Below are positions 1-42,961 of a DNA stretch of 42,961 bases, piece by piece. The notes under the pieces were generated by a model that was not told the DNA's origin, ran no database searches, and saw nothing but the letters and a program-made list of their open reading frames with translations. The position numbers and the translations under genes are program-made. This DNA is from an uncultured Methanosarcinales archaeon (GTDB lineage: Archaea; Nanobdellota; Nanobdellia; Woesearchaeales; ARS49): contig CAYHWM010000001.1 of the NCBI GenBank assembly GCA_964359925.1, forward strand, positions 1 through 42,961, given 5' to 3'. Numbering within the stretch: position 1 is the stretch's first letter; the number at the start of each line of letters is the position of its first letter.

Positions 1-633
1 TTTGTTGTCCTTTCCAAACATAACTGCTACATCATCAAATCCTGCAATGGACAGCAGTTTTGTTTCCTCTCTCGAAATGTTTCCATTTCTTACAAAGCAG
101 TCTCTCAATCCTCTGCTTAACAAACTCATATCAACATCATAACTATCTTGGTGTGAGAGTGCGTTCAAATCCCCAACGATAATATCGTTTTGCGAATCTC
201 TTAACAGGAGAATTATCTTTTCCAACTCACTCTTTCGTATTGCTGGATCGTTTGGGTCGAGGTGTGCAGTAACTACAGATAGACTGCCAAGAGATGAACG
301 ATACTCTGCAAGAAGCGCTGCGTGATGCATTCCTTCAACACAGTGCGAAGATAGTGGTAACTCCTTACTGAACAGCACGACATTATACCTCTTACCACTT
401 CCTCGTATTGTTCCCCTTCCTAATTCTCCGTATGCATACCCGAGTCGTTGCTGGACATCTTCAAAAATACTTTCTTCTCCGCGTTTATCATCATCTTCTT
501 TTTGTGGTCTATCAAGCCATCCATTACACTCTTGTAACGCTACGATGTCTGCGTCAACATCGCGAAGAACTCCCAAGATAGTTTCGATACGGTTTCCGCC
601 ACCTTCCCAAACATTCCACGAGATGAGTTTCAT
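1..633 (-). CDS. endonuclease/exonuclease/phosphatase (EEP) family protein, truncated by the window edge
   Basis: Not in the ORF track because it runs off the window. The reverse-strand ATG at 633-631 opens MKLISWNVWEGGGNRIETILGVLRDVDADIVALQECNG ... IIVGDLNALSH. The frame stays open for 211 codons to base 1. The N-terminal W-N-x-x-G / ALQE and GDLNA motifs are typical of the EEP fold. Confidence 0.7.
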   Translation of the reverse strand, partial: MKLISWNVWEGGGNRIETILGVLRDVDADIVALQECNGWLDRPQKEDDDKRGEESIFEDVQQRLGYAYGELGRGTIRGSGKRYNVVLFSKELPLSSHCVEGMHHAALLAEYRSSLGSLSVVTAHLDPNDPAIRKSELEKIILLLRDSQNDIIVGDLNALSHQDSYDVDMSLLSRGLRDCFVRNGNISREETKLLSIAGFDDVAVMFGKDNK

Positions 634-658
634 ACGCCCCCGCAATATTCTCCTCTAC

Positions 659-703
659 GGGGCAAGAGAGATGCGGCCCTAACGTGCTTATCTCTCTCAC
701 CCC
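659..703 (-). repeat. 14-bp-stem hairpin whose 3' arm copies the tRNA-Phe T-stem/acceptor 3' strand
   Basis: The minus strand reads GGGGTGAGAGAGAT-AAGCACGTTAGGGCCGC-ATCTCTCTTGCCCC. The 3' arm is identical to the tRNA-Phe 3' end (ATCTCTCTTGCCC) but ends in C rather than A. Confidence 0.6.
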
Positions 704-726
704 ATCTCCTCGTTGCACTCGTCGAT

Positions 727-771
727 GGGGCAAGAGATGCAGTCGCCTGCTGGCTTCTTATCTCTTGCTCC
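727..771 (-). repeat. 12-bp-stem hairpin (7+5 bp, tRNA-minihelix-like) whose 3' arm copies the tRNA-Phe 3' strand
   Basis: The minus strand reads GGAGCAAGAGAT-AAGAAGCCAGCAGGCGACTGC-ATCTCTTGCCCC followed by A. The arm layout mimics acceptor 5' + T-stem 5' / T-stem 3' + acceptor 3'. Confidence 0.6.
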
Positions 772-793
772 ATTCGTTCACTTCGTTCTCTCA

Positions 794-867
794 TTGGGCA
801 AGAGAGATTTGAACTCTCGACACCACGAGCTTCAGTCGTGCGCTCTCCCAGGCTGAGCTACTGCCCC
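794..867 (-). tRNA. tRNA-Phe (anticodon GAA)
   Basis: The minus strand is GGGGCAG-TA-GCTC-AGCCTGGGA-GAGC-G-CACGA-CTGAAGC-TCGTG-GTGTC-GAGAG-TTCAAAT-CTCTC-TTGCCCA-A. The cloverleaf is canonical except for a G1:A72 terminal mismatch. CCA is not encoded. Confidence 0.85.
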
Positions 868-890
868 GATAACTTTTGTTCTTGGTTATT

Positions 891-900
891 TCCTTTATAC
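891..900 (-). promoter_or_regulatory. TATA-box-like element for tRNA-Phe
   Basis: The minus strand reads GTATAAAGGA, centred about 28 nt upstream of the tRNA 5' end at 867. Confidence 0.4.
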
Positions 901-905
901 GAGGT

Positions 906-921
906 AGGCTGAGCTACCCCC
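906..921 (-). repeat. partial copy of the tRNA-Phe 5' end (acceptor plus D-arm)
   Basis: The minus strand GGGGGTAGCTCAGCCT compares with the tRNA 5' GGGGCAGTAGCTCAGCCT. The shared 12-mer is GTAGCTCAGCCT. It lies upstream of the tRNA TATA element. Confidence 0.45.
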
Positions 922-965
922 GTCAATAAGAAGTGTGAGCTGAGTGTTTTAAAGCGTTTCTCTTT

Positions 966-1487
966 TTATGAGTGAGAAAATAGTACCATTCGTACTCTAT
1001 CAGTCAAGTATGGCAAGATGAGTGAGAATGCGTACACTGCTCCGACGACGAGTGGTTCGTGAGAGAGTGGCAAGTCCATTAACACTGCGAGCTTGTTGGT
1101 GAGCGTCGTAACGACATACACGGTGACGAGAGCGACGACGGGGAGGAAGATCCATGCTATCACCCTACTACCTTTCGCTGAATCACTACCGCTCAACCCT
1201 TTCAATATTTTGAGAAACAAGTATCCAAATGATACTCCGAGGAGGAATACGAAACCCGAAGCTTCCCACGTCCTCATCACGAGCAAGAAAGGAATAAACA
1301 CGATACCGAACACGAAATTACCGATAAGAGCGAGAATGATAGCGATCCAGAACACGACGTTGTCAAACAATGGGTGCTCTGACTGTTCTTGAAACCTTTC
1401 GAACGCTTTCTCCACGTGGTCAACCTCTTTCTGAGACCAACCCTTTTTAGACATGCTTCTGGCTAACTCGCTGTTCATCTTCACCAC
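966..1487 (-). CDS. hypothetical multi-pass membrane protein
   Basis: 173-aa ORF with about 4 hydrophobic segments (FWIAIILALIGNFVFGIVFIPFLLV, GFVFLLGVSFGYLFL, WIFLPVVALVTVYVV, VVGAVYAFSLILPYL). It is the last gene of a tightly packed minus-strand operon. The start could instead be M12 at 1454 (8-nt overlap with the upstream gene). Confidence 0.6.
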   Translation of the reverse strand: MVKMNSELARSMSKKGWSQKEVDHVEKAFERFQEQSEHPLFDNVVFWIAIILALIGNFVFGIVFIPFLLVMRTWEASGFVFLLGVSFGYLFLKILKGLSGSDSAKGSRVIAWIFLPVVALVTVYVVTTLTNKLAVLMDLPLSHEPLVVGAVYAFSLILPYLTDRVRMVLFSHS

Positions 1488-1929
1488 AAACTCCGTGCAC
1501 GTGTGTTAAGTACCACGTCGTGCGCTGATAAAAACCACCAACTTTATCAATATCAACATTCACATCACCATCAGGAGAGTGAGCAATCATTGTCACGTGC
1601 CTACGAAACTCTCGAACTGCATCATACTGACACTTTTGTAATAATCGCAAAAACGTGAAAAAGTCAGTCATTTCTATAACGAAAGAATCATCAGCGTACA
1701 ACCTCCTCACGAGCTCAATCTTCAAACGAGGAATATCAGGAACAGCGTCCAACTTTTTCTCATCAACCTTCTTCTTCAACAACGCATCAAGCGACGCTTC
1801 CAAACACAACAACATCCTATTCAGAACATTCTTGATAACGTCAACAGTACGACTATACTTCAAACTCACGTACAACAAATGGTCAGCACGTCGCAATTCT
1901 TGCCTCGCATCCTCCAACGTTTCAATCAT
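1447..1929 (-). CDS. hypothetical conserved protein (helical)
   Basis: 160-aa ORF. Its ATG overlaps the NAC stop as ATGA (1926-1929). I recognise no family signature with confidence. Confidence 0.6.
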   Translation of the reverse strand: MIETLEDARQELRRADHLLYVSLKYSRTVDVIKNVLNRMLLCLEASLDALLKKKVDEKKLDAVPDIPRLKIELVRRLYADDSFVIEMTDFFTFLRLLQKCQYDAVREFRRHVTMIAHSPDGDVNVDIDKVGGFYQRTTWYLTHVHGVCGEDEQRVSQKHV

Positions 1930-2264
1930 GGGGTTTTAGACACCTTTACGATAGCACCAGCAAGATCTCCCCTCGACTCTTTCAAAGCACCCTCAGCTTC
2001 CTCTCTCGAACAACCAGAACTCTCTTGAACGGTCGCAATATCATCCTCGCTGACGGTGAAAGGAACTTCGATCCATGAAGAATTCCCCGTGATTTGGTAC
2101 GATTCTTCACCCATCATCACGACTTTCACAACGTGAGGATTTTGAATGACCAACATTTTTCCTTCCGAGTACACGACGACCTTCTCCGCAGGAATCTCTT
2201 CTTGTTTTACTCCCATCTTCTTCATCGCTTCCTGCACAGCCCTCGGATTCATACCAGGAATCAA
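1926..2264 (-). CDS. nac: nascent polypeptide-associated complex protein (archaeal NAC, NAC plus UBA domains)
   Basis: MIPGMNPRAVQEAMKKMGVKQEEIPAEKVVV...VIQNPHVVKVVMMGEESYQI matches the NAC domain. The C-terminal EDDIATVQESSGCSREEAEGALKESRGDLAGAI is UBA-like. Confidence 0.9.
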   Translation of the reverse strand: MIPGMNPRAVQEAMKKMGVKQEEIPAEKVVVYSEGKMLVIQNPHVVKVVMMGEESYQITGNSSWIEVPFTVSEDDIATVQESSGCSREEAEGALKESRGDLAGAIVKVSKTP

Positions 2265-2428
2265 AAGAGTCCACCACCAAACGCGTGCAATGCGAGAACG
2301 AGAACACCAATAACAACACCAGCAATAATGACGTGACCAGGCTTAACAACCCAAGAACCAGTATACGAGTCATAATACTGAGAAATACCAGCGGTACTGG
2401 AAGGCATACGAGTTTGTTCTTTCGCCAT
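2261..2428 (-). CDS. secG: preprotein translocase subunit Sec61-beta (SecG)
   Basis: MAKEQTRMPSSTAGISQYYD...VKPGHVIIAGVVIGVLVLAL has the conserved SxAGL/I-xxY motif plus a C-terminal TM anchor. The start is trimmed to the internal ATG at 2428. The stop overlaps the NAC start. Confidence 0.8.
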   Translation of the reverse strand: MAKEQTRMPSSTAGISQYYDSYTGSWVVKPGHVIIAGVVIGVLVLALHAFGGGLF

Positions 2429-2467
2429 AGTTAAAGTCACCCTGTTACAGGAAGGAAACACGACGAC

Positions 2468-2476
2468 ATTTAAATA
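2468..2476 (+). promoter_or_regulatory. TATA box (ATTTAAATA), possibly bidirectional
   Basis: It matches the archaeal TTTAWATA consensus. Its centre is about 27-30 nt upstream of the first base of the closing helix of the ncRNA at 2503. It is also about 40-48 nt upstream of the secG ATG on the other strand. Confidence 0.5.
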
Positions 2477-2502
2477 CCTTTCCTACGATTCTTCACGAAT
2501 AG

Positions 2503-2818
2503 TGGGTACGTGGAAAGCTCCTTCGATCGTGTCGGAATTTTATAACGATGCGTTTTGAGAGCAAATTCCAACGGACAGAGGAAAGAAAAGGACACTCATT
2601 GAACTTCTTTCCTCTGAATCCTCGACGAAGAACACATTGCGCTACGTCCCCGTAAGGGAAGGAGCCGAAAGCGTTCGGCTTTTCGCCAAACAAATTTTGT
2701 CGACAACCTCTCGCAGAAGCACAGCGAGTGCGAGATAAGGACGATAGTCCTGCACCCCGTGACGCGCCAGCGTCGAGACATAGGGGATTTCAACCTTATG
2801 GTGCTTTCCACGTACTCA
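2503..2818 (+). ncRNA. large structured ncRNA; weak candidate RNase P RNA (class not established)
   Basis: The ORF-poor gap has only short, mutually overlapping ORFs. A 16-bp closing helix pairs 2503-2518 with 2803-2818. There is a perfect 12-bp hairpin (2576-2587/2605-2616) and a 7-bp hairpin (2534-2540/2563-2569). A 9-bp helix (2622-2630/2695-2703) encloses a GUAA-capped hairpin (2649-2658) and a GCCGAA/UUCGGC hairpin (2664-2679). Further hairpins lie at 2709-2715/2729-2735, 2739-2750 and 2761-2774. An exact GAGGAAAG (CR-I-like) sits at 2578-2585. A possible P4 pairs AAUCCUC (2617-2623) with GGGGAUU (2783-2789), preceded by ACAUA. Confidence 0.5.
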
Positions 2819-2824
2819 GAAGCA

Positions 2825-2989
2825 GGCTCTGTCCTGAGAATCCTTTTTCTGCCTTATTGCGAGCACACCATATTCAATTGTTCAAGCGTTGCGGGGGGAA
2901 GCCCCATCCGGGGACGCAGCTTCCTTTGCTTTCTTGATGAGTGCGAGCGGGCAGAAAAAGGGCGAGCGAAGCGAGATTCAGGACAGAGT
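2825..2989. mobile_element. MITE-like inverted-repeat element with a 10-bp flanking direct repeat
   Basis: The terminal inverted repeats are 2825-2853 (GGCTCTGTCCTGAGAATCCTTTTTCTGCC) and 2950-2989. They pair as a perfect 12-bp helix (2842-2853/2950-2961) plus a roughly 17-bp helix (2824-2841/2975-2991). The element is flanked by identical CTCAGAAGCA at 2815-2824 and 2990-2999. It could alternatively be a long-hairpin RNA. Confidence 0.4.
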
Positions 2990-3032
2990 CTCAGAAGCAT
3001 TTTTAAACCTCGAAAGTGCTGGTAGTTCAAGA

Positions 3033-4130
3033 ATGAACCCCTCGTTAGTTCGGTATGCTAAGACGTTGCAGTCTCGTGGAGTTTCCAGAGCGGATGCTAA
3101 AACGTTGTTGGACAGGTATGGATATTCTTCTGATGACGTGAGTGATGCTCTTCGTGAAGCGTATGGGAGGAGTATGGTGTTGCCAGTCGTTCTTTTCTTG
3201 ATCGCTGTTGGAGCGTTAGGAGTGTGGTGGTTCGTTCAGGATGGGGGTTCTTCTCTTCAATCATCGTTAAGTATCGTTGTTGTTCCTCCTGCTGTTACTA
3301 CTGGTGTTCCTTTTAGTATTGAAAGTTCTGTGTCCGTTTCTGAGAGTGTTCAGGCAGTCATCAGTGCTTCAGTGATTGACTCGAAAGGAAAGTCTATATT
3401 TTCTGATAGTGATAGTAGGAAACTTTCTGGCAGTAGTAAGAAAACGTTCGCAGTTCCTCCGATAAAGAGTTCTGGATCGTACACCGTGACAGTAACGTTA
3501 GTAGCTGGAGGTCAAACGGTGAAGAAGCAGGGAGTTCTTCGCGTAGCTCAGAAAGTTCCAGACACAGGAGGCGATAGTGGTGGGAGTTCTCAGCCAGTAG
3601 TTCCTGTGCCTCCTGATGAAGTGAATGATGGTTCTTGTGGCGCGTGTGCTGCTCCTACTGCTTGGACGAGTGCTTCTTGCACTGATGGTTCATGCATCAT
3701 AACAGATATTGTTCCTTATTGTGGTAATTTCAAGTGTGAAGATACGTATGGAGAGACGAGCGTGAGCTGTTCTTCTGATTGTAGAGCTTCGACGGGGAAA
3801 AGTGATTCTGAGGTTCGTTCTGATGCAGTAACGTACGCGAGTACCCAACCTGATCGTGCTAAGGCGTTGTGTTCTACTCTTTCAATAGTGAAGAAGAATT
3901 CTTGTTTGTCTGAAGCTGCTGAAGTGTCTGGTGATGACTCGTTTTGTGATATTGTTTCGAACGAGAACGGAGCGCAGAGCGAGTGTTATCTCACATTAGT
4001 ATTGGACGAGCGGTACCGCCGTATTGACATCTGCTCGAAGATTCGTGATTTTGAAAGTCGTGATCAATGCGTTGCCCTCGCGAGCGTGATGCAAGTTCAA
4101 CAAGTGATGAATACTACTACACAGAAATAG
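3033..4130 (+). CDS. hypothetical single-pass membrane/surface protein with a Cys-rich C-terminal region
   Basis: The start is trimmed from the track's 2889 to the ATG at 3033 (MNPSLVRYAK...). A TTTTTAAAC TATA-like box lies at 3000-3009, about 25-30 nt upstream, and the upstream part overlaps the structured repeat. It has one TM (VLPVVLFLIAVGALGVWWFV), a Ser/Val-rich ectodomain and a CGxC...C...CGNFKCE...C..DC cysteine cluster. Confidence 0.65.
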   Translation: MNPSLVRYAKTLQSRGVSRADAKTLLDRYGYSSDDVSDALREAYGRSMVLPVVLFLIAVGALGVWWFVQDGGSSLQSSLSIVVVPPAVTTGVPFSIESSVSVSESVQAVISASVIDSKGKSIFSDSDSRKLSGSSKKTFAVPPIKSSGSYTVTVTLVAGGQTVKKQGVLRVAQKVPDTGGDSGGSSQPVVPVPPDEVNDGSCGACAAPTAWTSASCTDGSCIITDIVPYCGNFKCEDTYGETSVSCSSDCRASTGKSDSEVRSDAVTYASTQPDRAKALCSTLSIVKKNSCLSEAAEVSGDDSFCDIVSNENGAQSECYLTLVLDERYRRIDICSKIRDFESRDQCVALASVMQVQQVMNTTTQK

Positions 4131-4141
4131 GCAGAGAGAAA

Positions 4142-7100
4142 TTATATCCTCGATATGAACCCTCTTTTCGGTTCGAATAAGTCTCCTGTCCTTTTCAATT
4201 TTTGGATAATTTCTTCCGCGTCGCTTTTCGTTATTCCTTTCGCTTCAGCAGAAGAGATAATGTTCTCGAGTGGTATCACTTTTTGGAATGTTGCTTCGAG
4301 TTCTGCTACTATCTCTTTTACTTGGATGATGCGTGATCGTTGGCTCGCTGATACTCCGGTGGATAGTTTGTCGATATCTATCTTTCCTGTTTCTTCGTCC
4401 AACGCTACTTGTCGTAAGAAGTAGTCTACGAGTCGTACAGCAGTTTGCGCATCTTTTTTGAGTACTTTTTCTGAGAGTCGTAATTTCGCCGCAGCTTCAG
4501 AAAGTCGAACGAGTGCTTCTAATTGTCGAGCGCTGATAGGGACACTTTTGACTTTTCCCCCGCTACCGGAAGCTCTCATGGATAAATAGTATTGTTGTAT
4601 TTCAGCTATTGCCGCGTCAGTAAGTACGGGACGCACTCGTTGCCTACAATAAGTGATGTATTTTCTCAAGAGCGGAGTATCAATATCCCCTTGAGATTTT
4701 GATCCTTTCTGGTGCAGTGAAAGAATGAATGATGACGTCTTCTCATCTTTTTCTTTCTCTGGCAAGTCTTTAATGGGGAATATCAAGTCGAACCTGTTAA
4801 TGAGTGTTGGTGGCAAGTCTATCTGACTGCCGACGGGAGCGAAATTATCGAACCTCCCGTGCTTAGGGTTTGCGGCAGCAAGCACTGTTGTCTCGGCGCG
4901 AAGCGTTGCTTGAACGTTCGCTTTACTAATGGTGATAGTTTGACCCTCGAGAGCTTCATGCATTGCAGCAGTATCGTCCTTGCCCATTTTGTCAAGTTCA
5001 TCGATACAATTGTGCATGATGACATTATTTGCGATGAAATTATTTGTACCCTTCATAGTGAAATCATAAACGTACTCGATATCTTTTCGTTCGCGAAGAG
5101 ATACTATTTTGTCCCAGAGAACATGACTTTGAAAGTGTTGCTGAAGAACAAAATCGTCAAGAGACTTATTTAAAAGGGATAGCTTGTAGAGTGATGGTGC
5201 CGTTTTTTTCTTCGCGTATTGCCAGAAGTATTTAAATCGTGAAACACCAAGTTTTCCACGATAATGTTTGAGGAATGATTCAAAGAATTCTTGATGATTT
5301 GGTAAAATATTGAGACGATCTTTTTCTTCTTTTGTTGAAATAGTGTTGAATCTTTTTTTCTTCTCAGGATGTGAAGTACCAACGATATGGAAGAAGTCTT
5401 GAACACTCTGTACTCCTCGAATATCGCAGTGCCAACTTCTCGTTGACCGTTTCACAGAACTGATAATTCCAAGACGCAAGAATAATTCTTGAAACAATCG
5501 AGCATTTTCAAGTATTCCTGTCGTTATGGTGACTTCGTAAGGATTCTCTCGTATACTTCCATCGCCATCAAACACTCCTCGGAGAAAGGAAGCTATTGTT
5601 TTTGAAGAATACATCACTATTCTTTTGTCGAGTGCTTGAGTCATTGATTTTTCTCCATTAGGAATGCCGAAAGAGAGCACTTCGTTGACGAACCGTTTTG
5701 TAGAATTGTATGTGTAATAAAGAGGTTTTTTCGAGTGTACTGGTTTTCCATCAATAAACGAAACCCTCCCCGCTGGACGAAGAGATGTGCTATGAGTATG
5801 CCCTAACCCATCGAGAATCTTCTGGAATAGTTTGATGAGACTTTCGTCAGTATTATAGAATCCGGCTTTACCATGACGGTTATTCAATTGCACACTGCCA
5901 TCTGAAGCGAGAAGTCCTGCAATGTATGCAAATCGTTCATCATAAGTATCTTGTCCTTCCACCGGTAATGTTTTTGGAACCGCAACGTATTCTCCGACAC
6001 GTAATTGTTCTATGGGAGTCCATATTTGTTGGGATTGTTTGCACGTGAGCACTTCGTTTTCTTCAGTGAGTGCGAGTACTCTTCCTGTGCGCGTGATAAG
6101 TTCATATATCTTTTTGTCGTTCTTTTTACGAAATGCGCACTTGATAGAAAATGGTTCTATCTTTTTTGTGGCAGTATTAAGTGCGAATATTTTAAACGTG
6201 GGATAAACAATTGCTGATCGAGAATTGGCAAACAGGTTGTCAAACGTCATTTTTCTCCCATCTTCACAAAGGAATGAAGAATCTCCGGTCGTACAGCAAA
6301 CTCCCCTGCTCGCGAGAACCAACGCTCCTGCTTCTAAGCTCCAACCTCCGAGGAATTCGTCTTTGACGACGGACGCGGTGAGGCCTGCTCCTGATACTCC
6401 TTTACCTGAAATAAATCGTGCTTTCGGAGCGACTTTGCTGATACGCTTCAGGAGCTGAGAATTGTGAATCATGATCCCATTCGCTACAAAGTTGTGGATT
6501 TGATCTATTTCGAGATCGTAGACGTGCTCCTCCGATGATGGCTCTTCTTGTACACTCACTATCTTATCCCAGAAGATATCTGATGAGCTTGCTTGAGACA
6601 GTATGCTCACGAGAGGGTCTTGAGGAGCGAGAGCATTGTAAAACTCTGAAAGTTTTTTAAGCTTGTTTCGAGAGGGATTCCTGTCTCCTTTTTCATAATG
6701 TTGGCATGTTGATCGGAGTATAGGTAATGAGAATTGTGAGAGTGCATATTTTCTTCTGAGTGTGCTAAGAAGAGTTTTCATATGGGGTACAACGTTAATG
6801 TTCGTATTGTAAGACGTTCCACGACTCATAACTTTTTCGAGCGTTGCTTTCTTCTCTGGACTGGTAAAACCTATCTCTTGAGCATACCTTGCAACATTCT
6901 CCCCAGTGATTCGTAATCGGTAGTATGTTCTTTTTATTTTGAGTTTCGTATTCGTCGCACATTTTTGTGCAGAAGAAAGTTGAGAATATATTCCATAGCG
7001 GAGAAGAAGTATTCTGAGTTGTTCCGCGAGAAGTTTGCTTTTTGTGGAGAACTCTATTTCCCTTTTTGTTTTGACAACGTGCCCTTCACAATCATAGAGT

Positions 7101-8812
7101 GCTTTGATGTACTCTTTTACTATACTATTTGGAGACTTCATCAAGAGAGGGCTTACGCTTTTCTCTCCTGATCGTTGAAGGAGTGTTGGTTCAATAGTCC
7201 AGATGAAACGTGACAATTCTCGTGAATAAACAGAGTACTCTTTTGCTGGAGTTCCTTGCTTTTTCCTTTTGGACACCGTTCTTTGAAAGAGTGTTTGAAC
7301 GAGTTTTTCAAAATCTTGAAGGAGTGCCTCGTCGACATTGGTAAGTCCGAGATATCCTCCTGCTGGAGTAATTCGAACGTGTCCATCGCCCGTGAGATAT
7401 CCGAGGAGTCTTGCCATATTCCCATCGAGTACGGGGGGATGTCTGCACTCTCGCCTGTTGTGTGCTTTCGAGGGAACAATAGTAGGAAGGGTTTGTGTCG
7501 TTCCTTCTACAGTTAATTTTGATAGTGTTGAAATATAGTCTCCGGGAACAAATTTTTCCGCAGGTTTCGCAAAGATGAGTCCTTGTTCCGTCGTAAAAAG
7601 AGGATGCTCTTTCGTTAATAACAATTCATGACCGGTGGCAGTTCGTATTCTGAGAAGTGTTTTCGGTGAGGGTCTTTTCCACACTCTCAATGGTCGCGAC
7701 GCGAGATTCTTCCCTTCGAGTCCAAGAGAGTACACTTTGGGAAGTTGCGATTGTTGTTCGTATCTGGTTATAAATTCTTTGATTGGAAGTATTTCTCCCG
7801 TATGGAGCACTATGAGGGAATCTCCTGCAACACACTTGCCTGCTCCCGGATCCCCGATAAGCAGAATATGAATGTCTCCTCTCGTTGCAGGTCCGAAGTC
7901 TGCCGTTTTTCTTACTCCTCCGAGGAGTTGTAAGATGAGCGCTTCTTTGATCGTGTCGTGGCCGTAAATGTTGGGAGCGATGCTTTGTAAGAGTCGTTGT
8001 GCAATGTTTGGGTCTTTGACGAGTTCTTTGATTTCTTTTTCTTCTTCTTCACTGATTTGGATATCTGTGAAATCCTCGTCGACTGGCATGACGTGATTTG
8101 CTTCGAAGAGGAGGTCGAATCTTGTGCTTTGAACTCCTGTTTTGAGAATGATGGGAACTTCTTTGAGAGTTCCTGTGACTCGAATAGTCGCTCCGGGATT
8201 CGTTCTTTTCTCAGTGATGGGACTGACGAGCTCGTTCTGAAGGAAAATATTAATTCTTTTTGGTTGCGCTCCTCCTTCTAACTGTTCTGGTATTTCTTCG
8301 AGTACTATTCCTTGAGCGTCGACGAGTTGTTTGCTTAAGAGGTGGAATCTTCCTTTGCGGCCACACGTGCATCGTGATGGTTCTTTGAACTTCGTGTCTA
8401 CTTGGATGACGCTGATAGTGTTGCCACAGCTTGGACACTCGAAACTGGCGCTTGTTACTTGAGGACGAACATCTGATTTTTGACGAACAACGCCTTCAAG
8501 CTGGAAGAATTTATTCAGGTGCTTGCTACGTATGTTTCTGACGAGTACGGAAGCTGTTGGTGGAAGGTTTTTTACTCTGACGACGAAATCTTTTGCTTGC
8601 TCATCATACTGTGCGAGCGCGAGTTGTGCTGCTTTGAGAGAATTTTCTGGCTGGTCGAGTAGTGCATCTACCAGTTCCAGGTTGAATTTTGCGAGCTCTC
8701 CAAAATCTATGACTATTTGCTTGTCCCCTGTTCTCACGTGCTCATGAATTTCGTTGTAGTATGTCTTCTCGAGAAATTCTGCGTAGAGTCTGACGTGCTC
8801 GGAAGCGTTCAT
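4142..8812 (-). CDS. mcm: MCM replicative helicase precursor carrying two inteins (mature extein about 669 aa)
   Basis: It has the N-terminal OB/zinc motif (CPSCGN...CTCG). The Walker A GDPGAGK|S is split by intein 1. The Walker B ALVLA..GVC|CIDELDKM is split by intein 2. Downstream are the sensor/arginine-finger region (ANPKHGRF, FDLIF) and a C-terminal wHTH. Confidence 0.95.
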   Translation of the reverse strand: MNASEHVRLYAEFLEKTYYNEIHEHVRTGDKQIVIDFGELAKFNLELVDALLDQPENSLKAAQLALAQYDEQAKDFVVRVKNLPPTASVLVRNIRSKHLNKFFQLEGVVRQKSDVRPQVTSASFECPSCGNTISVIQVDTKFKEPSRCTCGRKGRFHLLSKQLVDAQGIVLEEIPEQLEGGAQPKRINIFLQNELVSPITEKRTNPGATIRVTGTLKEVPIILKTGVQSTRFDLLFEANHVMPVDEDFTDIQISEEEEKEIKELVKDPNIAQRLLQSIAPNIYGHDTIKEALILQLLGGVRKTADFGPATRGDIHILLIGDPGAGKCVAGDSLIVLHTGEILPIKEFITRYEQQSQLPKVYSLGLEGKNLASRPLRVWKRPSPKTLLRIRTATGHELLLTKEHPLFTTEQGLIFAKPAEKFVPGDYISTLSKLTVEGTTQTLPTIVPSKAHNRRECRHPPVLDGNMARLLGYLTGDGHVRITPAGGYLGLTNVDEALLQDFEKLVQTLFQRTVSKRKKQGTPAKEYSVYSRELSRFIWTIEPTLLQRSGEKSVSPLLMKSPNSIVKEYIKALYDCEGHVVKTKREIEFSTKSKLLAEQLRILLLRYGIYSQLSSAQKCATNTKLKIKRTYYRLRITGENVARYAQEIGFTSPEKKATLEKVMSRGTSYNTNINVVPHMKTLLSTLRRKYALSQFSLPILRSTCQHYEKGDRNPSRNKLKKLSEFYNALAPQDPLVSILSQASSSDIFWDKIVSVQEEPSSEEHVYDLEIDQIHNFVANGIMIHNSQLLKRISKVAPKARFISGKGVSGAGLTASVVKDEFLGGWSLEAGALVLASRGVCCTTGDSSFLCEDGRKMTFDNLFANSRSAIVYPTFKIFALNTATKKIEPFSIKCAFRKKNDKKIYELITRTGRVLALTEENEVLTCKQSQQIWTPIEQLRVGEYVAVPKTLPVEGQDTYDERFAYIAGLLASDGSVQLNNRHGKAGFYNTDESLIKLFQKILDGLGHTHSTSLRPAGRVSFIDGKPVHSKKPLYYTYNSTKRFVNEVLSFGIPNGEKSMTQALDKRIVMYSSKTIASFLRGVFDGDGSIRENPYEVTITTGILENARLFQELFLRLGIISSVKRSTRSWHCDIRGVQSVQDFFHIVGTSHPEKKKRFNTISTKEEKDRLNILPNHQEFFESFLKHYRGKLGVSRFKYFWQYAKKKTAPSLYKLSLLNKSLDDFVLQQHFQSHVLWDKIVSLRERKDIEYVYDFTMKGTNNFIANNVIMHNCIDELDKMGKDDTAAMHEALEGQTITISKANVQATLRAETTVLAAANPKHGRFDNFAPVGSQIDLPPTLINRFDLIFPIKDLPEKEKDEKTSSFILSLHQKGSKSQGDIDTPLLRKYITYCRQRVRPVLTDAAIAEIQQYYLSMRASGSGGKVKSVPISARQLEALVRLSEAAAKLRLSEKVLKKDAQTAVRLVDYFLRQVALDEETGKIDIDKLSTGVSASQRSRIIQVKEIVAELEATFQKVIPLENIISSAEAKGITKSDAEEIIQKLKRTGDLFEPKRGFISRI
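5009..6295 (-). other. intein 2 (429 aa, with LAGLIDADG homing endonuclease) inserted in the MCM Walker B
   Basis: It begins CTTGDSSFLC after ...ASRGVC and ends FIANNVIMHN, followed by extein CIDELDKM. The LAGLIDADG blocks are YIAGLLASDGSV and FLRGVFDGDGSI. The N-terminal boundary is ambiguous by one Cys codon (6295 or 6298). Confidence 0.9.
6461..7834 (-). other. intein 1 (458 aa, with LAGLIDADG homing endonuclease) inserted in the MCM P-loop
   Basis: It begins with Cys (CVAGDSLIVL) directly after GDPGAGK and ends VANGIMIHN, followed by extein Ser. The LAGLIDADG blocks are LLGYLTGDGHV and YIKALYDCEGHV. Coordinates were computed from residue positions 327-784 and checked against the codons. 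Confidence 0.9.
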
Positions 8813-8895
8813 AGTGGTGAAGGAATAGTGTGGTGGTTAAAAAGCGTTCTGGTCAAAAACCCGGAAGCGTTACGGATAACACTCTAACAGCAGTA

Positions 8896-9471
8896 CTACG
8901 TGTTCTTCACGTTTTTCAAGTTCGTGACGAGTTGTTTGAGCGCGTGGTGCACTTGTTCTTCGCTCTTCGTTCCCGTACATACTATTTTTCCGTTCGAGAA
9001 GAGGAGGAATGTTGCTCGTAACTCTGGTAATTTGTACACGAGTCCCGGGAATTGTTCTGGTTCGTATTCTGTATTGTTGAGCTTCATCGCGAGAACGTTC
9101 AAGTTCAAGTCCATACCTATACTTCCGGAAGCGACGATGTTTTGAATCGTGACTTCTGGCTTAATCTTGATTTTGATGTTGATCTTTTCTAAACTCTTTA
9201 TAATTTTCTTGATGCTTTCGTGGACTTTTTCCAAGCTTCGAGCTCCTGTGCACACTATTTTTCCTGAGCTGAAGATGAGAGCACTCGTTTTAGGATCTTT
9301 AATTCTGATAACGAGTCCTGGAAATTGTTCTGGGTTATACTCTGTATTTGGTAGAGTCGCCGCCATTTTTTCGAGCGGGATATCGTGACCGAGTGATGAA
9401 GAAATAACGATGTTCACTATTTCTACTTGAATGCCTTCGCCTTTCCGTTGTCGTACAGATGGTATGCCCAT
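8896..9471 (-). CDS. tbp: TATA-box binding protein
   Basis: There are two direct repeats of the TBP fold: ...NIVISSSLGHDIPLEKMA...EYNPEQFPGLVIRIKDPKTSALIFSSGKIVCTGA and IQNIVASGSIGMDLNLNVLA...EYEPEQFPGLVYKL..ATFLLFSNGKIVCTGT. Confidence 0.95.
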   Translation of the reverse strand: MGIPSVRQRKGEGIQVEIVNIVISSSLGHDIPLEKMAATLPNTEYNPEQFPGLVIRIKDPKTSALIFSSGKIVCTGARSLEKVHESIKKIIKSLEKINIKIKIKPEVTIQNIVASGSIGMDLNLNVLAMKLNNTEYEPEQFPGLVYKLPELRATFLLFSNGKIVCTGTKSEEQVHHALKQLVTNLKNVKNT

Positions 9472-9655
9472 AGTATCCCCAAAAAAGACCCCGAAATTCG
9501 AAGCCTTGTTCTCGTGGAGTGGATGAACCCCCCTTTATATACTTTGTCATTTATAAATGGTTTATAAGCTCTTGATCTCTCGTACCTCTTGATTGCTACT
9601 ACATTCAATTAACGCTCACGAAGCTTTTTATAAAGGAACAGTGGAGAAACGGAGT

Positions 9656-10975
9656 ATGACGTACGATATCGTTTTAGGAAGGTCTCCTCAAGAGAAAGCG
9701 AAGATGGGATTGAGGGGAGCAGTGTTTCTTGGTAAGTTATACGTTCAGATGGGTACGACGACGAGTCTTTCAAACCCTGTGTATCTCGACGTGAATACGA
9801 GCCACGTCATGTTTATTTGTGGTAAAAGAGGTTCTGGTAAGTCGTACGCGATGTCTGCCATTGTTGAAGGAGTCATCGACCTCCCTCCAGACCTGAAAGA
9901 GAATATTGCTGTCGTTATGCTTGACACGATGGGAGTGTTCTGGACGATGAAATACCCCAACGGAAGAGATGAAGCAATGTTGAAAGAGTGGGGTTTGGAA
10001 CCGAGAGGGTTGGACGTGAAAGTGTACACTCCGAAGGGAGTGTTTGACATATCAAAAGAAAAAGGAGTCCCCGTCGATAAACCTTTCTCACTCAAACCTT
10101 CAGAACTCAACGGCGAAGATTGGAATATTGCTTTCGAGATTGAGAATAATTCTCCACTCGGAGTCTTCATAGAGATGGTTCTTCTTGAATTAAAAGAAAA
10201 AATGGCCGACTACGACATCATCGACATTCTGAAAGAGATTGATGAAGCGAAGGGCGAGGAGTACATTAAGATCGCCGCAAAGAACAGATTTATAGCGGTG
10301 CAACACTGGGGATTGTTCGACAAGGAAGGAACTCCCATTAGCGAATTAATAAAAGGCGGTCAAGCGACTATTTTAGATTTGAGTGAGTACGCTACGATGC
10401 CGAACGGTTGGCAGGTTCGTTTTCTCGTCGTCGGCCTCGTATCAAAGAAATTGTTCTTGCAACGTATGACTGCGAGGAAAACAGAAGAGTTAGAAGCGGT
10501 AAAAACGTCAGTGCACGTCATCGCTCCTGATGTGAAAGAAGCGAGGATGCCTATGGTATGGCTCGTTCTTGACGAAGCTCACGAGTTCCTTCCACGAGAA
10601 GGGAAGACTGCGTCGTCAGAAGCACTCATCACTATCTTGCGTGAAGGTCGTCAACCAGGGATTAGTTTAATCCTCGCTACGCAACAACCGGGTAAGATTC
10701 ATACTGACGTGATGACTCAGAGCGACATCTTCTTGAGCTTACGTCTCACCGCGAGAATGGATGTCGAAGCTCTTTCCTCACTCACTCAAAGCTATCTCAG
10801 AGACGGGGTCGCGACCGCTCTCGACCACCTCCCAAGAGTTTCCGGCTCGGCCATCGTTCTCGACGATAAGAACGAGCGACTCTACACGATGAAAATAAGA
10901 CCAAAAATATCGTGGCACGGCGGTTCCGCACCAACACTCTTCAAAACGGAGAAGAGCGTGTTTTCGTTCGAGTAG
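9656..10975 (+). CDS. HerA/FtsK-like P-loop ATPase (DUF87-type)
   Basis: It has Walker A CGKRGSGKSY, Walker B VWLVLDEAHEF and LILATQQP. The start is trimmed to the ATG at 9656 (MTYDIVLGR), which lies 22-33 nt downstream of TTTTTATAAAGG (9623-9634), giving leaderless geometry. Confidence 0.8.
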   Translation: MTYDIVLGRSPQEKAKMGLRGAVFLGKLYVQMGTTTSLSNPVYLDVNTSHVMFICGKRGSGKSYAMSAIVEGVIDLPPDLKENIAVVMLDTMGVFWTMKYPNGRDEAMLKEWGLEPRGLDVKVYTPKGVFDISKEKGVPVDKPFSLKPSELNGEDWNIAFEIENNSPLGVFIEMVLLELKEKMADYDIIDILKEIDEAKGEEYIKIAAKNRFIAVQHWGLFDKEGTPISELIKGGQATILDLSEYATMPNGWQVRFLVVGLVSKKLFLQRMTARKTEELEAVKTSVHVIAPDVKEARMPMVWLVLDEAHEFLPREGKTASSEALITILREGRQPGISLILATQQPGKIHTDVMTQSDIFLSLRLTARMDVEALSSLTQSYLRDGVATALDHLPRVSGSAIVLDDKNERLYTMKIRPKISWHGGSAPTLFKTEKSVFSFE

Positions 10976-11011
10976 AGGTGTAGGAAATAGGTGATAGAAG
11001 TCAAGCTGTGG
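10976..11011 (+). repeat. 7-nt periodic NNNRTAG/GTGG array starting at the stop codon of the ATPase gene
   Basis: After the TAG at 10973-10975, GTAG/ATAG/ATAG/.../GTGG cores end at 10983, 10990, 10997 and 11011, all in 7-nt phase. Confidence 0.5.
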
Positions 11012-11046
11012 AAGATTAAAAAAAAGGTCTGTAGAAAATAGTAATA

Positions 11047-11075
11047 CTCTCCACTAACTACAACCTACCTACTAC
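11047..11075 (-). repeat. 7-nt periodic array (CCAC/CTAC on plus, GTGG/GTAG in gene sense) abutting the stop of the small membrane gene
   Basis: Cores end at 11054, 11061, 11068 and 11075. The stop codon of the minus-strand ORF is at 11079-11081. Confidence 0.5.
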
Positions 11076-11078
11076 GAA

Positions 11079-11288
11079 CTATTCTCCTTTCTCCATTAAC
11101 ACGAGTACTGAGATAAAAATAATCACGCAAAGTAGTGCGAGTCCCGTCGCCCATCCTTTGCTGTATTGTGGAAGATAGAACGCGCTGAGGAGGAATCCCA
11201 TAATGCTGAGTGCGTACAGTGTTGAAGTAGTCATTCCTGTGGATGATGTTTTCGTTGACTGTTTCCCTTTTTTGTTTCTGGAAGCCAT
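11079..11288 (-). CDS. small two-TM membrane protein (69 aa)
   Basis: MASRNKKGKQSTK... is followed by two hydrophobic helices. ATTTATAAAC at 11311-11320 sits about 23-32 nt upstream of the ATG at 11288 (leaderless geometry). This favours this frame over the overlapping 78-aa ORF. Confidence 0.5.
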   Translation of the reverse strand: MASRNKKGKQSTKTSSTGMTTSTLYALSIMGFLLSAFYLPQYSKGWATGLALLCVIIFISVLVLMEKGE

Positions 11289-11399
11289 GCCCTCTACTCA
11301 TTTTCTTCGTTTATAAATCTGCCTTCCCGTAAGAGCGTTCTCGCCGGTTGAACACTACGAACTACTGTCTTACTCTTCGCAACTGATGAGTACTATTGT

Positions 11400-12716
11400 T
11401 TACTCTTCGACCGTTTCCGTTTTCGCAGGTTCCGCTTTGACAGGTACTGCGGTCAATTCTGCTACTCCGAGTGCGAGCACGCGAGGACTTCTTGCAGTGA
11501 TTGATACTGCAACTACGTGTGGTACTGATGATTGTTCTGCTACTCGTATCACGTTCGCGTCTGCTGGTCCGTCAATAACGATCGCGTGTACTCCTGAACC
11601 TATGGTTTTCACAGTGCTTGCTAACTCTGTCAGTGGCACTTTACCGAGAATGGTAAGCGAGCCATCAACAAGGTATGCTCCTTTCGTTCCTATGATGTCT
11701 TCCAAGAGTGCTCGATATTTTTTTCGTTCATCGTCGGTCACTGTTGGAGTTTTCACGGAGGAACTTATCATTGTTGACCGTGGAGCGTCTCTTGAGAAGT
11801 CTCGTGGCGCATCCCTTGAGGGGTATGGTTGTCGAGGAGCGGGTCCTGCATAGCTTGGTCGTTGCCTTATGGCACTGCTCGTGTCTCCTATTTCTGCGAG
11901 CGCTTGCTCGAGCGTCACTTTCGATCGTAGTGCCTTGTGAATTTCTTTCTTCGCAAGTTCTTCTACTTCTTTGCCATCAGGTGCTCGAGCTACGAAGTCT
12001 ATTTCTGCTACTGCTGCGAGTTCCTTGATAATCAAGTTTCCTCCTCTGTCTCCATCAACGAATGCGAACGCGTCTTTTTGTCGAGTTAAGTCGGCTACTG
12101 TTTTTGGAACGCTTGTTCCGTTCAGCGCGATGCAGTTCTTGAACCCGTTCTTCAAAAGGTTCAACACGTCTGCTCTTCCTTCAACAATGATAAGCTCGTC
12201 GCTTTCGTTGATTCCTGGACCTGCTGGTAGTCGCTCTGGTCCGTATTCTTGGATTTCCATAACTCTTACTGAGTGAGTTACTTCTTCCATTATTTCTTGA
12301 CTGTCAGGCATGACTTGTTCAAGTAAGTTTTTCAACAATGCTTTTGCTCTATCAATAACGAATGCTCTTTTCGTGATTCGTACGTCTTCTATTTTTACTA
12401 CGTGAACGACTGCATTGCAAGGACCTATTCGTTGGATGATTTCGAGAGCTGCTCCTATGATTGCGGTTTCTGCTTTATCAAGAGATGAAGGAACGATAAT
12501 GACTCCTTTGGATTTTCCTCCTCTTGTTTCAGTGTTAACTTCTATTCTTCCTATTCTTCCGCTTCGTTGTAACTCTCGTAGTTCTAATTCTTCTCCGAGT
12601 AATCCTTCTGTTTGTCCGAAGATTGCTCCGATGACGTCTGGCTTGTCGACGACTCCGTCGACTTCGATGCTTGCGTGAATGATGTATTTGTATGCTACTG
12701 GACTTATTTTTCCCAT
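11400..12716 (-). CDS. dnaG: archaeal DnaG primase-like TOPRIM protein
   Basis: MGKISPVAYKYIIHASIEVDGVVDKPDVIGAIFGQTEGLLG is the conserved archaeal DnaG N-terminus. The TOPRIM motifs are LIIVEGRADVLNL and FVDGDRGG. The start is trimmed from the track's TTG at 12767 to the ATG at 12716. Confidence 0.9.
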   Translation of the reverse strand: MGKISPVAYKYIIHASIEVDGVVDKPDVIGAIFGQTEGLLGEELELRELQRSGRIGRIEVNTETRGGKSKGVIIVPSSLDKAETAIIGAALEIIQRIGPCNAVVHVVKIEDVRITKRAFVIDRAKALLKNLLEQVMPDSQEIMEEVTHSVRVMEIQEYGPERLPAGPGINESDELIIVEGRADVLNLLKNGFKNCIALNGTSVPKTVADLTRQKDAFAFVDGDRGGNLIIKELAAVAEIDFVARAPDGKEVEELAKKEIHKALRSKVTLEQALAEIGDTSSAIRQRPSYAGPAPRQPYPSRDAPRDFSRDAPRSTMISSSVKTPTVTDDERKKYRALLEDIIGTKGAYLVDGSLTILGKVPLTELASTVKTIGSGVHAIVIDGPADANVIRVAEQSSVPHVVAVSITARSPRVLALGVAELTAVPVKAEPAKTETVEE

Positions 12717-13038
12717 TGTTTTCTCCACACACGGTACAAGAAAGAGCTCGTTACCTTCTGGCAACAATAGCTACACTGATTGATCAACCCTGTTATGGGT
12801 TGGTGAACCCTTGATCTTGAAGTGTGATTAACGTTTTATTTTATTCTTTTATTGTTTTTTATTTTTTTTGATGATGTACTATGTTTGACTAAAATCGCCC
12901 GCTCCACTAACTCCTGCGCTCAATGCTCGAGTGAAGAACTTGGTAGCTTGTTCTTCTTCTCGTAAGCTCCCGTAGGTACTTTCGTGGCGGGCAATGATTG
13001 GTATTGTATGGACATATTTAAAGGTTGTGTGCATCAGC

Positions 13039-13866
13039 TTACACTTGTGCAACGAGAACCTGTTCTGTCTTGTCTTTTGTTTCTCCTTGTTTCCATGCTG
13101 TTTCGAAGAGTTTGTTGAGTGATGCTCCGAAGTAGGGCGATGTGAGCCATACTGCGTAGTCATATTCTGGTGATGCTTCTTCTTCTGTGAGTGGCATCAG
13201 TATTGATTCTTTCTCGTCGATGACGCAGAATCTTCCTGGAACTTCATTCAATGAACGTACTTGGATTGCCGGATGCAATTCTTTGAGTGCCATGCTTGTT
13301 TTCTTGTTGATGGGCGCAGCTATTCTGATGCTCGCACCGTTTCTTTTTGCTTGGTGAAGTGCCAGTTTGAGTGCTTTTACTTTTCTTTCGAATCCTTGTT
13401 CAGTCGTCAAGATGGTAACGCTGTGTTTTGCGTTCTTGATCGCTGTTGAGAGCGCGCTGTGAATGTTGCTTCTTCCTTTGATCGCTCTCGTGATGTCGTT
13501 TGGTTCTACGCTCGTGATTCCGTTGTCGTAAAGTCCTGAGAGTTCTTGGAGGAGGTCGCTTGTTTTTAAGTTGTCAAATATTTTTGCTTGCTGTTCTGCA
13601 GTTTCGAACACGCTGCTTCGCACTCTGTCGAGTACTTCTAATGGTGGTACTGCAAGGTACTTTATTGGTTTTCCGAGTTTGAGTATGATGAATCCTTTTT
13701 TTTCTAAACTTTCTAAGACGTCGTATGTTCTGCTTCTGGGAACGTTTGATATGTCTGACAGTTCTCCTGCTGTTGCTGCTCCTCGTGAGAGGAGTGCCAT
13801 CCATAGTTTTGCTTCGTAGTTGTTGAGTCCGAAAATGCTGAGTTTTGTGATGAGTTCCTTCTTCAT
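13039..13866 (-). CDS. TrmB-family transcriptional regulator
   Basis: The N-terminal wHTH LSIFGLNNYEAKLWMALLSRGAATAGELSDISNVPRSRTYDVLESLEKKGFI is the TrmB signature. A C-terminal effector-like domain follows. Confidence 0.85.
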   Translation of the reverse strand: MKKELITKLSIFGLNNYEAKLWMALLSRGAATAGELSDISNVPRSRTYDVLESLEKKGFIILKLGKPIKYLAVPPLEVLDRVRSSVFETAEQQAKIFDNLKTSDLLQELSGLYDNGITSVEPNDITRAIKGRSNIHSALSTAIKNAKHSVTILTTEQGFERKVKALKLALHQAKRNGASIRIAAPINKKTSMALKELHPAIQVRSLNEVPGRFCVIDEKESILMPLTEEEASPEYDYAVWLTSPYFGASLNKLFETAWKQGETKDKTEQVLVAQV

Positions 13867-14102
13867 GATGTGAATCCTTCCACTAACAACACATGCTCAC
13901 AAGTGTTAGTACTGTAGAGAGAGAACAAATAGTATTTAAAGGTTTCTATTTTTTGTACTTCGGGAGTGATAACGAATGGAGGTGTTGTTTTGTTTATAAA
14001 CGTTTTCTCAAGGAGATCATAGTTATTTTCCACTCAAATCAAGAGAGACGTGGGGTAGTTTTCAGACAAGTTCTTTACTCTCGACAGACCCCTCCCCTCG
14101 CT

Positions 14103-14124
14103 GACCCCTTCATTTCATGTGGAG
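14103..14124 (-). promoter_or_regulatory. ORB-like origin recognition box (left, minus orientation)
   Basis: The minus strand reads CTCCACATGAAATGAAGGGGTC. The TCCAC-N8-AAGGGGTC layout resembles the archaeal ORB pattern of a TCCA core plus a G-string. Confidence 0.6.
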
Positions 14125-14393
14125 CTCATGGAAGGAGTTCGTAAGGGGTTGGTATAATGAGTCTCAGAATATCCTTTCAGACAACATCAGTTCGTACCAA
14201 GAGTTGTTCATGAATCATTCACGAGAAAAAAGTAATAAAGCAGTTTAAACTATGGTAGTTATACTATTATAATTTGTTCTCAAATTCGTTCTCAACAATA
14301 AAAAAGAAAATCTCAATATCTACGTTTCTACACATTCCAATTCTTCATCACACAACAACACGACACAATATCACTTACTACAACATACTACTT

Positions 14394-14436
14394 ATCATAT
14401 ATTATTTTCTATATATAAATATATTATTAATATATC
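14394..14436. other. AT-rich duplex unwinding element candidate
   Basis: atcatatattattttctatatataaatatattattaatatat is about 40 nt with only two C residues. It lies between the inverted ORB-like boxes. Confidence 0.55.
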
Positions 14437-14456
14437 CTTTCTCTCCTCCTCCCAAC

Positions 14457-14478
14457 TTCCACAAGAACTCAAGGGGTC
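14457..14478 (+). promoter_or_regulatory. ORB-like origin recognition box (right, plus orientation)
   Basis: TTCCACAAGAACTCAAGGGGTC is the inverted partner of 14103-14124. It lies 60 nt upstream of the orc1/cdc6 ATG. Confidence 0.6.
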
Positions 14479-14538
14479 TCCCTATACCTATTCCTGAGAA
14501 CAATAATACATTTAAACCTCCATTTCCTTTGGAACTAT

Positions 14539-15756
14539 ATGCCAGAAAAAGCACTTGATAATTTTTTCAACGAGTTCATTGAAAGAAAAGGAATATTTCT
14601 CGAGAAGAAAGCATTGCAATCATCATATACTCCTGATTCTATTCCTCATCGTGAAGAACAAATTAGTCAAGTAGCGAACATTCTTGCTCCTTGTCTTCGT
14701 CGTGAAAGACCCTCAAATCTCTTCGTGTACGGAAAGACTGGTTCTGGAAAAACTCTTACCATAAAACACGTTGTTGAAGGATTAAAGCGGGTAGCTCAAT
14801 CAAAAAGCATTCCTTTAGAAACATTATACTTAAATTGTAAACTGAAAAAAGTTGCAGATACTGAATATCGACTCATCGCTCAGCTCGCAAGAGATCTCGG
14901 ACAACCAATTCCTGCAACAGGACTTCCTACTGACGAAGTATATTCTTTCTTCTACAAAATTTTAGATTCCATGCCTCGAATAGTGCTTCTCATTCTCGAT
15001 GAGATAGACCAGCTTGCAGAAAAAACGAATGATCAACTATTATACAATCTGACTCGAGTAAATGCTGAATTAAAACAAGCACAATTAGCACTTGTAGGGA
15101 TATCCAACGACCCAAAATTTACGAGTCACCTTGACCCTCGGGTAAAAAGTTCCCTTTCGGAGGAAGAATTAGTATTTCCTCCTTATAACGCGTTGCAATT
15201 ACAAGAAATTCTTCATCAGAGAGCGTCGTTAGCATTTCACAAGTGTGCTCTTGCCGAAGGAGTGATAGAAAAATGTGCAGCGTATGCTGCTCGAGAACAT
15301 GGTGATGCTCGTAGAGCATTAGAATTATTGAGAGTTGCTGGAGAGCTCGCGGAAAGAGATAGACAATCAATAATTGCTCTCACTCACTTAGACGCTGCTG
15401 AGGAAAAAATAGATCACGACTCTATGATAGATATTGTGGCATCTCAACCATTGCAACACCAGTTAACATTGTTCGCAGTTCTTTCGCTCTGTAAGCAGAG
15501 CACTGACCCTATTTTTACAGGAGAAATTTATGAGTCTTACTCTACATTATGTACAAAGTGTGGTGTGCGGCCATTAACACAACGCAGAATATCCGATATT
15601 CTTGGAGAGTTTGACATGCTCGGATTACTGCAAGCACGCATTATTTCGAAGGGGAGATATGGTCGTACGAGAGAGATTCGTCCATCATTGCCTGTCGCTA
15701 CGGAAATAGAAGTGAGAAAAGTGTTGTGTGAATCGCTTTCACTGCCTCAAGGGTAA
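14539..15756 (+). CDS. cdc6: Orc1/Cdc6 replication initiator
   Basis: It has the YTPDSIPHREEQI N-terminal motif, Walker A YGKTGSGKT, Walker B LLILDEID, sensor GISND and a C-terminal winged helix. Confidence 0.95.
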   Translation: MPEKALDNFFNEFIERKGIFLEKKALQSSYTPDSIPHREEQISQVANILAPCLRRERPSNLFVYGKTGSGKTLTIKHVVEGLKRVAQSKSIPLETLYLNCKLKKVADTEYRLIAQLARDLGQPIPATGLPTDEVYSFFYKILDSMPRIVLLILDEIDQLAEKTNDQLLYNLTRVNAELKQAQLALVGISNDPKFTSHLDPRVKSSLSEEELVFPPYNALQLQEILHQRASLAFHKCALAEGVIEKCAAYAAREHGDARRALELLRVAGELAERDRQSIIALTHLDAAEEKIDHDSMIDIVASQPLQHQLTLFAVLSLCKQSTDPIFTGEIYESYSTLCTKCGVRPLTQRRISDILGEFDMLGLLQARIISKGRYGRTREIRPSLPVATEIEVRKVLCESLSLPQG

Positions 15757-15911
15757 TTGTTTTTTTCTTAAGAAGTTTCACTCATTGAATATATGGCGCC
15801 TACACTCTATGTCCGAGAGCAATAATCCATTTAAACAATCACCCGTTCCCAAAATTGCGATATCAAGTGTAATGCCCTCTCCTTGCAGGGTTAACACGGA
15901 TGGGTTAGAGT

Positions 15912-17393
15912 ATGGGGTTAGAGAGTAAAAAAGAGATAGTGGAGTATTGTATTCAGAAGAAAATACTTATCACTCCAGCATTATTATCATCTGTTTCTTC
16001 CGTTGCGGAAGTTGTTGAGTGGTTGCGAAACCGTTCAGGACAACAACCGTCAACACTTGCCTCAGCAGTTCCTCCTTCTCACTCTTCAAAAAATACTCTT
16101 CCTCCCACAGGTTCTTATGAGCTCGTCATGAATTATACTTCTCCGCCGAAGAAGCGTTCGGTTCAAGATTTTGTTACTTATTTTCGATCTCGAGCTTCCC
16201 AAATGGAAAAATTCTTGTCGCAACGTCAAGAATTATCTGGGGTGACATCTATCTCTCGAGCTCTTCAGAAAGTAGCGCGCGAGAAAACAGTGATTATAGG
16301 TCTTGTTTTCGAGACTCAAGTGACGAAGAATGATCATTTCATTTTTACTCTTGAAGATGTTACGGGGACGATAAAGTGTTTCGTCGGCAAGGATTCTCCG
16401 TTGCGTCAAGAAATGAACGATCTCGTTCTTGACGAAATGGTGGGGGTTGTTGGAACCTCTTCTGGTGCAGGATTGTTTTATGTCGAGTCAGTAGTTCATC
16501 CTGATATTCCTATAGTTCCTCAGCGCGAAGAGTGTCCTGATGACGTGTGTGGTGTCGTGTTGAGCGATATTCACGTGGGGTCTTCTGGGTTTCTGGAGGA
16601 TAAGTTTCTTTCTTTTCTTCGCTGGATTCGAGGAGAGGAGGGAACTCCGGAGCAGAAAGAAATCGCGGGAAAAGTGCGTTACCTATTCATCGCTGGGGAT
16701 ACTGTTGACGGCATGGGGGTGTACCCTGGTCAGGAGCGTAATTCTACGATGCATAATATTAACGACCAGTACGAGAAGTTGAGCAAGCTTCTTCGGGAGA
16801 TTCCTTCATCCATTCTTATCTTTTTCAGTCTCGGAGATCATGATGCTGGTCGTCTTTCAGAACCTCAACCTCCTCTCCTTTCACAGTTCAGAAAATTCTT
16901 TGATGGGATGAACAATGTAGTATTCGTCAGCAATCCTTCCATAATAAAAGTTCACAAAACAGGAGCGTTCTCAGGAGTGAACGTGCTCATCTATCACGGT
17001 CATAGTTTCTTTTACTACATGGAAAACATTCAAAGTATGAAGAATTCCGGGAAAGCATTGCACGAGCGTGCAGATCTCGCCAAAAAATATTTCCTTCAAC
17101 GAAGACATCTTGCTCCAGTATATGGTTCTACTCTTTCAGCCATTGATGCTGTTGATGCTCTCGTTCTCGAGAACGTTCCCGATATTTTTATTTCTGGGCA
17201 CGTTCATCGTCCTTCTGTTCAGTCGTATCGTGGAACTCTTCTCATTTCTGGGTCGTGCTGGCAGGCTCAGAGCGAGTTCGAAATAAAAGTTGGTCAGAAA
17301 CCCGAGCCTTGTATCGTGCCGATTATTCATTTGAAGTCGAGAACGGTAACAATGCTCGATTTTACGGAGGGGGCTATTCATGGCGACGTCTGA
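15912..17393 (+). CDS. DNA polymerase D (Pol II) small subunit DP1
   Basis: The calcineurin-like phosphoesterase motifs are LSDIHVGS, IAGDTVDG, GDHDA, YHGHS and SGHVHR. An OB-fold region precedes them. The gene overlaps DP2 by 14 nt. Confidence 0.95.
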   Translation: MGLESKKEIVEYCIQKKILITPALLSSVSSVAEVVEWLRNRSGQQPSTLASAVPPSHSSKNTLPPTGSYELVMNYTSPPKKRSVQDFVTYFRSRASQMEKFLSQRQELSGVTSISRALQKVAREKTVIIGLVFETQVTKNDHFIFTLEDVTGTIKCFVGKDSPLRQEMNDLVLDEMVGVVGTSSGAGLFYVESVVHPDIPIVPQREECPDDVCGVVLSDIHVGSSGFLEDKFLSFLRWIRGEEGTPEQKEIAGKVRYLFIAGDTVDGMGVYPGQERNSTMHNINDQYEKLSKLLREIPSSILIFFSLGDHDAGRLSEPQPPLLSQFRKFFDGMNNVVFVSNPSIIKVHKTGAFSGVNVLIYHGHSFFYYMENIQSMKNSGKALHERADLAKKYFLQRRHLAPVYGSTLSAIDAVDALVLENVPDIFISGHVHRPSVQSYRGTLLISGSCWQAQSEFEIKVGQKPEPCIVPIIHLKSRTVTMLDFTEGAIHGDV

Positions 17394-20300
17394 AATAGTT
17401 GCTTCTGATCGTATGAAGGAATATTTTGGTAGTGTTCAGGGGCACATAGCGAAAGCTCATGCTATAGCTGTGCAGGCGAGAAAGAAAGGGTTGGATCCTT
17501 CAGAGAAAGTGGAGATCGCTCTCGCCGCGAACATGGCTGAGAGAGTAGTTGGGTTGATTTCAGTTATCGCTCCTCAAATAGTGGATTCTGGAGTTGTTGA
17601 GAGGATTAAAGAATTAGAGGCACAGTATGGTCCTCTTGATTGGAGGGTTGCGTTAAAGATTGCTGAGGAGGTGGCGTTTCAGAAGTTTTGCAAGTTCTCG
17701 TCGAAAGAAGAAGGTATTGATATAGGTGTGCGTACTGGTTTCGCGTATAGTACTGTGGGAGTTGTGTCGTCCCCACTCGACGGGCTCGTCAAGATAGAAA
17801 TAAAGAAGCGATTGGATGGTGCTGGGGAGTATTTCTGTTTGCACTTTGCGGGGCCTATTAGGAATGCTGGTGGGACGAATGCGGCAGTGTGTGCTATTCT
17901 TGGAGATTATGTGCGTAAGAAGATGGGGTATGCGACGTATGACGCTACTGATGATGAGGCGAAGAGGGCGGTAACGGAGCTTCAGGATTATCATGAGAGG
18001 GTTACCAACTTGCAGTACGTTCCGAGCGAGGCAGAAGTGTTATTCCTCGTCAAACATTTACCTATCGAGATAGGCGGTGATCCTTCTGAAACGATTAACG
18101 TTTCGAATTATAAAGATCTTCCTCGTATTCCTACGAACCAAATCAGGAGTGGGTACTGTCTGCTGTTATCGTCTTGTATTCCTTTGAAAGCTCCAAAATT
18201 GTGGAAGCAGTTGTCGAAATGGGGTGCGGATTTTGATCTTGGTGATTGGAACTTTCTTGAAGAATTTTTGAAGATTCAGAAAGCTTCGAAAGCCCATGGC
18301 GCTGTTGTGAAGAAAGAATCAAAAATTACTCCAGACTACACGTATATTACTGATCTCGTCGCTGGCAGGCCGGTATTTGGTCACCCTTTGGAGCGTGGTG
18401 GTTTCCGTTTGAGGTATGGGAGAGTGCGGTGTTCTGGGTATTCTGCTCAAGCAGTGCATCCTGCAACGATGCTCGTGTTGGATCGTTTTCTCGCTATTGG
18501 TACTCAGTTGAAGTCTGAACGTCCCGGGAAAGGTGCGGTGTTTACGACGTGTGACGAAATTGAAGGTCCCATAGTAAAGTTGGTTTCGGGGGATGTTCTT
18601 CTTCTTCAATCGATTCAGAAAGCGAAAGAGGTAGAGAAAGATATTGTTGAAATATTGTTTCTCGGCGATGTTCTTATTAGTTATGGTGATTTTTTTAATC
18701 GTGCTCACGTTCTCGTACCTCCAGGATATTGTGAGGAGTGGTGGGTGAAAGAGGTTGAAAAGGAGTGTGTTGCTCGTTTTGGTTCCGTTGACGCGTTTAA
18801 ATTATCAGAAGAGTGTGGTATTCCTGTTGAGAACGTGCAGTCGTTGTTGGCGAACGCTTTGAAAGTTCAACCTTCTTGTGAAGAGTCGTTCGCGTTATCA
18901 AAATCGTTGAGCGTTCCTTTGCATCCTCGATTCACGTATCATTATGCTGATGTTCCTGTTTCTGATCTTGCTCTGTTGAGAGCGTGGTTGTGTTCTGGGA
19001 ATCAATCTCGTGGAGAGAATGGTTTGAAAATAGTTCTTCCCTTCAAAGAACAACCAAAAAGGGTTCTTGAAGTGTTGGGAGTTCCTCACCAGTGTCGTCT
19101 CGGATCATTTGTCGTCATAGAGGGCGGCGATGCTCTTGCACTGAGTGAGTGTTTGCGACTCGGTAATGATTCGTTCGTTACTCCAACGACTGAAGTATCG
19201 CTTGATTGGGTGAGTGCTGTTTCTCCTGTTCGTCTTCGTGATAAGTCGGGAATTTATATTGGTTCTCGTATGGGCCGTCCTGAGAAGGCGAAGATGAGAA
19301 AGATGAAGGGTGGAGCTCACGGATTGTTCCCTGTTGGTAAAGAGGGTGGTCGTTTGAGGTCGTTGACGGAAGCTATTCGTGTTGGTAAAATTTCTGCTGA
19401 CGCTCCTCAATATTCTTGTTCTTCTTGTGGTGCTGTAACAGTGTATGGTTCTTGTCACTTGTGTGGCTCTTCCGCAGTTCGATCGTTTTGGTGTGAACCT
19501 TGTGCGAAGTGGTTGAAAGAGAAGTCTTGTGAGCGTCATGGGGAGTGTGCATTGTTCAAGAAGCAGACTATTCCTTCGAAGGAGTATTTTGATCAGGCGA
19601 TGAAATTGTCGAAGTTGCTCGTCCCTCCTGACTTGGTGAAGGGTGTTCGTGGCACGTTTAATGCTGATCATTATCTTGAGCATATGACGAAGTCTCTTCT
19701 TCGTGCGAAGTATGATATTAACGTGAATAAGGATGGCACGATACGGTATGATTGTAGCGAGTTTCCGTTGACTCATTTCCGTCCTAAGGAGGTTAGAACT
19801 TCTGTTGGAAAACTGGTAGAATTAGGGTATTCTCTCGACGTTGATGGAGTTCCTTTGACTCGTGATGATCAACTTCTCGAAATACTTCCTCAGGATGTTA
19901 TTCTCCCAGCATGTCCTGAATCTCCGAACGAACCTGCAGATAAGGTGTTGATGAGTGTTGCTTCGTTCGTCGATGATGAGTTGGAGTTCATGTATGGTCT
20001 TCCACGGTGGCATAACGTGAAAACGAGTGATGATCTTGTCGGGCATATTATTATCGCTCTTGCTCCTCACACGTCTGCAGGGTTGGCGTGTAGAATTATT
20101 GGGTTTTCGAAAACGCAGGGTTTTTTCTCTCACCCGTACGTTCATGCTGCTTGTCGTCGTGATTGTGATGGTGACGAGATTGGTTTCTTGTTGTTGATGG
20201 ATGGATTGTTGAACTTTTCTCGATTGTTCCTTCCGAGCTCTCGTGGTTCTACGATGGACGCTCCTCTCGTCCTTACATCTCTTTTAAACCCTTCAGAGGT

Positions 20301-20913
20301 TGATGATATGGCTTTCGATGTCGATATTGCTTGGGAGTATCCTTTAGAATTTTATGATGCTTGTTGTGCTTGGAAGATGCCTTGGGACGTGAAAATTCCT
20401 CAGATTAAGGGAACTCTCGGAACTGTTGCGCAGTACGAGGGCATGGGGTGTAGTCACGATGTTGAAGATATTAACGTGGGGGTGTTGTGTTCTGCGTACA
20501 AAACGTTGCCGACGATGGAGGACAAGCTGAAGGGGCAAATGGCTCTCGCGGTGAAGATTCGTGCAGTGAACGCGTCTGATGTTGCGCGTCTCGTTATCGA
20601 GAAACATTTCATTCGTGACACGAAGGGTAATCTTCGAAAGTTTTCTTCTCAAGAATTCCGTTGTGTTGATTGTAATGAGAAATTTCGTCGGCCTCCACTT
20701 TCTGGGAAGTGTAACGAGTGCGGAGGAAAACTTCTCTTCACTATTTCTGAGGGTTCGATCATAAAGTATTTTGAACCGATGCTTTCTCTCGCGAAGAAGT
20801 ACAAAGTTCCTGCCTATCTTCTCCAAAGCATTGAACTCTTGCAAGTGCGTATCGAAGGAGTCTTCGGACGGGACAAAGAAAAACAAGCAGGGTTAGGAGC
20901 GTGGTTCGGGTGA
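17380..20913 (+). CDS. DNA polymerase D (Pol II) large subunit DP2, no intein
   Basis: It is 1177 aa, with SRMGRPEKAKMRKMKG, the CSSCG...CHLCG and CVDCNEKF...CNECGG zinc clusters, and CRRDCDGDE catalytic-site-like acidic residues. Confidence 0.95.
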   Translation: MATSEIVASDRMKEYFGSVQGHIAKAHAIAVQARKKGLDPSEKVEIALAANMAERVVGLISVIAPQIVDSGVVERIKELEAQYGPLDWRVALKIAEEVAFQKFCKFSSKEEGIDIGVRTGFAYSTVGVVSSPLDGLVKIEIKKRLDGAGEYFCLHFAGPIRNAGGTNAAVCAILGDYVRKKMGYATYDATDDEAKRAVTELQDYHERVTNLQYVPSEAEVLFLVKHLPIEIGGDPSETINVSNYKDLPRIPTNQIRSGYCLLLSSCIPLKAPKLWKQLSKWGADFDLGDWNFLEEFLKIQKASKAHGAVVKKESKITPDYTYITDLVAGRPVFGHPLERGGFRLRYGRVRCSGYSAQAVHPATMLVLDRFLAIGTQLKSERPGKGAVFTTCDEIEGPIVKLVSGDVLLLQSIQKAKEVEKDIVEILFLGDVLISYGDFFNRAHVLVPPGYCEEWWVKEVEKECVARFGSVDAFKLSEECGIPVENVQSLLANALKVQPSCEESFALSKSLSVPLHPRFTYHYADVPVSDLALLRAWLCSGNQSRGENGLKIVLPFKEQPKRVLEVLGVPHQCRLGSFVVIEGGDALALSECLRLGNDSFVTPTTEVSLDWVSAVSPVRLRDKSGIYIGSRMGRPEKAKMRKMKGGAHGLFPVGKEGGRLRSLTEAIRVGKISADAPQYSCSSCGAVTVYGSCHLCGSSAVRSFWCEPCAKWLKEKSCERHGECALFKKQTIPSKEYFDQAMKLSKLLVPPDLVKGVRGTFNADHYLEHMTKSLLRAKYDINVNKDGTIRYDCSEFPLTHFRPKEVRTSVGKLVELGYSLDVDGVPLTRDDQLLEILPQDVILPACPESPNEPADKVLMSVASFVDDELEFMYGLPRWHNVKTSDDLVGHIIIALAPHTSAGLACRIIGFSKTQGFFSHPYVHAACRRDCDGDEIGFLLLMDGLLNFSRLFLPSSRGSTMDAPLVLTSLLNPSEVDDMAFDVDIAWEYPLEFYDACCAWKMPWDVKIPQIKGTLGTVAQYEGMGCSHDVEDINVGVLCSAYKTLPTMEDKLKGQMALAVKIRAVNASDVARLVIEKHFIRDTKGNLRKFSSQEFRCVDCNEKFRRPPLSGKCNECGGKLLFTISEGSIIKYFEPMLSLAKKYKVPAYLLQSIELLQVRIEGVFGRDKEKQAGLGAWFG

Positions 20914-20969
20914 AGTGTAGGAAGTAGTGGGTAGTGTGTGGGGAGTAGGAAGTGAAAAATGGAGAGTAA
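20914..20969 (+). repeat. 7-nt periodic NNNGTAG array starting at the base after the DP2 stop codon
   Basis: The sequence reads TGA|AGTGTAG|GAAGTAG|TGGGTAG|TGTGTGG|GGAGTAG|GAAGTGA|AAAATGG|AGAGTAA. The cores end at 20920, 20927, 20934, 20941, 20948, 20955, 20962 and 20969. Confidence 0.6.
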
Positions 20970-21033
20970 AAGATAACAAATATGACAAAAGGTATTTATA
21001 GGTGGAACATTCTCAAGTGATTGGTGATAACGT

Positions 21034-21993
21034 ATGGCTGATGCAGATTCAATAAATGGCATTTCTCCAAGTGAGTGTGCCGGAGCATTGAGCGTTCAAG
21101 ATTTTTTCAGTTATGTAATGAGCGATCTTCCAATGTATGCGAGAACTCTCGTTGATACTGCAACAAATTCTCGAAAAGACACATTACGTCACGTGTTAAA
21201 CCTCAACCCTCAAGCGGAAGACGCCGCGAAAGAATTAGGACGATTACTTGAGGCATACACTGTCGCTCGTGAAAAGTTCGCAGACGCGACGAGTGTTTTG
21301 GAACGTCACGTTCAGGAAACAATAACTCGTTCTGATGGAGGGCTGAACATAACATTTGTTTCCACCAGCGATAACTCATACGAAGTTCGAGTAGCACAAA
21401 AAGGCCTCGAGTTTAAAGACGCGGGTCCTCTCTTGACTCAACGGTTGTACGCGTTGTGGAAGGCGACAAGGTTCACGTATGCTACTGCAACGGATGGAAT
21501 CATTTCAGCAGTGCTTCACCATTCAGAAAATCCCAATTGGCTTGAGGAGGAAGTTCTTAATGATGAGGTATTCCCTGTTTACTTGGAGGGGCAACAACAA
21601 CGAGTGTTTATCGAAACTCCAAAACTTGGAGCGGGAATCTCGTACGCTCTTCTTTCCCTTCAAACAAAATCTTCAAGAGTGCGCTTAGGAGCACGAAGAA
21701 AAACTGAATGGACTGAAGAAGAAGCTCAAGACCTTATCTCCTGCTTGGAACAATTAAAAGTTGCAGGCGTAAAGTGTTCTGTAAATTATGTTAGAGGAGA
21801 ATCAACGAATATTGCGAATTGGATAACTCGGTCAGAACTTGCAACAGAAGGAAACTGGAGAGCGGTTTCTCAAGAGAGCTTTCTCGAGAAAGGAATGGAA
21901 TTTGTCGGATGTGCCGACGAGCTCGATTCTGGAATCGTTCCGAGTCCCGGAGAGCGACCTTCCGAAAAACAACCAAGAGCAAAGAAGCAATAG
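21034..21993 (+). CDS. hypothetical protein (319 aa)
   Basis: It is a long ORF with normal composition. A GGTATTTATAGG TATA-like box lies about 35-43 nt upstream. I recognise no family signature. Confidence 0.6.
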   Translation: MADADSINGISPSECAGALSVQDFFSYVMSDLPMYARTLVDTATNSRKDTLRHVLNLNPQAEDAAKELGRLLEAYTVAREKFADATSVLERHVQETITRSDGGLNITFVSTSDNSYEVRVAQKGLEFKDAGPLLTQRLYALWKATRFTYATATDGIISAVLHHSENPNWLEEEVLNDEVFPVYLEGQQQRVFIETPKLGAGISYALLSLQTKSSRVRLGARRKTEWTEEEAQDLISCLEQLKVAGVKCSVNYVRGESTNIANWITRSELATEGNWRAVSQESFLEKGMEFVGCADELDSGIVPSPGERPSEKQPRAKKQ

Positions 21994-22002
21994 ATTTTTT
22001 AT

Positions 22003-22092
22003 CTATTCCTGCACAACAACCGCGTACGGCACTCCATCTATCGTTTTCATGTCTTGTTGCGTGATGACTTCTTCAGTGAGTGTCTGAGTGCA
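22003..22092 (-). pseudogene. orphan fragment homologous to the 3' end of the DUF424-like gene at 23000-23299
   Basis: The minus frame reads ...LTEEVITQQDMKTIDGVPYAVVVQE*. The intact gene's C-terminus is LEEEVITEQDVRMIDGVPYAVVVLVQE*. Of 25 aligned residues, 20 are identical. No start codon or upstream body is present. Confidence 0.6.
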
Positions 22093-22176
22093 TTATGAGT
22101 AGTATAATAGGGGCATAGTAACTAATGTGAAAACCCTATTATGCTCGTTGGCAGTTACAAGATAAATTATTAATTA

Positions 22177-22594
22177 CTAACTGCCGACATAGTAAAAGAG
22201 TTCTCTCAGTTCTGTTGTCGTGTACACTGTTACTATTTCCTGTTTTTTGAGTTGTTTGTCGTTGCTCCAGAGAGCGCAGCGTGGTTCGAGTGCAATAGCG
22301 AAATAGTCCGCGTCTTTCTTGTCGGGACTTATCTTTTCTGCTTCTTCAATGAACCTTTCGGTTTCTTCGTTTGGTATGATCGTTATTACTTTTTTTGATC
22401 GTGTCAATAATGGTTTTGAATTCTTCTTTTGTTCTCTGTGTCTTTCTCGCGATGAGTTCTTCGTATTTCAGAAATTCTTCAAAGAGGAACTCTGGAGCGT
22501 ATATGGCAAGGTCTTCTTGATAGAGTAATTCTTCTGTGTCTCCGCTTTTGATGAGTATTGCGAAGAGTATGTTTGCGTCTATGACGATGTCCAT
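22177..22594 (-). pseudogene. vapC: PIN-domain (VapC-like) toxin gene split by a frameshift in an A7 run
   Basis: The 82-aa ORF (MDIVIDANILFAIL..., N-terminal PIN acidic residue) and the 76-aa ORF (...DADYFAIALEPRCALWSNDKQLKK, C-terminal PIN half) overlap in different frames. The frames switch at the homopolymer T7/A7 at 22390-22396. Removing one A gives a continuous PIN protein of roughly 135-140 aa (...TIIDTIKKVITIIPNEET...). Confidence 0.7.
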
Positions 22595-22688
22595 GTTATA
22601 GCAAATCGCAGTAATTTTTGAACATTCTTTTTGCGGTTTGCTATACTAGTGGAGCTCGCAAATATTCATTTATTAACGAGATTCACTA

Positions 22689-22913
22689 TTACGCTCTCAT
22701 TCTTCTTTTTGAGAGGTTTCTGTTCAGTTCTGACCCGAGTTTGAGTGCGTCTTCTTCTGTGAGTATGCTTTTCTCCTTAAATTTTTTGATGAGTTCTAAA
22801 TCGTGCACTTTTTCATCGAATGCTTCTCGTGCAACTGCACTCCAGTTTATTTCTGCAAAAACGTCCATTTTTTGTTTTAATTCAAAAGGTACTGCTAACG
22901 TAACATTCACCAT
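22689..22913 (-). CDS. putative antitoxin-like small protein upstream of the PIN gene
   Basis: It is 74 aa: MVNVTLAVPFELKQKMDVFAEINWSAVAREAFDEKV... The call rests on its small size, its position 95 nt upstream of the PIN gene on the same strand, and its strand-then-helix start. The family assignment is tentative. Confidence 0.55.
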   Translation of the reverse strand: MVNVTLAVPFELKQKMDVFAEINWSAVAREAFDEKVHDLELIKKFKEKSILTEEDALKLGSELNRNLSKRRMRA

Positions 22914-22999
22914 AGAGGAATCACCACTATGTGGAATATGTGTATATATTTAAATGTTGTGTTTGTCCTTGACGATGAGGTTTCTCATGGGCTGCCTAC

Positions 23000-23299
23000 T
23001 TATTCTTGTACCAGCACCACTACTGCGTATGGCACCCCATCAATCATTCTAACATCTTGTTCCGTAATAACTTCTTCTTCGAGCGCGAGTGTGATGGTTT
23101 CTTTTCCTGCGATGTTGAGGAAGTCTGCGTTTCTCATGATGTCTCCTACTTCTGATGGTGTTCTCTCGATGCCTTCGTAGAATGGTTCTGTGAAGTTGAG
23201 TTTGTGGTTTCCTTCTTCGTGAACCGTTCCGAGGAGGTTTGTATCAATAACTGCTGCGAGTGTTCTTCCTCCTTCCGCGTTGTGGAGTTTGACGATCAT
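23000..23299 (-). CDS. DUF424-like small archaeal protein
   Basis: MIVKLHNAEGGRTLAAVIDTNLLGTVHEEG... resembles the conserved archaeal DUF424 family that is often next to aIF2-beta. The start is trimmed to the ATG at 23299 so that it no longer overlaps the upstream gene. Confidence 0.65.
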   Translation of the reverse strand: MIVKLHNAEGGRTLAAVIDTNLLGTVHEEGNHKLNFTEPFYEGIERTPSEVGDIMRNADFLNIAGKETITLALEEEVITEQDVRMIDGVPYAVVVLVQE

Positions 23300-23313
23300 G
23301 CTTCCACCATTTT

Positions 23314-23721
23314 TTATAATTTTGACGTGACGACTGTTCTGTGACCGCATACGGAGCACACGACTGCGCTTAACTTTCCGTCTTTTTTGATGTCAGTGTC
23401 TGGTTTTCCGCAGGCTCCGCAGAAGACGAATTCGTCTGCGTACTCTTTTATTTTTTGGTTGATGCGTGACGCTGCTACTTTCGTTCCGAACACAATGCTT
23501 CCGTTCTTTAACATTCCAGGGGTCGCTAACTCTTTGAGCAAGTACTTCAGTAAGTGGTCTTGAGGTCTTCGTATTTTTTCTGCGATGAGTGAGTAGTTGG
23601 AGATGATCGTTTTGTTTCCTTCGATGTGTCCTTTCACTGTTGGGAGTTCGAATCGTTCTTTTTCTTGGAGTCGTTCCGGTGCTTGTTCTTTTGCTCTCTT
23701 CAATAACTCTAAGTATTCCAT
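23314..23721 (-). CDS. eif2b: translation initiation factor aIF2 beta subunit
   Basis: MEYLELLKRAKEQ...RFELP...G.KTII.N..., then LLKYLLKELATPG and the C-terminal zinc ribbon FVFCGACGKPDT...CSVCGH. The start is trimmed from the TTG at 23736 to the ATG at 23721. Confidence 0.9.
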   Translation of the reverse strand: MEYLELLKRAKEQAPERLQEKERFELPTVKGHIEGNKTIISNYSLIAEKIRRPQDHLLKYLLKELATPGMLKNGSIVFGTKVAASRINQKIKEYADEFVFCGACGKPDTDIKKDGKLSAVVCSVCGHRTVVTSKL

Positions 23722-23854
23722 AGGGTGGAAAAACAAGAGCTCGTTTTTAAGCGTTGTGGCTTCTCGTCGGTGGAAAGCGTAACGTTTATATACCGTTCTC
23801 GTAAAGGTGTGCTTGTCGGCGGGTATTCGTTGACGAAAATCGAGGTGATGTTGT

Positions 23855-24022
23855 ATGGCTGATGATGTTCTTTTGAGGTTGGTGTTGTACGTTATTGTTG
23901 GTACTCTTGCAGCGATCGTGTATTCTTTGAGAGTTCTCGTGTTGCTCGATAGGAAGATTGAGCGTATTGAGGAGCATATTGAGAGAATGACTTCTCATCT
24001 TGTTGGTAAGAAGAGGAAGTAG
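23855..24022 (+). CDS. unannotated small membrane protein (55 aa)
   Basis: It falls below the ORF-track size cut-off. It reads MADDVLLRLVLYVIVGTLAAIVYSLRVLVLLDRKIERIEEHIERMTSHLVGKKRK*, with one TM plus an amphipathic tail. GTTTATATACC at about 23784-23794 lies upstream. Its stop (24020-24022) is 2 nt before the ATG of the next gene. Confidence 0.45.
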   Translation: MADDVLLRLVLYVIVGTLAAIVYSLRVLVLLDRKIERIEEHIERMTSHLVGKKRK

Positions 24023-24024
24023 GT

Positions 24025-24900
24025 ATGCGTTCGTTGCGCTTGTTCGCTTCTCAGTTGGCTAAGAGGAGCAATGGTATTCAGCACCAGCACGCTCTTGCAG
24101 GAGTTGTTCTTCGAGAGGTTCTTTCGTTTCTTCGTCGTGATCGTTCCGTAACGCTGGCGGAGTTTTTTGACCGTTTTGGCAGGGTTGTTGACCTCATTCA
24201 GAGTTCTTGTTCTTACGCTCCGCTCGTCGTGAACTCTTTGGCGTTCGTTCGTCGTGGACTCGCGCAGCAAGTTTCTGTTTCGAAAGCGCGTTCTCACTTG
24301 CTTTTGCAGTGTTCTCTTGCGGAGTCTTGGTTGAAGGATGCTCAGGCAGTTCTTGCGTCTATCCTTATAGAGAGAATTCCTCGCGGGGGCACTGTGGTAG
24401 TTCATGGTGATGATCCTCTTCTTTTGCAAGCGGTGCACTCTTGTATTGAGAAGAAAAGGTGTGAGGTTCTTTTGTTAGAGGGTGGTGTTTCTCGCACGTT
24501 GAGTAAGTATTCTTTGTTGAAGCATTCTCTTGATCGTGTTCGAGTCATTCCTGACTTGTCTGCTCGTGATGCTGTAGTGCGTGCTGATGTTGTTCTCTTG
24601 TCGGCTCTCGCTGTTACTCCTGCGAGGATTGCGTGTCCTGCAGGTTCTGGAATGCTTTCCGACCTTTCAGCAATGCATGGCGTTCCTGTGTACGTTGTTG
24701 CTCCTTCGTGGTTGTTTGACCCTCGAGAAGAGTTTTTGGGGTCGTTATTCGTGGGCGTCTCTCATCGGGGGAAGAGTGTTCTGAGGCCTGATGTGTTGTC
24801 AGAGAAAGAAATAACGGGAATTATCTCTGAGGGGGGTATTTTTTCTTTGAAATCGTTCGTTGAAGAACTTGCCGAGTCTCTGCCGTGGATAACTCAATAA
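24025..24900 (+). CDS. eIF-2B alpha/beta/delta-like family protein (aIF-2B / ribose-1,5-bisphosphate isomerase-like)
   Basis: The length and the C-terminal Rossmann-like segment (VVLLSALAVTPARIACPAGSGMLSDLSAMHGVPVYVVAPSWLFDP) resemble the IF-2B family core. This assignment is made from memory only. Confidence 0.6.
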   Translation: MRSLRLFASQLAKRSNGIQHQHALAGVVLREVLSFLRRDRSVTLAEFFDRFGRVVDLIQSSCSYAPLVVNSLAFVRRGLAQQVSVSKARSHLLLQCSLAESWLKDAQAVLASILIERIPRGGTVVVHGDDPLLLQAVHSCIEKKRCEVLLLEGGVSRTLSKYSLLKHSLDRVRVIPDLSARDAVVRADVVLLSALAVTPARIACPAGSGMLSDLSAMHGVPVYVVAPSWLFDPREEFLGSLFVGVSHRGKSVLRPDVLSEKEITGIISEGGIFSLKSFVEELAESLPWITQ

Positions 24901-25419
24901 TCATTCTTGTACTACTTGTATCGTGAGTGCTTTTTTGAGTGTTTCTATTTCTTTTTGTATGCCTTCAATCTTTTTCGTGTTGCTTTCTTCGTTGAGGAGT
25001 GTTCCGCATTCTGGGCATTTGTATTCGAACTCTACTGCTTTTTCGAATTCGAGTCGTATGCAGTTATTTTCGCAGTTGAAGTAGTATCCTTCTTGTTCTC
25101 TTGTGAGTCTTTCTTGTAGTTTTTCCAATTTTTTCTTTTTGAGGTCGGTGTAGAGGAATCGTACTCTGTCGGGGTTGAACGTCCAGTAGTAGATGTACCA
25201 TCCTTTGAGTTTGTCTTTCTTTCTGTTGTACGTGACGAGGTTTGCGTTGTATAATTTGTAGAGTAAGTTTCTGGTCGGGTTGATTTCGAGTTTGATGTTT
25301 TCCGCGATTGAGAATTCTGATATGTTCTTTTTGTTTTTCATGTGTCGCACGAGTTGCAGAACTTCTTCTCCCGCTACTTCAATGACAACTTCCTCTATGA
25401 TTTTCGGCGACAGCTTCAT
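24901..25419 (-). CDS. tfe: transcription factor E (TFE-alpha)
   Basis: The N-terminal winged helix contains EFSIAENIKLEINPTRNLLYKLYNANLVTYNRKKD...GWYIYYW. The C-terminal zinc ribbon contains YFNCENNC...YKCPECG. Confidence 0.85.
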   Translation of the reverse strand: MKLSPKIIEEVVIEVAGEEVLQLVRHMKNKKNISEFSIAENIKLEINPTRNLLYKLYNANLVTYNRKKDKLKGWYIYYWTFNPDRVRFLYTDLKKKKLEKLQERLTREQEGYYFNCENNCIRLEFEKAVEFEYKCPECGTLLNEESNTKKIEGIQKEIETLKKALTIQVVQE

Positions 25420-25539
25420 GCGTAGTACATCCCACCTGTAAACACCTCATTCTTACCGGAAACAGCCTTTATAAATGTTTCTGTTTTTGTCCCTCTCGAG
25501 TAGTCTTCATAGGTTTTTAACTCTGAGAGTACAGTTTCT

Positions 25540-25959
25540 CTATTGTTTCCTTATCAATTCACTAAAACTGAGTCCTTTGAATGTTGCTTGTTCTTGGGTC
25601 ATCGTGTATCCTTTTTCTGTTTCGTGGAGGTCTTCGGCGCTCAAGAAGTACCATCCTTCTCCGTGGGAGTCTTTTGTGAGTTGTTTTGAGTATCGTGCAG
25701 CTATCCATACTTCTGCTCCGAAGAGTTGCGCGAATGTTTGTAAGTCTTGAAATTGTGGTTTTTCTACTCGTATCGTGTCTCCACCAACGCTTTTGCACTC
25801 GATGGCGAGTCTTCGTTCTCCATTGCTCGCGATGATGTCGGGGCTTGGGTGTCTGCTCGATCCTGATCCTGCGGCTCTCATCGCAGCCCATGTTCCCGTG
25901 TTCCAGAAGAGTGCTATAAGTTCTCGTTCTGCAGTGCTTCCTTTCTGTTTCGTTTTCAT
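25540..25959 (-). CDS. hjc: Holliday junction resolvase Hjc
   Basis: KGSTAERELIALFWNTGTWAAMRAAGSG...PDIIASNGERRLAIECKS matches the Hjc KG-x-x-ERE / SG / D / E-x-K nuclease signature. Confidence 0.85.
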   Translation of the reverse strand: MKTKQKGSTAERELIALFWNTGTWAAMRAAGSGSSRHPSPDIIASNGERRLAIECKSVGGDTIRVEKPQFQDLQTFAQLFGAEVWIAARYSKQLTKDSHGEGWYFLSAEDLHETEKGYTMTQEQATFKGLSFSELIRKQ

Positions 25960-25982
25960 AACACAGTCACCTTATGTTTCAC

Positions 25983-26054
25983 TCTCTACCGCCTACTTCC
26001 CACCAGCAACTCCCCATTCCCTACCCCCCCCACGAGCCACTCCCTACGCATCAC
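25983..26054 (-). repeat. 7-nt periodic array (CTAC/CCAC on plus, GTAG/GTGG in RNase Z sense) overlapping the RNase Z stop
   Basis: Cores end at 25989, 25996, 26003, 26010, 26017 and 26024, then a 9-nt slip, then 26033, 26040, 26047 and 26054. The RNase Z stop is at 26051-26053. Confidence 0.6.
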
Positions 26055-27088
26055 TTCTTTTTTTTGAGAGTAACTCTTCTTCTCACTACTTTTCTTGATT
26101 CTTCTCTGTGTGCTTGTTCTTCGGGAGTTTCTTCATCGATGATGCGCTCTTCTCGCGCGTTCAATTCTTTTTTCTCTTCTTTTGTTTCTGGTGCTTTGTC
26201 GAGGTGTATTGTTTGGAAGTCTCGGGCGATGAACGTTCTCGGGTGTATTCTGCTTGCTTCTTCCAGTATTGGTGTCGTGTTGGCGTATCGTGAGCTGATG
26301 TGGAACAGGTAGAGGTCTCGTACTCCGCTTTTGCTTGCTAAGAGTCCTGCTTGTTGTGCTGTGAGGTGGTTGTACTCTACTGCTTTCTCTTCGTCAGATT
26401 GGAGGAATGAGCTTTCTGAGATGAGGACGTCTGCTCGTTCTGCGAGAGTGTAGCAAGCATTGCATAATTTCGTGTCGGTCACGTACGCTACTTTTCTTGC
26501 TGGTGACGTGATGCTTACTTCTTCAGGTTTGATAGTGTTGCCGTTGTGAGTGATTGTTTGACCATTTTGTAGTTTTCCTATGAGTGGGCCTACAGGGATT
26601 CTTAGCGCGTGGATTTTTTCCATCAAGATGTGCCTCGTTGGCTTGACGGTGAACGAGTACCCGTTACAGGGTGTGTTGTGATCGAGCGCTTGTGACTCTA
26701 TCTTGTACTCTTCATTTTCGTAAATGATCCCGTTTGATACTTCGTGGATGACGAGTTGTACTTTGAACTTGAATGGTATCGCTTTGAATAAGTGATAGAA
26801 TCGTTCTTTGCTTCCTGGTGGTCCGTACAGGTCGAGTGTTCCTTGGTATTCTGAGGCTCCCATTGTTTGAATGAGTCCCGCAATGCCGAGTGCGTGGTCT
26901 CCGTGCCAGTGGCTGAGCAATATTTTTGTGATCTTCGTCATCTTAACGTTTGCTAATTTTATTTGTCGTTGTGTTCCTTCTCCACAATCGAACAGTATTC
27001 CTTGGTCTTTGTACGTCAAAAGGACTGCTGGGTGATTGCGTTCTTTCGTGGGAGCCATGCATGCTGTTCCGAGGAAGAGGATATCCAT
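26051..27088 (-). CDS. rnz: ribonuclease Z (tRNA 3' endonuclease) with a charged C-terminal tail
   Basis: It has the MDILFLGT N-terminus, the metallo-beta-lactamase motif LLSHWHGDHALG and a C-terminal HIS motif. The last approximately 55 aa are highly Lys/Glu-rich. Confidence 0.9.
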   Translation of the reverse strand: MDILFLGTACMAPTKERNHPAVLLTYKDQGILFDCGEGTQRQIKLANVKMTKITKILLSHWHGDHALGIAGLIQTMGASEYQGTLDLYGPPGSKERFYHLFKAIPFKFKVQLVIHEVSNGIIYENEEYKIESQALDHNTPCNGYSFTVKPTRHILMEKIHALRIPVGPLIGKLQNGQTITHNGNTIKPEEVSITSPARKVAYVTDTKLCNACYTLAERADVLISESSFLQSDEEKAVEYNHLTAQQAGLLASKSGVRDLYLFHISSRYANTTPILEEASRIHPRTFIARDFQTIHLDKAPETKEEKKELNAREERIIDEETPEEQAHREESRKVVRRRVTLKKKK

Positions 27089-27209
27089 ACTGTTTGTACT
27101 CGCTTCAAGGTTCTTAAGTGTTTCTACGGACAGTTCTCAAGTTTCAAGTCAAGAATTTTCACATTCTCATATTTTCATATTCTCACAATATATTGTTACC
27201 ATCACCATA

Positions 27210-27650
27210 ATGCTTAAAACAGTCTTTTATTTTTCAGAATGCATGCTTAACAAATCAGTGATTTCTCTCGATTCTTGGCTTCGAGAGCAACAGATTGGCG
27301 AAATTCTCACGTACCAAACTGACGGTTACTCGTGGGAGCTTGTTGATGAATTCCCCAAAGGTACAGTGATACTCGTGAGAGCTGAAGGACTTGACTGGGT
27401 ACGGTTCGTCAACGAAGGACTCCAGCAATTTAACGAAGAAAAAAGTCGAGAAGAACGAACAGTAATGTACGTCGTCGGAAGGAGAAAGGATGATCTCACG
27501 TACCGCTGCCAACCAGAGAGTCGTCAAGAACTTTCAGACTACCTGAAAACTCTCTCCCCGCCACAACCACCGGAACCTCCTAATACTTCAGGACCTCGAC
27601 GTCACACTCGAAGAATTACGAGTTTGACAGCGTACCACTCAGTAGCTTAA
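27210..27650 (+). CDS. hypothetical protein
   Basis: The track ORF (27036) overlaps the RNase Z start. I trimmed it to the first ATG after that gene (27210); an alternative ATG is at 27243. The C-terminus is proline-rich and basic. I recognise no family. Confidence 0.5.
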   Translation: MLKTVFYFSECMLNKSVISLDSWLREQQIGEILTYQTDGYSWELVDEFPKGTVILVRAEGLDWVRFVNEGLQQFNEEKSREERTVMYVVGRRKDDLTYRCQPESRQELSDYLKTLSPPQPPEPPNTSGPRRHTRRITSLTAYHSVA

Positions 27651-27736
27651 GAACCTACAAGAAGGCCATACCGCTACTCTACAACAACAATGTATAAAAA
27701 AGGGCTTCACATCCTTCAACGCAGGGGTTTTGTACT

Positions 27737-28477
27737 ATGAAATTGAGTTTGTCTGACACGAGTTACTTGAGGGATAGTATTAGTATCATTTCTGAGTTGG
27801 TCACCGAGGGAAGGTTTACTATCACGAAGAATGGTTTCGAACTCGTAGCGATGGATCCTGCGAATGTTGCGATGATTATTTACAAACTCTTGCCGAGCAG
27901 TTTTACAGAATACCAAGTAGATCAAGATGTCACTCTCGGTATCACGCTCGCGAATTTTAAACAAATACTGAAAAGAGCAGGAGTGACTGACACTCTCACG
28001 CTCGAGCTTGACAACAACAAGCTTTCTATCACGTTGCAAGGAGTTTCGAAGAGAACATTTTCTCTCCCGATTATCGCTCTCGAAGAGAAAGAGCAACGAA
28101 TTCCAAACTTGACGTTTCCTGCGAGCATTACCGTCCCGAGCACTCTACTCGTGAACGCTATTGAAGATGCGGGAATCGTCGCTGAAAGCGTCACGCTCAC
28201 TGCAGAACCTGGTAGTTTCACTATCAGTGCGGAAGGAGACTTGACGAACGCAGTCATTCACACTCCTGAAGGTGAAAACGTCAAAGTAACAACCGTCGAG
28301 GGTAAAACAAAATCGAAATATGCCATCGAATACTTGAAGAAGATGGCTCAGGGAGCAAAACTCTCAGACACTGTCACGATTAAGCTCGACACGAACTATC
28401 CACTTAAACTCGAGTACAAAACGCTCGACAAAATCTCCCTCGACTTTATTCTCGCTCCAAGAGTGGATAATGACTAA
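27737..28477 (+). CDS. pcn: PCNA sliding clamp
   Basis: It is 246 aa. It contains ISELVTEGRFTITKNGFELVAMDPANVAMI..., has the two-domain PCNA length, and ends with C-terminal LAPRV. Confidence 0.95.
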   Translation: MKLSLSDTSYLRDSISIISELVTEGRFTITKNGFELVAMDPANVAMIIYKLLPSSFTEYQVDQDVTLGITLANFKQILKRAGVTDTLTLELDNNKLSITLQGVSKRTFSLPIIALEEKEQRIPNLTFPASITVPSTLLVNAIEDAGIVAESVTLTAEPGSFTISAEGDLTNAVIHTPEGENVKVTTVEGKTKSKYAIEYLKKMAQGAKLSDTVTIKLDTNYPLKLEYKTLDKISLDFILAPRVDND

Positions 28478-28525
28478 TCTTCTCAAACCGACACGTTAAT
28501 AAAAAGAGCTCGCCGTTCTTGACGT

Positions 28526-29287
28526 ATGAGTTCGGATGACTTGTTCGGCGTTGCTATGGCATTACTCATGTTTGGAGTCGTTTTAATCATTCTTGGTTTA
28601 TCTCAGTGGAGGATTAAACGGCTTATCGAAAACACTCCTACGAGTAAGATTCGAGGAATCGCTATGGGGTTCGTCGAGATTCAAGGGAAGATATCAAAAA
28701 GGTTCATCAAGTCGCTCACTTCTCCGCTTACTGGTAAAACGTGTGTGTATTACTCTTTCGAAGTTCAAGAATTAAGAAGTAGCGGAAAAAGATCACGATG
28801 GGTGACCATCCTCGAAGGAAAAGACGGCACTCCTTTCTACGTCGAAGACTCTACAGGAACAGTGCTCGTCGACCCTTCAGACGCAACTATTGACATACCT
28901 GCAGATTACACGTACCAATCGGGAATGTTCAAAACGATTCCTTCTAACATTCAACAATTTTGCAAGAGCAAAGGCGTGTCATCCACTGGATTTCTCGGGT
29001 CTTCGCGATCGCTCAAGTTTGAAGAAAAAGTCTTTGAACCTGGAGATCCAGCTTTCATTATTGGAACTGCTGGGGACAATCCTCACGTTGAGGACTCGAC
29101 GGGGCAAAAGAACTCTGATGATATTATGATTCAAAAGGGCAAAGGAGTGCCTTACTACATTTCTGACACGACCGAGAACAAAGTTCTCAGAAAGTATGCT
29201 TGGATCGTGTATGGTGGTTTGTTTGGTGGTTCTGCACTTCTTATAGGTGGGCTCTTCGCTTTGTTCTTGCAACTCGGAATATTATAG
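28526..29287 (+). CDS. GIDE-domain-like membrane protein (LemA partner)
   Basis: An N-terminal TM is followed by I.NTPTSKIRG...GFVEIQGK...SPLTGKTCVYY and a C-terminal TM pair. This architecture is typical of GIDE proteins encoded next to lemA. Confidence 0.6.
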   Translation: MSSDDLFGVAMALLMFGVVLIILGLSQWRIKRLIENTPTSKIRGIAMGFVEIQGKISKRFIKSLTSPLTGKTCVYYSFEVQELRSSGKRSRWVTILEGKDGTPFYVEDSTGTVLVDPSDATIDIPADYTYQSGMFKTIPSNIQQFCKSKGVSSTGFLGSSRSLKFEEKVFEPGDPAFIIGTAGDNPHVEDSTGQKNSDDIMIQKGKGVPYYISDTTENKVLRKYAWIVYGGLFGGSALLIGGLFALFLQLGIL

Positions 29288-29336
29288 TATATCGCAGTAT
29301 AGAAAGTTTTAAGAATGCGCACGCCTATAAAACTGT

Positions 29337-29909
29337 ATGGCGATAGGACTCATCATTATTATCATTGTCGCAATAGTTCTCGTCGTAGGAATTCTTATAG
29401 CTTGGTATGTTGGAACGTACAACGCATTCGTAGCTCTCAAAGCTGACATCCCGAAAGCACTCGCTAACATCGACGTACTTCTCAAGCAGCGTCACGACGA
29501 GCTACCAAAACTCATCGATACTGTCAAAGGGTATATGAAGCGCGAGCGTGGAACTCTTACTGAGCTTACGGAAGCTCGTAGTTCTTGGATGAAGGCGAAG
29601 ACTGTTCAAGAAAAGGCGAAAGCGAGCGATACGATTAGTGCGGCTCTTAAGACTATTTTTGCTGTTGCTGAGAATTATCCTCAGCTTCAAGCGTCTGCGA
29701 ATTTTAAGCATCTTCAAGAAAGGATTAGTGGCATTGAGAATGAGCTTTCTGATAGGAGAGAGTTCTACAATGATGGAGTGACGACGTTCAACGTGCGTAT
29801 CAAGCAATTTCCCGCAAACATCGTCGCGAAGAATATGGGTCTCACTGAGTCTTTTGTTCTTTTCGAAGCGAATGCTTCTGAGCGTGAAGACGTGAAAGTA
29901 GAATTCTGA
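29337..29909 (+). CDS. lemA: LemA family protein
   Basis: An N-terminal TM is followed by YNAFVALKADIPKALANIDVLLKQRHDELP...ENYPQLQASANFKHLQERISGIENELSDRREFYNDGVTTFN..IKQFPANIVA. Confidence 0.9.
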   Translation: MAIGLIIIIIVAIVLVVGILIAWYVGTYNAFVALKADIPKALANIDVLLKQRHDELPKLIDTVKGYMKRERGTLTELTEARSSWMKAKTVQEKAKASDTISAALKTIFAVAENYPQLQASANFKHLQERISGIENELSDRREFYNDGVTTFNVRIKQFPANIVAKNMGLTESFVLFEANASEREDVKVEF

Positions 29910-29943
29910 AAAGCTTAAATAGAACGACCCGTTTCTTCACCGT

Positions 29944-30645
29944 ATGAACTCCCTTTTTGTCCCGATTGTAGGCTACAACGAAACAGTCAAACTCGAAGGA
30001 CTCCTCAAAGAGAAGTATCATCTTTCTGACTCTTCACTTTCTGAACTCGCAGGTCTTCATACTGCTTTTCTTTCGAGGGAGCTTCTTCAGGGTAAAAAGA
30101 ACGTTCTCGTTCTCGCGGGTGCGGGAAAGAATGGTGTTGATGCTATTATCGCGACGAAGCATTTGCTTTCAACTGGGCAGAATGTTTGCGTGTTCCTCGC
30201 TGAAGAGCCTACAACTCCTTTAGGGGTTCTTCAGAAGACTATTTTGCAAAGTATGAACGTTTCATTTCTCACGTATCAACAGGTTGATGGAGCGCTTCAA
30301 CAATCAGACCTCGTTATTGACGGACTTGTAGGATACGACTTGCACGGTAACCCGAAAGGAATGGTAGAACTGCTTATCGGGCTCGTCAACTTACGACAAA
30401 AGCCAGTCCTCAGCATCGACGTGCCTACGGGGTACGAGCTCAAAACAGGACTTCTGAGACAGCCTCACATGAAAGCAACAGCGACGCTCTGTCTCGGACT
30501 TGTAAAAGAAGGTCTTGATGAAGAGTTCGCAGGAACGATCTACGTCGCCAACATAGGAATACCCCCTCAAGCGTACGAAACGTTAGGACTCGAGTTCGAG
30601 CACGAGCGGTTTGAAGGAGTCGTTCAAGCAGTAAGAAAAGAATAG
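29944..30645 (+). CDS. NAD(P)H-hydrate epimerase (YjeF N-terminal domain) family
   Basis: VLVLAGAGKNGVDAIIATKHL...DLVIDGLVGYDLHGNP...LSIDVPTG matches the YjeF-N / NnrE pattern. Confidence 0.75.
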   Translation: MNSLFVPIVGYNETVKLEGLLKEKYHLSDSSLSELAGLHTAFLSRELLQGKKNVLVLAGAGKNGVDAIIATKHLLSTGQNVCVFLAEEPTTPLGVLQKTILQSMNVSFLTYQQVDGALQQSDLVIDGLVGYDLHGNPKGMVELLIGLVNLRQKPVLSIDVPTGYELKTGLLRQPHMKATATLCLGLVKEGLDEEFAGTIYVANIGIPPQAYETLGLEFEHERFEGVVQAVRKE

Positions 30646-30652
30646 ACTCCGC

Positions 30653-31483
30653 TCAAACTATTTTTGTATCCACGCACACTCTGAACACTCCTGGAGATTT
30701 CTCTCCACATTTCGTGATAGAAAGGTCTGAACATTTCCTCTTCTGTTCTTTGCACAACGTTACCAATGCTTCCTTCGTAGCGTTAAACTCTTCAGGTCGT
30801 GCGAACGCGTACACGTGTAACCATCCCCCTTTCTTGAGAACGTGAATTGCGAGTGGAACGAACTCGAACGATGACGCAGGCAACGGCATCACGACGCGAT
30901 CGAATTTCGAACCGATCACGGGAACGATGTCATTCACGTCGCCGCAATAAAACTCTATCTTTTCTCCCGCTCTCCGATTCAACACTTTGTTTTCTAAAGC
31001 GAACTCGTGACACGCAGGATTCTTCTCAACTCCAACGACACTCTTCGGCGAGGCATTTTTAGAAATGACAAGAGGGAAAGGACCGACACCAGAAAACATC
31101 ACGAGAACAGTCTCTTCCTCTTTCACGAGTGAAGCGATACGTAATCGTTCCGTTCCGAATCGTGGAGAGAAGTAGCACGTTTCAACATTCAATCGTAAAT
31201 CAACTCCTGATTCTCTGCACGTTGTTGTTTTCGTCCGAGTACCTGCAAGAATTCTTACTTTTCTCGTCCTGAACTCTCCTGTATGAACTCCTGCACGAGT
31301 AGCGACGGTCGTGATATGCTTGAACTCTTCGAGAACAACCTTACCAATCTTCTTTTCTTTCTTCTTCAATTCTTTGGGAACGTCAAGAATGGCAATGGCT
31401 CCGATAGTGTCAAAACTTGCGGGAAGAAGAGATAACTCTTTCTTCGTCAACGTTTTCTCTAAGAGTTTGTGAAGCGCGCGCAT
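30653..31483 (-). CDS. trm5: tRNA (guanine37-N1)-methyltransferase Trm5-like class I methyltransferase
   Basis: FDTIGAIAILDVP...YFSPRFGTERLRIA...VLVMFSGVGPFPL...VEKNP...RVVMPLP matches the Trm5/Taw22 motifs. Confidence 0.8.
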   Translation of the reverse strand: MRALHKLLEKTLTKKELSLLPASFDTIGAIAILDVPKELKKKEKKIGKVVLEEFKHITTVATRAGVHTGEFRTRKVRILAGTRTKTTTCRESGVDLRLNVETCYFSPRFGTERLRIASLVKEEETVLVMFSGVGPFPLVISKNASPKSVVGVEKNPACHEFALENKVLNRRAGEKIEFYCGDVNDIVPVIGSKFDRVVMPLPASSFEFVPLAIHVLKKGGWLHVYAFARPEEFNATKEALVTLCKEQKRKCSDLSITKCGEKSPGVFRVCVDTKIV

Positions 31484-31508
31484 AGTGGTAGTGATACGAA
31501 AATACTGT

Positions 31509-32534
31509 TTATAAAAACTCTCCTAAACCTTTCTGTGAAGCTCCGGCTCCGAGTTTCTTCAACGAAGACAACACTCGTTCTTCAGAAAATTCGTGTCTTC
31601 CCACGAGCAAGTCTTGTACTCCTGCGATGTTGATAGATTTGAACTGGAGTGCGTAGTCGCTCGTGACGGGAACGTTCTTGAATGCAGAAAATACTTCTTG
31701 CCATGGAGTCGTGCAGTGCTCTTCCCACTTCACACTCTTGAATAATGATTCTCTGTCGTTTCCGAATTGTTTGACGGTTTTCAAAGCAGTCTTCGAACCA
31801 ATACCTCGAACTCCCGAGGGGGCGTAATCAGTTCCGACAAGCATTGATAACGCGATGAGTCCGTCACGATCAACTCCGAGTGTTTCGAGAACGTCTTTCA
31901 AGAGGAGCAATTCTGGCGAGACCGTCTCGTACGATAATTTTCCTTTCATTTTTCTTTTCCCAGCAACAGCAAGATTACGAACGAGTCGTTCCGCTCCGAA
32001 TAACAAACAATCTGCGTCTTGCGATGCTACTGCCCACGCGTCTCCTCTCGAGTTTAAGAATGCGGCTTGCGCTTCTCCTTCCGACGGTGCTTGCACGATG
32101 GGAAGTCCTAATGATTGCAACAGCTCTTTCGATTCAGCGATCATTTCTTTCGTCAATTTTGACGTTCTGGAAGCGAACTTTCTCATCTCTTCCACATCAC
32201 CCTCAATACGCGCGGTCTCGTACTTTTTTGTTGCTTCTTCTTTCGAGCGAGATCGTTCCTCAATAACTTTCCTCTTCAACGCCGGCGGAGGACCGTCGAA
32301 CACGAATACTGGTTTCATCCCGTGCTCCAACCAGTGAGTCGTTCTTGAAAAAAGTCCTACAAGGTGCGATGTCACTTGGCCCTTCGAGTCAGTCAACAAA
32401 GAACCGTCACGTTGGCGAATAGAGCTTAAGAATTGGTACAGGAACAACGAAGCATCGACAGCGAACACTTTCCCCTCTAATTCTTTCCAAGAAACCTCTC
32501 GAGCAGGTACGATGTCAAATATTTTTACTCCCAT
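31509..32534 (-). CDS. fen: flap endonuclease FEN1
   Basis: MGVKIFDIV...AVDASLFLYQFL...KPVFVFDGPPP...SEGEAQAA...SQDADCLLFGA... is followed by a C-terminal PIP-like QKGLGEFL. Confidence 0.95.
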   Translation of the reverse strand: MGVKIFDIVPAREVSWKELEGKVFAVDASLFLYQFLSSIRQRDGSLLTDSKGQVTSHLVGLFSRTTHWLEHGMKPVFVFDGPPPALKRKVIEERSRSKEEATKKYETARIEGDVEEMRKFASRTSKLTKEMIAESKELLQSLGLPIVQAPSEGEAQAAFLNSRGDAWAVASQDADCLLFGAERLVRNLAVAGKRKMKGKLSYETVSPELLLLKDVLETLGVDRDGLIALSMLVGTDYAPSGVRGIGSKTALKTVKQFGNDRESLFKSVKWEEHCTTPWQEVFSAFKNVPVTSDYALQFKSINIAGVQDLLVGRHEFSEERVLSSLKKLGAGASQKGLGEFL

Positions 32535-32550
32535 AGAATATTCACTCCTT

Positions 32551-33513
32551 TCACAACGTTTTGAACGTTAACCCTTTAAATTTCTTCTCTAATAAAGAAT
32601 CGCCGTCTTTTCCGAGAGTTCCTGACGTTAAGAAGAGAACAGGTAGTCTTCGTACTTGTCCATCGACGACTGCACTACTCAAATCTGCATCAAGTATTTT
32701 TTTCTTGTCTTTCGCACGACAGTACATCAATACGGGACCGACGGGTGAAGGAACTCGAATGACGATGTCAAACTCTTTTCCTTCCTTTACTACGTTCCAA
32801 TCTGTCACTTCAATATTTTGCGACGAGAAGAATGAGCGAACAGCACTCGCGAAACCGCCCATCTTCTCAGACGATTTCGTTGCAGGATCTTTTTTCTCCT
32901 TCTTTTCAGCAACAATCTCTGAAGAGGACTCGGAAGAAGAAAGCGCGGGAATGACAGGTTTCACTATTGCTGGCAGAACTTTTTGGGACTCTTTCACTTT
33001 TCGCGCGCGAGCTTTTTTCACTTCAGGAGATACTTCCAAAATTTCCGGTGGCGACTCTACGACGGGAGGGTCTAACAATAAACGAATGGCTCTTTCTGCA
33101 TCAACATCAGACAATAAGAACCATCGCCAAAACACTTCTTTCTCTTCACCAATAGTCACGTCTAATGGTATCGCAAAATCTTTCACGGAACGCAACGCAA
33201 CTCTCGCAAGCGGTGAGAGCGTGTTATCGCGAAGAATACTGGAAGACTTCAACAAAGCTATTACTTCCTGTTCTGGACGCTTCAACGAGTCAACAAAACG
33301 CTCAAGAATTCCAGGATTCTGAGGGTCATAATATACTGGTGAAGAACCGACTTTCAAAGAAGAAATCTTCACCATTCCTCGAGATGCCATTTCTGAGAGC
33401 ATCGCGGAAGAAATCATAGAGTCTTTTTTTAACTCTTTCATAACGTCTGAAGGGAATGCGTACCCGTTCCTCTTCACGAATGCAAGAATAACTTCTCGAT
33501 AGTCAATCCCCAT
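32551..33513 (-). CDS. hypothetical protein with N-terminal winged-helix-like repeats and a possible C-terminal PD-(D/E)xK-like module
   Basis: It is 320 aa. It has an N-terminal wHTH-like segment (VILAFVKRNGYAFPSDVMKEL...MLSEMASRGMVKI), an acidic/Ser-rich linker, and a C-terminal GKEFDIVIRV...YCRAKDKKK. The domain calls are by eye only. Confidence 0.55.
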   Translation of the reverse strand: MGIDYREVILAFVKRNGYAFPSDVMKELKKDSMISSAMLSEMASRGMVKISSLKVGSSPVYYDPQNPGILERFVDSLKRPEQEVIALLKSSSILRDNTLSPLARVALRSVKDFAIPLDVTIGEEKEVFWRWFLLSDVDAERAIRLLLDPPVVESPPEILEVSPEVKKARARKVKESQKVLPAIVKPVIPALSSSESSSEIVAEKKEKKDPATKSSEKMGGFASAVRSFFSSQNIEVTDWNVVKEGKEFDIVIRVPSPVGPVLMYCRAKDKKKILDADLSSAVVDGQVRRLPVLFLTSGTLGKDGDSLLEKKFKGLTFKTL

Positions 33514-33561
33514 ACTGTGAAGAGAACAATTATTTGTTTATATAGATTTAGTTACTCAAAT

Positions 33562-33680
33562 GGTAGTTGGTGGTCTTGTAGCTTGTAGTAGGTAGTTTGT
33601 GGTTTGTAGCTCGTAGGTTTCTACTTCCCACCTTCTACCTTCCACTTCCTACCTCCCACTCCCTACTGGCTACTCCCCAC
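33562..33680. repeat. 17-unit heptanucleotide array: 8 x NNNGT(A/G)G then 9 x NNNC(T/C)AC
   Basis: GTAG/GTGG cores end at 33566, 33573, 33581, 33588, 33595, 33602, 33609 and 33616. CTAC/CCAC cores end at 33624, 33631, 33638, 33645, 33652, 33659, 33666, 33673 and 33680 with strict 7-nt spacing. The right arm ends 2 nt from the endA stop (33683-33685). Confidence 0.7.
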
Positions 33681-33682
33681 GT

Positions 33683-34231
33683 TTACAACTTCATCCATCT
33701 TGATTCCCAGTAGCTTACGCTTCCTTCGTCGTCAACGACTGCTATGAGTAGTCTTTTCTTCGTGGAGTGTGCTACTCGATTCTTTGCGGAGTACTCGTGC
33801 CATGAGAATGTGGATCCTTCTCGTACGACGAAGACTACCCATTTTGAGTGCTCAGCACCAGGGGTTGTTCCTCTGTCGTATACTCTGAAGTTTCCTCCGA
33901 ATTTGAGTGCTGTCTTCACGGTGAAACCTCTTGATCGTAAGTCGGTGAAGACTGCTGAGTGGTTAACGAAATCGTGATCTTGACGGGAGCATTTTTTCCT
34001 CAATTCGTGCAATGACAATTTTTTGTTTTTCCCATCAAGTACTACTATTTTTTCTTTCTCGACAAGGTAGAAAGCTTCGAGTAATGATAGTCGTACTCTT
34101 CCATCGGAGAGTTCTGTTCCGAATCTTCCTTCTTTGGAGAGTGCGAGTGCTTCTGGAGAGTTTTCTGTAACGACTCCTACTTGATCCCACCACGATTGTA
34201 CTGGTTTCGTCATAGGTGGTGAACCATTCAA
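33683..34231 (-). CDS. endA: tRNA-splicing endonuclease EndA (short, homotetramer-type length)
   Basis: LSLLEAFYLVEKEKI...AVFTDLRSRGFTVKTALKFGGNFRVYDRG...HSKWVVFVV...RVAHSTKKRLLIAVV matches the EndA catalytic domain. Confidence 0.85.
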   Translation of the reverse strand: MNGSPPMTKPVQSWWDQVGVVTENSPEALALSKEGRFGTELSDGRVRLSLLEAFYLVEKEKIVVLDGKNKKLSLHELRKKCSRQDHDFVNHSAVFTDLRSRGFTVKTALKFGGNFRVYDRGTTPGAEHSKWVVFVVREGSTFSWHEYSAKNRVAHSTKKRLLIAVVDDEGSVSYWESRWMKL

Positions 34232-34284
34232 ATCTCTTTAAAAGACTTTGGTCGATCCTTGTCGGTCTCCTAAAAGTTGTTTTA

Positions 34285-35640
34285 TTACTTTGTTATTCCC
34301 TGTATCGTCACTTTTTGTCCTTCGAGTAATGGGTGTAACGTTCTACCTCGTTGGTACCCGAGTGATTCTGCAAGGTTGCAGAACGCGTCGATGACTTTCT
34401 TGTCGCTATGTGCTGGTATCACGTTTCGTGGTTTGAGGTAGTGAATCAAATCTCTCATGTCTTCTCTTCCCCCGTGACCTGATACGTGTATTCCTTTGAA
34501 GAGCCGTATTCCTCGAACTCTTAATTTTTCTTCGAGTTTTTCTCTCAGGTGTTTGTTAATGTCTGTTGGTATAACGTTGCACGAGAAGATGACGTGGTCT
34601 TCTTTTCCGAACGGGAAGGGGAGGATGCCGTCTGCCATTTTTGAGAGTACTGCTCGTGGTTCTCCTTGGTGTCCTGTCGTGATGAGCACGTATTTATGTA
34701 TTCCTTTCTTCATCAAGTTGCTTATTTCTCGTCGCGCTTGGCTTGCATACTTGATGACTTGAACGTCGTTTGCGAAGTGAATAATTCCTGCATTGTCTGC
34801 AGCTTCTAAGTATTTTGCGAGGGAGCGTCCAATAATGACTGGTTTCCTTCCGAGTTTTTTTGAGAATTCGACGATGCTTTTGATTCTCGCTATGTGTGAG
34901 GAGAATGTCGTGACGAGTATTGCTTTACCTTTGTTGTTCACGTTCAAGAGTACATCTCTCAGCATTTCTCTCGCTACGAGTTCTGAAGGCGTTTTTCTCT
35001 CATCGTCCGCATACAGCGTGTCAAGAATAGCAACAGCCACTCCTTTCTCTGCGATTTTTTCCATTCCTTTGTAGTTAGGTTTTTGTCCGAGGATTGGATC
35101 GTTGTCGAGTTTGAAGTCGTTCGTGTACGCTACGATTCCTTCTTTCGTGTGTAATACTGCTATGACGCTTTGAGGCGTTGAGTGTGTAATACTGATGAAT
35201 TCGAGTTCCGTGTTCGGAGTGATTCTCATACTACTGTTAGGGTGCATTGTCCGAATCCTGTTAGGCATCTTTCTCTTCTGGTCTTTTACGATTGCGCTGA
35301 GTACTTCTCCAGTGAATGGGGTGCAATAAATTGGTGCGTCGTACTGTTCTGCAAGGTATGGTATCGCTCCTATATGGTCGAGGTGTGCGTGAGTCGTTAT
35401 GATCGCTTTCACTTTGCTTTTCCAGTCTGAGATGAGCGTGTCGTCAGGTATCGCTTTTACTTTTCTGAGTTCTTCTCTCGTGTGAGTTTTCAACTCTGTT
35501 GCTTCTTCTTCGGTGTACTTAATGTAGTTCGGCATATGGAGTCCCATATCGAACAGGAATACTTCTTCTCCTACTTTGATAGCAGTCATATTTCTTCCTA
35601 CTTCTCCGTAACCGCCTACGGCAAAAATTTCTATAGCCAT
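34285..35640 (-). CDS. rnj: RNase J-like beta-CASP ribonuclease
   Basis: It has metallo-beta-lactamase THAHLDHIG and beta-CASP motifs (TGHQGEP, SGHGGREDM, IPAHSD). At 451 aa it is typical of archaeal RNase J. Confidence 0.85.
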   Translation of the reverse strand: MAIEIFAVGGYGEVGRNMTAIKVGEEVFLFDMGLHMPNYIKYTEEEATELKTHTREELRKVKAIPDDTLISDWKSKVKAIITTHAHLDHIGAIPYLAEQYDAPIYCTPFTGEVLSAIVKDQKRKMPNRIRTMHPNSSMRITPNTELEFISITHSTPQSVIAVLHTKEGIVAYTNDFKLDNDPILGQKPNYKGMEKIAEKGVAVAILDTLYADDERKTPSELVAREMLRDVLLNVNNKGKAILVTTFSSHIARIKSIVEFSKKLGRKPVIIGRSLAKYLEAADNAGIIHFANDVQVIKYASQARREISNLMKKGIHKYVLITTGHQGEPRAVLSKMADGILPFPFGKEDHVIFSCNVIPTDINKHLREKLEEKLRVRGIRLFKGIHVSGHGGREDMRDLIHYLKPRNVIPAHSDKKVIDAFCNLAESLGYQRGRTLHPLLEGQKVTIQGITK

Positions 35641-35910
35641 GTTTGTTTTTTATTTCTCTATCTGTTTTTTGATACTGTTATCTGGAGTTTTTGGTCAAAG
35701 AAGAAAACCGCGTTTTTTGAGCGCTGATAATCACTTGATTTCACTCCGTAAAACACTACAGAATAAGTCGATTTATCGCTTGATTTCGTAGTGTGCAACA
35801 CTATCAATAATCACTCTTATGGAGGGAAGTGTTTATAAATGTGCGCATTTGACGTACCTTTTGACTTGTTTTGTGGATGCTCAACAGCGTCTATCAATGC
35901 AAGTGTTGTC

Positions 35911-35994
35911 GCAGGGTTGCCGGAGTGGCCAAACGGGGTAGACTCAAGATCTACTGGCTTAGCGCCTACGCAGGTTCGAATCCTGCATCCTGCA
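35911..35994 (+). tRNA. tRNA-Leu (anticodon CAA), class II with long variable arm
   Basis: GCAGGGT-TG-CCG-GAGTGGCCAAA-CGG-G-GTAGA-CTCAAGA-TCTAC-TGGCTTAGCGCCTAC-GCAGG-TTCGAAT-CCTGC-ATCCTGC-A. All stems pair, with one G:U in the acceptor. Confidence 0.9.
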
Positions 35995-36080
35995 TATGGT
36001 ATTGCGTATGATATTTCCTGCATTGTGGGTTTTTGTTTTTGGAGGTGTTGGTTTTTGAAGTTGTTTTCAACCGAAGGTTG

Positions 36081-36109
36081 ACGCATATTCGAATCCTGCA
36101 TCCTGCATA
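36081..36109 (+). repeat. direct repeat of the tRNA-Leu 3' end (att-like)
   Basis: TTCGAATCCTGCATCCTGCATA at 36088-36109 is identical to 35975-35996. The extended match is 27/29 with 35968-35996. The GG to TA change destroys the T-stem, so this is not a second tRNA. Confidence 0.75.
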
Positions 36110-36113
36110 CGTT

Positions 36114-37295
36114 ATGGCAAGACATACTCTCTCATCTCAAACTCATTTACAGTACCTTCACTACACTCGCACAGTACTCTTGGCAGATGAGAGAGTATCG
36201 CCAGCACGAAGAGAGAAGCTCGCTCAAAAGATTGTGACGTATGCTGAAAAACGGCACATTCAGAATCTTTCCGAGTTGCACGAAAACATTGATTACTTTC
36301 TCGATGGTGGAAAGTTTCGACAACGTCACATTGCAGGAAATAACACATTCACGTTTGAACACCCCATCGGGGAGGATGGTGATGAAGAGTTCGGAGACCT
36401 TTTGAAAGACGATACAGTTCCTCAACCGTTAGACACTCTCGCCCTTCGAGAACAAACATTCTTGAGTGGAAAAGAAGTACTCGAACAAATCTGTGAGAAC
36501 ACCCCTGACGTTCGACCAATTGCAAACATTCTTCTCGCTTCCGAAAGGGACACTGTTGTTGATGCTGAAAAGGTCGACATTGCAGGGATGGTTCATAGTT
36601 TGAGAGCTTCACTTTCTCGAGTTCAAAACGGGAAACTTCTCACCCCAAAGAAAAACATCGTCACCATAGCGTTCACTCCCGAAGGAGTTCGTTTCGTGTA
36701 CCGCCGAGGATATGATGATGAGAGAGTGAACGCAGTTATTGATGGATACTTTCAAGGAACATCCCCAAAAATTCTCGCTGAAAAAGTAGGAGTGTATGAG
36801 GGAACAGTACGTGAATGGTTGTACCAGAAACTCAACCTTCCAAGATATTCTTGTATGCAAACAGAGTTACTACGAAGAAGAATAGTTGCATTGTTTGATG
36901 AGGGAAAAGAAGTAAAGGAAGTTGCCAATGATCTCGGAGTAGTCTCACAATACGTCCAAAAAATTCTTACGTTGGAAGGAAGACGTCTCGGCGCTCAAGG
37001 CCCTGCTCCGTGGATTTATGAACTCTCCGGAAGTGTGAAAACAGTTGCTGAATTAGTATGCGTGACGAAAGAACACTGCACTTTATGGGCTCACGAGATG
37101 AAGAACTTGAAAAAAGCTTTCTGTTACCTTCGAGATTTTGAACGACGCCATCATCGTGGCCCAAGCAGAGATGAAGTATGCCACGCAACGGGTACAGATC
37201 CTTGGCACCACTTTCAAAGACTCGTTGAGCAAGGAATACTTTCAAAAAAGAAAATTTCAAAAAGGGAGTACATTCGACAATACGAAACGTGGTAG
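36114..37295 (+). CDS. hypothetical multi-HTH DNA-binding protein (accessory/mobile-element-like)
   Basis: The start is trimmed to the ATG at 36114 because the track's N-terminus reads through the tRNA-derived repeat. The HTH-like segments are ILAEKVGVYEGTVREWLYQ, EVANDLGVVSQYVQKIL and RDEVCHATGTDPWHHFQRLVEQGIL. Confidence 0.55.
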   Translation: MARHTLSSQTHLQYLHYTRTVLLADERVSPARREKLAQKIVTYAEKRHIQNLSELHENIDYFLDGGKFRQRHIAGNNTFTFEHPIGEDGDEEFGDLLKDDTVPQPLDTLALREQTFLSGKEVLEQICENTPDVRPIANILLASERDTVVDAEKVDIAGMVHSLRASLSRVQNGKLLTPKKNIVTIAFTPEGVRFVYRRGYDDERVNAVIDGYFQGTSPKILAEKVGVYEGTVREWLYQKLNLPRYSCMQTELLRRRIVALFDEGKEVKEVANDLGVVSQYVQKILTLEGRRLGAQGPAPWIYELSGSVKTVAELVCVTKEHCTLWAHEMKNLKKAFCYLRDFERRHHRGPSRDEVCHATGTDPWHHFQRLVEQGILSKKKISKREYIRQYETW

Positions 37296-37313
37296 GGTAA
37301 GAGCGACACACGT

Positions 37314-37445
37314 TCACCCTCGCACTCTCTCCGCCGTCACTTTGTAGCTTTTTCCGCAGTACACGCACGTTTTTCTTCCGAGCTTGTTTTTTTGTGGTTG
37401 GTAGAGCATCGTGTTTCCGCAGTGTGGGCATTGTAGTTTGATCAT
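37314..37445 (-). CDS. unannotated small zinc-ribbon protein (43 aa)
   Basis: MIKLQCPHCGNTMLYQPQKNKLGRKTCVYCGKSYKVTAERVRG* has two CxxC pairs. Its ATG overlaps the TGA of the upstream BRO-N gene as ATGA (37442-37445), suggesting translational coupling. Confidence 0.5.
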   Translation of the reverse strand: MIKLQCPHCGNTMLYQPQKNKLGRKTCVYCGKSYKVTAERVRG

Positions 37446-38281
37446 TGGTGTTCCATTCTTTTCTTTTTTTTCATATCAAGAAAGTTCTCGTTTGAAACTA
37501 TTGATTTCTTTGTTTCGCTTTCGAGTTCTGATCTTGCATTGTGTGCTATTCTTCCGCCTACTCGTGCCGAGTCTTCACACTCTTTAAAACCTTGAGAATC
37601 CCTCACTTTTGTTATGTCAGTCGTTGCTTTTTCTCCTATCATTGTGAAGATGAGTTCCCAATCATTCATGTGGTCTCTTAAGTTTTCGTTCTTCTTCTGC
37701 AATCCCTTGAACTCCTTGTATTCCTGAACTGTTTTCCCAAACGTTGCTTTGCTGATCTCGTTCGTGAGGATAGCAAACTCTTTTTCTTCTCCAACTTTTC
37801 TCTCTTTCCATTCATCAGTTAATTCTTGGCGTATTACTATGCCTCGTAAACGTTTTTCTATCCAGTCTTTTGGGTATCCTTTTAGTTCGTAGTATGTTCT
37901 TACTCTGTCTTGTGCGAGTTCAGGGTTTTGTATTTCTTGAACACGATCATGCCCAACTCTTGCGAGCCACAGTTTGAACGGTTCGGCTTTCGGCGATGGT
38001 ATTGACTGGATGATTCTGAACATTGTTTCAACAGTCGCACAATCAGTTTCATAGTATTTACCATCAGAAGCAGGCATTTTCAGTTGGTTACATTTTGTAA
38101 CCACCTCACTTCCATCCTCAAGAAGTCTATGTTTAAGTACCTTCCAATAGGTTCTTTGATTAGCACTCTCAGTAAGTACTCCGATAATATCTACAACTGA
38201 ATACCACCACTCTCCGTTATGGAACAGTCGTCGAATTCCTTTTCCTTCAAAAACAACAAGCGCGTTCTCTTTTTCAACCAT
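37442..38281 (-). CDS. BRO-N domain protein (DinD / prophage antirepressor-like)
   Basis: The N-terminal IRRLFHNGEWWYSVVDIIGVLTES...YWKVLK is a Bro-N signature. The C-terminal region resembles DinD-type proteins. TATATAAATG at 38303-38312 lies 22-31 nt upstream of the ATG. Confidence 0.8.
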   Translation of the reverse strand: MVEKENALVVFEGKGIRRLFHNGEWWYSVVDIIGVLTESANQRTYWKVLKHRLLEDGSEVVTKCNQLKMPASDGKYYETDCATVETMFRIIQSIPSPKAEPFKLWLARVGHDRVQEIQNPELAQDRVRTYYELKGYPKDWIEKRLRGIVIRQELTDEWKERKVGEEKEFAILTNEISKATFGKTVQEYKEFKGLQKKNENLRDHMNDWELIFTMIGEKATTDITKVRDSQGFKECEDSARVGGRIAHNARSELESETKKSIVSNENFLDMKKKKRMEHQ

Positions 38282-38323
38282 TGTCCTCTCAAAGCATCAC
38301 TCATTTATATACTTCGTGGCGGA

Positions 38324-38355
38324 ATGTCCAGTGACTATAAAGTAGTGTCCAGTGG
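38324..38355 (+). promoter_or_regulatory. two copies of RTGTCCAGTGR spaced 21 nt, upstream of the BRO-N TATA box
   Basis: The copies are ATGTCCAGTGA at 38324-38334 and GTGTCCAGTGG at 38345-38355. The proximal copy begins 12 nt beyond the TATA element of the minus-strand BRO-N gene. Confidence 0.45.
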
Positions 38356-38381
38356 AGGAGTATTACTCTTTGCTCTCTTCT

Positions 38382-39515
38382 TCACTCTTCTCGTTCTTCT
38401 TCCGTCTTTTCTTCCTCTTCTTTTCCCATGAGTTCGTTTGCTTTCTTGTCGATAATCTTCTGTATTTCAGGGGTCATTCCTTGAGCGTACAGTCCCGTTC
38501 GTTGTTCGAGAGTTGATGGTTGTTGTGCAGGGGTGTCTTCTGGTGTTGTTTCCTTTTCTGGTACAGGTTCTTCTGTTGTTCTTTTTTCTTCTTCTATAGT
38601 GTCTTCTTCTAATCGTTCTTCGCTTTTAGAATTCTCTTCAGGTACTGCTGATGCTTCTTGTTCTTCTGGTGTTTCTTCTTGAATTGGTTCAGGAGTTTTC
38701 TCTTCAATTGCTGTTGGTTCTTGTTGAGGAGTGACTGGTGTTTCTTCTTTCTTCGTTGTTTGTCTTCCTCGTTTCTTTTTGGGTTCTTCGGGGATTGGTT
38801 CTGGTTCTACTGGTAGTGTTTGGAGAGTGTTGAGTATTTCTGGTGTTTCGTTTATTCTTTTTTTGAGTTCTTCGATGTCGTCTTTGAGTTCTTCTGTTGT
38901 TTTCACAGCTATTTTTTTTCTTTCTTCTTCTGATTGTTTGAGTTCTTCTTGTACTCGTTCGTACGTTTCGAGTTTTTCTCCTACTCGTTGTTCTGTTGCG
39001 TGGACGCTCGTTTCGAGTTCTCGTGCTCTGTTGAACGCGCCGTCCAATTTCTCTTTTGGAATGTCAAAATAATCGTAAAACTTTTCTGCGAGTACTATCC
39101 TTTTCGTTCTTCCTTCTTTTTTTCGAGTGATGTATCCTTCGTTCTCGAGTAATGCTAAGTGGTCGTACGCTTTATTCGTTCGTATCTTGATAATGTCTGA
39201 TTGTTTCGCAGGTATTCGTACTGCGATGATGGCGAGTGTTTCGAGTACTGATTTTGTGAGTTCTGTTTGTGTGACTACTTTCTTAATATACGGGAAGAAT
39301 TGTGCCGTGACGTTGAGTTTCCATCGTTCCCCGTCGTTTTCGAGTTGTACTGGTCCTCCTTGTTCTTTGTATCGTTGTTGGAGCGCGTTGAGTGCTTCCA
39401 TAAGCACTTGAGCGTCTCTCGTTCTCGAGAGTTTCTGGAGTTCTTCCTGTGTAACCCATTTTCCTGATGCGTACAGGATGGCTTCAAGTACGTGGTGGAG
39501 TTGTTGTTCCGACAT
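38382..39515 (-). CDS. scpB: ScpB-like segregation and condensation protein with a long acidic C-terminal tail
   Basis: The N-terminal LEAILYASGKWVTQEELQKL... and the second wHTH (LETLAIIAVRIPAKQSDIIKIR...YDHLALLENEGYI) match the ScpB tandem winged helices. The approximately 190-aa C-terminus is Glu/Lys/Pro/Thr-rich. Confidence 0.8.
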   Translation of the reverse strand: MSEQQLHHVLEAILYASGKWVTQEELQKLSRTRDAQVLMEALNALQQRYKEQGGPVQLENDGERWKLNVTAQFFPYIKKVVTQTELTKSVLETLAIIAVRIPAKQSDIIKIRTNKAYDHLALLENEGYITRKKEGRTKRIVLAEKFYDYFDIPKEKLDGAFNRARELETSVHATEQRVGEKLETYERVQEELKQSEEERKKIAVKTTEELKDDIEELKKRINETPEILNTLQTLPVEPEPIPEEPKKKRGRQTTKKEETPVTPQQEPTAIEEKTPEPIQEETPEEQEASAVPEENSKSEERLEEDTIEEEKRTTEEPVPEKETTPEDTPAQQPSTLEQRTGLYAQGMTPEIQKIIDKKANELMGKEEEEKTEEEREE

Positions 39516-40059
39516 TCTGTAATACCCCTTTTTCTAGCTTGATCTGTTTTGTTTTGATGAGTTCATCTACGAATGGTTGGAGGTCGTCTTCTATGATACC
39601 GCACAAATTACTGATTTCGCCTATCGTTTTTCCTCCTGATTGGAGTGCGTACTTGACGAAGTTTCTAAAAATGGTGAGCCCGTTCTTGTCGAGCACGATG
39701 TTTTTCGCGTTCATCATTTTCATGTCCATGTCGAGTGCGTGGAGTTTCGCTTGTAAATCGTTGAGCATGTTGGTGAGTTCTTCGCTTTTGAACTGGAGTG
39801 TTGTTGGTTCGATTATTTCTATGCTTGATGGCATCGAGTCGAAGCAGAATCCTATGAGTGCTGGAACGTTTGAGAATCGTGCTTCTATTTCTGCATAGGT
39901 TGAGAAGAATTTTCCTTGGGGCGCTGGTTCTGCAATTGTTGACGTTATAATAGTGATAGTTTTCTCTTTCTTGAGTCCTTCGACGAATTTCTCCATAGTG
40001 TCCATAACGTGTTCTTTTGGAGCGCCTACCATTTCGATAATGCATCTGGTCGTAATCAT
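39484..40059 (-). CDS. hypothetical protein co-transcribed with scpB (32-nt overlap)
   Basis: It is 191 aa. The N-terminal alpha/beta module contains IIEMVGAPKEHVMDTMEKFVEGLKK...IEIIEP, followed by a coiled segment and a C-terminal wHTH-like GGKTIGEISNLCGIIEDDLQPFVDELIK. It is not recognisably ScpA. Confidence 0.6.
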   Translation of the reverse strand: MITTRCIIEMVGAPKEHVMDTMEKFVEGLKKEKTITIITSTIAEPAPQGKFFSTYAEIEARFSNVPALIGFCFDSMPSSIEIIEPTTLQFKSEELTNMLNDLQAKLHALDMDMKMMNAKNIVLDKNGLTIFRNFVKYALQSGGKTIGEISNLCGIIEDDLQPFVDELIKTKQIKLEKGVLQNVGTTTPPRT

Positions 40060-40102
40060 AGGTTGAACGTGAGAGGCGTTCGTTTATAAACATTGCTTCA
40101 GG

Positions 40103-40113
40103 ATGTCCAGTGG
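40103..40113 (+). promoter_or_regulatory. third copy of RTGTCCAGTGR, upstream of the TATA box of the 39484-40059 gene
   Basis: ATGTCCAGTGG starts 12 nt beyond GTTTATAAAC (40082-40091). This is the same spacing as at the BRO-N promoter. Confidence 0.45.
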
Positions 40114-40202
40114 CAACCGCCCAAAAAATGAGGATTTCACTATTGTTCGATAGTCATAAAACCTTTTAAGCTTCTCGCAGACCTTATGACGAGGGGAAAG
40201 AA

Positions 40203-40736
40203 ATGGTTGAACTATTCGGATTTTTGAAAAAGAAAGAATCGTCAGAGCTTCCTGAAGCACCGCAAGCTCCGAGTGATTCGTTCTTTGGTGATATCCCTTC
40301 TGTTCGGGGTTCTGAAGTTTTTCAACGATTCTCGTTACCTGACGTTCCTTCGCCTCAACAAGTTTCGCAATCGCCCCCTGTTCCTACTCCTCCGGTTCCT
40401 GCTCCAATTCAACAGTCCACTCCACAATCTACTATCGATTCTCTACCCTCCACACCTCAAGTTTCTCGTTCTTCATCTCGTCGACCTGTTGGCCCGTTGT
40501 TCGTCAGCGTGAATGACTACCAAGAAGCGTTAGAGCACGCGTCTGCGGTTTCAAGAGCGGTGGAAGAAAGTGTTGCTATAGCGAAGCGTTTGGATGTTCT
40601 TTCTGATGCTGTGGAGCACTCGTTATCGTCGTGGAGTGCACAATTGACTGACATCGAGAAGAAGTTATCGTTTGCTGATGAAATTATTGAGAAAACAGGT
40701 GAGGCGCCAGAATGGAAAGAAAACCAGTCTTCATAA
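40203..40736 (+). CDS. coiled-coil protein, paralog 1 (amphipathic N-terminus, Pro-rich linker, conserved C-terminal core)
   Basis: MVELFGFLKKK is followed by a P/S/Q-rich linker. The core is PLFVSVNDYQEALEHA...RLDVLSDAVEHSLSSWSAQLTDIEKKL. Confidence 0.65.
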   Translation: MVELFGFLKKKESSELPEAPQAPSDSFFGDIPSVRGSEVFQRFSLPDVPSPQQVSQSPPVPTPPVPAPIQQSTPQSTIDSLPSTPQVSRSSSRRPVGPLFVSVNDYQEALEHASAVSRAVEESVAIAKRLDVLSDAVEHSLSSWSAQLTDIEKKLSFADEIIEKTGEAPEWKENQSS

Positions 40737-40933
40737 AAATCACGGAGTACAATGACCTCTTGGACGTTCTCGCGCTTGCGAGGAGCAAGTTGCAACAAGC
40801 GAAAACGTTGCACTCGAGATTGTCCGAGTTGAACAAGGAAGAGGAGGAACAAGTAGCACGATGGGAAGAACAATTGTCGCTCGCAGAAAAGAACTTGGAA
40901 GAGTTGGACGAAACGCTCGCAAGACCACAGTAG
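40712..40933 (+). CDS. coiled-coil protein, paralog 2 (core only, 73 aa)
   Basis: PVFIKITEYNDLLDVL...RLSELNKEEEEQVARWEEQLSLAEKNL aligns position by position with the paralog 1 core. It starts 25 nt inside paralog 1 in another frame. Confidence 0.6.
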   Translation: MERKPVFIKITEYNDLLDVLALARSKLQQAKTLHSRLSELNKEEEEQVARWEEQLSLAEKNLEELDETLARPQ

Positions 40934-40953
40934 GAAAGTCTACGAAAAAGCAA

Positions 40954-41322
40954 GTGGTCAAGCACGAACACGTAAGCCACGAACCGCTCTATATGTCTCT
41001 CGATGATCCTGCTTCTGCTCGTAAGAAGTTATTACTCTCAAGCAAAATACTCCTCGAACTTCTCGGGCAACAAGGGTCACTTCAACAACGTCGCTTAGAA
41101 AAAAAGAAAGTTCTCAACCAGTTCACGAGAACGAGGAAAGAACTCCAACAATTATTAGTAAAACTTCATGAGTTCTTGCCTCACAGAAACATTCAACTCC
41201 GTTCCACTCCACAACCAACCGTTGACTCCCTTCCCGCAACAGCTTCGAAGAAAGAAAAAGTGTCCGCCCTCTCCTCAGAACTCTCCCGCATCGACGAAGC
41301 ATTAGGAATGTTAAAGGAGTAA
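40954..41322 (+). CDS. coiled-coil protein, paralog 3 (divergent)
   Basis: EPLYMSLDDPASARKKLLLSSKILLELL...KELQQLLVKLHEFL resembles the paralog core. The track start (ATG 40861) would overlap paralog 2 by 73 nt. The GTG at 40954 keeps the conserved motif without overlap. The start is uncertain. Confidence 0.5.
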   Translation: MVKHEHVSHEPLYMSLDDPASARKKLLLSSKILLELLGQQGSLQQRRLEKKKVLNQFTRTRKELQQLLVKLHEFLPHRNIQLRSTPQPTVDSLPATASKKEKVSALSSELSRIDEALGMLKE

Positions 41323-41380
41323 AGATGTTTTACGATATAGTTTCTCAACTTTTTTGCCGAAAAGTTTATATAGTATAATA

Positions 41381-41398
41381 TACTACATTAATGTAGTA
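41381..41398. promoter_or_regulatory. perfect 18-bp palindrome between the TATA box and the start of the small two-gene operon (operator candidate)
   Basis: TACTACATTAATGTAGTA is its own reverse complement. It lies between AAGTTTATATAG (about 41362-41373) and the GTG start at 41409. Confidence 0.55.
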
Positions 41399-41408
41399 AG
41401 GTGTTTTC

Positions 41409-41624
41409 GTGGTATATTTTACGGAAATAAGACCAACTGAACATTATTTGGAGAATCATGCGAGTGACGTTCCATGGGAGAAGGTTGTTAAACTTATTTT
41501 CACGACGAAAAATCCTCGAAAGAAAGGAGAAAAGTTCGAAATTGAGAATGGGGAGTATTATCTTCTCTTTGAGGTGCAGAATGGAATACTTTTTGTCATT
41601 AATGCGAAACGGGTGAAACTATGA
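41409..41624 (+). CDS. small toxin-like protein (possibly DUF4258-like)
   Basis: It is 71 aa with a GTG start. It reads ...RPTEHYLENHASDVPWEKVVKLI...YYLLFEVQNGILFVINAKR. A 4-nt ATGA overlap links it to the downstream gene. The family assignment is tentative. Confidence 0.5.
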   Translation: MVYFTEIRPTEHYLENHASDVPWEKVVKLIFTTKNPRKKGEKFEIENGEYYLLFEVQNGILFVINAKRVKL

Positions 41625-41932
41625 AATGTCCAACATGTTTGTCGGAAATAAGAAAAGTAATGGTTGCGGTGCATGGAGCTCAACAAAAAGCGGTAAGTTA
41701 TCAGTGTACGAAGTGCGACTATTTTGAGTTTGAACAGTCATCGTCGCAGAAAGTTCTTGAAGAATTAAGAACTGGACCTCTCAAAATAAGACAAAAGATA
41801 GTACAACTCTCCGGGGAGCGAATGGGTATCTACTTCAATAATAATGTTGTCAGAAGTTTAGATCTTAAGAAAGGAGGAGAACTACTGCTCTCCGTACCTG
41901 ACAAAAAACATATCGTGTTAGAAGTGCAGTAG
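41621..41932 (+). CDS. zinc-finger (YgiT/MqsA-like) plus AbrB/SpoVT-like antitoxin-type protein
   Basis: The zinc ribbon is MKCPTCLSE...YQCTKCDY. The C-terminal RMGIYFNNNVVRSLDLKKGGELLLSVPDKKHIVLE resembles a swapped-hairpin AbrB/MazE domain. Confidence 0.55.
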   Translation: MKCPTCLSEIRKVMVAVHGAQQKAVSYQCTKCDYFEFEQSSSQKVLEELRTGPLKIRQKIVQLSGERMGIYFNNNVVRSLDLKKGGELLLSVPDKKHIVLEVQ

Positions 41933-41984
41933 TGGAACAATAAAGAATGTTGAAGGAGTGAAGAATAATGACTCGTCGAGTTAT

Positions 41985-42323
41985 TTACTCTTCCCAAGGA
42001 TGTCCGAGTCCTATCGCTTCATTCTCTCTTCTCATTCGTGTTGACTCTTCTCGTAATGATGCTTCATAGATGCAGTTTTCTTTATAGAAAACTCCTTGTG
42101 GAGTTATTTTTACTTCAAAGTCTTGAAACATTATAATTTGAAAGTCTGCTCTTTCTTCCGGTGACAAATAAAGAAGTGTTTCCCAATAGTTTCTTGGTTT
42201 TTCGAGAAGATCGTAGAATAGTTCATCATCACTGGCACGAGAAAGAAAAGCACTTTCTTGAGCGAACTCTTCTAAAAGTTCAAACAATGTCTTCCTTTCT
42301 TCGGGAGGTGCTTTCGAATCCAT
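41985..42323 (-). CDS. hypothetical acidic protein
   Basis: The start is trimmed from the GTG at 42344 to the ATG at 42323 (MDSKAPPEERK...). This ATG lies about 27-33 nt downstream of the minus-strand TTTATAA (42349-42355). Confidence 0.55.
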   Translation of the reverse strand: MDSKAPPEERKTLFELLEEFAQESAFLSRASDDELFYDLLEKPRNYWETLLYLSPEERADFQIIMFQDFEVKITPQGVFYKENCIYEASLREESTRMRRENEAIGLGHPWEE

Positions 42324-42370
42324 AAAAAAGTCTAGACCTGCCACGAGTTATAAACATTCGGTTTTCCAAA

Positions 42371-42961
42371 CTACTCTCTCGATGGTACTATGTTGATCGT
42401 TTTTTGTATGCTTGTTCTGTACCCGTATCGTAGTTTGATTGATAGTTGTTCTGTGAATTCTGTTGTTTCGGTAGTAGTGTACGTGCATCGTAGTTGTCCT
42501 TTTCCGTTGAGTAGTCGTACGTGTTTTCCTTCCATGAATCCTGTGCATGTTCCTATGAGGTCTCGTTGTCCTATGTTGATTTCTTCTACGAGTATGACGT
42601 CTTGTTCTGAGAATTCTATGCGTGCTGAACTGTAGGGGTTGCATTTTGGTAGTGTTTCTTTTTTGAATGCTTCTCCTCCTCCAGTATTAGAGATTGATAT
42701 TGTTATTCTCGTTTTTCCTGGTGATGATTCTGCGGTGGCGCTCGAAACTTTTACTGGTGCTCCTTGGCTTCCGAGCGTTATTGTTCCTGCCGTGCAACTT
42801 TTTGCTCTTTTGCTCGTCGTGAATGGTGCTGGGTCGATGCAAATGTTCCCTCCGGCTTCCGTAACGTACTCGTAACACGCTGTGGCAGTGAGTGGTATCG
42901 TGTAGGAGTTTTGAGTGTTGAGGAATGCTATGTTCCCTTTGAAGATGGTGACGTCTTTTCC
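42371..42961 (-). CDS. hypothetical Thr/Gly-rich, beta-rich protein, N-terminus outside the window
   Basis: It is not in the ORF track. The minus frame is open from the window edge for 196 codons (GKDVTIFKGNIAFLNTQNSYTIPLTATACYEYVTEAGGNICIDPAPF...LSIKLRYGYRTSIQKTINIVPSRE*), with the stop at 42371-42373. The listed ORFs 42348-42644 and 42687-42878 are off-frame low-complexity readings of the same DNA. Confidence 0.6.
   Translation of the reverse strand, partial: GKDVTIFKGNIAFLNTQNSYTIPLTATACYEYVTEAGGNICIDPAPFTTSKRAKSCTAGTITLGSQGAPVKVSSATAESSPGKTRITISISNTGGGEAFKKETLPKCNPYSSARIEFSEQDVILVEEINIGQRDLIGTCTGFMEGKHVRLLNGKGQLRCTYTTTETTEFTEQLSIKLRYGYRTSIQKTINIVPSRE

Follow-up and report, generated by a model that had tools for sequence, protein, structure and literature searches.

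Degenerate GTRG heptamer arrays at gene ends of a groundwater DPANN archaeon and their possible role as a protein-binding platform

Cyanobacterial STRR heptamers are dispersed heptanucleotide repeats, and the REP/BIME elements of enterobacteria are extragenic palindromes of ~35 nt that form real hairpins and affect mRNA 3′ ends. TRAP sites comprise 9–11 copies of (G/U)AG with 2–3-nt spacers, and the ParG tetramer-box arrays of TP228 are related to the heptads of pSM19035. To our knowledge, the strand- and stop-linked placement of heptamers documented in bacteria has never been explained.

Heptamer families of the GGGNATC and GGGGA(C/T)T type in Xanthomonas and Nostoc lie 0–50 bp past stop codons on the coding strand, some of them overlapping the stop, and are also found upstream of ORFs on the non-coding strand; most are transcribed (PMC4692102). 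TAACTGA repeats of Beggiatoaceae, cyanobacteria and Bacteroidetes carry stops in all frames, which confine them to ORF edges (PMC4679880), and heptanucleotides are the commonest long SSRs (LSSRs) in prokaryotes, attributed to polymerase slippage (Mrazek 2007, as cited in PMC4679880). HutP, a hexameric protein, recognizes two sets of three XAG motifs with 4-nt spacers on the hut leader RNA (PMC2425495). The parS/operator heptads (WATCACW) of pSM19035 are bound by the RHH protein omega/ParB, for which at least four heptads are needed and 7–10 are present (PMC9499535), and SegB, an RHH protein of archaea, has multiple binding sites on the chromosome (bioRxiv 10.1101/2025.02.07.637068).

We analysed a 42,961-nt stretch of DNA (hereafter the window) from a groundwater DPANN (Woesearchaeota-like) archaeon. 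A mechanical chain finder recovered strict 7-nt GTRG/CYAC chains of five units at 20917–20948 (+), six units at 33578–33616 (+), four units at 11051–11075 (−) and nine units at 33621–33680 (−), together with 3 + 3 units at 25986–26003 and 26030–26047 (−). Chains of at least three units arose in none of 200 dinucleotide-preserving shuffles of the window. The 7-nt autocorrelation of GTRG/CYAC proposed in an earlier note, computed on the window, gave a lag-7 co-occurrence of 30 against a background of ~4.7 per lag; lags 5 and 6, the TRAP-type period, were at background. TRF reported a period of 7/14 at 33563–33666. The phased, intergenic 7-nt arrays directly 3′ of stop codons described in the earlier note are thus borne out by chain finder and shuffles. 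The same GTRG core recurs in six arrays in four intergenic regions of this one 43-kb contig, starting 0–49 nt from an ORF boundary, and 5 of ~44 genes in the window bear an array. The earlier list of loci holds for these six, with the qualifications that the array at the HerA-like gene is degenerate and that the run at dnaG is at chance level. Extension of the contig through its terminal genes gained only ~0.5 kb, and the statistics therefore cover a single contig. The arrays are also present in ENA Hainich-groundwater assemblies and in several Logan assemblies of other runs; they are not assembly artefacts, a concern raised previously, as independent assemblies of the same population reproduce them.

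At 33562–33680, the sequence comprises 17 units, eight GTRG (+) followed by GTTT and nine CYAC, and the letters agree with the original description of an eight-unit, oppositely oriented array abutting a nine-unit endA array. The endA-sense array (33621..33680, −) has nine units with perfect 7-nt spacing and begins 2 nt past the endA stop codon (TAA, 33683–33685); its units are GTGGGGA, GTAGCCA, GTAGGGA, GTGGGAG and GTAGGAA (1–5) and GTGGAAG, GTAGAAG, GTGGGAA and GTAGAAA (6–9). The inverted array (33563..33616, +) is antisense to both neighbouring genes and has eight units with T-rich spacers (GTAGTTG, GTGGTCT(T), GTAGCTT, GTAGTAG, GTAGTTT, GTGGTTT, GTAGCTC and GTAG), which lie at 33563, 33570 and, after one 8-nt step, 33578–33616. 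Its 5′ end, 49 nt from the start codon of a 320-aa gene, lies immediately beyond the TATA box on the upstream side of this gene. This TATA-like box (33537..33545, −; TTTATATAG on the + strand, CTATATAAA on the − strand) lies outside the repeat and, as read from the sequence, ~28 nt upstream of the ATG (33513), and is a candidate promoter.

The PolD DP2 array (20910..20979, +) starts with a unit 0, GTGA, that holds the stop codon, continues with five perfect units (20917–20948) and ends in four decaying ones (GTGA, ATGG, GTAA and ATAA). It is identical in two other assemblies, and its predicted RNA free energy is 0 kcal/mol. The RNase Z to Hjc intercistronic array (25972..26054, −) likewise holds the stop in a unit 0 (GTGA); it overlaps the stop as noted before, with ~12 units rather than ~10 and a 2-nt phase slip within a G8 run. 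A slippery A8 run immediately precedes the RNase Z stop, and 3′ of the array follow directly an SD (AAGGTGA) and the Hjc ATG, without a TATA box. Seven population contigs carry this array in identical form save for a G>T change in one core (L132) and G6 in place of G8 (L134), the latter leaving the phase unbroken over 12 units. The small-membrane-gene array (11041..11082, −), 3′ of a 69-aa membrane gene (11079–11288, −), has T-rich spacers and the cores ATAG (holding the stop), GTAG, GTAG, GTAG, GTGG and GTAT, followed by a T8 run 53 nt past the stop; it is identical in two other assemblies. Facing it, and therefore convergent with it, is the HerA-like ATPase array (10972..11011, +), which reads GTAG (holding the stop), an 8-nt step, GTAG, ATAG, ATAG, TCAA and GTGG; it is degenerate, with three perfect units (the stop-bearing one among them), a single 8-nt step and one unit that is broken, and is weak alone. 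The dnaG run (11355..11373, −), with two GTAG 7 nt apart and a GTAA at an 8-nt step ~25 nt past the stop, was rejected as a family member, a single lag-7 pair being expected by chance (background ~4.7 per lag). A period-7 match at 40418–40455 is a P/S/T-rich coding motif common to two paralogous ORFs and was also rejected.

Among the 51 units with defined phase, the core positions G, T, R and G are kept in 43, 50, 50 and 42, and the spacer positions carry 0.13–0.16 bits; part of this core conservation reflects ascertainment, as GTRG was the pattern by which the arrays had been recognised. C makes up 17 of 357 bases (5%) on the GTRG strand, and the spacers contain 51 G vs 16 C (p = 2e-5). Spacers come in two flavours, purine-rich and T-rich; the Shine-Dalgarno-like character earlier ascribed to them applies to the purine-spacer arrays but not to the T-rich ones. 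GTRG alone is kept and every unit differs, so that these arrays lack the near-identical units of a heptanucleotide LSSR. The stop-free unit GTGG accounts for 18 of the 51 (35%).

Five arrays begin 0–3 nt past stop codons in sense orientation, and the sixth (33563–33616), on the non-coding strand, begins 49 nt before a start codon; these are the positions occupied by GGGNATC-type heptamer repeats (PMC4692102). The stop codon is the in-phase unit 0 in DP2 (GTGA), RNase Z (GTGA) and the small membrane gene (ATAG), and is off the array phase by +1 in HerA and −1 in endA (3/5 in phase, p ~0.02). A G precedes the stop codon in 17 of 44 window genes (39%) and is not special to array genes. A sense (GTAG N3)n array closes any ORF within three units, which makes stop adjacency and phase largely geometric, and the confinement of a TAG-bearing non-triplet repeat to the space outside ORFs explains much of the adjacency. 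The stop-linked sense placement claimed for the arrays is therefore present, five of six lying in the sense of the upstream gene, but it is largely geometric, and the 5:1 orientation bias alone is not significant.

The endA array has nine units here and seven in a co-occurring strain (L126, L127). The alleles differ by ~6 substitutions, all in spacers or at R, and the G, T and G core positions are spared; as these are mostly G<->A transitions, the avoidance of G1 and G4 reaches only p ~0.03–0.13. Their 2.4-kb flanks differ by ~0.25%, and the inverted array 33563–33616 is identical in both. Copy-number polymorphism, as in LSSRs, was thus found in the endA array, the other arrays being invariant in 2–7 contigs. 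No chain of at least three units was present in ~100 kb from six related Woesearchaeota lineages (49–63% protein identity), and the family is therefore lineage-specific; five loci from a metagenome scan with the FEN1 protein were used only as array-negative relatives. A general lag-7 self-similarity scan of the relatives for heptad arrays with other cores returned only AT-rich low complexity. The orthologous endA intergenic region spans 32–62 nt in relatives vs 169 nt in this archaeon, and in the 62%-identity relative (L121, 10529–10590) it contains a mini-array, CCAC TAA CCAC TAG ACAT TAA CTAC, directly upstream of TATA. Absence or hypervariability in relatives had been named beforehand as the mark of neutral microsatellites; absence from ~100 kb and one 9-vs-7 array lean in that direction.

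Predicted folds of single arrays are no better, or worse, than those of shuffles, which agrees with the earlier statement that no stable hairpin forms. That statement fails for the 17-unit inverted endA block, for which a ladder hairpin of −42 kcal/mol is predicted (z −2.8; z −4.3 for the 7-unit allele). Predicted pairing between the HerA and small-membrane-gene arrays is no better than in shuffles, and with single arrays unstructured a hairpin is ruled out as the common denominator. With G-quadruplex energies in ViennaRNA, a 3-tetrad G-quadruplex is predicted in the RNase Z array only, and the others, at 0 to −5 kcal/mol, do not surpass shuffles; a G-quadruplex reading is thereby ruled out for all arrays but that of RNase Z, and the G3 per unit of GGGNATC-type repeats is absent. 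No T5+ run, as in archaeal intrinsic terminators, occurs within the arrays, so the reported lack of T-runs holds inside them, although a T8 follows the small-membrane-gene array. Some other window genes have T6–T7 within 3 nt of the stop; the array-bearing genes have no T-run directly 3′ of theirs. Rfam 15 covariance models matched no array, two tRNAs alone being detected at the gathering threshold and at E ≤ 1.

A contig pattern scan for six GTRG units at 7-nt spacing returned at least 120 bacterial loci, nearly all near-perfect microsatellites, with mostly 1–2 distinct units of six among the matches listed; being bacterial, these loci do not bear on how such arrays are distributed in archaea. 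Among these matches, the arrays are mostly at 3′ gene ends, 27 being convergent vs 4 divergent, and those in tandem gene pairs show no strand bias (14 vs 12); these ORF-context statistics are crude and qualitative only, since any ORF, whether real or spurious, is cut short by a TAG-bearing array.

The reading that we favour, at a probability of about 0.42, is that the arrays are lineage-specific, slippage-born degenerate heptad repeats retained as a putative periodic protein-binding platform. Their unit, G-T-R-G plus three nearly free bases, would be the archaeal counterpart of the bacterial dispersed heptamer long SSRs. Both origin and length change would result from replication slippage in the untranslated DNA that directly follows the stop codon; slippage-generated minisatellites seeded at gene ends, one of the suggestions of the earlier note, are the best-supported origin in view of the two-unit strain difference and the absence in relatives. 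Stop-like triplets in all three frames allow the repeat to live only outside ORFs, a geometry by which the arrays abut or absorb the stop and fill the room up to the next promoter or SD. Retention as a platform is suggested by the combination of kept G, T, R and G, free spacers and a C-poor strand predicted to be unstructured, and such a platform would be multivalent and periodic, serving an oligomeric protein. The pattern suggests RNA as a more likely target than DNA: as with HutP/TRAP triplet sites, the protein would most likely bind the transcript, in its 3′ UTR or intercistronic part, and would influence 3′-end fate or stability. In the convergent arrays (the endA block; HerA plus the small gene), GURG and CYAC cores could also pair into a ladder hairpin.

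We regard it as a tentative proposal that the GURG/GTRG heptads constitute a new archaeal cis-element, a putative docking array for an oligomeric protein. In its RNA version, a ring- or filament-forming RNA-binding protein would mark 3′ UTRs and intercistronic RNA, and in its DNA version an RHH-type protein would treat origin-proximal heptads as centromere-like sites of the chromosome; both versions would let slippage tune the number of sites rapidly. Among the proteins encoded in the 43-kb window, none resembled HutP, TRAP or an RHH protein in Pfam and NCBIfam scans. Two ~320-aa proteins downstream of arrays were considered as binders and rejected, being mutually unrelated and without a family or PDB match. 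A binding platform is further disfavoured by the array that runs antisense to both flanking genes, by the lack of conservation in relatives, where a needed cis-element would usually be kept, and by the A/G freedom at position 3, which is at odds with the A-G-specific pockets of HutP/TRAP.

A strong rival, and a distinctly possible one, is that these are neutral or near-neutral heptanucleotide microsatellites, tolerated only just after stops and devoid of sequence-specific function. The apparent core would then derive from seeding by stop heptamers (G-TAG or G-TGA + 3 nt), from the recognition method and from mutation bias, with a transition-dominated, strand-biased spectrum in which T is rarely lost and C is depleted. 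Absence from ~100 kb of relatives, the unit-number change between co-occurring strains, the stop in phase as unit 0 in three of five cases and the 3′-end and convergent placement of the bacterial arrays, without strand bias in tandem pairs, all fit such an account, as does the decay of array edges by G>A transitions (GTGA, ATGG, GTAA, ATAA), typical of microsatellite borders; GT(A/G)(A/G) seeds would moreover be common because G precedes 39% of window stops. Uniform drift from one heptamer, however, cannot yield T in 50/51 units, G in ~84% at positions 1 and 4 and near-random spacers, and the identical core occurs at six separate arrays, one of which (33563–33616) is not beside a stop. Four of five arrays are also invariant across 2–7 independent population contigs, and typical bacterial SSRs have 1–2 distinct units of six, whereas here all units differ. 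The three-frame backstop proposed in the earlier note, by which TAG/TGA would occur in every frame (7 mod 3 = 1) and catch read-through or frameshifted ribosomes, fares far worse and is highly improbable. It would account for the stop-like T-R-R core, the stop codon in phase with the array and the slippery A8 just before the RNase Z stop, but 18/51 units are GTGG with no stop within, three units would be enough where arrays have 6–12, one array runs antisense without adjoining a stop, the same genes are array-free in relatives, and only 5/~44 window genes carry one.

Binding to duplex DNA, with the heptads occupied cooperatively by a small protein in the manner of RHH ParB (omega) of pSM19035, is unlikely but has specific points in its favour. 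Near the replication origin, such heptads would function as operators or as sites of a centromere-like or nucleoid-organising kind, with pSM19035 parS (PMC9499535) and the multi-site chromosomal binding of SegB (bioRxiv 10.1101/2025.02.07.637068) as precedents; the heptads show no match to the SegB motif itself (TCTAGA S TCTAGA). A 4-bp box with a variable spacer recurs at a fixed 7-bp period, the 4–12 contiguous units reach the four that omega requires, and direct and inverted arrangements coexist at two loci, the convergent pairs 33563–33680 and 10972–11082. All arrays in this single contig lie <20 kb from orc1/cdc6 (14539–15756), in a replication-gene island with ScpB, the sole array for which a distant relative has a counterpart sits immediately upstream of a promoter, and the lineage specificity would follow if centromere and binding protein co-evolve rapidly. 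Duplex binding nevertheless leaves the strong strand asymmetry of the spacers (G 51 vs C 16; C 5%), the sense bias and the stop phase unaccounted for; the window has no RHH or ParA gene, and omega heptads are conserved at all seven positions. Much less probable still is that ladder hairpins of convergent arrays act as 3′-end stabilisers or as factor-independent terminators replacing the oligo-T signal. The predicted ~−42 kcal/mol fold of the endA block in both alleles, the form of both inverted pairs on the upstream gene's sense strand, (GTRG RRR)n ... (CYAC RRR)m, and the missing T-run after the stops of array-bearing genes would suit such a role. The DP2 and RNase Z arrays, however, are partnerless and predicted to be unstructured, shuffles fold at least as well as the HerA/small-gene pair, complementarity is lacking between the spacers, the RNase Z array lies inside an apparent operon directly 5′ of the Hjc SD, and the small gene has its own T8 past the array.

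What is new here is the archaeal case and the degeneracy to four of seven positions; the kind is already known in bacteria. With four of seven positions kept, the constrained part (phased G-T-R-G) is separated from what merely repeats, which makes the question testable. The consensus (NNNGTRG)n, as RNA or duplex, for example (GGAAGUAG/GGAAGUGG)n RNA, is a defined probe for a binding partner in a small-genome DPANN archaeon. If a partner exists, the arrays would represent a new archaeal post-transcriptional gene-end mark or a new type of chromosomal heptad centromere, and the RNA version, if true, would give DPANN archaea their first TRAP/HutP-like system. If there is none, they would be a clean natural example of geometry shaping microsatellite placement, because all-frame stops exclude such repeats from ORFs, and of mutation bias mimicking a motif.

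Compared with known systems, the arrays share with REP/BIME a dispersed extragenic location just downstream of stops and in convergent intergenic regions, but are 7-nt-phased tandem repeats and not ~35-nt palindromes. Like the pSM19035 heptads, they consist of contiguous 7-bp units in direct and inverted order beside promoters, and the CAC-type core there resembles CYAC; those heptads, by contrast, are conserved over the whole unit, lie upstream of specific promoters and not after stops, and are not expected to have strand-asymmetric spacers. With HutP and TRAP sites they have in common short cores, a fixed short period, free spacers and RNA predicted to be unstructured; HutP sites have a period of exactly 7 nt, as here, and UAG as preferred core. 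HutP and TRAP sites, however, belong to single operons, in whose 5′ leaders they control an antiterminator, and the A and G of their triplet are essential, whereas here 18/51 units (35%) are UGG, as many as 9–12 units follow unrelated genes on their 3′ side, and a terminator stem of the kind flanked by the two HutP sets is absent. The earlier note knew of no described element of this form, but heptamer families at bacterial gene ends were already published (PMC4692102, PMC4679880), and it is these that the arrays most resemble: a 7-nt unit in tandem beyond chance, one unit family at many dispersed non-coding loci biased to gene 3′ ends (in one contig), enrichment between co-directional or convergent genes, a unit number that varies by strain, no link to mobile elements, and all-frame stops that confine the repeats to ORF edges. 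Set apart by an archaeal (DPANN) host, 4/7 kept positions with every unit different, two spacer flavours, the lack of regular G3 tracts and a predicted G-quadruplex in one array only, they look like an archaeal, degenerate version of these bacterial gene-end heptamer families.

The window is an entire contig of 42,961 bp (43.9% GC) from a DPANN archaeon and is an island of replication and information-processing genes, coding for MCM with two apparent inteins, TBP, a HerA-like ATPase, DnaG, TrmB, Orc1/Cdc6, PolD DP1 and DP2, aIF2-beta, TFE, Hjc, RNase Z, PCNA, FEN1, a TYW2-like methyltransferase, endA, an RNase J-like beta-CASP nuclease and ScpB. For the endA protein a single database entry is identical; the next best matches (~60% identical) are source-named Woesearchaeota or Nanoarchaeota. 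The 1556-aa MCM helicase ORF (4142-8812, minus strand) is apparently interrupted by two inteins, with NCBIfam matches to both intein splicing regions (N- and C-terminal) and an MCM match broken into three stretches. A probable replication origin lies beside orc1/cdc6 (14539-15756) in AT-rich intergenic DNA (12768-13038 and 14145-14538), which holds ATATATTATTA repeats (14397-14435) and a 36-nt T-rich tract (12834-12869); in the syntenic relative L121, a 557-bp AT-rich spacer (2090-2646) adjoins cdc6. The 3' end (35968-36005) of tRNA-Leu(CAA) (35911-35994) is repeated 113 nt downstream with 87% identity (36081-36118), just before an HTH_23/transposase-like ORF that is followed by a BRO-N-domain ORF (37442-38281), and together these may be the remnant of a tRNA-integrated element.

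A mechanical search of the window for GTRG or CYAC at exact 7-nt steps found chains of 9, 6, 5, 4, 3 and 3 units, all intergenic, and no chain of three occurred in any of 200 dinucleotide-preserving shuffles. Co-occurrences numbered 30, 22 and 20 at lags 7, 14 and 21, against ~4.7 at other lags. Other assemblies made independently from this population (ENA Hainich H52 groundwater and several Logan runs) also contain the arrays, which are therefore not assembly artefacts. The 7-nt-periodic arrays described in the earlier note are thus confirmed, and the strict chains among its loci stand, but the HerA array (10972-11011) is degenerate and the run after dnaG amounts to one pair, as expected by chance. 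A further period-7 match (40418-40455) was rejected because it is a coding P/S/T-rich motif. Two neighbouring ORFs without a family match (40203-40736 and 40861-41322) share the peptide STPQ(S/P)T(I/V)DSLP (40416-40457 and 41203-41244), the first copy of which imitates a CYAC run, and appear from this to be paralogues.

Fifty-one units aligned by phase alone gave a core of G (43/51), T (50/51), purine (50/51; A 32, G 18) and G (42/51); the three spacer positions after this core carry only 0.13-0.16 bits. The GTRG strand is poor in C (17/357 bases), and its spacers hold 51 G vs 16 C (p = 2e-5). Spacers are purine-rich in the arrays after endA, DP2, RNase Z and HerA, and T-rich in the array at 33563-33616 and in the one at 11041-11082, after the 69-aa membrane gene. 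Towards their edges the arrays degenerate by G>A change (GTGA, ATGG, GTAA, ATAA).

Five of the six arrays, all but 33563-33616, have the orientation of the gene that they follow. The stop codon is itself the in-phase unit 0 for DP2 (GTGA), RNase Z (GTGA) and the 69-aa membrane gene (ATAG), and lies one base off phase for HerA and endA (3/5 in phase, p ~0.02). The claim that arrays begin at stop codons holds as an observation, but no ORF can stay open beyond three units of a sense (GTAG N3)n array, and this explains much of the impression. The RNase Z array runs directly into AAGGTGA and the Hjc ATG without a TATA box and is for that reason probably intercistronic. At its C-terminus RNase Z has a K/E-rich extension of 49 aa (26054-26200, minus strand), absent from the 296-aa L121 orthologue; the A/G-rich DNA that encodes the extension has an A8 run right before the stop and continues into the array.

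The endA block consists of an 8-unit GTRG array on the plus strand (33563-33616) and, after the four bases GTTT, a 9-unit array of exact 7-nt spacing with CYAC on the plus strand (33621-33680). On one side of it is the endA stop (33683-33685), on the other the TATA-like box (33537-33545) of the next same-strand gene; the array at 33563-33616 is antisense to both flanking genes and begins 49 nt from the start codon of that next gene. On the sense strand of the upstream gene, both inverted pairs (endA, and HerA with the membrane gene) read (GTRG RRR)n, gap, (CYAC RRR)m. As RNA, the endA block is predicted to form a ladder of 4-6-bp stems parted by 3x3 purine loops (-42 kcal/mol, z -2.8; -41.8 kcal/mol, z -4.3 in a 7-unit allele). 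Single arrays are, by prediction, unstructured (0 to -5 kcal/mol, the same as or weaker than shuffles), and the HerA/membrane-gene pair folds no better than shuffles; on these predictions the hairpin is therefore a side effect of local array convergence rather than a shared trait. When G-quadruplex energies were included, a G4 was gained by the RNase Z array alone (G8-UA-GGG-AAU-GGGG). An Rfam search of the window matched no family to the arrays. No run of T5 or longer occurs within any array; T6-T7 runs lie within 3 nt of the stop in several other genes of the window, and a T8 run follows the membrane-gene array.

A second endA allele, on two contigs of the same population (L126 and L127), reads GTGGGAA GTGGTCA GTAGGAG GTAGGAA GTGGCCA GTGGAAA GTAGAAA. 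It has two units fewer and ~six substitutions, only at spacer or R positions and never at core G, T or G, while divergence over the other 2.4 kb is ~0.25%; the adjoining inverted array is the same in both alleles. Seven contigs are identical across the RNase Z array except for one core G>T and one G8>G6. The latter change (26025-26032, in L134) restores an unbroken phase over ~12 units and could reflect true length variation or an assembly error in the homopolymer. The DP2, HerA and membrane-gene arrays did not vary in the few contigs at hand.

The ~100 kb from six related, partly syntenic lineages (49-63% protein identity) lacked three-unit chains, any excess at lag 7 and heptad arrays with another core. 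The spacer between endA and the next gene is 169 nt here vs 32-62 nt in the relatives. The only heptad trace lies in the orthologous spacer of L121 (62% endA identity; 10529-10590), a 4-unit CYAC-type mini-array (CCAC TAA CCAC TAG ACAT TAA CTAC) right upstream of the TATA box that precedes the orthologous gene (316 aa). These comparisons make the family a recent, lineage-specific expansion, in which the promoter-proximal array may, judging by the mini-array, be the oldest.

The interpretation offered in the earlier note is supported in part. Its best-supported layer is an origin by slippage, which would generate heptads confined to the untranslated stretch after the stop. That such heptads were then kept as a candidate periodic binding platform is our tentative overall reading (probability about 0.4). 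A purely neutral simple sequence repeat is a serious rival, if a somewhat unlikely one: a transition- and strand-biased mutation spectrum with recognition bias would explain the retained T, the depleted C and the free A/G exchange. Uniform drift cannot, however, yield units that all differ and still keep G-T-R-G at six arrays, and mutation bias does not readily explain G at ~84% of core positions 1 and 4 when spacer purines are ~50/50. Because drift and mutation bias thus cover only part of the pattern, retention as a putative binding platform is favoured.

RNA would be the preferred binding form, as the GTRG strand is C-poor, unstructured and biased to the sense of the preceding gene. Duplex heptads bound by an RHH-type protein, for which omega/ParB of pSM19035 offers a real parallel (at least four contiguous 7-bp heptads, direct or inverted; PMC9499535), would fit the box-plus-spacer design, the inverted pairs, the conserved promoter-proximal array and the setting around orc1/cdc6, but leave the strand asymmetry unexplained, and we consider them improbable. 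A hairpin or terminator role is very doubtful, given that pairing is not common to all arrays and single ones are predicted to be unstructured; a three-frame translational backstop is poorly supported and the least credible proposal.

The closest mechanistic models are TRAP sites and the XAG-N4 RNA sites of hexameric HutP (PMC2425495), but membership fails because these need A where the present units take A or G freely, and because the arrays lie 3' of genes. The earlier note knew of no described archaeal element of this form, but close bacterial parallels are in print. Among the long SSRs of most prokaryotic genomes, heptanucleotide repeats are the most abundant; they have been ascribed to polymerase slippage (Mrazek et al. 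2007, as cited in PMC4679880). In Xanthomonas and Nostoc, G-rich heptamers occur between ORFs of the same direction; their unit number varies and most of them are transcribed (Rehm et al., PMC4692102). [quoted passage not shown] TAACTGA repeats, with stops in all frames that limit ORF-end overlap to 18 nt or less (MacGregor, PMC4679880), share the stop geometry of (GTAG N3)n. Our pattern scan covered 185,579 species genomes; the matches listed were bacterial heptamer arrays, mostly at gene 3' ends, with 27 convergent vs 4 divergent gene contexts by a crude ORF-based estimate. Two bacterial loci, L035 (6400-6560, a Pyrinomonadaceae MAG) and L098 (1830-1990), carry convergent inverted GTAGACA arrays around a 60-70-bp G+C-rich core, between a stop codon and the RBS and ATG of the next gene, and share even the position of a variant unit, GTAGGAA. 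Their order, stop-(GTAGACA)n-60 nt-(CTACTGT)n-RBS-ATG, is the endA layout. The arrays described here are a new, degenerate, archaeal form of these dispersed gene-end heptamer families, differing from ordinary SSRs in that every unit differs and G-T-R-G is nevertheless retained.
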